The notes under the pieces: generated by a model
What the model was told of the DNA's origin: nothing
Databases searched by the model: none
Seen by the model: the letters and a program-made list of their open reading frames with translations, nothing else
NCBI GenBank assembly: GCA_036743235.1
Contig: DAINPX010000001.1
Location: forward strand, 1-33,836
DNA from: Melioribacteraceae bacterium
GTDB taxonomy: Bacteria; Bacteroidota; Ignavibacteria; Ignavibacteriales; Melioribacteraceae
DNA length: 33,836 nucleotides
Reading direction: 5' to 3'
Shown here: positions 1-33,836 of the stretch, piece by piece
Layout: each line of letters opens with the position of its first letter
Numbering within the stretch: position 1 is the stretch's first letter
Translations under genes and position numbers: made by a program

Positions 1-490
1 ATTTTACGGGAATAACTTCCGCACCGAACAGTCGCATTCTATAAACATTTAATGCTTGACGTTTAATATCAACTTCGCCCATGTAAACAACACATTTAAG
101 ACCAAACTTGGCACATACCGATGCAACGGCTACACCATGTTGCCCGGCACCTGTTTCTGCAATAATTCTTTTTTTGCCTAATTTTTTTGCAATTAATATT
201 TGACCTAAAGCATTATTTATTTTATGTGCACCGGTATGGCATAAATCTTCACGCTTTAAATATATTTTTGCTTTATCATAATATTCTGTCAATCTTTGTG
301 CATAATATAAAGGAGTCGGACGTCCCGAAAATTCTTTATTAAGCAACGATAGCTCTTCAATAAAACCTTCTTCTTTAACTATTACATCAAATACATCTTC
401 CAATTCCTTTAACGGAATAATTAATGTTTCCGGCACAAATTTACCACCGTATTTATCATAATACCCGTTTATATCCGGTAATAAAGCCAT
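1..490 (-). CDS. trpB: Tryptophan synthase beta subunit, N-terminal ~163 codons; the 3' end lies beyond position 1
   Basis: Not in the ORF track because it runs off the edge. Manual minus-strand translation from ATG 490..488 gives [34 protein letters not shown]... It contains the TrpB PLP-lysine signature [13 protein letters not shown] and [10 protein letters not shown]. Confidence 0.93.
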
Positions 491-509
491 ACTATTTCTT
501 AATTCCATA

Positions 510-1520
510 TCATTCTCTCTCTAATATTTTTGACAATAATTTCACTTTTGTCAACAGTTCTTTAAATTGTTTTGGGGTAATTGACTGCATACCATCTGAA
601 AGTGCTTTTTCGGGATGATTATGCACTTCTATAATTAAACCGTCTGCACCTGCGGCAATACCGGCTAAAGCCATATTAGGTACTTTATTTGCAATTCCTA
701 TTCCATGCGATGGATCAACAAATATCGGCAAGTTGGACAGATGTTTTATTACCGGAACAGCATTTAAATCTAAAGTATTTCGCGTATATGTTTCAAATGT
801 TCTTATTCCCCTTTCACATAATATTACGTTATTATTCCCCTGCGATACAATATATTCGGCACTCATCAACAAATCTTCTATTGTTGCAGATAATCCTCTT
901 TTTAATAAAATGGGAATATTTGTTTTTCCAACTTTTTCCAACAACGAAAAGTTTTGCATATTTCGTGCCCCAATTTGTATAATATCGGCAACTTCAATAA
1001 CCATATCCAATGTTTCGGTATCTTTTGCTTCCGTTACTATTTTCATTCCCAATTCTTTTTTTACTTCAGATAAATATTTTAGCCCTATTTCTTTTAATCC
1101 TTGAAATGCATAGGGACTTGAACGCGGTTTATATGCCCCACCTCGTATAAATTTTATCCCCATTTCCTTTAACATTTCCGCTATTTCAAATATTTGTTCT
1201 CTGCTTTCTACCGAACATGGTCCTGCAATTATATTTATTTTTTTAGCCCCAATTAATTCACCATCAATATTTATTATTGTATCTTCATATTTCATCTCTC
1301 GGCTTACAAGTTTAAATGGTTTAGATACTCTGATAACATCATCCACATATTCCAATAATTTAAACTCATCTAAGCTAAGTTTACTACTTGGACCGGTTAC
1401 TCCTATTCCTAACTTAATTGCACCCGGTATTTCGTGAGGAGTGCAGCCGTTATAAGTTAACTTATTTTTTACTTTATCAATTGCATCTTTGGGAGCATCT
1501 AACGGCATTAATATTAACAT
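510..1520 (-). CDS. aroF: 3-deoxy-7-phosphoheptulonate (DAHP) synthase, type I-beta, with an N-terminal ferredoxin/ACT-like regulatory domain
   Basis: 336 aa. Core motifs are [39 protein letters not shown] and VDPSH. It is collinear with the Thermotoga maritima-type enzyme, including a ~65-aa N-terminal extension. Its ATG overlaps the trpF stop by 7 nt. Confidence 0.9.
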
Positions 1521-2134
1521 TTATTTCTCCTTTCATTTATTTTTTTTATCAATCTATCAATTTTATCATTATCTTTTTTGCCTTTACTACTTTCCACACC
1601 AGTAGATACATCTATACCCGCCGGCAGTTCGTCCATATTTAATATTTTATCTATCGTATCGCTATTTATTCCCCCCGCTATAATTGATTTTTTCCATATG
1701 TCTTTAGGAACAAGGTTATAATCAAACATTTTTCCGGTTCCTCCGTACATATTGTTCTGATATGTATCTAATATAAATTTCATGTTATTGTTTTTATATA
1801 TTTTTATTATATCATTCTGATCTTTAATTCTTATTCCCCTTAATATAGGTAAATTAACATTGGTATAATTTATTATTTCCTCATCTCCGTGTAATTGTAC
1901 TAAATTTAATTTAACATATTTGCTTATCTCATTTATTTCATCTTCGGGTTTGTTAACAAATACGCCAACCTTTAACACAAAAGGATCTAATTTTTCTATA
2001 ATATCTCTTGCATTATCATAATTAATAAATCGTTCACTTTTTTCATAAAACACAAATCCCAATGCATCAACTCCTTTTAGTTCGCAATACAATGCATCTT
2101 CTATATTTGTTATTCCGCATATTTTAATTTTCAT
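1514..2134 (-). CDS. trpF: Phosphoribosylanthranilate isomerase
   Basis: 206 aa. It starts MKIKICGITN...DALGFVF and has QLHGDE, a typical TrpF pattern. It sits in trp operon context and overlaps trpC by 11 nt. Confidence 0.9.
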   Translation of the reverse strand: MKIKICGITNIEDALYCELKGVDALGFVFYEKSERFINYDNARDIIEKLDPFVLKVGVFVNKPEDEINEISKYVKLNLVQLHGDEEIINYTNVNLPILRGIRIKDQNDIIKIYKNNNMKFILDTYQNNMYGGTGKMFDYNLVPKDIWKKSIIAGGINSDTIDKILNMDELPAGIDVSTGVESSKGKKDNDKIDRLIKKINERRNKC

Positions 2135-2912
2135 AATTTAAATATTCCTTAAATGTTTTTACGGAATTATAAATGTTTTCGTTTTGCATAAAATATTCCC
2201 CCACTAATACTGCATTAATATTATACTTTTTTAACTCTTCCGTTTCCTTGCTATTTTTAATTCCGCTTTCAGAAACAACAATAATATTGTTTGGTATATG
2301 TTTTTTAATTTCAATAGTAGTATTTATATTAACCTCAAATGTTTTTAAATTTCTATTATTTATACCTACTATTTCATTTACACTAAAGTCTATTTTATCC
2401 AATTGTTCTATTGAGTGTAATTCTAACAATATATCCATATTTAGTTCTTTTGCAATTGTTGTAAAGTCTTTTATTTGTTGTTTATCAAGTATTTCTGATA
2501 TTAACAATATTGCATCTGCTCCGTGTTTTTTAGCTTGAATTATTTGAACTTCATCAATAATAAAATCTTTACGTAACAGTGGAACGGTTTTTATTTGTGC
2601 TATTCCTTCAAGATATTTTATATTCCCCATAAAATATTTTTCGTCGGTTAAAATAGAAATTGCATCAACATTTGCCTTCATATAACATTCCCCAATCTCC
2701 AAATAGTTAAAGTCTTTTCTTATTATTCCTTTGGAAGGGCTTGCTTTTTTTATTTCGGCTATTAAATTAATTTTTCTTTTATTATTAATTGCATCTTTAA
2801 AACTGATACTTTTATAGATATTATTTTGCAAGTCAGATAATCTGTAAGATGTTTTAATATTACTCACTTCATTTTTTTTATCTTCTATAATTGAATTCAG
2901 TATATTCATCAT
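2124..2912 (-). CDS. trpC: Indole-3-glycerol phosphate synthase
   Basis: 262 aa. Motifs are IAEIKKASPSKG, LRKDFIID, GINNRNL and VSESGI. Confidence 0.92.
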   Translation of the reverse strand: MMNILNSIIEDKKNEVSNIKTSYRLSDLQNNIYKSISFKDAINNKRKINLIAEIKKASPSKGIIRKDFNYLEIGECYMKANVDAISILTDEKYFMGNIKYLEGIAQIKTVPLLRKDFIIDEVQIIQAKKHGADAILLISEILDKQQIKDFTTIAKELNMDILLELHSIEQLDKIDFSVNEIVGINNRNLKTFEVNINTTIEIKKHIPNNIIVVSESGIKNSKETEELKKYNINAVLVGEYFMQNENIYNSVKTFKEYLNYEN

Positions 2913-2917
2913 AAACC

Positions 2918-3928
2918 TTAATTAATATTTTGTAACTTTTTTAATTTATTTAACGCTTGTCCGCTTTTTATAGATTCCTCGGCGGCATATAAACATTCTT
3001 TAATACTATCGGAATAACCGGCAGCATATAACCCCATTGCCGCATTGCTTGCAACTACATGATAAGCTCCGTTATTTGTTTCGTTATTAAGTACTTTAAG
3101 TATTATTTTTGCGTTATCTTCAGCATTATTTCCTGCTATTGAATTTGGATTTATTTGCGGATATCCAAATATATTATTATTTATTTTATATTTATTTATT
3201 CCTTGTTTAGTATTAAATTCAAAAACGAAAGTATCTCCATTTAAAGTTATTTCGTCTATATTGTTTTCTGATGTTATAAAACAAACTTTTTTATAATTTA
3301 AATACTTTGCAGCTTCCGCCATTTTTTCCGAAACCGAAGTATTAAAAGTACCTACAAGTTGTTTTTTTACCCCTGCCGGATTTGTTAAGGGGCCTAAAAT
3401 ATTAAAAACCGTTCTAACCCCAAGTTCTTTTCTTACTTGTGCTGCATATTTCATTGCGGGATGATATAACGGAGCAAATAAAAACGCAATGCCAACTTCA
3501 TTTAAAGTTTTTTCTGTTTTTTCAGGACTTAAATCTATATTAACACCTAACGCTTTTAACACATCTGCACTTCCGCTTAAGCTGGAAATTGAACGATTAC
3601 CGTGTTTTGCTACTTTTACACCTGCACCTGCAACTACAAATGAGGCTGCGGTTGAAATATTAAATGTAAACGAATTATCTCCACCGGTTCCGCATACGTC
3701 AACAACGTTTTCTTCATCTGTATTTATTTTAATACTTTTTTCCCTCATTGCCATTGCAAAACCTGCAATTTCTTCCGCCGTTTCGCCTTTAGTTTTTAAG
3801 CTTGCCAAAAATCCCGAAAGTTGGCTATTATTTACTGCACCGCTCATTATATACAACATTGCATCTGTTGCTTCATCTAACGATAAATTATCGTTTTCCA
3901 TTATTTTTTCTAAATATAACTTTATCAT
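2918..3928 (-). CDS. trpD: Anthranilate phosphoribosyltransferase
   Basis: 336 aa. Motifs are VDVCGTGGD, KHGNRSISS.SGSADVL and FNILGPLTNP. Confidence 0.93.
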   Translation of the reverse strand: MIKLYLEKIMENDNLSLDEATDAMLYIMSGAVNNSQLSGFLASLKTKGETAEEIAGFAMAMREKSIKINTDEENVVDVCGTGGDNSFTFNISTAASFVVAGAGVKVAKHGNRSISSLSGSADVLKALGVNIDLSPEKTEKTLNEVGIAFLFAPLYHPAMKYAAQVRKELGVRTVFNILGPLTNPAGVKKQLVGTFNTSVSEKMAEAAKYLNYKKVCFITSENNIDEITLNGDTFVFEFNTKQGINKYKINNNIFGYPQINPNSIAGNNAEDNAKIILKVLNNETNNGAYHVVASNAAMGLYAAGYSDSIKECLYAAEESIKSGQALNKLKKLQNIN

Positions 3929-4491
3929 TTTAATACCCAGTTTTTAATTAAATTGTAGCCTTGTTTAGTAAGTATTGATTCAGGATGAAATTGTATTCCT
4001 TCAATATCGTAACTATTGTGTCTTACTCCCATTATTACATGGTCATCGGTTTCTGCCGTAATTACTAATTCTGAGGGTAAACTATCGGGGTCAATTACTA
4101 ACGAATGATATCTTGTAGCAACAAAATTTTGGGGAATATCTGTAAAAATTGTTTTACCATCATGTTTTATTAGCGATGTTTTACCATGTTTCAATTCTTT
4201 TGCTTTAACTACTTTTGCTCCATAAGCAATTCCAATTGCCTGATGACCCAAACAAACACCCAGTATTGGAATTATATTACCTAGTTCTTTTATTGTTGTT
4301 AGTGAAATGTTGCTATCTTCGGGTTTTCCCGGTCCTGGGGAAATTAATATCTTATTTGGATTAATTTCTTTAATATCTTTTATACTTATCTCATCGTTAC
4401 GTTTTATTACTAATTTATTACAAAATTGCCCCAGCAATTGTACTAAATTATATGTAAACGAATCGTAATTATCAATTACTAAAATTTTCAT
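3925..4491 (-). CDS. trpG: Anthranilate synthase component II (glutamine amidotransferase)
   Basis: 188 aa. It starts MKILVIDNYDSFTYNLVQ, has the catalytic GVCLGHQ, and has FHPES. It overlaps trpD by 4 nt (ATGA) and trpE by 20 nt. Confidence 0.92.
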   Translation of the reverse strand: MKILVIDNYDSFTYNLVQLLGQFCNKLVIKRNDEISIKDIKEINPNKILISPGPGKPEDSNISLTTIKELGNIIPILGVCLGHQAIGIAYGAKVVKAKELKHGKTSLIKHDGKTIFTDIPQNFVATRYHSLVIDPDSLPSELVITAETDDHVIMGVRHNSYDIEGIQFHPESILTKQGYNLIKNWVLK

Positions 4492-5947
4492 CTATAACCT
4501 CCGCAAACTTTAAAGCTTTTATCATAACAGCTGCTTTGTTGTTTATCTCTTTACTTTCCAATTCCGGTTTACTATCCGCTACTATTCCTGCTCCGCTTTG
4601 CCAATATATTGTATTATCTTTTGCAAATAAAGTACGTATTGCAATACACATATCCATATTTCCTTTGAAATCAAAATAGCCAACAGCTCCCGCATAAATA
4701 TTTCTCTCTGTTCTTTCAAATTGTTCAATTAACTGCATTGCTTTTATTTTGGGTGCTCCGGTTACCGTACCTGCAGGAAAACAAGATTTGAGTGCATCTA
4801 CAATATGTTTATCTTCAGTCAGTTCTCCTTCAACTTTTGAAACAATATGCATTACATGCGAATACCTTTGTATTTTCATTTGCTCTACCACTTCAATAGT
4901 ACCATATTTACATACTCGTCCCAAATCATTTCTCCCCAAATCAACCAACATAGTATGTTCTGCCAATTCTTTTTTATCATTTATTAAGTTTTCTTCAAGC
5001 ATTATATCTTCTTCTTTTGTCTTTCCTCTCCTTCTTGTTCCTGCAATTGGAAGTAATTGTACATTTCTATCATATATTTTTACTAAGTTTTCCGGAGATG
5101 TACCCATAATAGATAAGCCGTCAGGGTATTCAAAATAATACATATAAGGAGAAGGATTAATGATTCTTAAGGCTCTATAAACATTAAAAGTATCTCCTTT
5201 ATATTGTGCAAAGTACCTTTTTGAAAGTACTATTTGAAATATATCCCCCTCAATAATATGATATTTACTTTTCTCCACCATTTCAAAAAACTCCTTGTCT
5301 TCGGTATTGCATTCGGTTTCGGAAAGCAAACTAAAATCACTTTTATAACTGATCGTATTATTTAATAGAGAACTTAAATTACTTATATTATCAAGCGCAT
5401 CTTGGTAAGCATTATTTAAATTTGTTTCATCTTTTATTGTTACATTTGAAATCAAAATTACTTGATGCTTATAATGGTCGAATGCTATTAACGTTTTAAA
5501 TAGCCCTAAAATTGAATCGTAGTTTTCAATTCCTTTGTTTTTTGTTATTACTGTCGGCTCAATTTGCTGTATATTTTCATATCCTATAAACCCGCATAAA
5601 CCACCTGAAAATGCAGGTAATTCTTCTATTTTTGGCTGTTTGTATTTGTTTAATTCTTTAGTAATTACATCAAATATATTGCCCGATGTCTCTTCTTTTT
5701 TATTCTTGTTTTCTATAATAATATCATTCTTTTTATTCTTTATTATTAGTTCGGGGTCCTTACCAATAAAAGAAAAACGAGCCATATTTACATTTCCTTC
5801 AACCGATTCAAGTAAAAAAGCTGTTGATTGTTTATCTCTTACTTTTAAATAAGCCAAAACAGGAGTTAACATATCGGCGGTTATTATTTTATATACCGGT
5901 ATTAAATTGTATGTTTTTGCATACTCACAAAACTCATTATAATTCAT
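4472..5947 (-). CDS. trpE: Anthranilate synthase component I
   Basis: 491 aa. It has LLES near the N-terminus, then IAGTRRRG, GGAVGY and WQSGAGIVADS. An AGGAGA Shine-Dalgarno sequence lies 5 nt upstream of the ATG. Confidence 0.93.
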   Translation of the reverse strand: MNYNEFCEYAKTYNLIPVYKIITADMLTPVLAYLKVRDKQSTAFLLESVEGNVNMARFSFIGKDPELIIKNKKNDIIIENKNKKEETSGNIFDVITKELNKYKQPKIEELPAFSGGLCGFIGYENIQQIEPTVITKNKGIENYDSILGLFKTLIAFDHYKHQVILISNVTIKDETNLNNAYQDALDNISNLSSLLNNTISYKSDFSLLSETECNTEDKEFFEMVEKSKYHIIEGDIFQIVLSKRYFAQYKGDTFNVYRALRIINPSPYMYYFEYPDGLSIMGTSPENLVKIYDRNVQLLPIAGTRRRGKTKEEDIMLEENLINDKKELAEHTMLVDLGRNDLGRVCKYGTIEVVEQMKIQRYSHVMHIVSKVEGELTEDKHIVDALKSCFPAGTVTGAPKIKAMQLIEQFERTERNIYAGAVGYFDFKGNMDMCIAIRTLFAKDNTIYWQSGAGIVADSKPELESKEINNKAAVMIKALKFAEVIDENFSN

Positions 5948-5972
5948 TTTTTCTCCTATTCATGTTTAAACT

Positions 5973-6009
5973 AAAAAAGCCTTTCTCGGTGTAACGAGAA
6001 AGGCTTTTT
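5973..6009 (-). terminator. Intrinsic terminator forming the attenuator of the trp operon leader
   Basis: Minus strand reads AAAAAGCCTTTCTCG-TTACAC-CGAGAAAGGCTTTTTT. This is a perfect 10-bp GC-containing core extended by A:U pairs, followed by a U6 tract. It lies 21 nt after the trpL stop and 25 nt before the trpE ATG. Confidence 0.85.
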
Positions 6010-6030
6010 AAATATAATTATTTCTCAAAA

Positions 6031-6123
6031 TCACCAAGACTTATTGCAGTACGTACCCCACCACCACCAAATGTTTTGGCTATTTGAAGTTAAAAGGCAA
6101 TATGTCTTGGTTATTTTTTTCAT
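6031..6123 (-). CDS. trpL: trp operon leader peptide, 30 aa: MKKITKTYCLLTSNSQNIWWWWGTYCNKSW
   Basis: Manual translation. There are four consecutive TGG codons at 6069..6058 and a fifth TGG as the last sense codon. It sits directly between a promoter-like element and the terminator upstream of trpE. It is too short for the ORF track. Confidence 0.8.
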   Translation of the reverse strand: MKKITKTYCLLTSNSQNIWWWWGTYCNKSW

Positions 6124-6129
6124 GGGTGC

Positions 6130-6158
6130 AAAATAACAATCATTTTAATCTTTGTCAA
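6130..6158 (-). promoter_or_regulatory. Sigma-70-like promoter candidate for the trp leader
   Basis: Minus strand reads TTGACA (6158..6153), a 17-nt spacer, then TATTTT (6135..6130). The -10 element ends 6 nt before the trpL ATG. Confidence 0.4.
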
Positions 6159-6199
6159 TAGCTTGCATAAATTTTCATAAAAATACATTTATTTTCATT

Positions 6200-9100
6200 T
6201 TAAAACAGTATTTTTTCAATTCCTTCTTTTTTTACTGTTTTAATAAAGTTTTTCTTCCAGTCCTTCCCTAAAAATTGCTCGGCATTATATATTACCAACG
6301 ATTTTCCATTAACTTTTATATTAGAATCTAACTTATTTAACCCCATAACACAACTAGGGCAAGTAGTTAACACTTCAATTTGCTTTTCATAATTTTGGTT
6401 ATTAAAGTTTTCTACTTTTCTATCTCTAAGTATATTGGCTATATCCGGTCGGGATAAAGCAAGAGTTCCTGCCTCTCCGCAACAATTTGGTATTACGTCA
6501 GGCTTTATACCGTATATATTACTAAACGTTTTATCGCATCCTTTATGTTTTAATGGGCTATGACAAGGCTCGTGATAATAAAGTTTATTACCGTTACTTT
6601 TTTTTGTATAAAGTTGTTCTTGTGCTATGTATTCATTTACATCAATTAATTTGGCATTGTTAAAAATGTTTTCAAGTTCATATTTATCCAACATTTCGTA
6701 ACACGTTCCGCATGATACAATAACCGCTTCAATATTTAAGTAACCCGCAGTATATGCCATTTTATGAAAGATTACTCTGTTTTCATAACTTTTTAATTCT
6801 GCAGTTTCTATTTTACCGTTTGCCATAAACGGATAGCCGCAACATAAATACTCGGGAGGAATAACAACTTTTATTCCGGCATTATATAACAAAGTTATTA
6901 CCGCCAAACTTATTTCGGGTATCATTCTTTCAGAGCCACACCCCGGAAAATATACAACACTTTTACCCGTAGTTATTTTAGGGTTTTCAAAACAATAAAA
7001 CATATCTGTATTTTTTAAGTTAAATATTTCCCTAATCGTTTTTTCTCCGCTTTTAGGAAAAGGGCTTCGTAATAAATGATTAAGTTTGGGAATTATTAAA
7101 CCGGTATAATATGAAATAGGTTTATTTATATAAGATATAATACGTTGCGAATTATATCCTATCTTCAATAATCCAAGTCTAAATATTTTATTAATAAAGT
7201 ATTTTTTTCTTCCTAAATAAAATAATGCAATAGCAGTAAATATTTTAGCTTTTGTTTTTTTTCTAAACTCTAATTGTTTGCGTATTGTTATGGATATATC
7301 GCCAAAATCAATTTTTACAGGACAAGGAACTTGGCACTTATGACACACAGTGCAATTATCCGATATCTCTCTTAAATTCTTAAAATATTCAAACGATTTC
7401 ATGTCTAATGTTTGTGCAGCAAACAACACTGCTTCGGTTATTGAACCAACCGCCAATATTTTATTTCGAGGATTATAAAACATTTCTCCTTTGGGATAAT
7501 GTGTATTACAAACCGTTTTACATTTTCCGCACCTAACACACGAAGATATCTGTGAGGATAGTTTTTCCAAATCCGTATATTCCAATATTATTGCTTCTCG
7601 CTCCAACAAATTAAATGACGGCGTATATATTAAGTACAATGGAAAATTTTTATTTAATTTACCCGGGTTAAACAAATCATCAGGATCATTAATTTTCTTA
7701 TACGCTTGATACTCATCCAAAATTTCTTGGTCAATAAATTTTAATTTTGTTAGTCCTATTCCGTGCTCGCCTGATACAACACCACCCAACTCAACTGCCT
7801 TTTTCATTGATAAAGAAGCCGCTTCATCGGCTTCGTTCATCATCAAATAATCGTTTGAATGAACCGGAATATTTACATGAACATTACCGTCACCCGCGTG
7901 CATGTGTGTTGCAATTATTATTTTTCTTGTCCTTTCAGCTATTTCAATTTTTTCAATGTCTTTTATTATTTCATCGTATCCGTGAAATACTTTTTTATAA
8001 TAACTTGTAATTTCTTTATCATATTCTATTATTATTTTTCCGCTTTGTATATCTGCTAAAATATTATTGTTTGTATTTATTTCATGTAATAATTTATTAT
8101 ATATTTGTTTTTTATTTTCAAGTTCCACAATTATTCCCTCAACACGTTTGTGGGGAATATTATCTCTTTCTGATTTATTTAGTTCAATTAAATAATCATT
8201 TATTTTGTTAATTGTTGTTATTGAATTTTCATATTCTTTGCAATAATTCAGCTGTTCGATATAATCGGCAAAATGGGGTAAATTGCGTAACGGAATTACA
8301 ATATCTTCATTTAGCTTAAACGCATTTGTGTGTTTTGCAATTGCCCCCAAATGTTTTCTATCATTCCAAAATATTTTCCTTTCGCTATCGTTAATTGCCA
8401 GTGTTCCTTCTGCATTAAAACTATTTGCAACCGATATTATCTTATTACAACCCTGTTCCAGTTCATCAGTATAATTACTTTCCAAATCAATTAACAATAC
8501 CGCTTTTGGATTTTCGTTTCTATTAGACTTATTCCTATAATTTATAGCATCAACATATTTTTCGTCAAAATGTTCTAATGCGGTTAAATATACTTTATTA
8601 TCTTCAGAAAACAAATCGTTTATTTTTATTATTGCATTAGATGCTGCAACCATGTTACTGCCAAAGAACTCGATACAAATAGTTTTACAATATTTAAAAG
8701 GGGTATATAAAACAAATTTAGCAGATACAATTACACCATCCCCCCCTTCTTTTTGTAACCCGGGCAAACCTTTTAATGCCTTATTTGTAATATCTTTCCC
8801 CAGCCCTTTTTTTCTTATTTCTGTTCCGCTTAGTTCAATGGTTTTAGTTAATAAATCCCCTTTGCCGTTTAATTTATATACATCAAATATTACATTATCT
8901 TCCGGTAGTATTTTTCTGTATGGGTGGTTTCTCCTTTTTACTTTTAATATATCTCCGGTGCTATTAACAATTTTAAACGAATACAAATTATCTATTGCAG
9001 TACCCCACATTACACATTTTTTGCCGCCTGCATTTTCGGCAATATTTCCGCCTATTGTACTTGCCCATGCCGATGTAGGATCTGTGGCAAATATATACCC

Positions 9101-9871
9101 TAACTTTTCGCAATGTTCAATAATTGTATCGGTAACTACTCCGCTTTCAACTTCAATAACGGGAATAATATTTTCATTTTCCTCAACATGTTCTATTTCA
9201 TGTATTTTAGTAAACTTTTCGGTATTTATTACCATTGTTCTTCTGTTAACGGGCACGGCTCCGCCGGTTAACCCGGTACCGCCGCCTCTGGGAATTATAG
9301 AAAGATTTAATTTTTTAGCTACTTTAATTAATACCGGTATCTCCTCAATAGAATTGGGATATACAACAACAAACGGATACTCTACTCGCCAATCTGTTGC
9401 ATCGGTAGCATGGCTTACAAGATGAAAAGAGGAAAAATGTACATTTTTTAATGATACTAAACCGGTTAACATTAAAAGTAATTTTTGTCGTAATAATTTT
9501 ACAGTGTAAAACTCCTTAAAAAATCTTTCATTTAAATCTTCAACCTTTTTTATAACTTTTAAGGCAGTTTCATCCCCTTTGCTATTCCGTCTTACTGTTT
9601 CTATTCTTGAATTATGTATTATTTTTAACTTATTTCTTTTATGTTTATTTTTAAGAAATTCCTCATATAGGTAAGGGTTTCGTTCTATAATAAATATATC
9701 GCCAACATTTTCGTATAATAGTTTTGCACTTCTTCCTGTTATTCTTCTATTTCTTAATAGTTCAACTTGTTGCCAAGTCTCTTTATCAAAATATTTTAAT
9801 ATAATTTCTTTATCCGAAAACGAAGTATAATTATAAGTAATTTCTCTAAATCTAAATTCTTTACTTTGCAT
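6200..9871 (-). CDS. Large fused oxidoreductase: N-terminal DUF3683-like region, FAD-linked oxidase (GlcD-like), 2x[4Fe-4S] ferredoxin motifs and two CCG cysteine-rich domains (GlcF/HdrD-like)
   Basis: 1223 aa. PRGGGTGLTGGAVP marks the FAD_binding_4 domain and SGEHGIGLTK the FAD-oxidase C-terminal part. Cluster motifs are CVRCGKCKTVC..P and CTVCHKCQVPCP. CCG-type motifs are FPGCGSE...CCGYP and EPCHSP...CCGEAG. The overall architecture resembles E. coli YdiJ. An AGGAGA Shine-Dalgarno sequence is present, 25 nt after the asd stop. Confidence 0.8.
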   Translation of the reverse strand: MQSKEFRFREITYNYTSFSDKEIILKYFDKETWQQVELLRNRRITGRSAKLLYENVGDIFIIERNPYLYEEFLKNKHKRNKLKIIHNSRIETVRRNSKGDETALKVIKKVEDLNERFFKEFYTVKLLRQKLLLMLTGLVSLKNVHFSSFHLVSHATDATDWRVEYPFVVVYPNSIEEIPVLIKVAKKLNLSIIPRGGGTGLTGGAVPVNRRTMVINTEKFTKIHEIEHVEENENIIPVIEVESGVVTDTIIEHCEKLGYIFATDPTSAWASTIGGNIAENAGGKKCVMWGTAIDNLYSFKIVNSTGDILKVKRRNHPYRKILPEDNVIFDVYKLNGKGDLLTKTIELSGTEIRKKGLGKDITNKALKGLPGLQKEGGDGVIVSAKFVLYTPFKYCKTICIEFFGSNMVAASNAIIKINDLFSEDNKVYLTALEHFDEKYVDAINYRNKSNRNENPKAVLLIDLESNYTDELEQGCNKIISVANSFNAEGTLAINDSERKIFWNDRKHLGAIAKHTNAFKLNEDIVIPLRNLPHFADYIEQLNYCKEYENSITTINKINDYLIELNKSERDNIPHKRVEGIIVELENKKQIYNKLLHEINTNNNILADIQSGKIIIEYDKEITSYYKKVFHGYDEIIKDIEKIEIAERTRKIIIATHMHAGDGNVHVNIPVHSNDYLMMNEADEAASLSMKKAVELGGVVSGEHGIGLTKLKFIDQEILDEYQAYKKINDPDDLFNPGKLNKNFPLYLIYTPSFNLLEREAIILEYTDLEKLSSQISSCVRCGKCKTVCNTHYPKGEMFYNPRNKILAVGSITEAVLFAAQTLDMKSFEYFKNLREISDNCTVCHKCQVPCPVKIDFGDISITIRKQLEFRKKTKAKIFTAIALFYLGRKKYFINKIFRLGLLKIGYNSQRIISYINKPISYYTGLIIPKLNHLLRSPFPKSGEKTIREIFNLKNTDMFYCFENPKITTGKSVVYFPGCGSERMIPEISLAVITLLYNAGIKVVIPPEYLCCGYPFMANGKIETAELKSYENRVIFHKMAYTAGYLNIEAVIVSCGTCYEMLDKYELENIFNNAKLIDVNEYIAQEQLYTKKSNGNKLYYHEPCHSPLKHKGCDKTFSNIYGIKPDVIPNCCGEAGTLALSRPDIANILRDRKVENFNNQNYEKQIEVLTTCPSCVMGLNKLDSNIKVNGKSLVIYNAEQFLGKDWKKNFIKTVKKEGIEKILF

Positions 9872-9896
9872 TATTTCTCCTTACCTAATAAGGGTA

Positions 9897-10937
9897 TTAT
9901 ATCATTCTTTTTTTATACATTATTTCTGCAATTAATATGGTACCCCCGGCAGCTCCTCTTATTGTATTATGCGATAATACAACATATTTATAGTCAAATA
10001 AATTACACTCCCTTAATCTTCCTGTAATAGCAGCCATCCCTTTATCTATACTTTTATGTAAACGTGGTTGAGGATATTTTTCGTTGTCAAAATATTTTAT
10101 TGGTGTTACCGGTGCAAAAGGTAAATTCATTTCTTGCGGTAAAGATTTATATTCTTCCCAAGTTTTTAATATTTCCTCTTTTGTCGGTTTATTAATAAAA
10201 CTAAGCTGAACAATTTCCGTGTGGCCGTCTTTTACAAACACTCTATTTGTAGAAGCACTAATTTTAATATCTGCATTAATAATTTTATCCTCATCCATTC
10301 TCCCCAATATTTTAAGAGGTTCACTTTCCAATTTATCTTCCTCACCCCCAATAAAAGGAATAATATTATCTATCATATCTAAACTCGGCACTCCCGGATA
10401 TCCCGCACCGCTTATTGCCTGTAATGTAACAACATTTATTGACTTAACTCCAAATTTGTTATGTAATGGGGCAATTGATAATATTAACCCTATAGTTGAA
10501 CAATTAGGATTTGTAACAATAGCTCCGTTATTATATTTCTGATACTTTATTAAATTTAAGTGCTCATGGTTAACTTCCGGAATAATTAACGGAACAGCAT
10601 AACTCCATCTGTGGTTTTTTGCATTTGATATTATTATATGTCCTTTATTTGCCAAGTTTTCTTCAATCTCTCCCGCAACCGAAGCATCTAATGCCGAAAA
10701 CAATAATTTGGAATTAAATTTATCATCGCATAATTTAATAACTTTATCGGCAATTTTTTTAGGCATCTCAGCATCTTCAATCCAGTTAACAACGTCCTTA
10801 TATTTTTTCCCTGCAGATTTATCTGATGCCGCAATTTCTTCTACTTCAAAATACGGATGATTATTTAATAGTGTTATAAATTTTTGTCCTACACTTCCTG
10901 TAGCTCCTAAAACCCCTACTTTTATTTTTTTATCCAT
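9897..10937 (-). CDS. asd: Aspartate-semialdehyde dehydrogenase
   Basis: 346 aa. Motifs are VGVLGATGSVGQ, the active-site NPNCST, and QAISGAGY. Confidence 0.92.
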   Translation of the reverse strand: MDKKIKVGVLGATGSVGQKFITLLNNHPYFEVEEIAASDKSAGKKYKDVVNWIEDAEMPKKIADKVIKLCDDKFNSKLLFSALDASVAGEIEENLANKGHIIISNAKNHRWSYAVPLIIPEVNHEHLNLIKYQKYNNGAIVTNPNCSTIGLILSIAPLHNKFGVKSINVVTLQAISGAGYPGVPSLDMIDNIIPFIGGEEDKLESEPLKILGRMDEDKIINADIKISASTNRVFVKDGHTEIVQLSFINKPTKEEILKTWEEYKSLPQEMNLPFAPVTPIKYFDNEKYPQPRLHKSIDKGMAAITGRLRECNLFDYKYVVLSHNTIRGAAGGTILIAEIMYKKRMI

Positions 10938-10943
10938 ATTTAC

Positions 10944-12251
10944 CTACTCGTTAATACTTAATAAATATTCTTTTAAATCTTCATAATTGCTTGATAAAAC
11001 ACTACTCTTTTTTTCTCTATCTATACACTTTGTCAATCTATCGGGTTTTTCTATTTTTTTATTTAATGCGTTTTCTATTATCTCGTAAAATTTTGCCGGA
11101 TGCGCAGTTTCTAAAATAATAAATTGCGTATTCTTACTGAATTTATCCTGCATTTTTTTTGTTGCTGCATAGCCCACTGCACCATGAGGGTCAATTATAT
11201 ATCCATATTTTGTATAAACTTCTTTTATACCGTTTAATATTTCATCATCGTTAATTTTATTGGATACAACATCATCCATAATTTTTTTGTGTTCATTATT
11301 ATATAAATCAATTATACGGGCTAAATTACTCGGGTTACCAACATCCATTGCGTTTGCATAAGTTTTTACGGATTTTTCCGATTTAAATACACTTGTTTTT
11401 AAATATTTATTAAATACATCATTAATATTTAATGCAGCAATAAATTTATTTACAGGCAATCCCATTTTTTTTGTAATAAGCCCAGCCGTTAAATTCCCTA
11501 AATTCCCGCTTGGAACGGTAAAAACAATATTTTCGGCACTTTCGCTACAATTAAAATAAGCGTCATAATAATAGATCATTTGAGGCAATAACCTTGCTAT
11601 ATTTATTGAATTAGCAGATGAAAGTCTAATATTGTTTTTTAAAAATTTATCATTAAAAGCCGTTTTAACAAGTCTTTGACAATCGTCAAATGTTCCTTCT
11701 ATTTCCAATGCTTTAACGTTACCACCTAAAGTAGTTATTTGTTTTTCTTGCAAAAAACTAATTTTATTTTTAGGATACAAAACAACAACTTCAATTCCAT
11801 TTTTATTATAAAATCCGTTTGCAACCGCACTACCCGTATCTCCCGAAGTTGCAACAAGTATTATTAACTTTCTTTTTTCATTCTTATTAAAATACTCGGT
11901 AACTGCAGCCGTAAATTGTGCCCCAAAATCTTTAAATGCCAAGGTGGGTCCGTTAAACAATTCCAACACCATTGTATTATTATCAAGTAATACCAACGGG
12001 GAATTAAATGTAAAAATATTATCAACAATGTCTATAAAATCATTTTCAGGTATCTCATCTTCAATGTATTTTTTTAATATCGGAAATGCTGTATTTTTAA
12101 ACGAATGATTTTTATTTTTACTAAAGTATTCATTTTCCATTTTGGGAATTATTAACGGCATATATAAACCACCGTCTGCGGCTAATCCTTCTAATACTGC
12201 GGTTTTAAAAGATACAATATTGTTTTTGTTGTTTGTACTATAATATTTCAT
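10944..12251 (-). CDS. thrC: Threonine synthase
   Basis: 435 aa. It has the PLP-lysine motif PTLAFKDFG, then ATSGDTGSA and TAHPAKF. Confidence 0.92.
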   Translation of the reverse strand: MKYYSTNNKNNIVSFKTAVLEGLAADGGLYMPLIIPKMENEYFSKNKNHSFKNTAFPILKKYIEDEIPENDFIDIVDNIFTFNSPLVLLDNNTMVLELFNGPTLAFKDFGAQFTAAVTEYFNKNEKRKLIILVATSGDTGSAVANGFYNKNGIEVVVLYPKNKISFLQEKQITTLGGNVKALEIEGTFDDCQRLVKTAFNDKFLKNNIRLSSANSINIARLLPQMIYYYDAYFNCSESAENIVFTVPSGNLGNLTAGLITKKMGLPVNKFIAALNINDVFNKYLKTSVFKSEKSVKTYANAMDVGNPSNLARIIDLYNNEHKKIMDDVVSNKINDDEILNGIKEVYTKYGYIIDPHGAVGYAATKKMQDKFSKNTQFIILETAHPAKFYEIIENALNKKIEKPDRLTKCIDREKKSSVLSSNYEDLKEYLLSINE

Positions 12252-12252
12252 T

Positions 12253-13191
12253 TTATTTTCTATTTATTAATAATGCCCCTTGCTTATTAACTTTTGTTAC
12301 AAAAATAGAATAAGCATATTTTTGTGTCTTCATAAACTCTTTTATGTTTGTGCTTATTTGTCCGGCAATTTCGCTAGAACCTGCAAAGGCAAAAATGGAG
12401 GGACCACTTCCTGAAATATTACATGCCAAAGCACCCGATTTATAAGCGATATTTTTTATTTCTGCGTAATTAGGAATTAAAAACGCCCTGGCAGGTTCAA
12501 CAATATAATCTTCAACAGCTCTTCCTATTAAATTCAAATCATTCATAAACAAACCTGCAGTTAATGCTGCACTATTTCCCCAATGCTTTATTGCATCTTT
12601 TAAAGGTACGCATTCAGGTAATACTCTTCTGGCTTCTTTTGTGCTTATTTCTATATCGGTATATATTATTACGCAGTATAAATTTTCTGGAGTGGGTAAT
12701 TTTATTATATCAAGCGGAGAATAACTCCTTATTAAAATAAATCCCCCGAATAATGCAGGAGCCACATTATCGGCATGTAATCCTCCGCTTGCTATTTTTT
12801 CGCCTTGTAATGCATATTCCAACAATTTATTTTCGGAAAGATTGAGATCGAACAAATAATTACCCGCTACCGCAGAAGCAACAGCACAAGCCGCGCTACT
12901 GCCTAAACCGCTGCTAATTGGCATATATTTGTTAATTTCCAATTCCACACCACAAGAAATATTATTTTCCAACATCATTGTAATTAACGGAGCTCCAACG
13001 GTATTAAGCCTAATATCTTTTGGCAATTTACCTTTATCGCCGGATATTGATTTAATTATCAAATCATTCCCCTCGGTTTTACGTAACGTAATTTCATCTC
13101 CTAATTTTTCAATTGCAAAACCAAACGTGTCAAATCCGCAACCAACATTACTTACCGAAGCCGGTACAAATACTTTAACTTCATTATACAT
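12253..13191 (-). CDS. thrB: Homoserine kinase
   Basis: 312 aa. It has the GHMP kinase motif PISSGLGSSAA and an N-terminal PASVSNVGCGFD. Confidence 0.92.
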   Translation of the reverse strand: MYNEVKVFVPASVSNVGCGFDTFGFAIEKLGDEITLRKTEGNDLIIKSISGDKGKLPKDIRLNTVGAPLITMMLENNISCGVELEINKYMPISSGLGSSAACAVASAVAGNYLFDLNLSENKLLEYALQGEKIASGGLHADNVAPALFGGFILIRSYSPLDIIKLPTPENLYCVIIYTDIEISTKEARRVLPECVPLKDAIKHWGNSAALTAGLFMNDLNLIGRAVEDYIVEPARAFLIPNYAEIKNIAYKSGALACNISGSGPSIFAFAGSSEIAGQISTNIKEFMKTQKYAYSIFVTKVNKQGALLINRK

Positions 13192-13200
13192 AATATTTTT

Positions 13201-15648
13201 TTATATTTTATCAATTATTTTAATTAAATCGGCAAATACCGCCGCAGCCGTAACCTCTAATCCCGCACCGGGACCTTGAATTATTAATGGATTATTATTA
13301 TAATATTTACTTTTAATAACTACCATATTATCGGTTAAACATAAATTATAAAACGGACTATTAGGTCCAATAGACTTAATTCCTATTTTTGCTTTTCCGT
13401 TTTTATATTCCGCAATATATTTTAATCTTTCATTTTTGCTTTCGGACTGTAACCGCTTATTTTCATATTCTTTATCTACTTCAGATAAGTTGTTATAAAA
13501 ATCATCCAAAGTGCAATCAAAAAGTAATTCATTATCAATTATCTTTTCTTGTTCAATCGCATTAGGTTCTATGACAATTCCCAATTCGCGTATTAGAATA
13601 ATTATTTTTCGTAAAACATCAAATCCCGATAAATCGTCTCGTGGGTCCGGTTCGCTAAATCCTTTTTTGCTTGCTTTTTTTATTGCTTTAGATAACGGTA
13701 CATCCTTAGAAATAATATTAAAAATATACCCCAGCGTACCCGATAATACTGCCTCAATTTCTTCTATTTCATCTCCTGCGTTTTTCAAATCGTTTAGCGA
13801 AGTTAATATCGGTAATCCGGCTCCAACGGTTGCTTCGTAATTAAAAAAAGTTTTGTTTTTTTGTAATTCCAAAAGTTTTTGATAATAATTGTAATCTATT
13901 GAATTTGCCGTTTTATTGGCAGTAACAATACTCACTTTGTTTTTAAGCAAATTCAAGTATTCTTTTGCAAGTTCCTTTCCTGATGTACAATCAACAAAAA
14001 TTTTATTTTTTAATTTAGAGTTAATAATTTGTTCAACAAATTTATTATCGGTATAATTTTTTGCTATAAAATTAAAATTACTTCCTAAGTCCTTATCGTT
14101 TATCCCCTCAATACTCCAAATCATTTTTTTACTGTTTGAAACCCCTATTAAATTAAGTCTTATATTTTTTTGCTTTAACAAATATTCTTTTCTATTTATA
14201 AGTATTTCTATAAATTTATTACCTATCTTTCCAATTCCTGCCACAAACAAATATACATCTTTTACACCGTTAAAAAAGAATTTTTTGTGTATTAAATTTA
14301 GTGCATTCTTTAAATCCGTTTTATTTATGACCATTGAAATGTTTAACTCGCTACTTCCTTGGGCAATAGCAACAATATTAATTTTTTCGTCTCCTAAGGC
14401 TAAAAATAAATTTCCGGCAATTCCGGCAGTGCTTCTCATATTTTCGCCAACTACCGCTACAATTGATAATTCACTCTCTATCTTAATATCGTTAACTAAA
14501 CCATCTTTTAATTCGTAATAGAATTCATTTCTAATTACTTCTTGTGCTTTTTCGGCAAATTTGGGTAATACTGCAAAACAAATAGAATGTTCAGAGGATG
14601 CTTGAGTAATTAATATTATATTAATTCCTTCGTTTGCCAATACTCCAAACAACCTTTTGGCAATACCTGCTACACCTACCATTCCCGGACCTTGAACACT
14701 AATTAAAGCTACTTCGTCTATTGAAGAAATTCCTTTTATTGCATATTTGTCTTTTGTAGAACTACTTTGAACTAATGTACCAATAAAATTAGGATTAAAA
14801 GTGTTTTTTATTCTAATCGGAATATTTTTAACCATTGCCGGATACATAGTTGGCGGATGAATTACTTTTGCACCGAAGTGGGATAGTTCCATTGCTTCTT
14901 CGTAAGATAAAAATGAAACAGGAAAAGCATCTTTTACTTTTCGCGGATCTGCCGTTAATACACCGTCAACATCCGTCCATATTTCAATTTCTTCAACATT
15001 TAGTGCTGCTCCTATTATTGATGCCGTATAATCCGATCCTCCCCGCCCTAATGTTGTTGTTTCGTTTAAATTATTTGAAGCAATAAACCCTGTAATTATT
15101 TCAACTTTATTACTTTTTTCAAAATAATTTTTAATTAGTTTTTCCGAAATTTCTAAATTAACTTTTGCCGAACCAAATAGTGAATCGGTTTTAATAATTT
15201 CTCTTGCATCGCAATAATTGGCATTAATTCCTAATGTAATAAAATATTCCGATATTGCATAATTAGAAATTCTTTCTCCATAACTCAACAAATTATCCAT
15301 AGTTTTAGGAGAAATTTCTTTTATAAGATATATACCATGCAGCAAATCTTTTATTTCATTTAAAAATATTTCTACCTGATATTGTATTTTTTTTGTATTC
15401 TTTTTAATTAGCTTTGTTACAATTTCTTTGGTTTTTTCTACTAAAATATTAAAATTGGTTTTATAGCTAATATCTCCTTTAGATGCCGTTAATCCTATTT
15501 CTATTAATAAATCCGTTACGCCTTGAAAAGCCGAAAAAACAACGGCTATTTTTTCGTTATTTTTTAATTTGTTTTTTATTATGCTTCCTACATCTGCAAT
15601 TCTATCGGCACTACCTACAGAAGAACCTCCAAATTTTAAAACTTTCAT
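13201..15648 (-). CDS. thrA: Bifunctional aspartokinase / homoserine dehydrogenase (paralogue II, thr-linked)
   Basis: 815 aa. It has KFGGSSV and TTTLGRGGSDYTA...WTDVDGVLTADPR (kinase domain), a central ACT region, and a C-terminal HSDH domain (GIGKIGN, LSGTLGYIF). GAGGAG Shine-Dalgarno sequence. It is followed directly by thrB and thrC. Confidence 0.92.
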   Translation of the reverse strand: MKVLKFGGSSVGSADRIADVGSIIKNKLKNNEKIAVVFSAFQGVTDLLIEIGLTASKGDISYKTNFNILVEKTKEIVTKLIKKNTKKIQYQVEIFLNEIKDLLHGIYLIKEISPKTMDNLLSYGERISNYAISEYFITLGINANYCDAREIIKTDSLFGSAKVNLEISEKLIKNYFEKSNKVEIITGFIASNNLNETTTLGRGGSDYTASIIGAALNVEEIEIWTDVDGVLTADPRKVKDAFPVSFLSYEEAMELSHFGAKVIHPPTMYPAMVKNIPIRIKNTFNPNFIGTLVQSSSTKDKYAIKGISSIDEVALISVQGPGMVGVAGIAKRLFGVLANEGINIILITQASSEHSICFAVLPKFAEKAQEVIRNEFYYELKDGLVNDIKIESELSIVAVVGENMRSTAGIAGNLFLALGDEKINIVAIAQGSSELNISMVINKTDLKNALNLIHKKFFFNGVKDVYLFVAGIGKIGNKFIEILINRKEYLLKQKNIRLNLIGVSNSKKMIWSIEGINDKDLGSNFNFIAKNYTDNKFVEQIINSKLKNKIFVDCTSGKELAKEYLNLLKNKVSIVTANKTANSIDYNYYQKLLELQKNKTFFNYEATVGAGLPILTSLNDLKNAGDEIEEIEAVLSGTLGYIFNIISKDVPLSKAIKKASKKGFSEPDPRDDLSGFDVLRKIIILIRELGIVIEPNAIEQEKIIDNELLFDCTLDDFYNNLSEVDKEYENKRLQSESKNERLKYIAEYKNGKAKIGIKSIGPNSPFYNLCLTDNMVVIKSKYYNNNPLIIQGPGAGLEVTAAAVFADLIKIIDKI

Positions 15649-15673
15649 AACTCCTCATCTACTTGTTTAAAAT

Positions 15674-15707
15674 AAAAAAACCGACCTAGTTAGACTAAAG
15701 TCGGTTT
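15674..15707 (-). terminator. Intrinsic terminator upstream of thrA (attenuator 3:4 helix)
   Basis: Minus strand reads AAACCGAC-(14-nt loop)-GTCGGTTT, followed by TTTTATTTT. It ends 25 nt before the thrA ATG. Confidence 0.6.
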
Positions 15708-15729
15708 AAAAGAATAGTATTCACCAACT

Positions 15730-15789
15730 TCAGTCTGTTAGACTGCCGGTAGTTATAACGGATGTTAGTGAAATACACGAGGATAACAT
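15730..15789 (-). CDS. Candidate thr leader peptide, 19 aa: MLSSCISLTSVITTGSLTD
   Basis: Manual translation. The Ile-Thr-Thr codons (ATA ACT ACC) end 4 nt upstream of region 1. The TGA stop lies inside region 2. There is no obvious Shine-Dalgarno sequence, and trpL lacks one too. Confidence 0.4.
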   Translation of the reverse strand: MLSSCISLTSVITTGSLTD

Positions 15790-15853
15790 ATGGACAAACC
15801 TTATAATTTATAATTATGCAAATAATTAAATAACTTTTCAAATTTACAGTGTA

Positions 15854-15882
15854 TATATAAGACATATTTTTGTATAAAGCAA
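15854..15882 (-). promoter_or_regulatory. Sigma-70-like promoter candidate for the thr leader
   Basis: Minus strand reads TTGCTT (15882..15877), a 17-nt spacer, then TATATA (15859..15854). It lies 26 nt after the stop of the upstream AK-HSDH gene. Confidence 0.35.
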
Positions 15883-15907
15883 GCATAAAAATGCAAAAAA
15901 CCCGAAA

Positions 15908-18361
15908 TTAATAGAAAAAATTTGCAATTTTAATTATATCTGCCAAAATACCTCCGGATGTAATTTTAAAACCTGCTCCGGGTCCTTTTAATAACACGGG
16001 TGTTTCATTATAATAAACTGTAGTAAACGATATGCTATTCTCGTTATTTCTTAGCTCGTAAAATGGATGATTTTTATCAACCTGCTTTAGTCTTACACTT
16101 GCTTTATTTCCTTTATATTCGGCAATATATCGCAATACCATATTGTTACTTGCAGCTATTTTTCTCTTTTCTTCAAATAAAGAATTATATTCTTTTAAAT
16201 ACTCAAAAAACTCTTCGCCTTTATTTTCTTGTAAGTCGTCAATCAATTTTTCAATTTGTATTTCTTCAAAATTAATATTAAATCCGGCTTCTCTTATTAA
16301 GACCAGCAATTTTGTTGCAATGTCACTTCCGTCTAAATCTACCATCGGATTTTTTTCGGTATAACCCAATTCACATGCTTCTTTTACAGCATCAGAGAAA
16401 GATTTACTCTCATTTATTGAGTTAAATACATAACTTAAAGTACCGCTTAGTACTGCCTCAATTTCAATTATCTTATCTCCGCTTAAAATTAAATCTTGTA
16501 AAGTATTTACAAACGGTAAGCCGGCTCCTACATTAGTTTCAAAAACTAACTTTGCGTTATATTTTTTTGCAGCATTTTTAAGTTCATTATATATTTTATT
16601 TTTAACTGTACAGGCTTTTTTATTTTGGGTAATTATTGAAACGGATTTTTTTAACAGACCTAAATAATAATTTACTACTAACTCACAACCGGTACAATCA
16701 ACAAAAACCGAATTGGGCAAATTTCCCTTAATAATTGTTTGTATAAATTCATCGGTATTGCTTAACTTCCCTTCATATAATAATTCTTCTTCCCATGCTT
16801 TAACATTAATTCCGCTTTCTTTTATTAGCATTTTTCTTGTATTGGCAACCCCCACAACTCTAATTTCCAAATTCAAATTATTAAATAAATAATTTAACTG
16901 ATTATTTAATTGGGCAAAAAGAGTTTTACCCAACTCTCCAGTTCCTAATACAAACACATTTATTACTTTTAGATGTGATAAAAAAAACGAATCGTGAATT
17001 GCATTTAATGCTTTTCCTATATCACTTTTTGAAATTACCAAAGAGATATTAAGACGGGAAGACCCTTGAGCCGCAGCTTCTATTTTAATTCCGTTTCTTC
17101 CCAAAGCCTGATATATTTTTTCCGGTACACCCGGTAAATTTCTTATATTCTCGCCAACAACCGCAATTACTGCAACATCTTTATCTGTTACAATTCCGTT
17201 TATTAATCCGTCATTTATTTCATGTTTTAGTTCTTCTGTTATTAATTTTTCTGCTCTTTGTGCATTTTCTTCATAAATGCTAAAACAAATTGAATGACCG
17301 GATGAAGCTTGAGATATTAATATAATACTAATGTTATTGTAGGCAAGCAAATTAAATATTCTACCGGCTAATGTGGCAACATCTATTAAGCCTGTTCCTT
17401 TTACATTAATAAGGGCTACATTTTCAATTGTTGAAATACCGGTAACGGCATAGTCGTTTGTTATTGTTTCATTTGTAATTACTGTACCTTTAAATACCGG
17501 ATTGAATGTATTTTTAATAATTATGGGTATCCCCTTTATTAAAGCCGGACGTATTGTTGGTGGGTAAATTACCTTTGCTCCAAAATGGCTCATTTCCAAT
17601 GCTTCTTCATAAGACATTTTTTCAATAGGCAAAGCTCTTTTTACTTTTCGGGGGTCTGCGGTTAATACTCCGTCAACATCAGTCCATATTTGAATCTCTT
17701 TAACATCTAATGCAGCTCCTAAAATGGATGCGGTATAATCGCTACCGCCTCGCCCCAATGTTGTGGTTTCACCTTCTATAGTACTACCTATAAACCCCGT
17801 TACTACTTTTATTATTTGCTTACTTTTCAAGTAATCATTTATTATTTTATCCGTCTTACTAAATAATACCCTTGCATTCCCAAAATTATTGTCTGTTTTT
17901 ATCAGTTTCCTGCTATCAACATATTCGGCTTTAAGTCCGGCACTATTTAAAGCTGCTGTTATTATTGTGCACGATAGTCTTTCTCCAAAACTCATAATAT
18001 GGTCTTTGCTGCGTGGGGATAGTTCCTTAATTAACCAAATGCCGTATAAAAGTTTTTCTAATTCATCTAATAGTAAGTTTACTTTTCTTCTAACCAAGTA
18101 CAAACTTTCGCCGGTAGTTAATTTTTCTATTACGGTTAGATGAATGTTTTTTATATACGAAAATCCGTTTTTATATTCATTCTTTCCTAAAGCCGCGTTT
18201 TCACCCGTGCTTATTAGTATATTGGTAATTGTTTGAAATGCGGAAAATACTAAAATTAAACTTCTGTTTTCATTATCTTCTTTAATTATATCAATTACTT
18301 TTTTAATGGTCTCGGGACTGCCAACCGATGAACCGCCAAATTTATATACAACAGTTTCCAC
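15908..18361 (-). CDS. Bifunctional aspartokinase / homoserine dehydrogenase (paralogue I, met-linked, metL-like)
   Basis: 817 aa, with the same domain order as thrA (YKFGGSSV, TTTLGRGGSDYTA, WTDVDGVLTADPR, ACT region, HSDH LSGTLSYVF). The start is GTG at 18361, preceded by AAGGGA. It begins 13 nt after the stop of the PLP enzyme gene. Confidence 0.9.
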   Translation of the reverse strand: METVVYKFGGSSVGSPETIKKVIDIIKEDNENRSLILVFSAFQTITNILISTGENAALGKNEYKNGFSYIKNIHLTVIEKLTTGESLYLVRRKVNLLLDELEKLLYGIWLIKELSPRSKDHIMSFGERLSCTIITAALNSAGLKAEYVDSRKLIKTDNNFGNARVLFSKTDKIINDYLKSKQIIKVVTGFIGSTIEGETTTLGRGGSDYTASILGAALDVKEIQIWTDVDGVLTADPRKVKRALPIEKMSYEEALEMSHFGAKVIYPPTIRPALIKGIPIIIKNTFNPVFKGTVITNETITNDYAVTGISTIENVALINVKGTGLIDVATLAGRIFNLLAYNNISIILISQASSGHSICFSIYEENAQRAEKLITEELKHEINDGLINGIVTDKDVAVIAVVGENIRNLPGVPEKIYQALGRNGIKIEAAAQGSSRLNISLVISKSDIGKALNAIHDSFFLSHLKVINVFVLGTGELGKTLFAQLNNQLNYLFNNLNLEIRVVGVANTRKMLIKESGINVKAWEEELLYEGKLSNTDEFIQTIIKGNLPNSVFVDCTGCELVVNYYLGLLKKSVSIITQNKKACTVKNKIYNELKNAAKKYNAKLVFETNVGAGLPFVNTLQDLILSGDKIIEIEAVLSGTLSYVFNSINESKSFSDAVKEACELGYTEKNPMVDLDGSDIATKLLVLIREAGFNINFEEIQIEKLIDDLQENKGEEFFEYLKEYNSLFEEKRKIAASNNMVLRYIAEYKGNKASVRLKQVDKNHPFYELRNNENSISFTTVYYNETPVLLKGPGAGFKITSGGILADIIKIANFFY

Positions 18362-18374
18362 TTAATATTCCCTT

Positions 18375-19529
18375 TTATTTTAAACTTATACTTTTTTCTA
18401 TAGCTTGTTTTATATCATTAATTAAGTCTTCGGCATCTTCAAGCCCTACAGAAAGTCTTACCAAACTATCCGTAATTCCCCCTGCCAATCTTTTTTCTCG
18501 GGGTATGGATTTATGGGTCATGCTTGCGGGATGACTTACCAAACTTTTTGCTCCTCCCAAACTTTCTGCAAGTTTAAATAATTTTGTAGAAGTTACAAAT
18601 TTAGTTGCTACTTCTTCTGTATCTTCTTCAAAAGAAATTGAAATCATACTACCCGGTTGTTTTTGTTGTTTTTTTACAATCTCATAATTTTTATGTGCCG
18701 GTAATCCCGGATAGTAAACATTTTTAATACCGGGTTGTTTACTCAAAAATTCGGCTATCTTTTTAGCATTTTCCACATGCTTTTCGACTCTTATTTTTAA
18801 GGTTTCCAAACTTCTTATTAATAACCAACTATCAAATGGTGATAGAACGGCACCGGTAGCATTTTGAACGTATTTTAATTTCTCACCAATTTCGATATCT
18901 TTTGCAACAACCAACCCTGATAAAACATCGGTATGTCCGCCAATATATTTAGTTGCACTATGAATAACTATATCAGCCCCAAGTTTTAACGGATTTTGAA
19001 AAATCGGAGATGCGAAAGTATTATCTACACATAACAATAAATTGTGTTCTTTTGCTATTTTGGCAATTTCTTCAATATCCGATATTTTTAACAATGGATT
19101 AGTCGGGCTTTCTAACCAAATTAATTTTGTTTTTTCGTTTATCGCTTTTTTAACATTATTAACATCGGTTGTATCAACAAAATTTATAGTAATTCCGAAA
19201 TTATTATATATTGTAGTAAACAATCTAAACGCCCCGCCGTAAATATCGTCAACTGCTAAAACTTCATCACCTGTTTTTAATAACTTTACTACCGAATCAA
19301 TTGCAGAAAGCCCGCTTGCAAAAGCTAATCCAACTGTTCCTCCTTCTAATTGTGCAATAATGGTTTCCAATATTTTTCTTGTAGGGTTATTTGTTCTTGT
19401 ATAATCAAACCCTTTATTTACTCCGGGTGATTCTTGTACATATGTAGAAGTTTGATAAATTGGTACTGCTAACGAACCGGTTAAAGGATCTACAGGTATT
19501 GCTTCCAATATTTGTGTTAATTCGTTCAT
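18375..19529 (-). CDS. Cys/Met-metabolism PLP-dependent enzyme (cystathionine gamma-synthase / beta-lyase family)
   Basis: 384 aa. It has the family hallmark ...HSATKYIGGHTD with the PLP lysine, plus YTRTNNPT and SLGGAKSL. AGGAGA Shine-Dalgarno sequence. The exact reaction (MetB, MetC or MetZ) cannot be decided from sequence alone. Confidence 0.85.
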   Translation of the reverse strand: MNELTQILEAIPVDPLTGSLAVPIYQTSTYVQESPGVNKGFDYTRTNNPTRKILETIIAQLEGGTVGLAFASGLSAIDSVVKLLKTGDEVLAVDDIYGGAFRLFTTIYNNFGITINFVDTTDVNNVKKAINEKTKLIWLESPTNPLLKISDIEEIAKIAKEHNLLLCVDNTFASPIFQNPLKLGADIVIHSATKYIGGHTDVLSGLVVAKDIEIGEKLKYVQNATGAVLSPFDSWLLIRSLETLKIRVEKHVENAKKIAEFLSKQPGIKNVYYPGLPAHKNYEIVKKQQKQPGSMISISFEEDTEEVATKFVTSTKLFKLAESLGGAKSLVSHPASMTHKSIPREKRLAGGITDSLVRLSVGLEDAEDLINDIKQAIEKSISLK

Positions 19530-19567
19530 TTTTTTCTCCTATCGTTTATATTATTTTGTTATTTTTT

Positions 19568-19665
19568 AAAACAAAAAACCCCGCTAAAAAGCGGGGTTAT
19601 AAACTTTCACCTTATACTTTTTAGCACTGTTTTAAGTCGTTGCAATATGTAATAAATCTCGACTG
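19568..19665 (-). promoter_or_regulatory. Riboswitch unit 2 (aptamer plus intrinsic terminator), candidate SAM-II-like
   Basis: Minus strand reads AGTCG-AGATTTATTACATATTGCAA-CGACT, then TAAAACAGTGCTAAAAAGTATAAGG..., then the terminator CCCCGC-TTTTTA-GCGGGG followed by TTTTTTGTTTT. The tail GCTAAAAAG is perfectly complementary to CTTTTTAGC in the terminator. Confidence 0.65.
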
Positions 19666-19673
19666 TGGTATTT

Positions 19674-19770
19674 AAAACAAAAAACCCGCCAAATAGCGGG
19701 AAATATTAAAAACCTTTTGCTATTTAGCTATTTGTTTAATGTCGTTGCAATTTGCTTTAAATCCCGACAA
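19674..19770 (-). promoter_or_regulatory. Riboswitch unit 1 (aptamer plus intrinsic terminator), candidate SAM-II-like
   Basis: Minus strand reads TGTCG-GGATTTAAAGCAAATTGCAA-CGACA, then TTAAACAAATAGCTAAATAGCAAAAGG..., then the terminator CCCGC-TATTTG-GCGGG followed by TTTTTTGTTTT. The tail AAATAGC is complementary to GCTATTT in the terminator. Confidence 0.65.
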
Positions 19771-19790
19771 ATTTTTAAAGAACTATCGCA

Positions 19791-19818
19791 AATATAATAT
19801 ATTTTTTTGACATTGCAA
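19791..19818 (-). promoter_or_regulatory. Promoter candidate for the riboswitch-controlled operon
   Basis: Minus strand reads TTGCAA (19818..19813), a 16-nt spacer, then TATATT (19796..19791). The overlapping TATATTTG also fits the Bacteroidetes-type TAnnTTTG -7 motif. Confidence 0.35.
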
Positions 19819-19922
19819 CAGTTCGGTCAAAAATATTATGTTTTTTTTCTTCTTCCTAATTTTATATATTTAAACTTGTTTACAAATAAAAATCTATTAA
19901 ATAATAAAATATTTCAGGTAAA

Positions 19923-21404
19923 ATGAAACCTAATATAAACTTATACGAAATTAACACACGCGTATGGATAAAGAACTTTTATCCCGATAGTTCGACACCT
20001 ATTACAATTGACCAAGTGCCTGACAGTTATTGGGATAATTTAGCGGACTTGGGGATAGATTTTGTTTGGCTTATGGGTGTTTGGAAAACTTGCACTTCTA
20101 CAATAGATAAATATTGCTTTGAAGAAGGATTGGTTAAAGAATATTCCAATGCTTTAAAAGATTGGACACATGACGATGTTATTGGTTCTCCTTATTCTAT
20201 TGATAAATATGTTATTAATCCTATATTGGGCGGTAACGAAAGTATTATTAAATTAAAAGACAAATTGAATAAACGCGGTATTAGATTAATGCTGGATTTT
20301 GTTTCTAACCATTATAGTGCCGATACCTCGTTATTAAATTCTAACCCGGAATTGTTCCTACCTGCAGATAGTGAGATTTATGCACGAGATCCTTACACAT
20401 ATTTCAAACCATTTAAAATGGATGACGTAATTTATGCTCATGGTCGAGATCCTTTCTTTCCTGCATGGAAAGATACCATTCAAGTAAATTATTTTTGTAA
20501 AGAAGCACGTTCATTTCAAATTAATTTATTAAAAGAAATTTCAAATCTTTGCGATGGATTACGTTGCGATATGGCAATGTTAACACTTAATAATGTATTT
20601 AATAACACTTGGGGCGGTGCTTTAAATAAAATGGGCTACTCTATGCCCGAAACTCAATTTTGGCAAGAAGCTATTGCCAACGTTAAAATTAACAAACCCG
20701 ATTTTATTTTTCTTGCCGAAGCTTATTGGGATTTGGAATGGGAACTGCAACAACTCGGTTTTGATTATACTTATGATAAAAAACTGATTGACAGAATTTC
20801 ATGCGGTATGCCTAAAGATATATTAGGTCATCTTTATGCCGATCCCGACTATCAAGAGCGTTCTTGTCGCTTTATAGAAAACCACGATGAAAAGCGAGCT
20901 ATTGCTTTATTGGGCAAAGAAAAATCGATGGCTGCTGCTACTCTTATAAGCACTTTAACCGGAATGAGAATGTTTTATGATGGACAGTTTGAAGGAGAAA
21001 AAATTAAATTACCCGTACAATTGGGGCGTAAACCAAAAGAACCCGTAATTAAATGTTTGCAAGAATATTATTATAAATTATTAAAAATTACCAAAAATGA
21101 TATATTTAAATACGGTGATTGGCATTTGCTGAGTTTATTGCCGCTTATTGATAATAATTTTACATATAGAAACTTAATTGCTTATGAATGGCGTTATAAA
21201 TACGAACGTATTTTGGTTGTTGTCAATTTATCTAACGTTACCTCGTTTGCTAAAATTAAACTAGATGTGGTCGGATACCCTGATAATTTTGAACTTAGAG
21301 ATATTTTAAATAATATTAATTACACTCGCAGCAGTTTAGAGTGTTATCACCAAGGACTTTATGTTGAGCTAAAACCTTATCGCTCTCATATTTTTAATTA
21401 TTAA
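19923..21404 (+). CDS. Alpha-amylase family (GH13-like) glycoside hydrolase, apparently cytoplasmic
   Basis: 493 aa. It has GIDFVWLMGVW, MLDFVSNH, GLRCDMAM, FLAEAYWDLEW and FIENHDE, which correspond to GH13 conserved regions I-IV. No signal peptide is present. Confidence 0.7.
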   Translation: MKPNINLYEINTRVWIKNFYPDSSTPITIDQVPDSYWDNLADLGIDFVWLMGVWKTCTSTIDKYCFEEGLVKEYSNALKDWTHDDVIGSPYSIDKYVINPILGGNESIIKLKDKLNKRGIRLMLDFVSNHYSADTSLLNSNPELFLPADSEIYARDPYTYFKPFKMDDVIYAHGRDPFFPAWKDTIQVNYFCKEARSFQINLLKEISNLCDGLRCDMAMLTLNNVFNNTWGGALNKMGYSMPETQFWQEAIANVKINKPDFIFLAEAYWDLEWELQQLGFDYTYDKKLIDRISCGMPKDILGHLYADPDYQERSCRFIENHDEKRAIALLGKEKSMAAATLISTLTGMRMFYDGQFEGEKIKLPVQLGRKPKEPVIKCLQEYYYKLLKITKNDIFKYGDWHLLSLLPLIDNNFTYRNLIAYEWRYKYERILVVVNLSNVTSFAKIKLDVVGYPDNFELRDILNNINYTRSSLECYHQGLYVELKPYRSHIFNY

Positions 21405-21410
21405 TAAAAA

Positions 21411-21442
21411 GGAAGAGTTTAATTTAACTATTAAACTCTTCC
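21411..21442. terminator. Bidirectional hairpin terminator between convergent genes
   Basis: GGAAGAGTTTAAT-TTAACT-ATTAAACTCTTCC forms a perfect 13-bp stem. It is flanked by an A-run upstream, with no T/A-run downstream. Confidence 0.7.
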
Positions 21443-21451
21443 GGCAAATAA

Positions 21452-21964
21452 CTATTCCCCACTTATCGGAATTAATACCATCGTTTCCAATTCACTCTTT
21501 TTAACTTTTTGTGGGTCATTTAAATAATACTCAATGGATTCGGGTTTTGGTTTTAAATTATTTTCTTTCATAAATTTTAACATTTTTTCGTAAGTTTTAC
21601 CTACTTTCATGTACGAACCTAAATGCATTCCCATAATAAACTTACCACCTTCAATTTTTCCGCATTTAATATTGCCTTCATTAACAACTTCTCGATCAAC
21701 AGGAAACCCGATAACAACATCCCATTTTTGGGTGAACATTTTTAAAAAAGCTATAACCTTATTTTGGGTGTTTAATTCTTCCCAGTTTAGTTTTTCATAT
21801 TTTACAAAAGGGGCTTTGGTTACAGGTATATTTTTCTTTTTCATAACCTCTAATATAGCTTCATACGAATTTTTTATTAGTTTTGGCATTTTTGGCATTG
21901 TAACTTGTGTTCTAATTTCTAATGTTAATTCCGTTTCTCTTGTAATTACTTCGATATTGCTCAT
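21452..21964 (-). CDS. GyrI-like small-molecule-binding domain protein
   Basis: About 170 aa with a duplicated beta-alpha-beta-beta pattern (effector-binding domain family) and a C-terminal EYYLNDP...ETMVLIPI. The start is moved to ATG 21964, which has a GGAGAA Shine-Dalgarno sequence 6 nt upstream. The ORF-track start at 21976 is TTG. Confidence 0.6.
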   Translation of the reverse strand: MSNIEVITRETELTLEIRTQVTMPKMPKLIKNSYEAILEVMKKKNIPVTKAPFVKYEKLNWEELNTQNKVIAFLKMFTQKWDVVIGFPVDREVVNEGNIKCGKIEGGKFIMGMHLGSYMKVGKTYEKMLKFMKENNLKPKPESIEYYLNDPQKVKKSELETMVLIPISGE

Positions 21965-22136
21965 TAGTTTCTCCAATATTTATAAAATACTTTAGACGAA
22001 ATTAACAAAAATTTGTTTATAAATTTTCGCTTTTTTGGTTTTCTTTAAAAAATATTAAAAAATACTTGAATACTAATTATTTGTTCGTTAATTTATTTAA
22101 CATAATATAATAATTTATTTTCTATACGAGTTGATT

Positions 22137-24011
22137 ATGGACGCAAATGTTGTTAAAGAATTTTTAAAGAAAATTGTTCTATTTAAAGACTTAAGTGATA
22201 TTGAACTTGAGCTTATTACTAATTTAATTGAAATTAAAACCTTTGAAAAGGATGCGTTTTTATTTTACGAAAACAATCCTCGCAAAAATTTGTTTGTTAT
22301 TTACGAAGGTGAAGTTGAGTTATTTAAACGTACCCCTTTTGGTGAAGAAAAACGCTTGGCATTTTTTAGCCGATACGATTTTATTGGTGAAGGAGCATTA
22401 TTAGATGACTCGCCACATAGCACTAATGCACGTGCTTTATTAGAATCTACTATTTTTGTTTTAACTCGCGAAAAATTCCAAAGTTTAATTGATGATTACG
22501 GTTCTATTGCTGTTAAAATTTATAATCATGTTGCACGTGTAATTTCGCGTAGAATGAGACAAACCAATGCACGTGTTATAAATATTGCAGCCCAATACGA
22601 AAGCGGACGAACAAGAATTGAACATGACTTATTAGGCGATAGAGAAGTGCCTTACGAATATTATTACGGTGTTCAAACTTTGCGTGCTTTAGAAAATTTT
22701 AGCATTAGCAGTGTTGCCCTTTCTGCTTATCCTACTTTAATTGAAGGTCTTGCTATTGTTAAAATGGCTGCAGCAAAAGCCAATTTCGATTTGGGATTAC
22801 TTTCTAAACCGGTTGCGGACGCCATTGTGCAAGCATGTAATGAGATTTTAAACGGTAAACTTCATCCACATTTTGTTGTAGATATGATTCAAGGCGGTGC
22901 AGGTACTTCTACAAACATGAATGCAAACGAAGTGATTGCAAACCGTGCATTAGAAATTTTAGGCTACGAGAAAGGCGAATACAAATATTGCCATCCTAAT
23001 AATCACGTTAATTTATCTCAGTCAACTAACGATGCTTACCCTACAGCCGTTAAAATTGCATTAATTAAATCTAACAAAACTTTGGTTGCCGTACTTAAGT
23101 TATTGGTAGATTCTTTTAGAAAAAAAGGGAAAGAGTTTGCACATATTTTAAAAATGGGAAGAACCCAATTGCAAGATGCTGTTCCAATGACTTTAGGTCA
23201 GGAATTTGAAGCCTATGCATCAACCTTAAGCGAGGAAATTAGCAGACTTGAAGATAACGTTAAACTTTTCTTGGAAGTAAATATGGGTGCAACTGCTATT
23301 GGCACAGGCATTAACAGCGACCCCGGTTATAGTGCTAAAGTTGTTAAACACTTACAAGAAATTACGGGCTTTAATATTGTGTTGGCTCCTAATTTAGTTG
23401 AAGCCACACAAGATACCGGTGCTTTTATTATGTATTCATCAGCCGTAAAAAGATTAGCTGTTAAATTAAGTAAAATATCTAACGATTTAAGATTGCTTTC
23501 AAGTGGTCCCCGTGCCGGTTTGGGTGAAATCAATCTACCTAAGATGCAACCCGGTTCTTCAATTATGCCGGGCAAGGTAAATCCTGTAATACCCGAAGTT
23601 GTAAATCAAATTGCTTTTAAGGTTATTGGCAACGATCTTACGGTTACACTGGCTGCAGAAGCCGGTCAATTGGAACTTAACGTAATGGAGCCGGTAATTG
23701 TTCAAAGTCTATTTGAATCTATCGAAATGTTAAAAAACGGGATGACTACTTTAATGTATCGTTGTATAGACGGAATTACTGCAAACGAACAAAAATGTAG
23801 GGATTATATATTAAACAGTATCGGTATTGTAACTGCTTTAAATCCAGTTTTGGGTTACGAAACATGTTCTGCATTAGCCAAAGAATCTTTAGAAACTAAC
23901 CGTGGTGTATATGAATTAGTATTGGAACAAAAACTTTTATCAAAAGAAGTTTTGGACGAGTTACTTGCTCCCGAAAACATGATTGCACCGCAAAAGATGA
24001 CCAAAGAATAA
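22137..24011 (+). CDS. aspA: Aspartate ammonia-lyase with an N-terminal cyclic-nucleotide-binding-like (CAP_ED) domain
   Basis: The C-terminal ~465 aa begin RIEHDLLGDREVPYEYYYGVQTLRALENF and carry the signature GSSIMPGKVNPVIPE. The N-terminal ~155 aa (LFKDLSD...FYENNP...FVIYEGEVELF...FIGEGALLDDSPHSTNARA) form a cNMP-binding beta-roll fold. The start is ATG 22137; the track's TTG start is at 22131. Confidence 0.88.
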   Translation: MDANVVKEFLKKIVLFKDLSDIELELITNLIEIKTFEKDAFLFYENNPRKNLFVIYEGEVELFKRTPFGEEKRLAFFSRYDFIGEGALLDDSPHSTNARALLESTIFVLTREKFQSLIDDYGSIAVKIYNHVARVISRRMRQTNARVINIAAQYESGRTRIEHDLLGDREVPYEYYYGVQTLRALENFSISSVALSAYPTLIEGLAIVKMAAAKANFDLGLLSKPVADAIVQACNEILNGKLHPHFVVDMIQGGAGTSTNMNANEVIANRALEILGYEKGEYKYCHPNNHVNLSQSTNDAYPTAVKIALIKSNKTLVAVLKLLVDSFRKKGKEFAHILKMGRTQLQDAVPMTLGQEFEAYASTLSEEISRLEDNVKLFLEVNMGATAIGTGINSDPGYSAKVVKHLQEITGFNIVLAPNLVEATQDTGAFIMYSSAVKRLAVKLSKISNDLRLLSSGPRAGLGEINLPKMQPGSSIMPGKVNPVIPEVVNQIAFKVIGNDLTVTLAAEAGQLELNVMEPVIVQSLFESIEMLKNGMTTLMYRCIDGITANEQKCRDYILNSIGIVTALNPVLGYETCSALAKESLETNRGVYELVLEQKLLSKEVLDELLAPENMIAPQKMTKE

Positions 24012-24022
24012 AAATTAATTGT

Positions 24023-24054
24023 ATCGAGATGGGTTTTTACTCATCTCGATTTAT
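24023..24054 (+). terminator. Intrinsic terminator after aspA
   Basis: ATCGAGATG-GGTTTTTACT-CATCTCGAT forms a 9-bp stem and is followed by TTTAT. Confidence 0.7.
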
Positions 24055-24535
24055 AACAAAAATTCTCTTAAGTTTTACAGTTGAAAACCGTAAGTTATTG
24101 TAATAGAATAACTTAATTTTTAACATTGCGGAAATTTACACCACTTTTGTCTGTTGTGTATTAATTAGCGGCAAATACTTGGCGGAAAACGGCTAAGTTA
24201 GATAATTCTAAATAGTAATTAAAAACAATTAATACTATTAATAAAAACTAATTGGTTTTAGAATTAAGGCTTAAAGCAACAGATTTGCACAAACAAAAAA
24301 ATAATTTATTAAATTCAAGTATATCGCTTCTTAATTCCGGCAATTAATAATATTAGGACAAGTAACATAATTTTATTATTTATGGATGTGCGTTAATGTT
24401 TCTGTAATAAAACTTGCAGGTTTATTTTGCATCTATTGGTAGCATTGTTTAAATAACAACTTTTTCCATATAAAATGCCAATTTTTGGAATACAACTACA
24501 TAAATTATGCTAAATTTATCGAGTTACGTAAATTG

Positions 24536-25171
24536 TTAATCTATTTTATAAATATAATTCGGTAATTTTACTATTTTGCCGTTATAACCGCCCGTAAAAT
24601 CCGTTTCCTGGTCACCAATATTGGCAATAATATTATAACCGTTTGCAGTCATCTGCTTACGCATTGCGTATTTAAACTCAGCCATGTTTGGGAAGGAATC
24701 TACCGGTTTTCTACAAATTAAAGTATCAAATTTTGTATAACCTTGAGCAATTAAATTTTTATAAGTCGCTTCATAATTTTTTGTACTTCTGCCGGTAATA
24801 AAAATCACTTTAACTCCTTGCTCAATTAGTACTTTATACAACTCTTTAACCGGAACTATCGCCTTCGCTTCTCCCCTATCTTGCCAATCCGACCATAGGT
24901 TGTGTTCGTACCCAAAATCAATCGATTTAATGTAATTGTAGTTAGAAAGAGCGGTTTCGTCCACATCAAAAACAACCGCATCGTAAAGTTTATTATTATA
25001 ATTTTTCAAATAATCTTTAACATCCTTTAAAACAGCGTTTAACTCGTTATAATATTTGTCCGTTTCGTAATAATCTATCACTTTGTTTTTTGCTTCGGTT
25101 AAATTAATAATTTTTGACGAACTGCAACCGATAAACGACAATAAACCGAATAATAAAATGTATTTTTTCAT
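24536..25171 (-). CDS. Lipoprotein acid phosphatase, HAD superfamily (class B/C, e(P4)/plant-type)
   Basis: It has the lipobox signal MKKYILLFGLLSFIGC, the DxDET nucleophile motif VVFDVDETALSN, then FITGR and GDQETDF. The start is set to ATG 25171 because the longer ORF-track start overlaps the hslU terminator. Confidence 0.8.
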   Translation of the reverse strand: MKKYILLFGLLSFIGCSSSKIINLTEAKNKVIDYYETDKYYNELNAVLKDVKDYLKNYNNKLYDAVVFDVDETALSNYNYIKSIDFGYEHNLWSDWQDRGEAKAIVPVKELYKVLIEQGVKVIFITGRSTKNYEATYKNLIAQGYTKFDTLICRKPVDSFPNMAEFKYAMRKQMTANGYNIIANIGDQETDFTGGYNGKIVKLPNYIYKID

Positions 25172-25192
25172 TCTTTCGTTACCAATGTTAAT

Positions 25193-25238
25193 AAAAAAGC
25201 CTCGTTTCATTTACAAATGTAAAATAATACAACGAGGC
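25193..25238 (-). terminator. Intrinsic terminator after hslU
   Basis: Minus strand reads GCCTCGTT-(loop containing the TTTACATTTGTAAA sub-hairpin)-AACGAGGC, followed by TTTTTT. Confidence 0.6.
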
Positions 25239-25252
25239 AATAAAATTAATAA

Positions 25253-26629
25253 TTATAAAATATATTTACTTAAATCTCTATTTTTAACAATTTTGTTTAG
25301 TTTTTCGTTAACATACTCGCCGGTAATAATAATATCGCTTTCCGGCATTTTATCGGGAACTTCAAATAAAATTTCGTCAAGCAATGTAGTTAAAATTGTA
25401 TGAAGTCTGCGTGCACCAATATTTTCAACTTGTTCGTTTACTGCTGCGGCAATTCTTGCAATTTCAGATATACTATCTTCACTAAAAGAAATTTTTACAT
25501 TTTCAGTTTCCAAAAGTGCTGCATATTGTTTTAACAATGCATTTTGTGGAAGCGTTAAAATTTTAATAAAATCTTCTTCGCTTAAACTTTTTAACTCAAC
25601 ACGAATAGGAAAACGTCCTTGTAATTCCGGTATTAAATCCGAAGGTTTTGAAATATGAAAAGCACCGCTGGCAATAAATAAAATATGATCGGTTTTAACA
25701 ACACCGTATTTAGTATTAACCGTACTTCCTTCAACAATTGGCAATAAATCGCGTTGAACACCTTCACGGCTTACATCCGGACCATGCCCTTTTCCGCTTG
25801 TGCCTGCAATTTTATCAATTTCATCAATAAATACTATTCCTAAATTTTGAACTCTGTTAACCGCTTCTTTTTGCACGGTTTCCATATCAATTAATTTTTC
25901 TGTTTCTTCTTGAATAAAAATACGCCTTGCTTCTTTAATTGGGGCTTTACGTTTTTTCTTCTTTTTGGGCATTACACTGCTTACGATTTCCTGAATATTA
26001 ATACCCATGTCATCCATTCCGAAAGGTCCCATAACCTGCATACCTACTGCCTGCTGGGTGGAATCGAATTCAATTACTCGTTCGTCCATATCCCCTTTTT
26101 TAAGCTTCTGACGCATCCATTCACGGGTTTTTTCGTTTTGATTTGCTTCATCTGTTGTATTGTTAGTTTCATCAGTTCCGTATTTGGGTACAGGTGGAAT
26201 TAATAAATCTAATATTTTATCTTCTGCCATCTGTTCTGCTTTTGCCTGAACGCCGGTAGCCATTTCGGAACGCACCATATTAACCGATAACTCTACCAAG
26301 TCTCTAATCATTGATTCTACATCGCGCCCTACATAACCTACTTCGGTAAATTTTGATGCCTCAACTTTAATAAAAGGGGCACCGGATAGTTTTGCCAATC
26401 TTCTGGCAATTTCGGTTTTACCCACACCTGTAGGACCTATTAATATTATGTTATTGGGCATTATTTCGTCACGCATTTTTTCGTCAACTTGCTGACGTCT
26501 CCATCTGTTACGCAATGCTATAGCTACCGCTCGTTTTGCATCTCCTTGACCAATAATATATTTGTCTAATTCGGCCACAATTTTAATAGGAGTTAAATTT
26601 TCCATCAATTCATTCAATTTGCTTTTCAT
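25253..26629 (-). CDS. hslU: ATP-dependent protease ATPase subunit HslU
   Basis: 458 aa. It has Walker [16 protein letters not shown], then [10 protein letters not shown] and [12 protein letters not shown]. Confidence 0.95.
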
Positions 26630-26643
26630 TTTATTTAAATCCT

Positions 26644-27189
26644 TTAGTCATTTTTAATAACTTCGCTTACAATTTTATCATTTGTATAAATACAAATATC
26701 GGCAGCGGTTTTTAAACTTTCCTTAACAATTTCTTCTGCAGTTAAGTTGCTATATTTAACCAACATTTTAGCTGCAGATAGTGCATACATTCCACCACTT
26801 CCAATGGCAATTATTTTATCATCGGGTTCAATTACATCTCCCGTACCGGAAACAATAAAAGCCGAATCTGCCGAAATTACTGCCAACATTGCCTCTAAAC
26901 GGCGCAAATATTTATCGGTTCGCCAATCGGTAGCAAGTTCTACTACGGCTCTATTAACGTTACCTCTATATTGTTCTAATTTTTCTTCAAATTTGCCTAA
27001 TAAAGTAAAAGCATCGGCTGCAGCACCGGCAAATCCGCATAATACTTTTCCGTTATATAGTTTTCTAATCTTCATGCTATTATGTTTAACAACGGTATTG
27101 CCTAAAGTAACTTGACCGTCTCCTCCTATTGCAGCCTGACCGTTATGTATAACGCCAATTATAGTGGTCGATCTTATTTTTCTCTCCAA
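26644..27189 (-). CDS. hslV: ATP-dependent protease peptidase subunit HslV
   Basis: 181 aa. It has TTIIGV...GGDGQVT and GSGG. The start is TTG, with an AGGAGA Shine-Dalgarno sequence 7 nt upstream. Seven residues precede the Thr-Thr. Confidence 0.93.
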
Positions 27190-27204
27190 AATTTTATCTC
27201 CTAA

Positions 27205-29043
27205 TTATGGTAAATCTTTTTGTTCTTTTTGCCAGTTTTCAACCCAATCGGTAAATAAAGGATCAACAGGAACTGCCAATATTCTTCCGCCAAATCCCAT
27301 ATATCTATAAACCAACATGTTTAAATTTTCGGCTTTTAAATTATTAAGGACATTATCATCAACTTTCAAATTGTATTTTTTCGCAAGCTCTATTGTTTTA
27401 CCTTCCAAACCGTTTTTAAGTTGCTCAATTCTTGCAATATTTCTTAAAGAATCTTTAATCTCTTCAAAAGGTTTAGTTAATAAATTCTCTTTACTTTCTT
27501 TTTTATCTATTAATTTGAATATCGAGTAACCTTCTTCTATTTTAATAGGACCATAAATTTCACCAACTTTCATTCCGGCTGCAATATTCCCTATTTCTCC
27601 ATACATATTTGCAGCAAAATATCCAAATTCGCCTCCGTTCTTTTTTACAGTTTCTCTTTTTGTATATTTTTTTGCAACCTCTTTAATATCTTCACCCTTT
27701 TCCAATAACTTCATTACGGCATCCATTTCTTCTAAATTATCTGTTAATATTTCTATAATATTAACCATTAACGGCAAATTGCTACCTCCTTTATTTTTTT
27801 CGTAGTATGCTTTTACATCTTCATCGGTAAGTTGCAAATTTGCTACAAAATGGTTTTTTGCCAATTTAGATAAATAATTATCTTTCCACATATCAATAGA
27901 TCTTTTTACCTCGGGTAAATTTTGCAATCCTTGTTTGTACCCTTCTCGCGATAAAATTTCATGTTCAATAAACCTTTTAACTCTTGATTGTAATTGTGCA
28001 CGCAACGTATCTGCATTAGTTGAAATACCCACAAAACCTTCATAAAAAAACTCACGTAAAAATTGAAATACTGTAACGGGCTCATTTTCAAACCTTACAA
28101 ATTCCATTTGTAAGGTATCTTTAGTTAATGAATTCTCAATAAAAGTAAAATCCTCAGCAGCTAATGTAATTTTATTACCGTCAGGTGTTTTGTCTTTTAC
28201 TTTTCTATTTTTAACCGCCTCAATAACTCTATCGGCAATACTCCAAAACAAATAACCGTCTGCATTTATTTGCTTACCTACAAACAACTTATTAAAATAA
28301 TTAGCATAAGCTTTATTTAGTGCTCTATCTTCAACAAGTTTTTTGGCATTATTAAATTCTTTTTTATATTCATCGTTATCTTTAAATTCTTTTGGTTTTT
28401 CATAAGTTAATCGAAAAATATAATATTCTCCCTCATAATCCAAAGGTTTAGTATATTTACCCGGTGTAAGCGAATAAATTGCATCTTCAATATCTTCTCT
28501 CATCATTCCAAAATTAACTTCTACAGGTCCGGGTTGATAATTTTTATCCTGTCTTTTATTAAGCAACGAATCGAAAGATTCGCCTGCATTCAACTTATAA
28601 TAAATTTTGTAAATTTCATTACTATCTTTGGCAAAAACAAAATTTACGTATAAAGTTCTTTTAATTTTGGCAGATGCAAAAATAATTTTTTTTTCGTCAA
28701 CTCTTGCTTTATCTTTAATTTCCCTGTTATATAAAGCATCTCGCACATACATCTTTTCAATTGCTTTATAAGTATATTTAATAATATCGGAGCTATCCAA
28801 TCCTTCTTCTCTTGCGTATAATGCCCAAAGTTTTTCTGCAACCATTGTATAAAAAGCCTTTGCACGAAATGCGGGTTCATCTTGCTTATTACCAACAGAT
28901 AAACGAGGAATCATCAAATATCTTTCGTTAAACTCGTCTGTTGTAAATTCTTGATTATTAAGTTTAGCCAAAACTTCATATTTTTCTTGTGCATTAATAA
29001 AACCAAACACCATTAATAACAATGCAAACAAACATTTTTTCAT
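27205..29043 (-). CDS. Periplasmic peptidyl-prolyl isomerase / chaperone (SurA/PpiD-like with a parvulin domain)
   Basis: 612 aa. The signal peptide is MKKCLFALLLMVFGFINAQ. A C-terminal parvulin-like segment reads GGEFGYF...GEIYGPIKIEEGYSIFKL. Confidence 0.75.
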   Translation of the reverse strand: MKKCLFALLLMVFGFINAQEKYEVLAKLNNQEFTTDEFNERYLMIPRLSVGNKQDEPAFRAKAFYTMVAEKLWALYAREEGLDSSDIIKYTYKAIEKMYVRDALYNREIKDKARVDEKKIIFASAKIKRTLYVNFVFAKDSNEIYKIYYKLNAGESFDSLLNKRQDKNYQPGPVEVNFGMMREDIEDAIYSLTPGKYTKPLDYEGEYYIFRLTYEKPKEFKDNDEYKKEFNNAKKLVEDRALNKAYANYFNKLFVGKQINADGYLFWSIADRVIEAVKNRKVKDKTPDGNKITLAAEDFTFIENSLTKDTLQMEFVRFENEPVTVFQFLREFFYEGFVGISTNADTLRAQLQSRVKRFIEHEILSREGYKQGLQNLPEVKRSIDMWKDNYLSKLAKNHFVANLQLTDEDVKAYYEKNKGGSNLPLMVNIIEILTDNLEEMDAVMKLLEKGEDIKEVAKKYTKRETVKKNGGEFGYFAANMYGEIGNIAAGMKVGEIYGPIKIEEGYSIFKLIDKKESKENLLTKPFEEIKDSLRNIARIEQLKNGLEGKTIELAKKYNLKVDDNVLNNLKAENLNMLVYRYMGFGGRILAVPVDPLFTDWVENWQKEQKDLP

Positions 29044-29075
29044 ACTTATCGTAACAAATATTAATTAATAATTAA

Positions 29076-29696
29076 TTATTTAAACTTTATCGGTAAAATT
29101 GAAGGGACTCTCTTTTTATATTCCAAATAGCTATCGCCAAATAATTTAACCAATTTCTTTTCTTCAAAAAATGCCCCAATGTAAAAATAAATAGTAAGGC
29201 AAATAAAAAACACAAAATAAAACAAATCCATATATGGTCTTAATCCCCAAAACAGTATCGAGAATAAATAAATCGGGTGTCTGGTAAACGAAAAGATACC
29301 GTCTATGCGTAATTCCATTTTTTCGTCAAGATCATTAATATCATAATTACCCTGCACATATCTTTTAATTTGGGATAAGCCTAAAAATTCTTTTCCGTTT
29401 ATCTTAAATCCCGTATAAACTAATCCAAATAAACTTAAAAATTGGAGTCCCAATATAATAAGATCGTAAGGGAATTGTAAGTCGTAAATTATTACATCGG
29501 GTTTAGGCATCAAATAATAAACAGCCATAAAAATTAATAACGAAATAAAATTATAAAACAATCTGTAAAATGCTATTTTTGAGCCTATGGACTTTGCCAG
29601 TAAATTTTTAAACCATAACGAAGCAAAAACCGAATGGCTAAATGCAAAAATAGAAAACAGAAGGATAATTAATAAAACATCCCAAAAATAACTCAT
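29076..29696 (-). CDS. Integral membrane methyltransferase-like protein (ICMT/PEMT/NnrU-like family)
   Basis: 206 aa with about 5 hydrophobic helices. It has the FTRHPIYL motif and a C-terminal EEKKL...FGDSY..Y..RV typical of isoprenylcysteine carboxyl methyltransferase-like proteins. Its ATG overlaps the rpoN stop (ATGA). Confidence 0.6.
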   Translation of the reverse strand: MSYFWDVLLIILLFSIFAFSHSVFASLWFKNLLAKSIGSKIAFYRLFYNFISLLIFMAVYYLMPKPDVIIYDLQFPYDLIILGLQFLSLFGLVYTGFKINGKEFLGLSQIKRYVQGNYDINDLDEKMELRIDGIFSFTRHPIYLFSILFWGLRPYMDLFYFVFFICLTIYFYIGAFFEEKKLVKLFGDSYLEYKKRVPSILPIKFK

Positions 29697-31141
29697 AGTT
29701 CTTTTCTTAGTCTCGCAACGGGAAGTTTTAATTGTTCGCGATATTTAGCAACGGTACGCCTTGCAATATGTATTCCTTTATCTTGTAACATTACTGCAAT
29801 TTTATCATCACTATAAGGATTATCTTTAGATTCTCCTGCAATAATATCTTTTATCAGCTCTCTAATATGTCTATTACTTATTTCGTCACCATCATCGGTA
29901 GATAAACCTTCGCTAAAAAAGAACTTTAATTCATGAATTCCTTGGGGACTTTGTACATATTTGCCGTTAACTACTCTACTTATTGTCGATATATCCATCT
30001 CAATTTCATCGGCAATATCTTTATATATCATAGGGCGTAAGGCTTTTGGACCTAATTCAAAAAAATCGCGTTGTTTTGCTACAATTGTTTTCATTATTTT
30101 TAACAAAGTTTGCCTTCTCTGTTCAATTGAAGACAAAAACCATTTTGCCGATTCGTATTTTTCACGTAAAAATTTATGAGCTTCTTTATCTCTTTCCGAA
30201 AGGTTTCTTTTTCTTTTATTGTTATTTATATAATCCAAATATGTAGGGCTTAAAGTTACCGAGGTTCCATATTTATCGTTTAATGAGACTATATAATTAC
30301 CGTCAATCTTTTCTACAATAAAATCCGGCGTAACTTGATTGGAATTTTCGTTTAATATATTACCTTCTCCCGGTTTAGGGTTAAGTTTTTGAATAATTTC
30401 TAAAGTCGCTCTTAAAGTTTCGGTACTTAAGTTTAACCCTTTTTTAATGTTATCAAATTTTTTATTAAAAAAGTCGTTAAAATATTCAGATAAAACCTTT
30501 TCGGCAAGGTAACTATAATAAGGGTCAAAAGACGATACTTCCAATTGAATAAGCAAACATTCTTGTAAAGTTCTTGCAGCTACGCCAACAGGTTCTAATC
30601 TTTGAATTTTCTTTAATACTTCTTCGGCTTGTTCAACAGTAACTTTATATTCTTCAAACAAGTTAATATCTTCAACAAGTTTTTTTAGATCATGTTTAAA
30701 ATAACCCGAAGGGTCTAAACTTTGAATAATTAATTCTCCTATTGCGTAATCTTCCTCGCTTAAATCAAGCATTCGCAATTGCTGTATTAAAGTATCAGAT
30801 AACGAAACACGCATGGGAGCAACAGGTTGAAGTCTTTCTTCTTCCATTGATTGGGCATATGTTCCTTCATCAATGGTTTCGTCATTCATAAAATCTTCTA
30901 TGCCAAATTCTTCTTGTTCATAATCATACTCGCTTTCTTTTTCCTCGTCATCGGTTTCGCTTTCCACTTGCGAAATATCCAAGTCCTCGGTTAATGTTTC
31001 TTCAAGAAAAGGATTTAATTCCAATTCGGTTTTAATCCTTTGTTCTAAAGATAATGTATTTAGTTGAAGTAATTTTTGATATTGAATTTGCTGGGGCGAT
31101 AATTTTTGCTGTAGCCCTAATTTTAAATTTAAAGACAACAT
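29693..31141 (-). CDS. rpoN: RNA polymerase sigma-54 factor
   Basis: 482 aa. It has the N-terminal Gln/Leu-rich region I (LKLGLQQKLSPQQIQ), an acidic region II, and the C-terminal RpoN box ARRTVAKYRE. Confidence 0.95.
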   Translation of the reverse strand: MLSLNLKLGLQQKLSPQQIQYQKLLQLNTLSLEQRIKTELELNPFLEETLTEDLDISQVESETDDEEKESEYDYEQEEFGIEDFMNDETIDEGTYAQSMEEERLQPVAPMRVSLSDTLIQQLRMLDLSEEDYAIGELIIQSLDPSGYFKHDLKKLVEDINLFEEYKVTVEQAEEVLKKIQRLEPVGVAARTLQECLLIQLEVSSFDPYYSYLAEKVLSEYFNDFFNKKFDNIKKGLNLSTETLRATLEIIQKLNPKPGEGNILNENSNQVTPDFIVEKIDGNYIVSLNDKYGTSVTLSPTYLDYINNNKRKRNLSERDKEAHKFLREKYESAKWFLSSIEQRRQTLLKIMKTIVAKQRDFFELGPKALRPMIYKDIADEIEMDISTISRVVNGKYVQSPQGIHELKFFFSEGLSTDDGDEISNRHIRELIKDIIAGESKDNPYSDDKIAVMLQDKGIHIARRTVAKYREQLKLPVARLRKEL

Positions 31142-31708
31142 TTATTCACCTCGTTTGTTAATCAGTTTGTCATACCATTTTTTACCGTATAGTCTAATTA
31201 AGGAATCTTTGCAAAATTCCGCAATACTTAAATTTGTTTGCAAGCCCAATAATAATGCTTCTCGACATTCGGTATATCTTTCAAATTTCAAAATATCCTG
31301 ACCAAAATTATTTACTCTAATAGGAAACAAATGGCAAGATAAAGGTTTTCTAAAATCTATTTTATTATCAAAATAAGCTTTCTCTATTCCGCATTTTGCA
31401 ACTTTTCCCTCGTAATATACAAAAACACAATCTTCGTTATTAATACTTTTAGTCATTATTAAATCATCTTCAATTTCCCAAAATCCGCTTTCTTTAATAA
31501 TTTTTTTACTATAATCCGGAATGTATTCTAAAATAACATCTAAATATTTTTCAATTAAATCAACTTCTTCTTTTGTAATCGGTGCTCCGTATTCACTTTC
31601 TAAAGTACAGCAAGCCCCTTTACATTTATTAAGGTCACATGTAAATTTAACTTCAAGTATTTCTTTATTTACTAATTTGTCTTCAACTTCTATAAATTTT
31701 GAATTCAT
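31142..31708 (-). CDS. DUF3109-family cysteine-rich protein
   Basis: It has FTCDLNKCKGACC...EDCVF...KCGIEKAY...KP.SCHLFPIRV, the hallmark of DUF3109. The start is set at ATG 31708; the track's TTG start is at 31756. Its stop codon abuts the rpoN ATG with no gap. Confidence 0.7.
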   Translation of the reverse strand: MNSKFIEVEDKLVNKEILEVKFTCDLNKCKGACCTLESEYGAPITKEEVDLIEKYLDVILEYIPDYSKKIIKESGFWEIEDDLIMTKSINNEDCVFVYYEGKVAKCGIEKAYFDNKIDFRKPLSCHLFPIRVNNFGQDILKFERYTECREALLLGLQTNLSIAEFCKDSLIRLYGKKWYDKLINKRGE

Positions 31709-31822
31709 TGTTTCGTCTATAAATAAATTGGAATAATTTTTGTTATAAAATAACAAAAATTTTTAATATTATAAAGCAGAATATTAATAATAAAGGATTT
31801 TTTAACTGATTTTAATCGATTT

Positions 31823-32497
31823 TTATTCGTTTAACGATAATTCTTTACAGCTATTGGTTTCTCGTTTATCTTTCTTAAAATCAATTGCATCGCTATGTTT
31901 AGCAAACAATACTAAAGGAATTGTAGCAAAAATTATTTTCAGATCTAAATTAACACCATAATTATGCTCATAATACAAGTCATCTTCAATTAAATTTTTG
32001 GCACCCTCAAGCCTTTTACCGTATATTTGCCAATATCCCGTTAAACCCGGTTTTAGAGTTATTGTGTTACGTAAATTATATAATTGGGGATTATTTTCTT
32101 TAATTATATTTAAGTCACCAATAGTTAAAGGTCTAGGACCGACTAAAGACATATCCCCTTTTATTACATTAAATAATTGAGGCAGTTCATCCAACCCGGT
32201 ATGTCTTAAAAACTTACCAAACGGAATAATATACTTCCTTAGGTCTTCCTTAATAAAAACATTCTTGTTGTTATTATGAAAGCCTGAAAATAATGTTTTA
32301 ATTTTTACTACTTTAAAGCGTTTTCTTTCTAAAGTTAATGCTCTATACTGTGTATAGAACGGATTTTCAAACGATTGCAGAAATATAATAATCGCAAAAC
32401 AGATAATAACAGGCAAAAACAAACCTATTAAAAGTATCGATAAAAATATGTCAATAAAACGCTTCAAAGAACGTGATTTTAATATAGAATTTAGCAT
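31823..32497 (-). CDS. Polyprenyl-phosphate sugar phosphotransferase (bacterial sugar transferase, WbaP/WcaJ C-terminal type)
   Basis: It has one N-terminal TM helix, then GLDELPQLFNVIKGDMSLVGPRP and PGLTGYWQ. The start is set at ATG 32497; the track's TTG start is at 32530. Confidence 0.85.
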   Translation of the reverse strand: MLNSILKSRSLKRFIDIFLSILLIGLFLPVIICFAIIIFLQSFENPFYTQYRALTLERKRFKVVKIKTLFSGFHNNNKNVFIKEDLRKYIIPFGKFLRHTGLDELPQLFNVIKGDMSLVGPRPLTIGDLNIIKENNPQLYNLRNTITLKPGLTGYWQIYGKRLEGAKNLIEDDLYYEHNYGVNLDLKIIFATIPLVLFAKHSDAIDFKKDKRETNSCKELSLNE

Positions 32498-32648
32498 ATA
32501 CCTAAAATAATTGTAGTTAGACAAAAACAATTGACCCGCAAACTAAATTCCGTATGCAATTTAATGCATTTTATTTAAATTTCAAATAGCCTAAAGTTAA
32601 AATTACATAAAATTAATACAAATTTATGCTGTTTTTTTATTTCCCATA

Positions 32649-33836
32649 TCAACGAGGATTAAAAACAAGCTCAACTACTGTTCCTTCATTTTTTTTACTA
32701 ACAATACTAAGACCAATGTTATTTAATTCGCAATACTTTTTAGATAACGGAAGTCCTAATCCGTTTCCGTCATAAGTTCTTGTATAACCGCTATCTTCTT
32801 GTGTAAAAGGTTTAAAAACCTCATCTAAATATTCCTCGCTTATTCCTATTCCGGTATCGCTTATTTTTAGTAATCCAAAATTTTCTTTACTTTCAATTGT
32901 AATATCTATTTGACCTTTTTCGGTAAACTTATACGCATTATCCAATAGGTTTGAAAATATCTGCTCAAAGGAATACTTGTCCGCAATAGTCTCTATTTTA
33001 TTATCAAAGTTTTTATTTAACAACAATCCTTTTAATCTAATTTTATGTTCATAATTGTTAATTATACTATCAACTATTTCGTTAATATTTATTTTTTCGG
33101 GATTCGGAATGTACGTTCCCAAGTGTAGTTCAGACATGTTTAGTATTAATTCCACAGTACGTATTATCCTTTCGCTGGAAAGGTTTATTCTGTCAAAATC
33201 GGTTAATAAATCGGTAATTCCGGTATCTTCAAGCTCCATTTTTAAAATTGATAGAGAAGTCATAATACCGTTTAAAGGGGTTCTGATTTCATGCGATATT
33301 TGTGATAGAAAATGCGATTTAAGTTTATCGGAGTGTTCCGCTCTTTCTTTTGCAATATTTAATTCTTCAATTGTTTTTTTTAGTTTTTCGGTTCTTTCAA
33401 TTACAAGTTTTTCTAAGTTCTCTTTATATTCATTATTTTCTTTAATTAGTTGTTTCCTTTCCAATGCTTTTAATACCGATAACTCTAACTCTTCAAATTG
33501 CAAAATCGGTTTTTGAACGAACTCCCATGCTCCTAAATTCATTGCTCGTACTGCGTCTTTAATTACACCAGTACCGGATACTACTATAATAGGTGTTTCG
33601 GGAGAGTTTCTTGTAATAGTAGAAATAACAGTATGCCCCCCTATACCGGGCATATGTAAATCTACTAATACTATATCGGGTATAAATTCATTAAATATTA
33701 TTAATCCTTCTTCACCATTGTTAGCAGTTTTAACATTACAATCGTGGTCTTCAAATAAAAATTTTAAACTCTTGCACAATCCTTCGTCATCATCAATAAT
33801 AAGTACTTTTACGTCTTTAAGGTTGCTGACGAAGGA
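32649..33836 (-). CDS. Response-regulator receiver fused to a histidine kinase (REC, coiled coil, HisKA, HATPase_c); the 5' end lies outside the window
   Basis: The reading frame stays open to the window edge (SFVSNLKDVKVLIIDDDEGLCKSL...). REC: DIVLVDLHMPG. H-box: SHEIRTPLNGI. N/G boxes: LLDNAYKFT and DTGIGI...GLGL. Confidence 0.85.
   Translation of the reverse strand, partial: SFVSNLKDVKVLIIDDDEGLCKSLKFLFEDHDCNVKTANNGEEGLIIFNEFIPDIVLVDLHMPGIGGHTVISTITRNSPETPIIVVSGTGVIKDAVRAMNLGAWEFVQKPILQFEELELSVLKALERKQLIKENNEYKENLEKLVIERTEKLKKTIEELNIAKERAEHSDKLKSHFLSQISHEIRTPLNGIMTSLSILKMELEDTGITDLLTDFDRINLSSERIIRTVELILNMSELHLGTYIPNPEKININEIVDSIINNYEHKIRLKGLLLNKNFDNKIETIADKYSFEQIFSNLLDNAYKFTEKGQIDITIESKENFGLLKISDTGIGISEEYLDEVFKPFTQEDSGYTRTYDGNGLGLPLSKKYCELNNIGLSIVSKKNEGTVVELVFNPR

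What the first reader, a model, noticed from the sequence alone, without database searches (positions are those of the whole stretch)
5973..6123. trp leader peptide with four consecutive Trp codons and a strong attenuator terminator
An unannotated 30-codon ORF lies immediately upstream of trpE: MKKITKTYCLLTSNSQNIWWWWGTYCNKSW. It has a TGG x4 run at 6069..6058 and a fifth TGG as the last codon.

This window is AT-rich and Trp is the rarest amino acid, so five Trp in 30 residues is very unlikely by chance. The ORF is followed 21 nt later by a textbook terminator with a 10-bp GC core, A:U extensions and a U6 tract. The trpE Shine-Dalgarno sequence and ATG come next.

This is the signature of ribosome-mediated trp attenuation. 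E. coli trpL has two adjacent Trp codons; this leader has four.

I could not resolve the antiterminator by eye. Two candidates are:
- TGAGAAA (6032..6026) pairing with TTTCTCG of the terminator 5' arm
- an 8-nt perfect complement ACCAAGAC (6111..6104) / GTCTTGGT (6040..6033) that brackets the ORF
Basis: partly seen in the sequence, partly recalled or inferred. Interest (0 to 1): 0.65.

Follow-up and report, generated by a model that had tools for sequence, protein, structure and literature searches.

The report
Tryptophan operon leader-peptide attenuator, Ignavibacteria type
A 30-codon mini-gene with four consecutive tryptophan codons plus three mutually exclusive RNA helices in front of trpE forms a textbook-style switch that most likely turns the tryptophan operon on when tryptophan runs short; it is conserved across Ignavibacteria, is absent from Rfam, and has an unusual layout.

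Summary
The ORF MKKITKTYCLLTSNSQNIWWWWGTYCNKSW (6123..6031, minus strand), the TGG x4 run (6069..6058), the terminator (6009..5973) and trpE (ATG 5947) are all as described. Only the TGAGAAA coordinate is off by 5 nt.

It is far beyond chance. TGG x4 occurs once in the window and in 0 of 100 shuffles. 77 of 80 relatives' trpE loci (Ignavibacteria and neighbouring lineages) carry a Trp-run mini-ORF, and the other three have split Trp codons. Only 0.6% of control windows have one, and none of those has a terminator.

The interpretation, ribosome-mediated trp attenuation, is supported. I resolved the antiterminator. The ORF's last codons plus stop (CUUGGUG) pair with the terminator loop and 3' arm top (CACCGAG). 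UGAGAAA pairs with the 5' arm top. It is a covarying 19-bp "protector" helix (P1) that sequesters the antiterminator's 5' strand.

Unlike E. coli trpL and Rfam's Bacteroid-trp (24.8 bits against a cut-off of 49), the Trp codons lie in the protector's loop, and the leader mRNA looks leaderless.

Verdict: new, uncurated member of a well-known kind, with a variant layout. No expression data exist.

The parts
6130..6158 (-). Promoter-like site TTGACA (6158..6153), 17 nt, TATTTT (6135..6130). It ends 6 nt before the leader AUG.
   Evidence: 10 of 12 matches, TG before the second hexamer. A TTGAC...TAnnTT motif is found upstream of the leader in 72 of 78 relatives.
6031..6123 (-). Leader ORF, 30 codons plus TGA: MKKITKTYCLLTSNSQNIWWWWGTYCNKSW. 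No Shine-Dalgarno sequence.
   Evidence: SD-like motif before the leader AUG in 0 of 78.
6058..6069 (-). Regulatory run of four UGG (Trp) codons, codons 19-22.
   Evidence: In relatives the run is 2-4 Trp and starts at codon 16-21.
6097..6117 (-). Region 1: 5' strand of protector helix P1 (AAAAUAACCAAGACAUAUUGC, codons 3-9).
   Evidence: in the MFE fold. Covariation. Duplex -21.2 against -6.1 kcal/mol with region 2 shuffled.
6027..6047 (-). Region 2: 3' strand of P1 (GCAAUAAGUCUUGGUGAUUUU; last 5 codons, stop, 4 nt). It contains antiterminator strand a.
6032..6038 (-). Antiterminator outer strand a (CUUGGUG). It belongs to the conserved element CYCRGUGA.
   Evidence: 90-91% of cells paired, A-U/G-C/G-U switches. 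In the MFE fold of 76 of 78 sequences.
6021..6027 (-). Antiterminator inner strand b (UGAGAAA).
   Evidence: b:b' with at least 4 bp in the MFE fold of 65 of 78 sequences.
5995..6001 (-). b' (UUUCUCG): top of the terminator 5' arm. It pairs with b in the ON state.
5985..5991 (-). a' (CACCGAG): terminator loop plus top of the 3' arm. It pairs with a in the ON state.
5973..6009 (-). Intrinsic terminator: 15-bp stem (10-bp core plus 5 A-U pairs), 6-nt loop, U6 tract.
   Evidence: -21.2 kcal/mol. 92.6-98% of cells paired in relatives, with compensatory changes.
6067..6079 (-). Possible small hairpin CCAAA/UUUGG that includes the first Trp codon. Weakly supported.
   Evidence: 75% paired; only the outermost pair covaries.
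5953..5957 (-). Shine-Dalgarno AGGAG of trpE.
4472..5947 (-). trpE, the first structural gene. It is followed by trpG, trpD, trpC, trpF, a DAHP synthase gene and a trpB fragment.

Best explanation
This is a ribosome-mediated transcription attenuator of the trpEGDCF-DAHPS-trpB operon.

How it works:
1. Transcription starts at or within a few bases of the leader AUG (inferred). A ribosome translates the 30-codon leader while the polymerase transcribes on.
2. With charged tRNA-Trp plentiful, the ribosome runs to the UGA. There its footprint covers CUUGGUG and UGAGAAA, the 5' strands a and b of the antiterminator. The 15-bp terminator hairpin plus U6 then forms and transcription stops before trpE.
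3. With no ribosome at all, region 1 (codons 3-9) pairs with region 2 (ORF end). This 19-bp helix P1 also hides strand a and gives termination.
4. When tRNA-Trp is scarce, the ribosome stalls on the four UGG codons. These lie 10 nt upstream of region 2, inside the 49-nt P1 loop. Strands a and b stay free. b captures the top of the terminator's 5' arm as it emerges, and a then captures the loop and 3' arm top. This antiterminator (-12.9 kcal/mol) pre-empts the terminator, and the polymerase reads into trpE.

Shown by sequence and comparison: the ORF, the Trp run, the three mutually exclusive helices, their conservation and covariation, and the geometry.

Inferred: the transcription start, the order of folding, that a ribosome stalled in the P1 loop prevents P1 from closing, and the Trp response itself.
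For: - Sequence and operon.
- Chance excluded: 0 of 100 shuffles; 77 of 80 against 15 of 2,634 control windows, none of those with a terminator.
- Conservation: leader ORFs with 2-4 consecutive Trp, starting at codon 16-21, 23-33 aa long, across Ignavibacteria and neighbouring lineages labelled Calditrichota, at 56-81% TrpE identity.
- Terminator: 92.6-98% of cells paired, with compensatory changes.
- Antiterminator a:a': 90-91% paired. Pair 113:177 is AU47/GC20/GU9; pair 111:179 is CG35/UA18/UG11.
- Alignment-free folding: the RNA from a to a' folds into a:a' in 76 of 78 sequences and into b:b' in 65 of 78. Median energy is -13.5 kcal/mol, against -6.6 when the a-b zone is shuffled.
- P1 plus terminator: all five covariation measures exceed all 500 shuffles, and 19 of 29 pairs change on both sides.
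- The element CYCRGUGA is conserved even where the stop codon lies 8-15 nt upstream of it. That is expected if its role is RNA pairing within reach of a terminating ribosome.
- Energies mirror classical attenuators: terminator -21.2, antiterminator -12.9.
- The leader travels with trpE, not with the upstream gene: only 3 of 76 loci share that gene, and 44 of 71 have a divergent upstream ORF.
Against: - There are no expression data. Metatranscriptome contigs do not cover the leader or trpE. Termination, read-through and the Trp response are all unmeasured.
- For the antiterminator alone, the two stricter covariation measures are not above shuffles (110 and 230 of 500 shuffles reach them). Its support is pairing conservation plus 2-3 covarying positions.
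- Region 1 lies 27 nt upstream of the Trp run, outside the footprint of a stalled ribosome. Folding with only the footprint masked still yields P1 plus the terminator. The model therefore needs an extra assumption: steric exclusion of P1 by the ribosome in its loop, or a second queued ribosome.
- At equilibrium the terminator is more stable than the antiterminator, so the switch must be kinetic. This is also true in E. coli.
Confidence: 0.88

Rival explanations
1. Variant mechanism. Because the protector strand (region 1) is not covered by the ribosome stalled at the Trp run, antitermination needs a second ribosome queued behind the first. A disome would cover codons 4-13, which is region 1. 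A ribosome-size steric block of the 49-nt P1 loop could do the same job. On this reading the attenuator reads ribosome queuing, not just a single stall.
For: - Region 1 (6117..6097) ends 27 nt before the first UGG.
- The AUG is 54 nt upstream of the run, so it is free for re-initiation while a ribosome stalls.
- A trailing ribosome about 30 nt behind would cover region 1 (geometry).
- With only a single footprint masked, P1 remains in the MFE fold.
- The distal layout is dominant in 41 of 78 leaders, with a conserved gap of median 25 nt.
- The candidate thr leader in the same window shows the same layout.
Against: - Purely geometric inference. Nothing was measured.
- Steric exclusion by one ribosome may suffice. 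About 30 of the 49 loop nucleotides are inside the ribosome, and its front edge reaches region 2 when the third or fourth UGG is in the A site.
- 20 of 78 relatives use the classical proximal layout with otherwise the same parts. The family therefore works without a disome in those lineages.
Confidence: 0.2
2. The leader peptide or the terminated leader RNA also acts in trans, as peTrpL and rnTrpL do in Sinorhizobium, in addition to cis attenuation.
For: There is precedent in PMC7298713 and PMC6614838 (listed). The N-terminal motif MK-I-xGTYY and the C-terminal NNMTQ are conserved.
Against: The conserved codons coincide with the two strands of P1 and covary at the RNA level, which explains the peptide conservation. 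No peptide family matches in Pfam or NCBIfam. Where the stop codon has moved upstream, the RNA element is kept but the C-terminal peptide is not.
Confidence: 0.07
3. The hairpin is simply the terminator of the upstream DUF3683/FAD-oxidase gene (6200..9871), and the Trp-rich ORF is a chance ORF.
For: That gene is on the same strand and has no obvious terminator of its own between 6200 and 6160.
Against: A promoter-like site lies between that gene and the ORF. The ORF and hairpin accompany trpE in 77-80 of 80 loci, while the upstream gene is shared by only 3 of 76. Chance is excluded.
Confidence: 0.01
4. Attenuation is mediated by a protein or a tRNA (a TRAP-like protein, or a T-box) rather than by the translating ribosome.
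For: Such systems control trp operons in Firmicutes (established knowledge).
Against: No T-box or other riboswitch match in Rfam, even at E up to 10. The leader has only four scattered (G/U)AG triplets, not the 9-11 closely spaced repeats that TRAP needs (sequence). The conserved in-frame Trp run at a fixed codon position, and the placement of strand a at the stop codon, are explained only by translation.
Confidence: 0.03

Closest known systems
E. coli and enterobacterial trpL attenuator (Rfam RF00513 Trp_leader)
   Same: - Short ORF with tandem UGG codons directly upstream of trpE.
- Three mutually exclusive helices: protector 1:2, antiterminator, and terminator 3:4 with a U tract.
- A terminating ribosome masks the antiterminator's 5' strand.
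- Similar energy ordering of the helices (the E. coli values are from my own knowledge).
   Different: - No sequence or structure match to RF00513, even at E up to 10.
- 30 codons with 4 Trp at codons 19-22, against 14 codons with 2 Trp at codons 10-11.
- The Trp codons lie in the loop of the protector helix, not in its 5' strand.
- The antiterminator is bipartite and pairs with the tops of both terminator arms and the loop, instead of with the 5' arm only.
- No SD, and probably a leaderless start.
Bacteroid-trp, 'Bacteroidete tryptophan peptide leader RNA' (Rfam RF01692; Weinberg et al. 2010, PMC2864571)
   Same: - Same superphylum (FCB group) and the same kind of element upstream of trp genes.
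- The model consensus encodes MKKIIVNTYWW... It shares the MKKI...TY (ACAUAU) start and the AAUAUG-type partner strand with these leaders.
- An A-rich tract then leads into a terminator.
   Different: - The window scores 24.8 bits against a gathering score of 49 (E about 1), and its AUG is misaligned.
- None of 14 relatives passes the gathering score, and none of 7 proximal-type relatives matches at E up to 5.
- In RF01692 the UGG codons follow TY directly and lie in the hairpin's 5' strand. Here about 10 codons separate them.
- Homology is possible but unproven.
Actinobacterial trp leaders (Corynebacterium, Streptomyces; Seliverstov et al. 2005, PMC1262725)
   Same: Predicted or tested leader peptides with Trp runs and terminator/antiterminator alternatives upstream of trpE.
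   Different: Unrelated sequences in a GC-rich context. No detectable similarity. Not compared in detail here.

Membership tests
Ribosome-mediated Trp leader-peptide transcription attenuators (mechanistic class) | Short ORF with two or more adjacent Trp codons immediately upstream of Trp biosynthesis genes | tested here: met
   Conserved in 77 of 80 relatives against 0.6% of control windows.
Ribosome-mediated Trp leader-peptide transcription attenuators (mechanistic class) | Intrinsic terminator (G+C-rich hairpin plus U tract) between the leader ORF and the first structural gene | tested here: met
   (-21.2 kcal/mol, U6). 92.6-98% of cells paired in relatives.
Ribosome-mediated Trp leader-peptide transcription attenuators (mechanistic class) | Antiterminator helix mutually exclusive with the terminator | tested here: met
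   a:a' plus b:b' is the MFE fold of 6040..5985. a:a' appears in 76 of 78 MFE folds and is 90-91% paired with covariation. The stricter covariation measures are not significant for it alone.
Ribosome-mediated Trp leader-peptide transcription attenuators (mechanistic class) | The antiterminator's 5' strand is masked by a ribosome at the stop codon and free when the ribosome is on the Trp codons | tested here: met
   Geometry. Strand a overlaps the stop codon and b starts 4 nt after it. The Trp run ends 19 nt before a. Where the stop has moved, it lies only 8-15 nt upstream of a.
Ribosome-mediated Trp leader-peptide transcription attenuators (mechanistic class) | Protector (1:2) helix whose 5' strand contains or abuts the regulatory codons, so that the stalled ribosome masks it | tested here: not met
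   In the window, region 1 is codons 3-9, 27 nt upstream of the run. The feature is met in 20 of 78 relatives, the proximal type. This is a layout difference, not a failure of the class.
Ribosome-mediated Trp leader-peptide transcription attenuators (mechanistic class) | Read-through increases when charged tRNA-Trp is limiting and depends on translation of the UGG codons | not testable with these tools
   Public RNA runs do not cover the leader.
Rfam RF01692 Bacteroid-trp | Covariance-model score at or above the gathering score (49 bits) | tested here: not met
   24.8 bits, E 0.65-1.3. No hit at the gathering score in 14 relatives. No hit at E up to 5 in 7 relatives.
Rfam RF01692 Bacteroid-trp | UGG codons within the 5' strand of the single conserved hairpin | tested here: not met
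   Model consensus and structure line, against the P1-loop position here.
Rfam RF00513 Trp_leader (Enterobacteria) | Covariance-model match | tested here: not met
   Not among the matches up to E = 10.
T-box leader / TRAP-binding leader | T-box covariance-model match, or 9-11 closely spaced (G/U)AG repeats | tested here: not met
   No Rfam match. Only four scattered GAG/UAG triplets in 6123..5948.
Curated leader-peptide protein families (Pfam, NCBIfam) | HMM match of the peptide | tested here: not met
   0 families at E up to 10 for three representative peptides.

The most novel reading that the evidence does not exclude
In this lineage the attenuator layout has been rebuilt. The protector strand has moved from beside the Trp codons to the 5' end of a probably leaderless ORF, and the regulatory codons now sit in the loop of a 19-bp helix. 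A single stalled ribosome's footprint does not mask the protector. The switch would then depend on the physical bulk of a ribosome inside an RNA loop, or on a second queued ribosome. It would sense ribosome occupancy or collision rather than a simple footprint. The candidate thr leader in the same window shows the same layout, which suggests a lineage-wide design rule.
Probability: 0.25. Interest if true: 0.6.

Novelty: new member of a known kind. Interest (0 to 1): 0.4.

Why it matters
- It extends classical leader-peptide attenuation, with comparative support, to Ignavibacteria and neighbouring lineages, where nothing of the kind is curated. There is no match in Rfam, Pfam or NCBIfam, and no paper turned up in the library searched.
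- It gives a ready-made seed of 78 sequences with three helices for a new RNA family. That would improve annotation of trp operons in these mostly uncultured bacteria.
- The family contains two layouts of the same parts, with the protector strand either next to the Trp codons or 27 nt upstream of them. This is a natural experiment on how much of the attenuation logic depends on the ribosome footprint and how much on ribosome bulk or queuing.
- The SD-less start next to the promoter bears on how transcription and translation are synchronised without a ribosome-binding site.

Tried and rejected
- Rfam at gathering thresholds on the window and on 14 relatives: nothing at the leader. Permissive Rfam scans gave only sub-threshold hits driven by the terminator, plus the weak Bacteroid-trp hit.
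- Public RNA data: four metatranscriptome runs hold fragments of the upstream gene only, and nothing over 5400..6220. There is no information on the transcription start or on termination.
- Literature: no paper combines Ignavibacteria with attenuation and leader peptide. Vitreschak et al. 2004 and the Merino/Jensen/Yanofsky review are not held. From memory, the former predicts attenuators in 'Bacteroidetes/Chlorobi'. I could not verify this, so prior prediction in the wider group cannot be excluded.
- Pfam and NCBIfam on the peptides: no match.
- The small hairpin CCAAA/UUUGG at the first Trp codon: it pairs in 75% of cells, but nearly all the variation is one-sided. I kept it only as 'possible'.
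It touches neither terminator arm and it competes with the antiterminator.
- The W-run pairing with the terminator arms: checked by eye, no convincing complementarity.
- The upstream-gene terminator reading: rejected.
- I did not build a covariance model. The MAFFT-based and alignment-free tests were sufficient, and they are less biased toward the proposed structure.

Full report
OBSERVATION

Reading the minus strand confirms the finding.
- The ORF runs from ATG 6123 to the stop TGA at 6033..6031. It encodes MKKITKTYCLLTSNSQNIWWWWGTYCNKSW.
- The four UGG codons are at 6069..6058. A fifth UGG is the last codon.
- After 21 nt comes a hairpin: AAAAAGCCUUUCUCG, loop UUACAC, CGAGAAAGGCUUUUU (6009..5974), with a U6 tract (5978..5973). 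Folded alone it gives -21.2 kcal/mol.
- AGGAG (5957..5953) and the trpE ATG (5947) follow.
- Pfam identifies the downstream genes as trpE, trpG, trpD, trpC, trpF and a DAHP synthase. A trpB fragment runs off the window start.
- The only error in the finding is that TGAGAAA lies at 6027..6021, not 6032..6026.

IS IT MORE THAN CHANCE?

- TGG x4 occurs once in 33.8 kb and in none of 100 dinucleotide shuffles.
- The leader folds 5.5 sd better than shuffles.
- The decisive test is comparative. A scan of one genome per species with the TrpE protein returned 80 loci. Nearly all are labelled Ignavibacteria, Melioribacteraceae or Ignavibacteriaceae; two are labelled Calditrichota and several have only broad labels. 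TrpE identity is 56-81%. The window is therefore an Ignavibacteria-type genome, and its DNA is nearly complete (97% of sampled words) in an activated-sludge metagenome run.
- In 77 of 80 loci a short ORF with two to four consecutive Trp codons lies upstream of trpE.
- The three exceptions have W-A-W-stop, W...W, and W-A-W-F-W leaders with the same downstream RNA element.
- In 2,634 control windows of the same loci, only 15 (0.6%) have any WW mini-ORF, and none of those is followed by a terminator.
- The geometry is conserved. The leader is 23-33 aa. The Trp run starts at codon 16-21 (median 19). The U tract ends 14-30 nt before trpE in most loci.

RNA ANATOMY

On a plain MAFFT alignment of 78 leaders (A1) and on the closest 50 (A2), I counted pairs for structures anchored on the window row. 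Three helices stand out.

1. Terminator.
   - 92.6% (A1) and 98% (A2) of cells are paired, with compensatory changes.

2. Antiterminator, which is bipartite.
   - Outer helix a:a' is CUUGGUG (6038..6032: the last two codons plus UG of the stop) with CACCGAG (5991..5985: terminator loop plus 3' arm top).
   - Inner helix b:b' is UGAGAAA (6027..6021) with UUUCUCG (6001..5995: 5' arm top).
   - a:a' is 90-91% paired. Its central pairs switch among A-U, G-C and G-U (AU47/GC20/GU9, and CG35/UA18/UG11). The G-C state appears to have arisen in several clades (the window group, L007, L009/L010, L049; judged by eye).
   - b:b' scores lower on MAFFT (58-67%) because of one-base register shifts.
   - In alignment-free folding of each sequence from a to a', a:a' appears in 76 of 78 and b:b' in 65 of 78. 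Median energy is -13.5 kcal/mol, against -6.6 when the a-b zone is shuffled.
   - In the window this fold is the MFE, at -12.9 kcal/mol.
   - Caveat: for the antiterminator alone, the two stricter covariation measures do not exceed shuffles.

3. P1.
   - This is a 19-bp helix between region 1 (6117..6097, codons 3-9) and region 2 (6047..6027: the last five codons, the stop, and 4 nt).
   - With the terminator, it beats all 500 shuffles on all five measures, and 19 of 29 pairs change on both sides.
   - It explains the conserved peptide motifs (MK-I-xGTYY and NNMTQ) as RNA constraints.
   - Region 2 contains strand a, so P1 and the antiterminator are mutually exclusive. The antiterminator and the terminator are also mutually exclusive.

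The element CYCRGUGA (strand a) is kept even in lineages whose leader stop codon lies 8-15 nt upstream of it (Ignavibacterium L031/32/35/39/43, L050, L059...). That fits an RNA role within reach of a terminating ribosome.

The window's fifth Trp codon is part of this element. Relatives have CGG or CAG there, so it is probably not regulatory.

MECHANISM

The logic is that of classical attenuation.
- A ribosome at the stop codon covers a and b, so the terminator forms.
- With no ribosome, P1 hides a, so the terminator forms.
- A ribosome stalled on the UGG run leaves a and b free. The run ends 10 nt before region 2 and 19 nt before a. b captures the top of the 5' arm as it emerges, a captures the loop and 3' arm top, and the polymerase reads through.

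The structures, their exclusivity and the spacings are shown. The order of folding and the Trp response are inferred.

One step needs an extra assumption. Region 1 lies 27 nt upstream of the run, outside a stalled ribosome's footprint. Folding with only that footprint masked still gives P1 plus the terminator. Two explanations are possible.
- The ribosome sitting in the 49-nt loop sterically prevents closure. About 30 nt are inside the ribosome, and its front edge reaches region 2 when the third or fourth UGG is in the A site.
- A second ribosome queued about 30 nt behind covers region 1. The AUG is 54 nt upstream of the run and so is free for re-initiation.

I cannot distinguish these two.

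TWO LAYOUTS IN ONE FAMILY

Duplex energies show two layouts.
- In 41 of 78 leaders the distal region 1 is dominant. In the window it is -21.2 kcal/mol, against -6.1 with region 2 shuffled and -6.5 for any partner near the Trp run.
- In 20 of 78 leaders, mostly the more distant lineages, the best partner of region 2 abuts or overlaps the Trp run. This is the classical layout, in which the stalled ribosome masks region 1.

TRANSLATION START

- A TTGACA-17-TATTTT promoter-like site ends 6 nt before the AUG.
- A TTGAC...TAnnTT motif is found in 72 of 78 relatives. It ends 6 nt before the AUG in the window's clade and 12-14 nt before it in most others.
- No leader has an SD-like sequence (0 of 78), against 25 of 78 for trpE.
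- The leader mRNA is thus predicted to be leaderless or nearly so. This is an inference with no transcription start data.

RIVALS

- The hairpin as the upstream gene's terminator. Only 3 of 76 loci share that gene, and in 44 of 71 the nearest upstream ORF is divergent. Rejected.
- T-box or TRAP. There is no Rfam match and no (G/U)AG repeat array. Rejected.
- A trans-acting peptide or small RNA, as in Sinorhizobium (PMC7298713, PMC6614838). This is not excluded, but the peptide conservation is explained by RNA pairing, and no peptide family matches.

COMPARISON WITH WHAT IS KNOWN

- The kind is textbook: E. coli trpL, and modelling of codon number and sensitivity in PMC1183508.
- The nearest curated family is Rfam RF01692 Bacteroid-trp (Weinberg et al. 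2010, PMC2864571), from the sister phylum.
- The window scores 24.8 bits against a cut-off of 49, with its AUG misaligned. None of 21 relatives tested reaches it.
- In that model the UGG codons follow ...TY directly and lie in the hairpin's 5' strand.
- Its consensus MKKIIVNTYWW shares MKKI...TY (ACAUAU) with these leaders. Distant common ancestry with an insertion of about 10 codons is conceivable but untested.
- RF00513 does not match at all.
- I found no paper on attenuation in Ignavibacteria. Two likely relevant papers are not held.

VERDICT

This is a real, strongly conserved trp leader-peptide attenuator.

It is a new, uncurated member of a well-known kind. The variant layout (regulatory codons in the protector loop, a bipartite antiterminator, a probable leaderless start) raises a modest but testable mechanistic question.

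Interest is 0.4.

Noticed in passing
window 15672..15789, minus strand: A second candidate leader-peptide attenuator.
- A 19-codon ORF MLSSCISLTSVITTGSLTD (4 Thr, 2 Ile) is followed by a hairpin AAACCGACUUUAGUCUAACUAGGUCGGUUU plus U7.
- It lies directly upstream of an aspartokinase-homoserine dehydrogenase, homoserine kinase, threonine synthase and asd cluster (13201..15648, 12253..13191, 10944..12251, 9897..10937).
- The MFE fold (z = -3.8) pairs ORF codons 5-9 with GUUGGUGAAUAC just after the stop. This puts the I-T-T codons in the loop, the same 'distal protector' layout as the trp leader.
- AGUUGG could pair with CCGACU of the terminator 5' arm.
- There is no Rfam hit at the gathering score.
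   Followed up: partly
window 6124..6158, minus strand; upstream of the leaders in the loci: The promoter-like motif ends 6 nt before the leader AUG in the window's clade and 12-14 nt before it in most relatives. None of 78 leader ORFs has an SD-like sequence, whereas trpE has AGGAG. This predicts a leaderless or near-leaderless leader mRNA.
   Followed up: partly
L009, L010, L051, L052, L055, L056, L059, L060, L062-L064, L066, L067, L070, L071, L074-L077, L079 (leader regions): In these 20 relatives the partner of region 2 abuts or overlaps the Trp run, which is the classical layout, instead of lying at codons 3-9. One family therefore holds two attenuator layouts.
   Followed up: yes
window 510..1520, minus strand, and 1..~500: A DAHP synthase gene (type with an N-terminal ferredoxin-like domain) sits inside the trp operon between trpF and a trpB fragment. 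The first common step of aromatic amino-acid synthesis would then be under Trp-specific attenuation.
   Followed up: partly
window 13201..15648 and 15908..18361, minus strand: Two tandem paralogues of bifunctional aspartokinase-homoserine dehydrogenase (815 and 817 aa, same domain order). Only the downstream one is preceded by the candidate thr leader.
   Followed up: no
L015, L017, L021, L024, L026, L027, L034, L041, L051, L066, L067, L074, L077 (between the U tract and trpE): In these loci 75-205 nt are inserted between the leader terminator and trpE, against 14-50 nt elsewhere. Some inserts contain repeats, for example 'attacaagattaca' in L017/L024 and an inverted repeat in L015. Their nature is unknown.
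   Followed up: no
L033 leader (about 200 nt upstream of its trpE): The leader reads ...NWAW-stop, with TGA where the close relative L038 has further TGG codons. The downstream RNA element is intact. This may be a degenerating or altered attenuator.
   Followed up: no
Rfam RF01692 consensus against these leaders: The Bacteroid-trp consensus peptide start MKKIIVNTYWW shares MKKI...TY (ACAUAU) with the Ignavibacteria leaders, and its AAUAUG-type partner strand resembles theirs. This hints at distant common ancestry with about 10 codons inserted before the Trp run.
   Followed up: partly
L079:3730-3801: A tRNA gene lies immediately upstream of the trp leader in Stygiobacter electus. This is one example of the variable upstream context.
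   Followed up: no

Follow-up and report, generated by a model that had tools for sequence, protein, structure and literature searches.

The E. coli thr leader encodes a short peptide that ends ...TITTGNGAG and carries eight Thr and four Ile codons. Attenuators are also said to have been predicted in Bacteroidetes/Chlorobi, by Vitreschak et al. in 2004 (FEMS Microbiol Lett). Leader-peptide attenuators on record for the FCB group comprise the Bacteroid-trp motif RF01692 (Weinberg 2010, PMC2864571) and the leaders of amino-acid operons in Flavobacterium psychrophilum (PMC9723704). These resemble the leader studied here, in that an ORF rich in codons for the end product is followed by an intrinsic terminator ahead of biosynthetic operons, but they concern Trp or lack a detailed description. 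The trpL leader of Sinorhizobium meliloti (rnTrpL) is a ribosome-dependent attenuator with few regulatory codons, and its terminated leader also works as a trans-acting sRNA (PMC6614838).

In this report, we analyzed the leader of a thrA gene in a stretch of 33,836 nucleotides from a Melioribacteraceae genome, called the window throughout. Our main conclusion, held with good confidence, is that this leader attenuates transcription of the thrA-thrB-thrC-asd operon in a ribosome-mediated (leader-peptide) manner; with some reserve, we also favor threonine as the signal to which it responds in this genome. The mechanism is textbook, and what is new is a conserved leader family, absent from Rfam, in Ignavibacteriota. 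Classical thr leader-peptide attenuation would thereby extend to this phylum, and the leader family would improve the annotation of aspartate-family regulation in FCB-group metagenome genomes. Our literature search for a thr leader in Ignavibacteria retrieved no description of one.

Compared with E. coli thrL (RF00506), the operon is of the same type, with thrA first, and is preceded by a short ORF with Thr and Ile codons and by overlapping 1:2, 2:3 and 3:4 helices; in both, the position of the ribosome would pick terminator or antiterminator. The predicted peptide tails are alike as well, the window's ...VITTGSLTD and the Pedobacter ...TIITTTGINQRG recalling that of E. coli; the thrA leaders of Pedobacter (Bacteroidota) read MNFNTSIISTIITTTGINQRG* and then a terminator. 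Unlike E. coli thrL, the window leader has only four Thr and two Ile codons, its region 1 consists of two elements, a long-range helix (P1) and an inner hairpin, and a strongly conserved motif in region 2, GACUGAAGUUGG, contains its stop codon. Rfam searches of the window and of seven related loci gave no family at the gathering threshold. The Thr_leader model RF00506 had no match in 15600-15950 even at E<=10, nor in the seven relatives' loci, and T-box and metabolite riboswitch models had none either; sub-threshold matches in 15600-15950 lay mostly over the terminator (STnc240, Qrr, MicF).

The thrA leader and its competing helices

On the minus strand, the gene order is metB-like Cys/Met PLP enzyme, AK-HSDH, a 259-nt gap, thrA, thrB, thrC and asd. 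An initial annotation of this DNA had placed an attenuator in the 259-nt gap between two AK-HSDH paralogues, and every element that it listed was found there, on the minus strand. The paralogues flanking the gap are 45% identical to each other, and both score above the NF006959 cutoff. The features of the locus are as follows.

18375-19529, minus strand: metB-like Cys/Met PLP enzyme
15908-18361, minus strand: upstream AK-HSDH paralogue
15649-15907: intergenic gap before thrA, 259 nt
15877..15882, minus strand: putative -35 hexamer TTGCTT of the thr-leader promoter, in a conserved block, predicted from sequence
15854..15859, minus strand: putative -10 hexamer TATATA, in a conserved block
15730..15789, minus strand: leader ORF, 19 codons and TGA, predicted peptide MLSSCISLTSVITTGSLTD*
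15764..15776, minus strand: P1 5' strand GUAUUUCACUAAC, ORF codons 5-9, main region 1 or anti-antiterminator
15740..15745, minus strand: region 1b CAGUCU, 5' arm of the small inner hairpin (region 1 of the initial annotation)
15723..15736, minus strand: region 2 AGACUGAAGUUGGU, antiterminator 5' strand, including the ORF stop codon
15717..15728, minus strand: P1 3' strand GUUGGUGAAUAC, partly shared with region 2 (its 3' half) and reaching 6 nt into the antiterminator loop
15692..15705, minus strand: region 3 ACCGACUUUAGUCU, strand shared by the antiterminator (with region 2) and the terminator (with region 4)
15674..15707, minus strand: intrinsic terminator, hairpin 15707-15678 (AAACCGACU.UAGU-CUA-ACUAGGUCGGUUU) and U-run 15680-15674
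15646..15656, minus strand: thrA Shine-Dalgarno GAGGAG (15656-15651) and start codon (15648-15646)
13201-15648, minus strand: thrA (second AK-HSDH)
12253-13191, minus strand: thrB
10944-12251, minus strand: thrC
9897-10937, minus strand: asd

The pattern TTGC(A/T)T-N17-TATATA is kept in all three Melioribacteraceae subclades (alignment A4), and transcription of the leader probably starts near 15847, as predicted from TTGCTT-N17-TATATA. A second sigma-70-like site (TTGAAA 15841-15836 / CATAAT 15818-15813) is not conserved in two related loci, L024 and L026. A 19-codon ORF with its stop inside region 2 had been proposed, and it is present: it runs from ATG 15789-15787, preceded by AAGG as a weak Shine-Dalgarno, to TGA 15732-15730, which lies in region 2. 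Thr occupies positions 9, 13, 14 and 18, those at 13 and 14 being the neighbors ACT ACC (15753-15748); the Thr codons end 2 nt before CAGTCT, and not 4 nt as first described. Four Thr in 18 codons is more than expected from the window's own proteome (4.8% Thr, p=0.0095), only two of them being adjacent. The U-run ends 25 nt before the thrA start.

The hairpin first described as 1:2, CAGTCT 15745-15740 with AGACTG 15736-15731, is there (-5.0 kcal/mol), but it is only the inner part of the pairing between regions 1 and 2. Region 2 pairs through its 5' half with region 1b and through its 3' half in P1; its larger partner is the stretch of ORF codons 5-9 (15776-15764), which pairs with 15728-15717. 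In the window P1 has 12 bp and one bulge, at -13.2 kcal/mol versus -7.9 for shuffles (p=0.007), and the whole region-1/2 domain, P1 plus inner hairpin, reaches -18.0 kcal/mol. The 2:3 helix, AGACTGAAGTTGGT 15736-15723 with ACCGACTTTAGTCT 15705-15692, was recovered as claimed, with 14 pairs (12 Watson-Crick, 2 G.U); this antiterminator has an energy of -18.4 kcal/mol and is the core of the minimum-free-energy fold. The 3:4 terminator likewise exists, with its 7-U run, but is longer than had been described, with nine outer and three to four inner pairs (15707-15678, -12.4 kcal/mol), the number of inner pairs varying with the fold. An outer ACCGGC/GUCGGU extension present in the minimum-free-energy fold was not counted, as a G-to-A change in one relative (L001) breaks the extension and improves the terminator.

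The pairing regions had been called mutually exclusive, and so they are: the antiterminator shares 15705-15692 with the terminator, and 15736-15723 is used both by the antiterminator and by P1 with the inner hairpin. The alternative states lie close together in energy, at -18.0 (P1 domain) and -12.4 (terminator) for one and -18.4 kcal/mol (antiterminator) for the other. In RNAfold, the minimum-free-energy fold is the antiterminator state (-32 kcal/mol), and the centroid is 1:2 plus terminator. For the single sequence, the fold has a z-score of -2.43 against 200 dinucleotide shuffles, five of which fold equally well; it is mainly conservation in relatives that argues for a feature beyond chance.

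The leader family in relatives

The window's ThrA matches with full identity a database protein assigned to Melioribacteraceae, and the genome loci nearest to the window belong to Melioribacteraceae and Ignavibacteriales metagenome-assembled genomes. Upstream regions of thrA were drawn from genome, Logan, ENA and JGI contigs, all sequences being metagenome-derived. The comparison set consists of 16 other thrA leaders, namely 12 distinct leaders found in genomes or contigs of Ignavibacteriota, Melioribacteraceae among them, and four from metagenome contigs. Synteny (metB-like, AK-HSDH, gap of ~260 nt, thrABC, asd and a 1223-aa FAD/CCG protein) is kept down to 56% ThrA identity. The last of these, a DUF3683/FAD-oxidase/CCG-domain protein at window 6200-9871 (minus strand), lies near thrABC-asd, and is syntenic with these genes wherever the relative loci reach (L019, L020, L021, L024, L026). 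Metagenomes were also searched by pattern; a first one, GACTGAAGTTGRT...CCGRCTTTAGTC, had no matches, and a looser one found 12 loci, six of which are chance matches inside coding sequence. For the AK-HSDH genes of L004, L005 and L007, which may be either paralogue, a leader was not visible. In L032 (1501-3947), thrA is broken into two pieces, one of 607 aa for AK and one of 195 aa for homoserine dehydrogenase, which may reflect a frameshift or an assembly error; its leader is intact.

The initial annotation had proposed looking for the mini-ORF and its Thr codons in orthologous thrA leaders. The ORF, with its stop in region 2, occurs in all 16 relatives, and Thr is enriched in a frame-specific manner: across 10 lineages the leader frame is the sole frame open in every one (10/10), and it holds 2-9 Thr, against 0-2 in the other frames. 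Enrichment in relatives reaches p=1e-6 relative to the window proteome, with runs such as TTITTT and TTTT, and all clades other than the window's subclade have clear Thr runs. The predicted leader peptides are the following.

Window and L001: MLSSCISLTSVITTGSLTD
L032: ...ITTGSPTG
L019: ...ITSGSSTD
L020 and L021: MLSSCYSLTSVSTSGSP(I/T)D
L022: MLNINLVSTSTVTLTTITPNLFRD
L025 and L027: MLKINFV(Y/F)ASTLTLSTT(L/T)PN(I/K)FRD
L024 and L026: MT(K/N)FNILTVSTLSSTTITT(I/T)FY(M/K)D
L029: MIMIAKHITLMKMMYTTTTPTLISG
L030: MNYLINTYSTATMTTTMWMTPTPYTG
L002: MKNMKSKYSQTSILLFTLTATPKTMPLYG
L035 and L037: MK(N/I)KKTY(P/L)(T/P)TTTMKPA(P/R)GG
L040: MKSVKTYCPTSTMPSTPKKTASPG

In every relative the stop codon lies inside the region-2 motif G(A/G)CUGAAGUUGG or its equivalent, and the family as a whole can be written G(A/G)CUGAAGUUGG ... 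AACCG(A/G)CUUYAG ... G(C/U)CGG(U/C)UUUUUU. In an alignment of 13 sequences spanning region 1b to the U-run (A2), 93.5% of the terminator cells are paired, and four pairs show double changes (two positions go from A-U to G-C, for example); for the antiterminator, 92.8% of the cells are paired and three pairs show double changes; sliding the partner by one to three columns, as a control, left pairing at <=53%. The inner hairpin CAGUCU/AGACUG becomes CAGUCC/GGACUG in L021, a compensatory change.

To follow the nascent RNA, each leader was folded up to 8 nt past region 2, that is, before region 3 exists. P1 was predicted in 13/13 nascent leaders, where codons from the middle of the ORF pair with the second half of region 2 and the bases after it; the Thr run and the small inner hairpin lie within P1 in all 13. 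Clades differ in the bases 3' of GUUGG (UGAAUAC, UG, AUGU, UAC, CUGUACAU, CAGUG, UUUGAUAUG), and in each clade these bases are matched by a partner in the clade's own ORF. The P1 duplex energy beats that of dinucleotide shuffles in 11/13 leaders (p<=0.043), and in L020 and L021 an ATT-to-TAT change turns the bulged P1 into a continuous 11-bp helix. Because of these nascent folds, the shuffle test and the covarying partners, P1, beyond the 6-bp CAGUCU hairpin alone, is the predicted anti-antiterminator. The features of a leader-peptide attenuator thus found are a short ORF, an intrinsic terminator before thrA, exclusive antiterminator and anti-antiterminator helices, and a stop codon in region 2.

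Modelled ribosome position and the proposed signal

In the mechanism that we propose, the nascent leader would fold first into P1, enclosing the Thr codons and the CAGUCU/AGACUG hairpin, with region 2 locked. A ribosome on the 19-codon ORF would melt P1; starved of Thr-tRNA, it would stall at codons 13-14 (or at any of codons 4 to ~15) and free region 2, which could then pair with region 3 in the 14-bp antiterminator, allowing RNA polymerase to read into thrA. A ribosome that reaches codons 16-19 or the UGA would cover region 2, and the 3:4 helix would form and stop transcription at the U-run 15680-15674. Without translation, P1 and the terminator would form, leading to termination too.

We modelled the ribosome as a 30-nt footprint placed at each A-site codon, and computed pair probabilities by equilibrium folding. 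In the window, an A site anywhere from S4 to T14 yields a P(antiterminator) of 0.92-0.99 in most cases (0.72 at V11), one at G15 yields 0.78, and from S16 through the stop P(terminator) is 0.91; the switch from read-through to termination is thus predicted just after Thr14. The earlier view that the geometry fits classical attenuation, with a ribosome at the stop codon masking region 2, therefore agrees with the model. Equilibrium folding of the full-length leaders under these masks gave a clean switch for the window clade, but failed for L024 and L026, for which it always predicted the terminator. Cutting the RNA after region 3 was more informative: every one of the 12 leaders modelled loses the antiterminator within its last four to five codons, and the Thr run ends 0-3 codons ahead of the modelled switch point. 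In naked RNA cut at the same place, equilibrium favors the antiterminator, and default termination would therefore depend on folding kinetics.

The window belongs to a subclade of six genomes (with L001, L032, L019, L020 and L021) whose ThrA proteins are 64-77% identical and whose thrA 4-fold sites are saturated (32-40% identity versus 32% expected at random). Promoter and leader, over ~245 nt (15650-15895), are nevertheless 86-99% identical across the six, as are the 250 nt upstream of thrA, over which clades elsewhere with a similar protein distance share 53-58%. Among the invariant parts are the 5' UTR, ORF codons 1-11 and all 17 nt of the antiterminator loop; codon 6, codons 11-18, including the Thr doublet, and the terminator loop vary. 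The first 11 codons carry no synonymous change at saturated divergence, and are therefore constrained as RNA and not as peptide. Two other coding explanations of the conservation were rejected. A 63-aa ORF on the same strand (15886-15695) has its ATG deleted and is interrupted by a TAA in L020 and L021; a TTG-initiated, Ile-rich reading frame that crosses the leader has mostly non-synonymous substitutions and would run through regions 1-3. Constraints from the promoter and from P1, 2:3 and 3:4 explain part of the conservation, though not obviously all of it; a trans role like that of rnTrpL is only a candidate explanation for it.

Within this frozen leader, the Thr codons drift. The doublet reads ITT in the window, L001 and L032, ITS in L019 and STS in L020 and L021, with Thr-to-Ser replacements at codons 12 and 14; Thr enrichment in this closest clade is not significant (p=0.05-0.2), and the stronger enrichment is that of Ser, which accounts for 5-7 of the 18 codons (p=0.003 to 4e-5). 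The initial annotation had cautioned that the RNA switch was better supported than the sensing peptide, and this holds more strongly than it stated, because the doublet is not conserved in the window's own subclade. That the subclade leader has gained a function or sensor beyond classical Thr-codon attenuation, be it re-tuned Ser/Thr sensing, a trans-acting RNA or a protein-binding platform, is unlikely in our estimate. In any case, Thr-codon decay alongside near-total nucleotide conservation constitutes a natural experiment on the minimum number of regulatory codons per attenuator.

It is conceivable that the switch depends on translation but is no longer Thr-specific in this subclade, sensing Ser together with Thr or general translation capacity. 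Such general sensing is possible because a stall at any of codons 4-15 would open P1 and free region 2, and indeed antitermination is modelled for any stall at codons 4-14; the abundance of Ser, with Thr down to 2-3, and the Thr-to-Ser changes at the critical positions 12 and 14 point the same way. Yet Thr13 is kept in 6/6 genomes, including through a synonymous ACT-to-ACA change, as is Thr9, and Thr/Ile18 is largely kept; other clades all have clear Thr runs, several of the Ser codons (UCA, UCC) are part of P1, whose structure may be what keeps them, and a metabolic logic tying Ser to thrABC is not evident. We therefore regard loss of Thr specificity as quite improbable.

The same ~245 nt of near-identity despite saturated thrA sites, which extends to an antiterminator loop and a 5' UTR whose conservation a plain attenuator does not require, could also be expected of a switch set by a protein or small ligand, or of a terminated leader working as a trans-acting RNA, for which S. 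meliloti rnTrpL (PMC6614838) is a precedent; the mini-ORF would then be incidental or secondary. Against this stand the ORF, its frame and its stop position, kept in every lineage despite near-complete replacement of the primary sequence, and the lack of a match to any riboswitch or T-box model in Rfam. The overlapping constraints of P1, 2:3, 3:4 and the promoter moreover account for much of the invariance, and we give this possibility very little weight. As the hairpin sits downstream of the upstream paralogue, and the single-sequence z-score is merely -2.4, hairpin and U-run might finally be the terminator of the metB-like/AK-HSDH operon, the ORF and the other helices having arisen by chance. 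We consider this extremely unlikely, because the 25 nt after the terminator are too short to accommodate a thrA promoter, and because L029 and L030 have the same leader before thrA without the upstream AK-HSDH paralogue, thrA following ilvD (divergent) or an MFS transporter; in addition, the conserved promoter lies upstream of the ORF, and covariation backs all three helices. The preferred reading thus remains that of a leader-peptide attenuator of the thr operon.

Probable RNA-level control at neighboring and related operons

Two other operons in the window carry signs of control by their leaders. In the gap before trpE (5948-6199), a Trp leader-peptide attenuator occupies window 5972-6123 (minus strand), upstream of trpE-G-D-C-F and a DAHP synthase gene. 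Its ORF (6123-6031) reads MKKITKTYCLLTSNSQNIWWWWGTYCNKSW*, with four consecutive TGG codons at 6069-6058 (WWWW), and is followed by a perfect 13-bp hairpin (AAAGCCTTTCTCG/CGAGAAAGGCTTT) and a U-run at about 6008-5972; Rfam did not detect this leader (5972-6123) at the gathering threshold. Its presence before trpE indicates that the organism uses leader-peptide control.

Two tandem sub-threshold matches of SAM-II type lie at window 19572-19778 (minus strand), before the metB-like/AK-HSDH operon, each followed by an intrinsic terminator. RF00521 scores 33.8 bits (GA 36, E=5e-6) at 19778-19703 and 24 bits at 19673-19600, and RF01726 scores 25.7 bits in the 19572-19778 region. Their location suggests that the upstream AK-HSDH is a SAM-regulated isozyme of the Met branch. 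Judging from these sequence elements, the met branch of the window appears to be under SAM-II-like elements, the thr branch under the Thr leader and the trp operon under the Trp leader; three neighboring amino-acid operons, each with its own RNA-level control, support the attenuator reading for thr.

Lysine genes are usually controlled by lysine riboswitches. The switch scaffold of the thr leaders, GGCTGAAGTTGG ... AAACCGGCTTTAGC ... GAGCCGGTTTTTTTTT, recurs together with a P1-like helix in L036 (2696-2821; L039 is identical), upstream of dapA-dapB-dapD(acetyl)-lysC-amidohydrolase. Its leader peptide is Lys-rich (MANITNIKKSKIKKASPPNG*, five Lys in 20), and only one example was found. This element is a candidate lysine leader-peptide attenuator, and it hints at a modular attenuator family that would include such a lysine form.

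Elsewhere in the window, the gene at 22131-24011 (plus strand) encodes a 626-aa protein in which an N-terminal cyclic-nucleotide-binding domain (PF00027) is joined to a class II fumarase/aspartase (Lyase_1 and FumaraseC_C), an unusual fusion.

Follow-up and report, generated by a model that had tools for sequence, protein, structure and literature searches.

What signal controls the leader in front of a pair of methionine-branch genes on the minus strand of a Melioribacteraceae genome, and what would such a leader gain from carrying the same element twice? A preliminary description of the 33,836-nucleotide stretch analysed here (the window) had proposed that two SAM-II riboswitches, each followed by a terminator, stand in series ahead of these genes. 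We conclude that the leader very probably consists of two independent and complete SAM-II-class riboswitches in series, each sensing SAM and each controlling an intrinsic terminator. The support is sequence-based and comes from the anatomy of the leader, the class match, covariation, antiterminator complementarity and conservation of the pair; from it we infer that the units bind SAM and terminate transcription in vivo, and what form the dose-response takes.

SAM-II riboswitches are known from Proteobacteria and Bacteroidetes, where they are frequently coupled to intrinsic terminators (PMC2258182), and a long-loop variant has been described from Bacteroidetes (PMC2864571). Sherlock et al. (2022) catalogued 44 tandem SAM-II doublets, some of them with a terminator stem for each aptamer, and doublets of this kind have been interpreted as pseudo-cooperative devices that give a steeper, more digital response (PMC9481103).

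Organization of the leader

Read on the minus strand, positions 19820-19520 hold a predicted promoter, two units with a period of ~105 nt, a ribosome-binding site (RBS, AGGAG) and an ATG start codon, in this order. The preliminary description had placed two units of one skeleton in tandem at 19568-19770 on the minus strand, and this is what the sequence reads: two ~105-nt units, the span running from the start of P1 in unit 1 to the final U of the second terminator. Each unit comprises a 5-bp P1 stem closing a 20-nt loop, which has GAUUU as its first and UUGCAA as its last bases, then UUAAAC or UAAAAC as linker, a GCUAAA block, a G+C-rich hairpin and the tract UUUUUUGUUUU. Mean column identity between the two units is 83% over 111 columns. 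Two predicted aptamers and two predicted terminators are contained in 19568-19769, the open reading frame list holds no ORF between or within the units, and a BLAST comparison of the leader with plasmids gave no match.

In unit 1, the predicted aptamer occupies 19719-19769 (minus strand). P1 pairs UGUCG (19769-19765) with CGACA (19744-19740), and the enclosed loop carries the L1 GAUUU run (19763-19759), the 5' strand of P2a (GC, 19755-19754) and the 5' strand of P2b (UUGC, 19750-19747). Downstream, the tail GCUAAAUAGC (19728-19719) would provide the 3' strand of the pseudoknot, with 19726 as the equivalent of U44 in the SAM-II structure. The predicted aptamer of unit 2 occupies 19615-19664 (minus strand) with the same parts: P1 pairs AGUCG (19664-19660) with CGACU (19639-19635), L1 GAUUU lies at 19658-19654, the P2a 5' strand UAC at 19651-19649 and the P2b 5' strand UUGC at 19645-19642. 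Its tail is GCUAAAAAGU (19625-19616), while the 3' pseudoknot strand, GCUAAAAAGUA, extends over 19625-19615 and has its U44 equivalent at 19623. A model of our own built from the units (R1) scores 86.4 bits on unit 1 and 77.8 bits on unit 2; the assignment of both aptamers draws on this model, on Rfam and on the pair counts given below.

Assignment to the SAM-II class

Run at gathering thresholds, the default Rfam search returned zero matches in the window. The class matches reported here were therefore those obtained with E-value thresholds, on the 401-nt region 19500-19900 only, and they are to be read against gathering scores of 36 bits for RF00521 (SAM-II) and 44 bits for RF01726 (SAM-II long-loop), cut-offs that are operational rather than structural. 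RF00521 was the top match. It aligned over its full length with both units, scoring 33.8 bits (E 4.5e-6) at 19703-19778 in unit 1 and 24.0 bits (E 0.002) at 19600-19673 in unit 2, in both cases below 36 bits, and in both alignments GAUUU, UUGCA, UUAAAcAA and GCUAAA fall under the matching consensus blocks, in order. RF01726 scored 25.7 and 21.8 bits on the window units, the higher value being that of unit 2; these scores lie below 44 bits, and the units have a plain 20-nt loop with no extra hairpin.

The SAM-I, SAM-IV, SAM-V, SAM-VI and SAM/SAH models of Rfam 15 gave no match at E <= 10 in 19500-19900, so that among its SAM classes only the SAM-II models match, in agreement with the class guessed initially from the motifs alone. 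SAM-I (RF00162) matches only more distant orthologous loci, which are discussed below. A spermidine-sensing variant was also considered and rejected, since the published variant derives from SAM-I, not from SAM-II. Many other Rfam families match the terminators weakly, which we read as chance.

Relatives of the locus were collected by a search with the PLP enzyme encoded downstream, which yielded 80 genomic and 80 metagenomic loci. The closest, at 76-91% amino acid identity, come from metagenome-assembled genomes (MAGs) labelled Melioribacteraceae, Ignavibacteriaceae or Ignavibacteriales (Ignavibacteriota), which places the window in this group rather than in Bacteroidetes or Alphaproteobacteria. 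Seventeen of these loci (L001-L009 and L081-L088) have this leader in common, making 18 loci with the window. The Rfam cut-off for RF00521 is passed by units of several relatives, namely the second unit of L006 (42.5 bits), L008 (41.1 bits) and L005 (37.0 bits), and both units of L007 (36.2 and 36.1 bits), whose leader is a SAM-II doublet by Rfam criteria. Together with the model search, these scores support the assignment of the two window units to SAM-II-class aptamers, with putative SAM binding.

Pseudoknot and putative ligand contacts

In the SAM-II structure (2QWY), the P1 loop pairs through its 3' half with the 3' tail, and P2b consists of U21-A45 and the pairs next to it; the unpaired U44 reads the SAM adenine, U10-U12 of L1 occupy the major groove, where they add a third strand to form a triplex, and the carbonyls of U11 and U21 face the sulfonium group (PMC3303485). 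To compare the units with this fold, we aligned the P1 and pseudoknot columns of 32 units from 17 loci. In this alignment, 84% of the cells hold a pair. Shifting the partners by 1-3 columns leaves 19-44%, and the observed covariation score was reached by none of 500 shuffles.

P1 is 91.7% paired across the 32 units and 5 bp long in both window units. For its fifth, outer pair, unit 1 of the window has U-A and unit 2 has A-U, a covariation extended by the relatives: over the 32 units, this pair is CG in 11, UA in 8 and AU in 5. P2a varies as well: pair 27-66 is AU in 15 units, GC in 14 and GU in 2, and pair 26-67 takes four forms (GC, AU, UA or GU). P2a is very short in unit 1 (2 bp), and only 62% of its cells are paired overall. 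P2b is 99% paired and invariant; like the four core pairs of P1, it never varies and thus brings no covariation information.

The register that covaries, and is thereby supported, is an H-type pseudoknot in which UUGC pairs with GC(U)AA and the helix is continued by P2a. The preliminary description had instead joined the GAUUUA loop to a UAAA(U/A) tail by Watson-Crick pairs. That register was rejected, as it has no double changes and 27 of the 32 units break its end pair; by analogy with 2QWY, the GAUUU run is better read as the triplex strand than as a Watson-Crick partner. GAUUU, UUGC and GCUAAA, present in both window units and essentially invariant in the 32 units, correspond to the SAM-contact residues U10-U12, U21/G22 and U44/A45 of 2QWY.

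These results bear on the least probable of the alternatives we considered, that the leader holds two ordinary attenuators or terminators, dependent on a protein or a leader peptide, and resembles SAM-II by accident. The region has only 25-30% G+C, GAUUU and GCUAAA are short A/U-rich motifs, and many unrelated Rfam families do match the terminators weakly, which speaks for this reading. A chance resemblance would, however, have to produce the full-length RF00521 alignment twice with all conserved blocks in order, orthologues above the curated cut-off and covarying pseudoknot pairs. Nor is the element a motif that recurs at random: R1 finds no further copy in the 33.8-kb window and no match at E < 0.05 in the non-Ignavibacteriales loci, where it gives only weak matches (~21 bits), located in Aequorivita-type loci at their SAM-II long-loop elements. 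The lack of an ORF between or within the units also speaks against this alternative. We thus retain the SAM-II reading, and consider coincidence highly improbable.

Predicted terminators and antiterminators

A terminator scan of 19300-20100 returned exactly two terminators, one per unit, where shuffled sequences lead one to expect 0.4. The intrinsic terminator of unit 1 (19674-19700, minus strand) consists of the hairpin CCCGCUAUUUGGCGGG (19700-19685) followed by a U-tract at 19684-19674 (UUUUUUGUUUU); that of unit 2 (19568-19598, minus strand) consists of a 9-bp hairpin (19598-19577) and the same tract, ending at 19568. Of 33 units, at least 26 have a U-tract behind a terminator hairpin whose stability reaches -7 kcal/mol, and at least 27 have no fewer than 8 pairs between tail and terminator centre; both counts are lower bounds, since parsing mis-cut unit 2 of L003, unit 1 of L005, unit 2 of L082 and unit 1 of L086.

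The complementarity between each tail and its own terminator, noted initially together with compensatory differences between the units, proved to be longer than first given, at 10 bp. In unit 1, GCUAAAUAGC is complementary to GCUAUUUGGC (19697-19688, minus strand), and in unit 2, GCUAAAAAGU to GCUUUUUAGC (19592-19583, minus strand). This antiterminator partner takes in the last two bases of the 5' arm of the terminator and its whole loop, and continues into the initial bases of the 3' arm. Across relatives, AAAUAGC/GCUAUUU changes to AAACAGC/GCUGUUU in L004, L005, L006 and L008, a compensatory substitution on both strands, and unit 2 of L004 has one A fewer in the tail and one U fewer in the terminator. 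On average, a tail binds its own terminator better: the mean energy of a tail with its own terminator is -11.9 kcal/mol, against -8.1 kcal/mol with the terminator of the other unit type.

This conserved and compensated complementarity supports the OFF-switch logic put forward in the preliminary description, in which the tail either serves as antiterminator strand or is held in the pseudoknot. In silico, nascent RNA that stops at the antiterminator partner adopts P1 plus antiterminator in both window units, and blocking the tail, as a mimic of the SAM-bound pseudoknot, leads to the terminator fold. For unit 1, the equilibrium minimum is the antiterminator state, at -20.4 kcal/mol versus -14.6 kcal/mol with the tail blocked. 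For unit 2, the full-length equilibrium favours the terminator (-22.4 kcal/mol) over the antiterminator (-19.8 kcal/mol), so that read-through would have to rely on co-transcriptional kinetics. Taken with the class assignment, these folds suggest that termination at both units would depend on SAM.

Conservation and age of the pair

Two strong R1 matches are found in 16 of the 18 loci with this leader. L003 has unit 1 and a variant second unit with a weak R1 match (32 bits), so that 17 of the 18 loci keep both units; L002 has a single unit. The loop of the second unit of L003 carries an insertion of ~75 nt and is the only second-unit loop with an inserted predicted hairpin, a prediction whose stability is not greater than that of shuffled sequence (z = -0.38).

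The aptamers of unit 1 copies are 82% identical to each other and those of unit 2 copies 77%, and the two aptamers within a genome are 70% identical. In 31 of 32 units, the nearest neighbour belongs to another genome and bears the same unit number. Unit 1 and unit 2 thus form separate orthologous lineages, which implies that the duplication predates these lineages and that both copies have been maintained; judged from these sequence relationships, the duplication is old and maintained.

Such persistence weighs on a second alternative, in which a single unit works as a riboswitch and the other is a decaying duplicate that acts, at most, as a constitutive or leaky terminator. Several observations could be read in this way: the lower RF00521 score of unit 2 in the window (24.0 versus 33.8 bits), the lone unit of L002, the interrupted second-unit loop of L003, the weak terminators in the second units of L006 and L007, and the preference of unit 2 for its terminator at equilibrium even when the tail is free. 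Decay is difficult to reconcile with the retention of every SAM-contact nucleotide in both units, with P1, P2a and antiterminator complementarity all kept in both through compensatory changes, and with separate lineages that persist across genomes whose PLP proteins are only 76-91% identical. Moreover, where Rfam's cut-off is passed, the second unit is the one that passes it (L005, L006 and L008) or both units do (L007). Two working riboswitches remain our reading, and we regard a single working unit as unlikely, though the least unlikely of the competing explanations.

Predicted promoter, regulated genes and SAM-I at the same position

Upstream of unit 1, a Bacteroidota-type promoter is predicted at 19789-19818 (minus strand), with TTG at 19818-19816 and, 19 nt later, the -7 box TATATTTG at 19796-19789. 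The TAnnTTTG box occurs at the orthologous position in ~100 loci, and where it is followed by GTTC[TA]T, it is the promoter of the PLP gene in 99 of 108 cases. Transcription probably starts near AGTTCTT (19778-19784, minus strand), which lies at or just past the predicted start and is kept regardless of the class of riboswitch that follows.

The first gene behind the leader (18375-19540, minus strand; RBS AGGAG at 19540-19536, ATG at 19529) encodes a PLP enzyme of 384 amino acids of the cystathionine gamma-synthase/lyase family. The second (15908-18361, minus strand), beginning 13 nt past the PLP gene and forming a predicted operon with it, encodes a bifunctional aspartate kinase/homoserine dehydrogenase I (AK-HSDH) of 817 amino acids (NF006959, 934 bits). 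The two units thus lie in the leader of methionine/SAM-related genes, and the gene pair recurs in L001, L002, L003 and L009. Farther downstream, a second AK-HSDH gene stands with thrB, thrC and asd behind a leader and terminator of its own, from which it follows that the riboswitch pair would control the methionine-branch gene pair only, the extent of the operon being presumed from gene order.

In more distant orthologous loci, a SAM-I riboswitch with a terminator precedes the same gene in all seven scanned with Rfam (L010, L015, L022, L026, L043, L070 and L073). This result rests on the Rfam model, a regular expression having under-counted the element by missing L022, L026, L043 and L073. A SAM-I riboswitch at the same position provides independent support for SAM as the signal. 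On present sequences, an ancestral SAM-I seems to have given way to the doublet at this site, with the promoter and the AGTTCTT element retained ahead of it.

The nature of the ligand can be weighed at this point. A SAM-II fold might have come to bind another ligand, SAH or a SAM-related metabolite, or the units might belong to the related SAM-V class. The scores below the RF00521 and RF01726 cut-offs leave some room for a divergent specificity, and variants of altered specificity exist in other classes, such as the spermidine-sensing SAM-I variants (PMC10853860). Against this stand the unchanged state of all nucleotides that contact SAM in 2QWY, the methionine-branch biosynthetic role of the regulated genes and the bona fide SAM-I riboswitches of the distant orthologues. 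As for SAM-V (RF01826), the model gives no match at E <= 10, and the expression platforms are terminators, with the RBS outside both units, rather than the RBS sequestration typical of that class (PMC9481103). We therefore favour SAM as the ligand of two SAM-II-class units, and hold a different ligand or class to be very unlikely, more so than the loss of one unit.

Proposed mechanism

Without SAM, the 3' strand of each unit, GCUAAAnAGn, would pair over ~10 bp with the centre of the downstream hairpin (the end of its 5' arm, its loop and the start of its 3' arm), and RNA polymerase would read through the resulting antiterminator. With SAM, this strand would be held in the H-type pseudoknot, through P2b (UUGC with GC(U)AA) and then P2a, with the GAUUU run in the major groove; the terminator could then form and transcription would stop. 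The PLP enzyme and AK-HSDH genes would be reached only by transcripts that get past the two terminators in turn. Full-length output would therefore equal the product of two read-through fractions, which is expected to tighten repression and to make the response to SAM steeper (pseudo-cooperative).

The two units may also differ in their settings. According to the folding models, unit 1, whose P2a has 2 bp and whose antiterminator exceeds the terminator in stability, would be biased to ON at equilibrium, whereas unit 2, with a 3-5-bp P2a and the more stable terminator, would be biased to OFF and dependent on folding kinetics. These opposite biases could correspond to different SAM thresholds or time scales. 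We accordingly entertain, as a tentative idea with the odds against it, that the doublet goes beyond a plain pseudo-cooperative pair, either as a two-stage device with differently tuned stages or as the product of an in-situ class swap.

Significance

The predicted arrangement fits exactly the tandem SAM-II doublets already catalogued, and it leaves the knowledge of SAM-II function and of tandem riboswitches in general unchanged. What is new is modest: the phylum, a compact sub-type under both Rfam cut-offs, the age of the pair and the apparent replacement of SAM-I. In the literature searched, we found no paper that brings together Ignavibacteria and SAM-II, the hosts of the 44 published doublets lying outside this comparison; the locus would extend the distribution of SAM-II to Ignavibacteriota. 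It also points to an annotation gap, as copies scoring just under the cut-offs of both SAM-II models are left blank by standard annotation.

As a system, the leader offers a clean natural SAM-II doublet of the terminator-plus-terminator type, in which both units appear to have been maintained for long, and a compact design in which one 10-nt strand would double as pseudoknot and antiterminator strand. The SAM-I riboswitches of neighbouring lineages, behind the same promoter element, make it a tidy case for riboswitch-class replacement; if true, the in-situ swap would be traceable within a single leader.

Comparison with known systems

With the canonical SAM-II riboswitch (metA/metX element, RF00521, 2QWY), the window units share the P1 hairpin and the H-type pseudoknot, the GAUUU L1, UUGC, the GC-U-AAA core of P2b with its unpaired U, and the methionine gene context. 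They differ from it in their host, which belongs to Ignavibacteriota rather than to Proteobacteria or Bacteroidetes, in the shortness of their P1 loop (20 nt) and in a minimal, A/U-rich P2a (2-5 bp), where the alpha-proteobacterial consensus has a G+C-rich P2a, and in scoring just under the Rfam cut-off.

The closest parallel in arrangement is provided by the doublets of Sherlock et al. (PMC9481103), in which two aptamers share a leader, no ORF separates them and in some cases, as here, each has a terminator. The preliminary description had called two riboswitches in series uncommon; uncommon they are, but doublets with a terminator per aptamer had already been catalogued in that work. The window doublet differs from them in being shown as old and conserved, with distinguishable unit 1 and unit 2 lineages. 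Bacillus anthracis has TPP riboswitches in tandem, to which PMC9481103 refers as the model of a pseudo-cooperative doublet. They are likewise two complete riboswitches of one class, each an aptamer with its terminator, working in series on a single mRNA and making its response steeper; ligand, aptamer class and phylum are different, and the TPP pair has been tested experimentally, whereas the window doublet is predicted from sequence.

The bi-mechanism SAM-II/SAM-V tandem of 'Candidatus Pelagibacter' also places a SAM-II with a terminator first and then a second sensor of the same binding-site architecture. There, the second unit is a SAM-V that controls translation at the RBS, while in the window both units are SAM-II-like and both would control termination; the RBS at 19540-19536 lies ~30 nt past the second terminator, unlike the RBS control of Pelagibacter. 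Finally, the SAM-I (RF00162) loci of Bacteroidota and other Ignavibacteriota have in common with the window the gene, the promoter, AGTTCTT, the position and the terminator-based OFF logic. Their sensor is an unrelated aptamer with a four-way junction, present in single copy, where the clade of the window has two small pseudoknot aptamers.

Promoter of the PLP-enzyme gene

The predicted promoter of the PLP-enzyme gene (cystathionine gamma-synthase/lyase family), located at window positions 19778-19796 on the minus strand, combines a -7 box of the form TAnnTTTG with the motif (C)AGTTCTT, placed 3-10 nt downstream of the box. Both elements recur at the equivalent position in approximately 100 of the 149 orthologous loci. 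All the DNA gathered for comparison contained 1190 TAnnTTTG boxes, 108 of which are followed by GTTC[TA]T, and 99 of these 108 correspond to the promoter of this same gene. The AGTTCTT motif was found in both Bacteroidota and Ignavibacteriota, ahead of SAM-I or the SAM-II pair alike. Judged from sequence, AGTTCTT is a gene-specific element at the predicted transcription start, independent of the riboswitch class that follows.

Riboswitch variants in related loci

Two Ignavibacteriales relatives deviate from the tandem arrangement of SAM-II units. In L003, unit 2 (L003:3781-3900, plus strand) carries an insertion of ~75 nt within the aptamer loop, and GAUUU is replaced by GAGUU in its L1, the run at the start of the P1 loop. 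The insert, with a predicted closing helix (UAUCAG/CUGAUA), recalls the long-loop variant of SAM-II (RF01726); its fold was not more stable than that of shuffled sequence. The leader of L002 (L002:3780-3880, plus strand) consists of the promoter, ~60 nt of unrelated sequence and unit 2 only, unit 1 having either been lost from this locus or never been present there.

Among the orthologous loci, that of Aequorivita (L073) harbors a SAM-II long-loop riboswitch (3560-3619, minus strand; 64 bits) ~130 nt from a SAM-I riboswitch (3746-3864, plus strand), the two lying on opposite strands and serving divergent genes. A single genome therefore carries both SAM-II and SAM-I; an early survey had reported no single species with both classes (PMC2258182). 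The same opposite-strand arrangement was found in L079 and L141-L147.

Neighboring genes and a second leader

An aspartate ammonia-lyase ORF (window 22131-24011, plus strand) features, provided that its TTG start is real, an N-terminal extension of ~160 amino acids that matches the family 2B encapsulin shell model (positions 66-240, E-value 1.6e-12).

The window encodes two paralogous bifunctional aspartate kinase/homoserine dehydrogenases I (AK-HSDH) arranged head to tail on the minus strand, one under the SAM-II pair (15908-18361) and the other (13201-15648) behind a second leader, unrelated to that pair, which lies between them (15660-15800, minus strand). This thr-type leader, ~130 nt long and ending in a terminator (AAACCGAC...GUCGGUUUUUUU), precedes a thrA-like AK-HSDH, thrB, thrC and asd. 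It is near-identical in L001, L002 and L009, and in L003 its long helix is preserved via compensatory changes (CACUAACAUC/GAAGUUGGUG to CAUCAACUU/AAGUUGAUG). Its short ORF, MLSSCISLTSVITTGSLTD, is not conserved in L003. The leader matched no Rfam family and may represent an undescribed cis-regulatory RNA. The two AK-HSDH genes of the window, with their separate leaders, are similar to the metL/thrA isozyme split of Escherichia coli.

What the first reader, a model, noticed from the sequence alone, without database searches (positions are those of the whole stretch)
22137..24011. Aspartase fused to a cyclic-nucleotide-binding-like domain whose phosphate-binding Arg is replaced by His
A canonical aspartate ammonia-lyase core starts at about 22611 with RIEHDLLG and carries the signature GSSIMPGKVNP. 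It has a ~155-aa N-terminal extension with the cNMP-binding (CAP effector domain) pattern: LFKDLS, FxxGD-like FYENNP, YEGEVELF, FIGEGALL.

In the phosphate-binding cassette the usual P-R-[ST]-A is P-H-S-T (22413..22424, within DDSPHSTNARA). The Arg that contacts the cyclic phosphate in CAP and PKA is therefore missing.

The domain could sense a different small molecule, or it could act as a dimerisation or autoinhibitory module. Direct allosteric gating of aspartate/fumarate interconversion by such a domain is not a standard aspartase feature. The gene also sits next to the aspartate-family biosynthesis cluster.
Basis: partly seen in the sequence, partly recalled or inferred. Interest (0 to 1): 0.65.

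Follow-up and report, generated by a model that had tools for sequence, protein, structure and literature searches.

The report
Aspartase fused to rewired cNMP-type sensor
This is one intact gene that joins a normal-looking aspartase, a central amino-acid enzyme, to a cyclic-nucleotide-type sensor domain with a conserved but rebuilt binding pocket; hundreds of Ignavibacteria-group species carry it, and nobody appears to have studied how the sensor controls the enzyme.

Summary
ORF 22137..24011 (+) is one uninterrupted 624-aa protein. It contains a cNMP_binding domain (Pfam E 6.7e-19), a Lyase_1 domain and a FumaraseC_C domain, and it scores above NCBI's aspA equivalog cut-off. His94 (22416..22418) sits where PKA, PKG and CRP carry the phosphate-binding Arg.

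The fusion is not an artefact. All 120 closest database proteins have the same architecture. 445 species-representative genomes (the best 80 listed are Ignavibacteriota, Zixibacteria and Bacteroidota) encode the same sensor-plus-linker.

The Arg-to-His change comes with a Gly-to-Arg change (Arg49) in the beta2-beta3 loop. That is the loop position reported to co-evolve with the cassette Arg.

Most other CRP cAMP-contact residues are kept: Glu85, Ser95, Arg139 and Thr143/Asn144. Arg49, Glu85 and Arg139 are invariant, and His94 nearly so, down to 23% identity. The pocket is therefore rebuilt, not decayed.

The most likely role is a ligand-controlled, CRP-like dimeric sensor that gates the aspartase through its long C-helix. 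The ligand is unknown; a purine nucleotide-like molecule is my best guess. The link to the threonine/methionine cluster is not conserved. I found no paper describing this fusion. Verdict: new variant of a known kind, moderately interesting.

The parts
22137..24011 (+). Complete CNB-aspartase gene (624 codons plus TAA stop). A TTG at 22131 is an alternative start, but the ATG at 22137 matches the homologues.
22137..22571 (+). N-terminal CRP-type cyclic-nucleotide-binding-fold sensor domain, residues 1-145: N-terminal helices, 8-stranded beta-roll, hinge and C-helix.
   Evidence: Pfam PF00027 on residues 34-120. AF2 domain model pLDDT 86.4. Foldseek best hits are GlxR, M. tuberculosis CRP and T. 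thermophilus CAP, TMq 0.72-0.81.
22269..22283 (+). Beta2-beta3 loop E45-N-N-P-R49. Arg49 occupies the position that is Gly169 in PKA RIalpha. Glu45 and Arg49 are invariant in close homologues.
   Evidence: Kannan 2007 PMC2246266
22386..22436 (+). Phosphate-binding-cassette equivalent G84-E-G-A-L-L-D-D-S-P-H94-S-T-N-A-R-A100. The Gly-Glu pair is kept. His94 (22416-22418) replaces the canonical Arg.
22500..22598 (+). Long C-helix, residues 122 to about 154. It carries Arg138-Arg139 (matching CRP Arg122-Arg123) and Thr143-Asn144 (matching CRP Thr127-Ser128). It has a 3-4 hydrophobic heptad: V126, Y129, A133, I136, M140, T143, V147, I150, Y154.
   Evidence: BLASTP alignment to E. coli CRP. Helix 122-155 in the domain model. 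Positional conservation.
22569..22613 (+). Highly conserved connector A145-R-V-I-N-I-A-A-Q-Y-E-S-G-R-T159 that runs straight into the first beta-strand of the lyase. pLDDT is below 50 for residues 141-154 in the full-length monomer model.
22614..24008 (+). Aspartate ammonia-lyase body, residues 160-624: Lyase_1 (169-498) plus FumaraseC_C (564-616).
   Evidence: PDB 6wng is the best sequence hit, E 1.7e-202, with 66% identity in the Foldseek alignment. E. coli AspA 1jsw E 1.5e-169, 59% identity. Foldseek TMt 0.92-0.96 to solved aspartases.
23553..23585 (+). SS-loop signature GSSIMPGKVNP, the catalytic serine loop of the fumarase/aspartase superfamily.
24023..24050 (+). Stable hairpin 12 nt after the stop codon. 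It is a probable transcription terminator, so the gene is probably the last in its transcript.
   Evidence: RNA fold -17.6 kcal/mol, z = -5.5, 0 of 200 shuffles as stable

Best explanation
The gene encodes a catalytically competent aspartate ammonia-lyase whose N-terminus carries a CRP-type cyclic-nucleotide-binding-fold sensor.

The sensor's pocket is under strong selection but re-wired. The usual cassette Arg is His94. An invariant Arg49 has appeared in the facing beta2-beta3 loop, where canonical domains have Gly. The ribose-contact Glu85, Ser95, the C-helix Arg139 and the lid pair Thr143/Asn144 are retained.

Proposed mechanism:
- Two sensor domains of the aspartase tetramer pair through their long amphipathic C-helices, as in CRP and Bd1971.
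- A small ligand binds in the roll. It is most probably a purine (cyclic) nucleotide or nucleoside-like molecule, with its anionic group held by Arg49, His94 and Ser95.
- Binding re-orients the roll against the C-helix.
- The conserved connector (AAQYxSGRTR) passes this movement to the first strand of the lyase N-domain and so changes activity.

Shown: the architecture, its breadth, the residue pattern, the fold and the intact catalytic motifs. Inferred: dimerisation, ligand class and allosteric effect.
For: The fusion is a real single gene:
- Uninterrupted ORF.
- All 120 best homologues are 616-646 aa with the same three Pfam domains.
- 445 species-representative genomes encode the sensor plus linker.
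- 61 of the 75 sensor-lyase ORFs that my script recovered from the 80 fetched loci are 610-629 aa.

The enzyme part looks active:
- aspA equivalog above its cut-off.
- Best PDB hit is aspartase 6wng, E 1.7e-202.
- Four motifs carry at most one substitution against crystallised aspartases: TSTNMNANEV, SQSTNDAYPT, MGRTQLQDAVP and GSSIMPGKVNP.
- Model TMt 0.92-0.96 to solved aspartases.

The sensor fold is confirmed: Pfam 68 bits. Foldseek top hits are cAMP-binding GlxR, M. tuberculosis CRP and T. thermophilus CAP, and include the long C-helix.

The pocket is conserved, not decayed:
- In 121 close sequences E45, R49, E85, H94 and R139 are each 121/121.
- In 29 N-terminal domains spanning 23-86% identity the invariant residues are M1, F43, R49, G58, E85 and R139. 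E45, E61, G69, H94 and G157 are nearly invariant.

The swap is coupled. Among 414 CNB domains from the nearest 150 representatives:
- (loop Gly, cassette Arg) occurs 200 times.
- (loop Arg, cassette His) occurs 30 times.
- (loop Arg, cassette Tyr) occurs 3 times.
- Loop Arg is absent from every multi-domain, non-lyase CNB protein listed. Each loop-Arg sequence either runs into the aspartase start or is a fragment that ends before it. It co-occurs with a cassette Arg in only one listed sequence, P0142.

Kannan et al. 2007 report that these two positions (PKA Arg209 and Gly169) co-evolve (PMC2246266).

CRP's cAMP contacts Glu72, Ser83, Arg123, Thr127 and Ser128 align to E85, S95, R139, T143 and N144 (contact list from PMC11253593).

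Precedents exist for an N-terminal CNB domain controlling a fused enzyme: MtPatA/Rv0998 (PMC4964394) and Bd1971, which has a CRP-like C-helix dimer (PMC6717892).
Against: - No ligand, dimer or allosteric effect has been measured.
- AF2 gives no confident placement of the sensor relative to the lyase: linker 141-154 has pLDDT below 50 and pTM is 0.73.
- Natural His or Met at the Arg209 position occurs in PDZ-GEF, whose cassette is non-canonical and whose ligand is unclear (PMC2246266).
- The lid Thr is Ala in most family members: position 143 is A69/T37/S15.
- No conserved nucleotide cyclase neighbour was found. There is one clear case, L082, and one weak hit among the 80 loci.
Confidence: 0.5

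Rival explanations
1. The sensor binds a non-nucleotide anionic metabolite. Candidates are a dicarboxylate such as 2-oxoglutarate, fumarate, malate or aspartate. Arg49, Arg139 and His94 would clamp the carboxylates, giving direct feedback or feed-forward control of aspartate/fumarate interconversion.
For: CNB folds are known to bind non-nucleotide ligands such as heme (CooA) and chlorophenolacetate (CprK); the same paper also lists the nitrogen-responsive regulator NtcA as a CNB family (PMC2246266). That NtcA binds 2-oxoglutarate is my own background knowledge, not from that paper. The pocket has two invariant Arg and a near-invariant His. It is biologically coherent for an enzyme that acts on dicarboxylates.
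Against: The Gly-Glu pair of the cassette is almost invariant here. In canonical CNB domains that Glu contacts the ribose 2'-OH, and the pair is lost in NtcA, FixK and other non-nucleotide binders. The CRP base-contact positions are also retained.
Confidence: 0.2
2. The domain is a ligand-independent structural module. It would serve dimerisation, tetramer stabilisation, autoinhibition or protein docking, and the pocket would no longer be used.
For: The canonical Arg is lost. The long amphipathic C-helix could serve purely as a dimeriser. KCNH-type and PDZ-GEF CNB homology domains have non-canonical cassettes.
Against: Residues lining the pocket are among the few invariant or near-invariant positions across 23-86% identity, while surface positions vary freely. 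The coupled Gly-to-Arg / Arg-to-His change looks compensatory rather than degenerative.
Confidence: 0.12
3. The domain is a heme-based gas or redox sensor of the CooA type. His94 would be the axial ligand and the Arg residues would bind the propionates. This would couple fumarate supply to anoxia.
For: In CooA a conserved His structurally analogous to PKA Arg209 ligates heme (PMC2246266). Some family members have Tyr at this position, and Tyr is also a possible heme ligand. The heme-binding regulator DNR is among the fold and sequence hits.
Against: The closest structural neighbours are cAMP-binding CRPs. The polar Glu85/Ser95/Thr96 cassette and the retained CRP nucleotide contacts argue against a hydrophobic heme pocket. 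No second conserved axial ligand was seen, and the query domain has no Cys.
Confidence: 0.07
4. The fusion is an assembly, frameshift or gene-calling artefact that joins two separate genes.
For: Databases hold shorter 'partial' CNB+Lyase_1 proteins and 477-486-aa 'stand-alone' aspartases from the same clades.
Against: The examples I inspected are themselves artefacts. L081 is the fusion broken into 353+117+143 aa pieces, apparently by frameshifts. In L082 and L083 the start was called at the internal Met140 while the ORF stays open upstream across a full CNB domain. The intact fusion recurs in independent assemblies: all 120 best database proteins have it, 61 of the 75 ORFs recovered from the fetched loci are full length, and 445 species representatives encode the sensor plus linker.
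Confidence: 0.01

Closest known systems
Aspartate ammonia-lyase AspA/AspB (E. coli 1JSW, Bacillus YM55-1 1J3U/3R6V, Elizabethkingia 6WNG)
   Same: Residues 160-624 are a full-length aspartase. They are 52-66% identical to solved enzymes in the Foldseek alignments. The SS loop and other active-site motifs carry at most one substitution, and the fold matches with TMt 0.92-0.96.
   Different: No solved or, as far as I could find, described aspartase carries an N-terminal sensor domain. Here about 158 extra residues precede the first strand.
E. coli CRP/CAP and actinobacterial CRP/GlxR sensor domains
   Same: These are the best structural matches, with the same beta-roll plus long C-helix. CRP Glu72, Ser83, Arg123, Thr127 and Ser128 have counterparts E85, S95, R139, T143 and N144.
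   Different: Arg82 is replaced by His94. The beta2-beta3 loop carries Arg49. There is no DNA-binding domain; the C-helix leads into an enzyme.
MtPatA (Rv0998), the cAMP-regulated protein acetyltransferase of mycobacteria
   Same: [quoted passage not shown]
   Different: MtPatA binds cAMP, has a GNAT output domain and was crystallised as a monomer. Here the cassette is non-canonical, the output is a tetrameric lyase and regulation is untested.
Bd1971, the cNMP-EAL phosphodiesterase of Bdellovibrio
   Same: An N-terminal cNMP sensor forms a CRP-like C-helix dimer. A linker helix relays ligand-driven swing of the roll to a C-terminal enzyme (PMC6717892). This is the closest mechanistic model.
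   Different: Bd1971 binds cAMP and cGMP. It has a different output domain, and there is no evidence yet that the aspartase sensors dimerise.
Trypanosomatid PKA regulatory subunit (nucleoside-binding CNB)
   Same: This is a natural CNB domain in which the cassette Arg is replaced by polar residues and ligand specificity has switched away from cAMP (PMC10959531).
   Different: There the switch relies on an added Glu that clashes with the phosphate. Here the compensating change adds a positive charge (Arg49), which argues for an anionic ligand rather than a neutral nucleoside.

Membership tests
Aspartate ammonia-lyase (fumarase/aspartase superfamily, EC 4.3.1.1) | Lyase_1 plus FumaraseC_C domain pair | tested here: met
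   Pfam E 1.7e-99 and 7e-20, both above gathering score
Aspartate ammonia-lyase (fumarase/aspartase superfamily, EC 4.3.1.1) | Score above the curated aspA equivalog cut-off (TIGR00839) and better than fumC models | tested here: met
   737.7 bits against a cut-off of 681.2. fumC_II scores 486.8, below its cut-off of 664.75.
Aspartate ammonia-lyase (fumarase/aspartase superfamily, EC 4.3.1.1) | SS-loop signature GSSxMPxKxNP and the other conserved active-site segments | tested here: met
   GSSIMPGKVNP at residues 473-483. TSTNMNANEV, SQSTNDAYPT and MGRTQLQDAVP align with at most one substitution to 6wng and 1jsw.
Aspartate ammonia-lyase (fumarase/aspartase superfamily, EC 4.3.1.1) | Aspartate deamination activity and homotetramer | not testable with these tools
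   Needs enzyme assay and size-exclusion or structural work
Canonical cyclic-nucleotide-binding domain (PF00027; PKA/PKG/CRP type) | Eight-stranded beta-roll with hinge and lid helices | tested here: met
   Pfam 68.1 bits against 27.5. phmmer E 1e-23 to 1e-12 to solved CNB domains. Foldseek probability 1.00, TMq up to 0.83.
Canonical cyclic-nucleotide-binding domain (PF00027; PKA/PKG/CRP type) | Cassette Gly-Glu (ribose 2'-OH contact) | tested here: met
   G84 117/121 and E85 121/121. E85 is invariant in 29 diverse domains.
Canonical cyclic-nucleotide-binding domain (PF00027; PKA/PKG/CRP type) | Cassette Arg that binds the cyclic phosphate (PKA Arg209, CRP Arg82) | tested here: not met
   His94 in 121/121 close homologues. 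It is His (rarely Tyr, once Arg, once Gln) in divergent ones.
Canonical cyclic-nucleotide-binding domain (PF00027; PKA/PKG/CRP type) | Beta2-beta3 loop Gly that co-evolves with the cassette Arg (PKA Gly169) | tested here: not met
   Arg49 in 121/121 and invariant in 29 diverse domains.
Canonical cyclic-nucleotide-binding domain (PF00027; PKA/PKG/CRP type) | Measured binding of cAMP or cGMP | not testable with these tools
   Needs ITC, DSF or a co-crystal structure
CRP/FNR transcription factors | CNB sensor with long dimerising C-helix | tested here: inconclusive
   A helix at 122-155 with a 3-4 hydrophobic heptad, best fold match to CRP/GlxR. Dimerisation itself was not tested.
CRP/FNR transcription factors | C-terminal winged helix-turn-helix DNA-binding domain | tested here: not met
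   No HTH_Crp-type hit. The C-helix is followed by Lyase_1.
CNB-regulated enzymes (MtPatA, Bd1971 type) | N-terminal CNB domain covalently linked to a catalytic domain | tested here: met
CNB-regulated enzymes (MtPatA, Bd1971 type) | Ligand-dependent change of catalytic activity | not testable with these tools
   Needs kinetics with and without candidate ligands
CooA-type heme-binding CNB sensors | His at the Arg209-equivalent position acting as heme ligand, within a hydrophobic heme pocket | tested here: inconclusive
   A His is present, but the neighbouring residues are polar and CRP-like. Heme binding is not testable here.

The most novel reading that the evidence does not exclude
The re-wired pocket (Arg49/His94 in place of Gly/Arg) recognises a signal other than cAMP or cGMP. 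Candidates are a different nucleotide or nucleoside, a dicarboxylate, or heme. In a whole branch of the FCB superphylum, the entry of aspartate into fumarate/TCA metabolism would then be switched post-translationally by a dedicated metabolite or second-messenger sensor built into the enzyme. That would define a new ligand class for the CNB fold and the first allosterically sensor-gated aspartase.
Probability: 0.35. Interest if true: 0.72.

Novelty: new variant of a known kind. Interest (0 to 1): 0.55.

Why it matters
Aspartase is a textbook enzyme and an industrial one. It is normally thought of as regulated mainly at the transcriptional level, with modest substrate and Mg2+ activation.

A built-in sensor domain conserved across the 445 species representatives detected would be a direct post-translational switch on the aspartate-fumarate node. 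That node feeds fumarate respiration and nitrogen release in anaerobic heterotrophs such as Ignavibacteria, Melioribacteraceae, Zixibacteria and some Bacteroidota.

The coupled Gly-to-Arg / Arg-to-His exchange falls at the two positions known to co-evolve in CNB domains. It is a natural experiment on how the phosphate clamp of this widespread fold can be rebuilt, and it may reveal a new ligand specificity.

There is also a practical point. Some genome annotations truncate the gene at an internal Met, which hides the domain in those records.

Tried and rejected
1. Frameshift or two-gene artefact: rejected. The short 'partial' fusions and the 477-486-aa 'stand-alone' relatives that I inspected are themselves broken or mis-started versions of the fusion.
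2. Conserved operon partner or link to the thr/met cluster: neighbourhood clustering of the 80 fetched loci found no conserved partner. leuS and serS flank the gene in Ignavibacteriaceae, and the context varies elsewhere.
3. Conserved adjacent nucleotide cyclase: found clearly only in Tenuifilum osseticum (L082), plus one weak hit in L015.
4. Literature: six searches combining aspartase or aspartate ammonia-lyase with cNMP or cyclic nucleotide-binding, Ignavibacteria terms, and Pfam accessions found nothing relevant. Kannan's 30-family CNB catalogue has no lyase fusion.
5. Domain docking from AlphaFold: the monomer model leaves the linker at pLDDT below 50, so it gives no usable inter-domain geometry. 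Coordinates were not exposed, so pocket distances could not be measured.
6. The first genome scan, with a 17-sequence alignment, failed because no stretch was conserved enough. It was repeated with 6 sequences.
7. RNA elements around the gene: no tRNA or Rfam hit in the window.
8. P0127, which appeared to add a histidine-kinase ATPase domain, looks like a chimeric contig. I judged this from reading its sequence; I did not test it further.
Full report
**Observation.** The window has one uninterrupted ORF at 22131/22137..24011 on the + strand. From the ATG at 22137 it encodes 624 aa, the same length as its closest relatives.

Pfam finds three domains, all above gathering score:
- cNMP_binding, residues 34-120, E 6.7e-19, 68.1 bits against a cut-off of 27.5
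- Lyase_1, residues 169-498, E 1.7e-99
- FumaraseC_C, residues 564-616, E 7e-20

NCBIfam places residues 160-623 above the curated aspA equivalog cut-off, 737.7 against 681.2 bits. The fumC models score lower and below their own cut-offs. PHST is at 22413-22424 and GSSIMPGKVNP at 23553-23585. phmmer alignments against solved CNB domains put 'ddsPHSt' opposite 'ydePRSa' of PKG. His94 therefore occupies the phosphate-binding Arg position.

**Is the fusion real?** Yes.
- All 120 best database homologues (73-92% identity) are 616-646 aa with the same three Pfam domains. They come from Ignavibacteriales, Melioribacteraceae, Ignavibacterium album and Bacteroidota MAGs.
- A scan of one genome per GTDB species, using the sensor plus linker, found 445 species representatives encoding a relative. 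The best 80 are Melioribacteraceae, Ignavibacteriaceae, Zixibacteria and some Bacteroidota such as Marinifilum and Bacteroidales.
- The window itself is 96-97% identical to Melioribacteraceae or 'Bacteroidetes' MAGs L001 and L002.
- My script recovered a sensor-lyase ORF from 75 of the 80 loci; 61 of these are 610-629 aa.

Shorter relatives turned out to be artefacts. L081 is the fusion broken into 353+117+143 aa pieces, apparently by frameshifts, on a 1.1-Mb contig. Several 477-486-aa 'stand-alone' aspartases begin exactly at the internal Met that corresponds to Met140. In the two loci I inspected, Tenuifilum osseticum (L082) and Bacteroidetes GWE2_42_24 (L083), the frame stays open upstream and encodes a complete CNB domain. 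Annotation therefore under-reports the architecture.

**The enzyme part.** Residues 160-624 match Elizabethkingia aspartase 6wng (E 1.7e-202) and E. coli AspA 1jsw (E 1.5e-169). The SS loop and the TSxNxNxNEV, SQSTND and MGRTQLQDAVP segments carry at most one substitution. The AF2 model has mean pLDDT 87.7. It superposes on solved aspartases with TMt 0.92-0.96 and 52-66% identity. Nothing suggests a pseudo-enzyme.

**The sensor part: fold.** A separate AF2 model of residues 1-158 has pLDDT 86.4 and pTM 0.79. It shows a beta-roll followed by one long helix, 122-155. Its best PDB neighbours are the cAMP-binding regulators GlxR, M. tuberculosis CRP and T. thermophilus CAP, with TMq 0.72-0.81. It is therefore a CRP-type sensor rather than a PKA-type one.

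**The sensor part: conservation.** Conservation is striking. In 121 close sequences E45, R49, E85, P93, H94 and R139 are each 121/121. In 29 N-terminal domains spanning 23-86% identity the invariant residues are M1, F43, R49, G58, E85 and R139. E45, E61, G69, H94 and G157 are nearly invariant.

**The sensor part: mapping onto CRP.** I aligned the domain to E. coli CRP. The alignment gives these correspondences:

| CRP | This protein |
|---|---|
| Glu72 | Glu85 |
| Ser83 | Ser95 |
| Arg122-Arg123 | Arg138-Arg139 |
| Thr127-Ser128 | Thr143-Asn144 |

BLASTP places the one-residue gap in this loop so that Arg82 falls opposite the gap, next to His94. Against PKG, whose loop has the same length, the alignment is ungapped and puts His94 opposite the Arg. 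Counting along the same alignment, CRP Ser62 falls at position 75. That position is Ala in the window protein but Ser or Thr in 101 of 121 relatives. According to PMC11253593, CRP holds the phosphoribose with Glu72, Leu73, Arg82, Ser83 and Val86. It contacts the adenine with Ser62, Thr127 and Ser128', and Arg123 salt-bridges Glu72. So five or six of CRP's key cAMP-pocket residues are kept, and only the phosphate Arg is changed.

In canonical CNB domains the beta2-beta3 loop carries a Gly (PKA Gly169). Kannan et al. found that this Gly co-evolves with the cassette Arg209 (PMC2246266). Here that loop reads E-N-x-P-R, with Arg49 at the Gly position.

I counted the (loop residue, cassette residue) pairs among 414 CNB domains. 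These came from the 150 nearest representatives of a 1.84-billion-protein library:
- (Gly, Arg): 200 times
- (Arg, His): 30 times
- (Arg, Tyr): 3 times

Loop Arg is absent from every multi-domain, non-lyase CNB protein in that list. Each loop-Arg sequence either continues into the aspartase start 'R-x-E-H-D-L-L-G' or is a fragment that ends before it. Only one listed sequence, P0142, has Arg at both positions. Cassette His alone does occur in other bacterial multi-CNB proteins, but there it is paired with Gly, Ala, Ser, Pro, Val or another non-Arg residue in the loop. The near mutual exclusion suggests that the two Arg side chains would occupy the same space. Arg49 may therefore supply the positive charge that His94 no longer gives.

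**Coupling to the enzyme.** The C-helix shows a regular 3-4 spacing of hydrophobic or small residues: V126, Y129, A133, I136, M140, T143, V147, I150, Y154. All are conserved in type, and they are in register with CRP's dimer-interface helix.

The helix runs into a highly conserved connector, AAQYxSGRTR. This connector abuts the first strand of the lyase. In the full-length monomer model, residues 141-154 have pLDDT below 50. That would be expected if the segment is ordered only in an oligomer.

The closest mechanistic precedent is Bd1971. There, an N-terminal cNMP sensor forms a CRP-like C-helix dimer, and a linker helix relays ligand-driven swing of the roll to an EAL enzyme (PMC6717892). MtPatA/Rv0998 is another CNB-enzyme fusion under direct cAMP control (PMC4964394).

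**Most likely mechanism.** This is a ligand-gated aspartase. Pairs of sensor domains on the tetramer dimerise through their C-helices. A small anionic ligand binds the rebuilt pocket, and the movement passes through the connector to the lyase N-domain.

I put about 0.75 on 'ligand-sensing regulatory module'. I put about 0.4-0.45 on the ligand being a purine (cyclic) nucleotide-like molecule, because the ribose and base contacts of CRP are retained. The stated confidence of 0.5 is for the combined statement.

**Rivals.**
- *A dicarboxylate or other metabolite ligand (0.2).* This is attractive biologically and has precedents in non-nucleotide CNB folds. The retained Gly-Glu pair argues against it.
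- *A ligand-independent structural module (0.12).* This is weakened by invariance of the pocket residues.
- *A CooA-like heme sensor using His94 (0.07).* Kannan et al. note that CooA's heme-ligating His is analogous to Arg209. However, the pocket here is polar and CRP-like.
- *Artefact (0.01).* Refuted.

**Context.** The gene lies between a divergent GyrI-like gene (21452-21976, minus strand) and a convergent class B acid phosphatase (24536-25210, minus strand). A stable hairpin follows 12 nt after the stop codon (24023-24050; -17.6 kcal/mol, z -5.5). The gene is therefore probably the last in its transcript.

The asd-thrC-thrB-AK/HSDH x2-Cys/Met PLP cluster (9897-19529, minus strand) is 2.6 kb away, beyond two unrelated genes. 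Clustering of neighbours across the 80 fetched loci shows no conserved partner. The thr/met proximity appears only in the closest relatives compared (L002).

**Novelty.** I found no paper that mentions aspartase together with a CNB domain. The 30-family CNB classification lists no lyase fusion. No PDB entry combines the two folds. The proteins are in public databases, named simply 'aspartate ammonia-lyase'.

I classify this as a new variant of a known kind. It is a known enzyme plus a known sensor fold, in an undescribed combination with a distinctive compensatory pocket change. Interest is moderate (0.55). It is directly testable in cultured carriers and could reveal a new CNB ligand specificity and a new control point of aspartate catabolism.

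Noticed in passing
L082 2557-4434 (Tenuifilum osseticum GCA_041102575.1) and L083 2503-4455 (Bacteroidetes bacterium GWE2_42_24): Aspartases annotated as 477 and 484 aa start at an internal Met that corresponds to Met140 of the window protein. The reading frame is open upstream and encodes a complete CNB domain with its own Met. Start-site miscalls therefore hide the fusion in public annotation.
   Followed up: yes
L082 4996-6600 (minus strand): A response-regulator + PAS + Guanylate_cyc (class III nucleotide cyclase) gene lies two genes downstream of the fused aspA in Tenuifilum osseticum. It is not a conserved neighbour; BLASTP against the 80 fetched loci gave only one weak cyclase-domain hit, in L015.
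   Followed up: partly
L081 4001-5865: The fusion is split into 353+117+143 aa pieces, apparently by frameshifts, on a 1.1-Mb metagenome contig. This may explain many of the 'partial' CNB+Lyase_1 proteins in the databases.
   Followed up: yes
P0127 (JGI, 2.4-kb contig): This looks like a chimeric protein. It has the CNB domain and aspartase N-terminus up to about residue 245, then a histidine-kinase ATPase tail whose sequence looks quite different. It is probably a misassembled contig rather than a real architecture. This is my reading of the sequence only.
   Followed up: partly
window 13201-15648 and 15908-18361 (minus strand): Two tandem bifunctional aspartokinase-homoserine dehydrogenase genes (815 and 817 aa, each with ACT domains) sit next to thrB, thrC, asd and a Cys/Met PLP enzyme. 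They may be differently feedback-regulated isozymes of the thrA/metL type.
   Followed up: no
window 6200-9871 (minus strand): A 1223-aa fusion protein with DUF3683, FAD_binding_4/FAD-oxidase_C, a 4Fe-4S dicluster and a CCG cysteine-rich domain. It looks like a single-chain glycolate or D-lactate oxidase-type oxidoreductase.
   Followed up: no
window 24012-24535: An unusually long (524 nt) AT-rich non-coding gap lies between the convergent aspA and acid phosphatase genes. It has no tRNA and no Rfam match. Relative L002 carries an extra 374-aa gene at this position.
   Followed up: partly
Representative proteins P0131, P0180, P0198, P0144, P0185 and others (about 600-1080 aa, several CNB domains each): Other multi-CNB proteins (source organisms not identified; the library carries no names) also carry His at the cassette Arg position, for example GEMALLRGTDHTATAKA, but without the loop Arg. 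His-type cassettes therefore recur independently in uncharacterised CNB families.
   Followed up: no
P0148, P0158, P0210 (divergent CNB-aspartase fragments): A sub-clade of the fusion has Tyr instead of His at position 94 (TSYSTSAK) and still keeps the loop Arg. One member, P0142, has Arg at both positions.
   Followed up: partly
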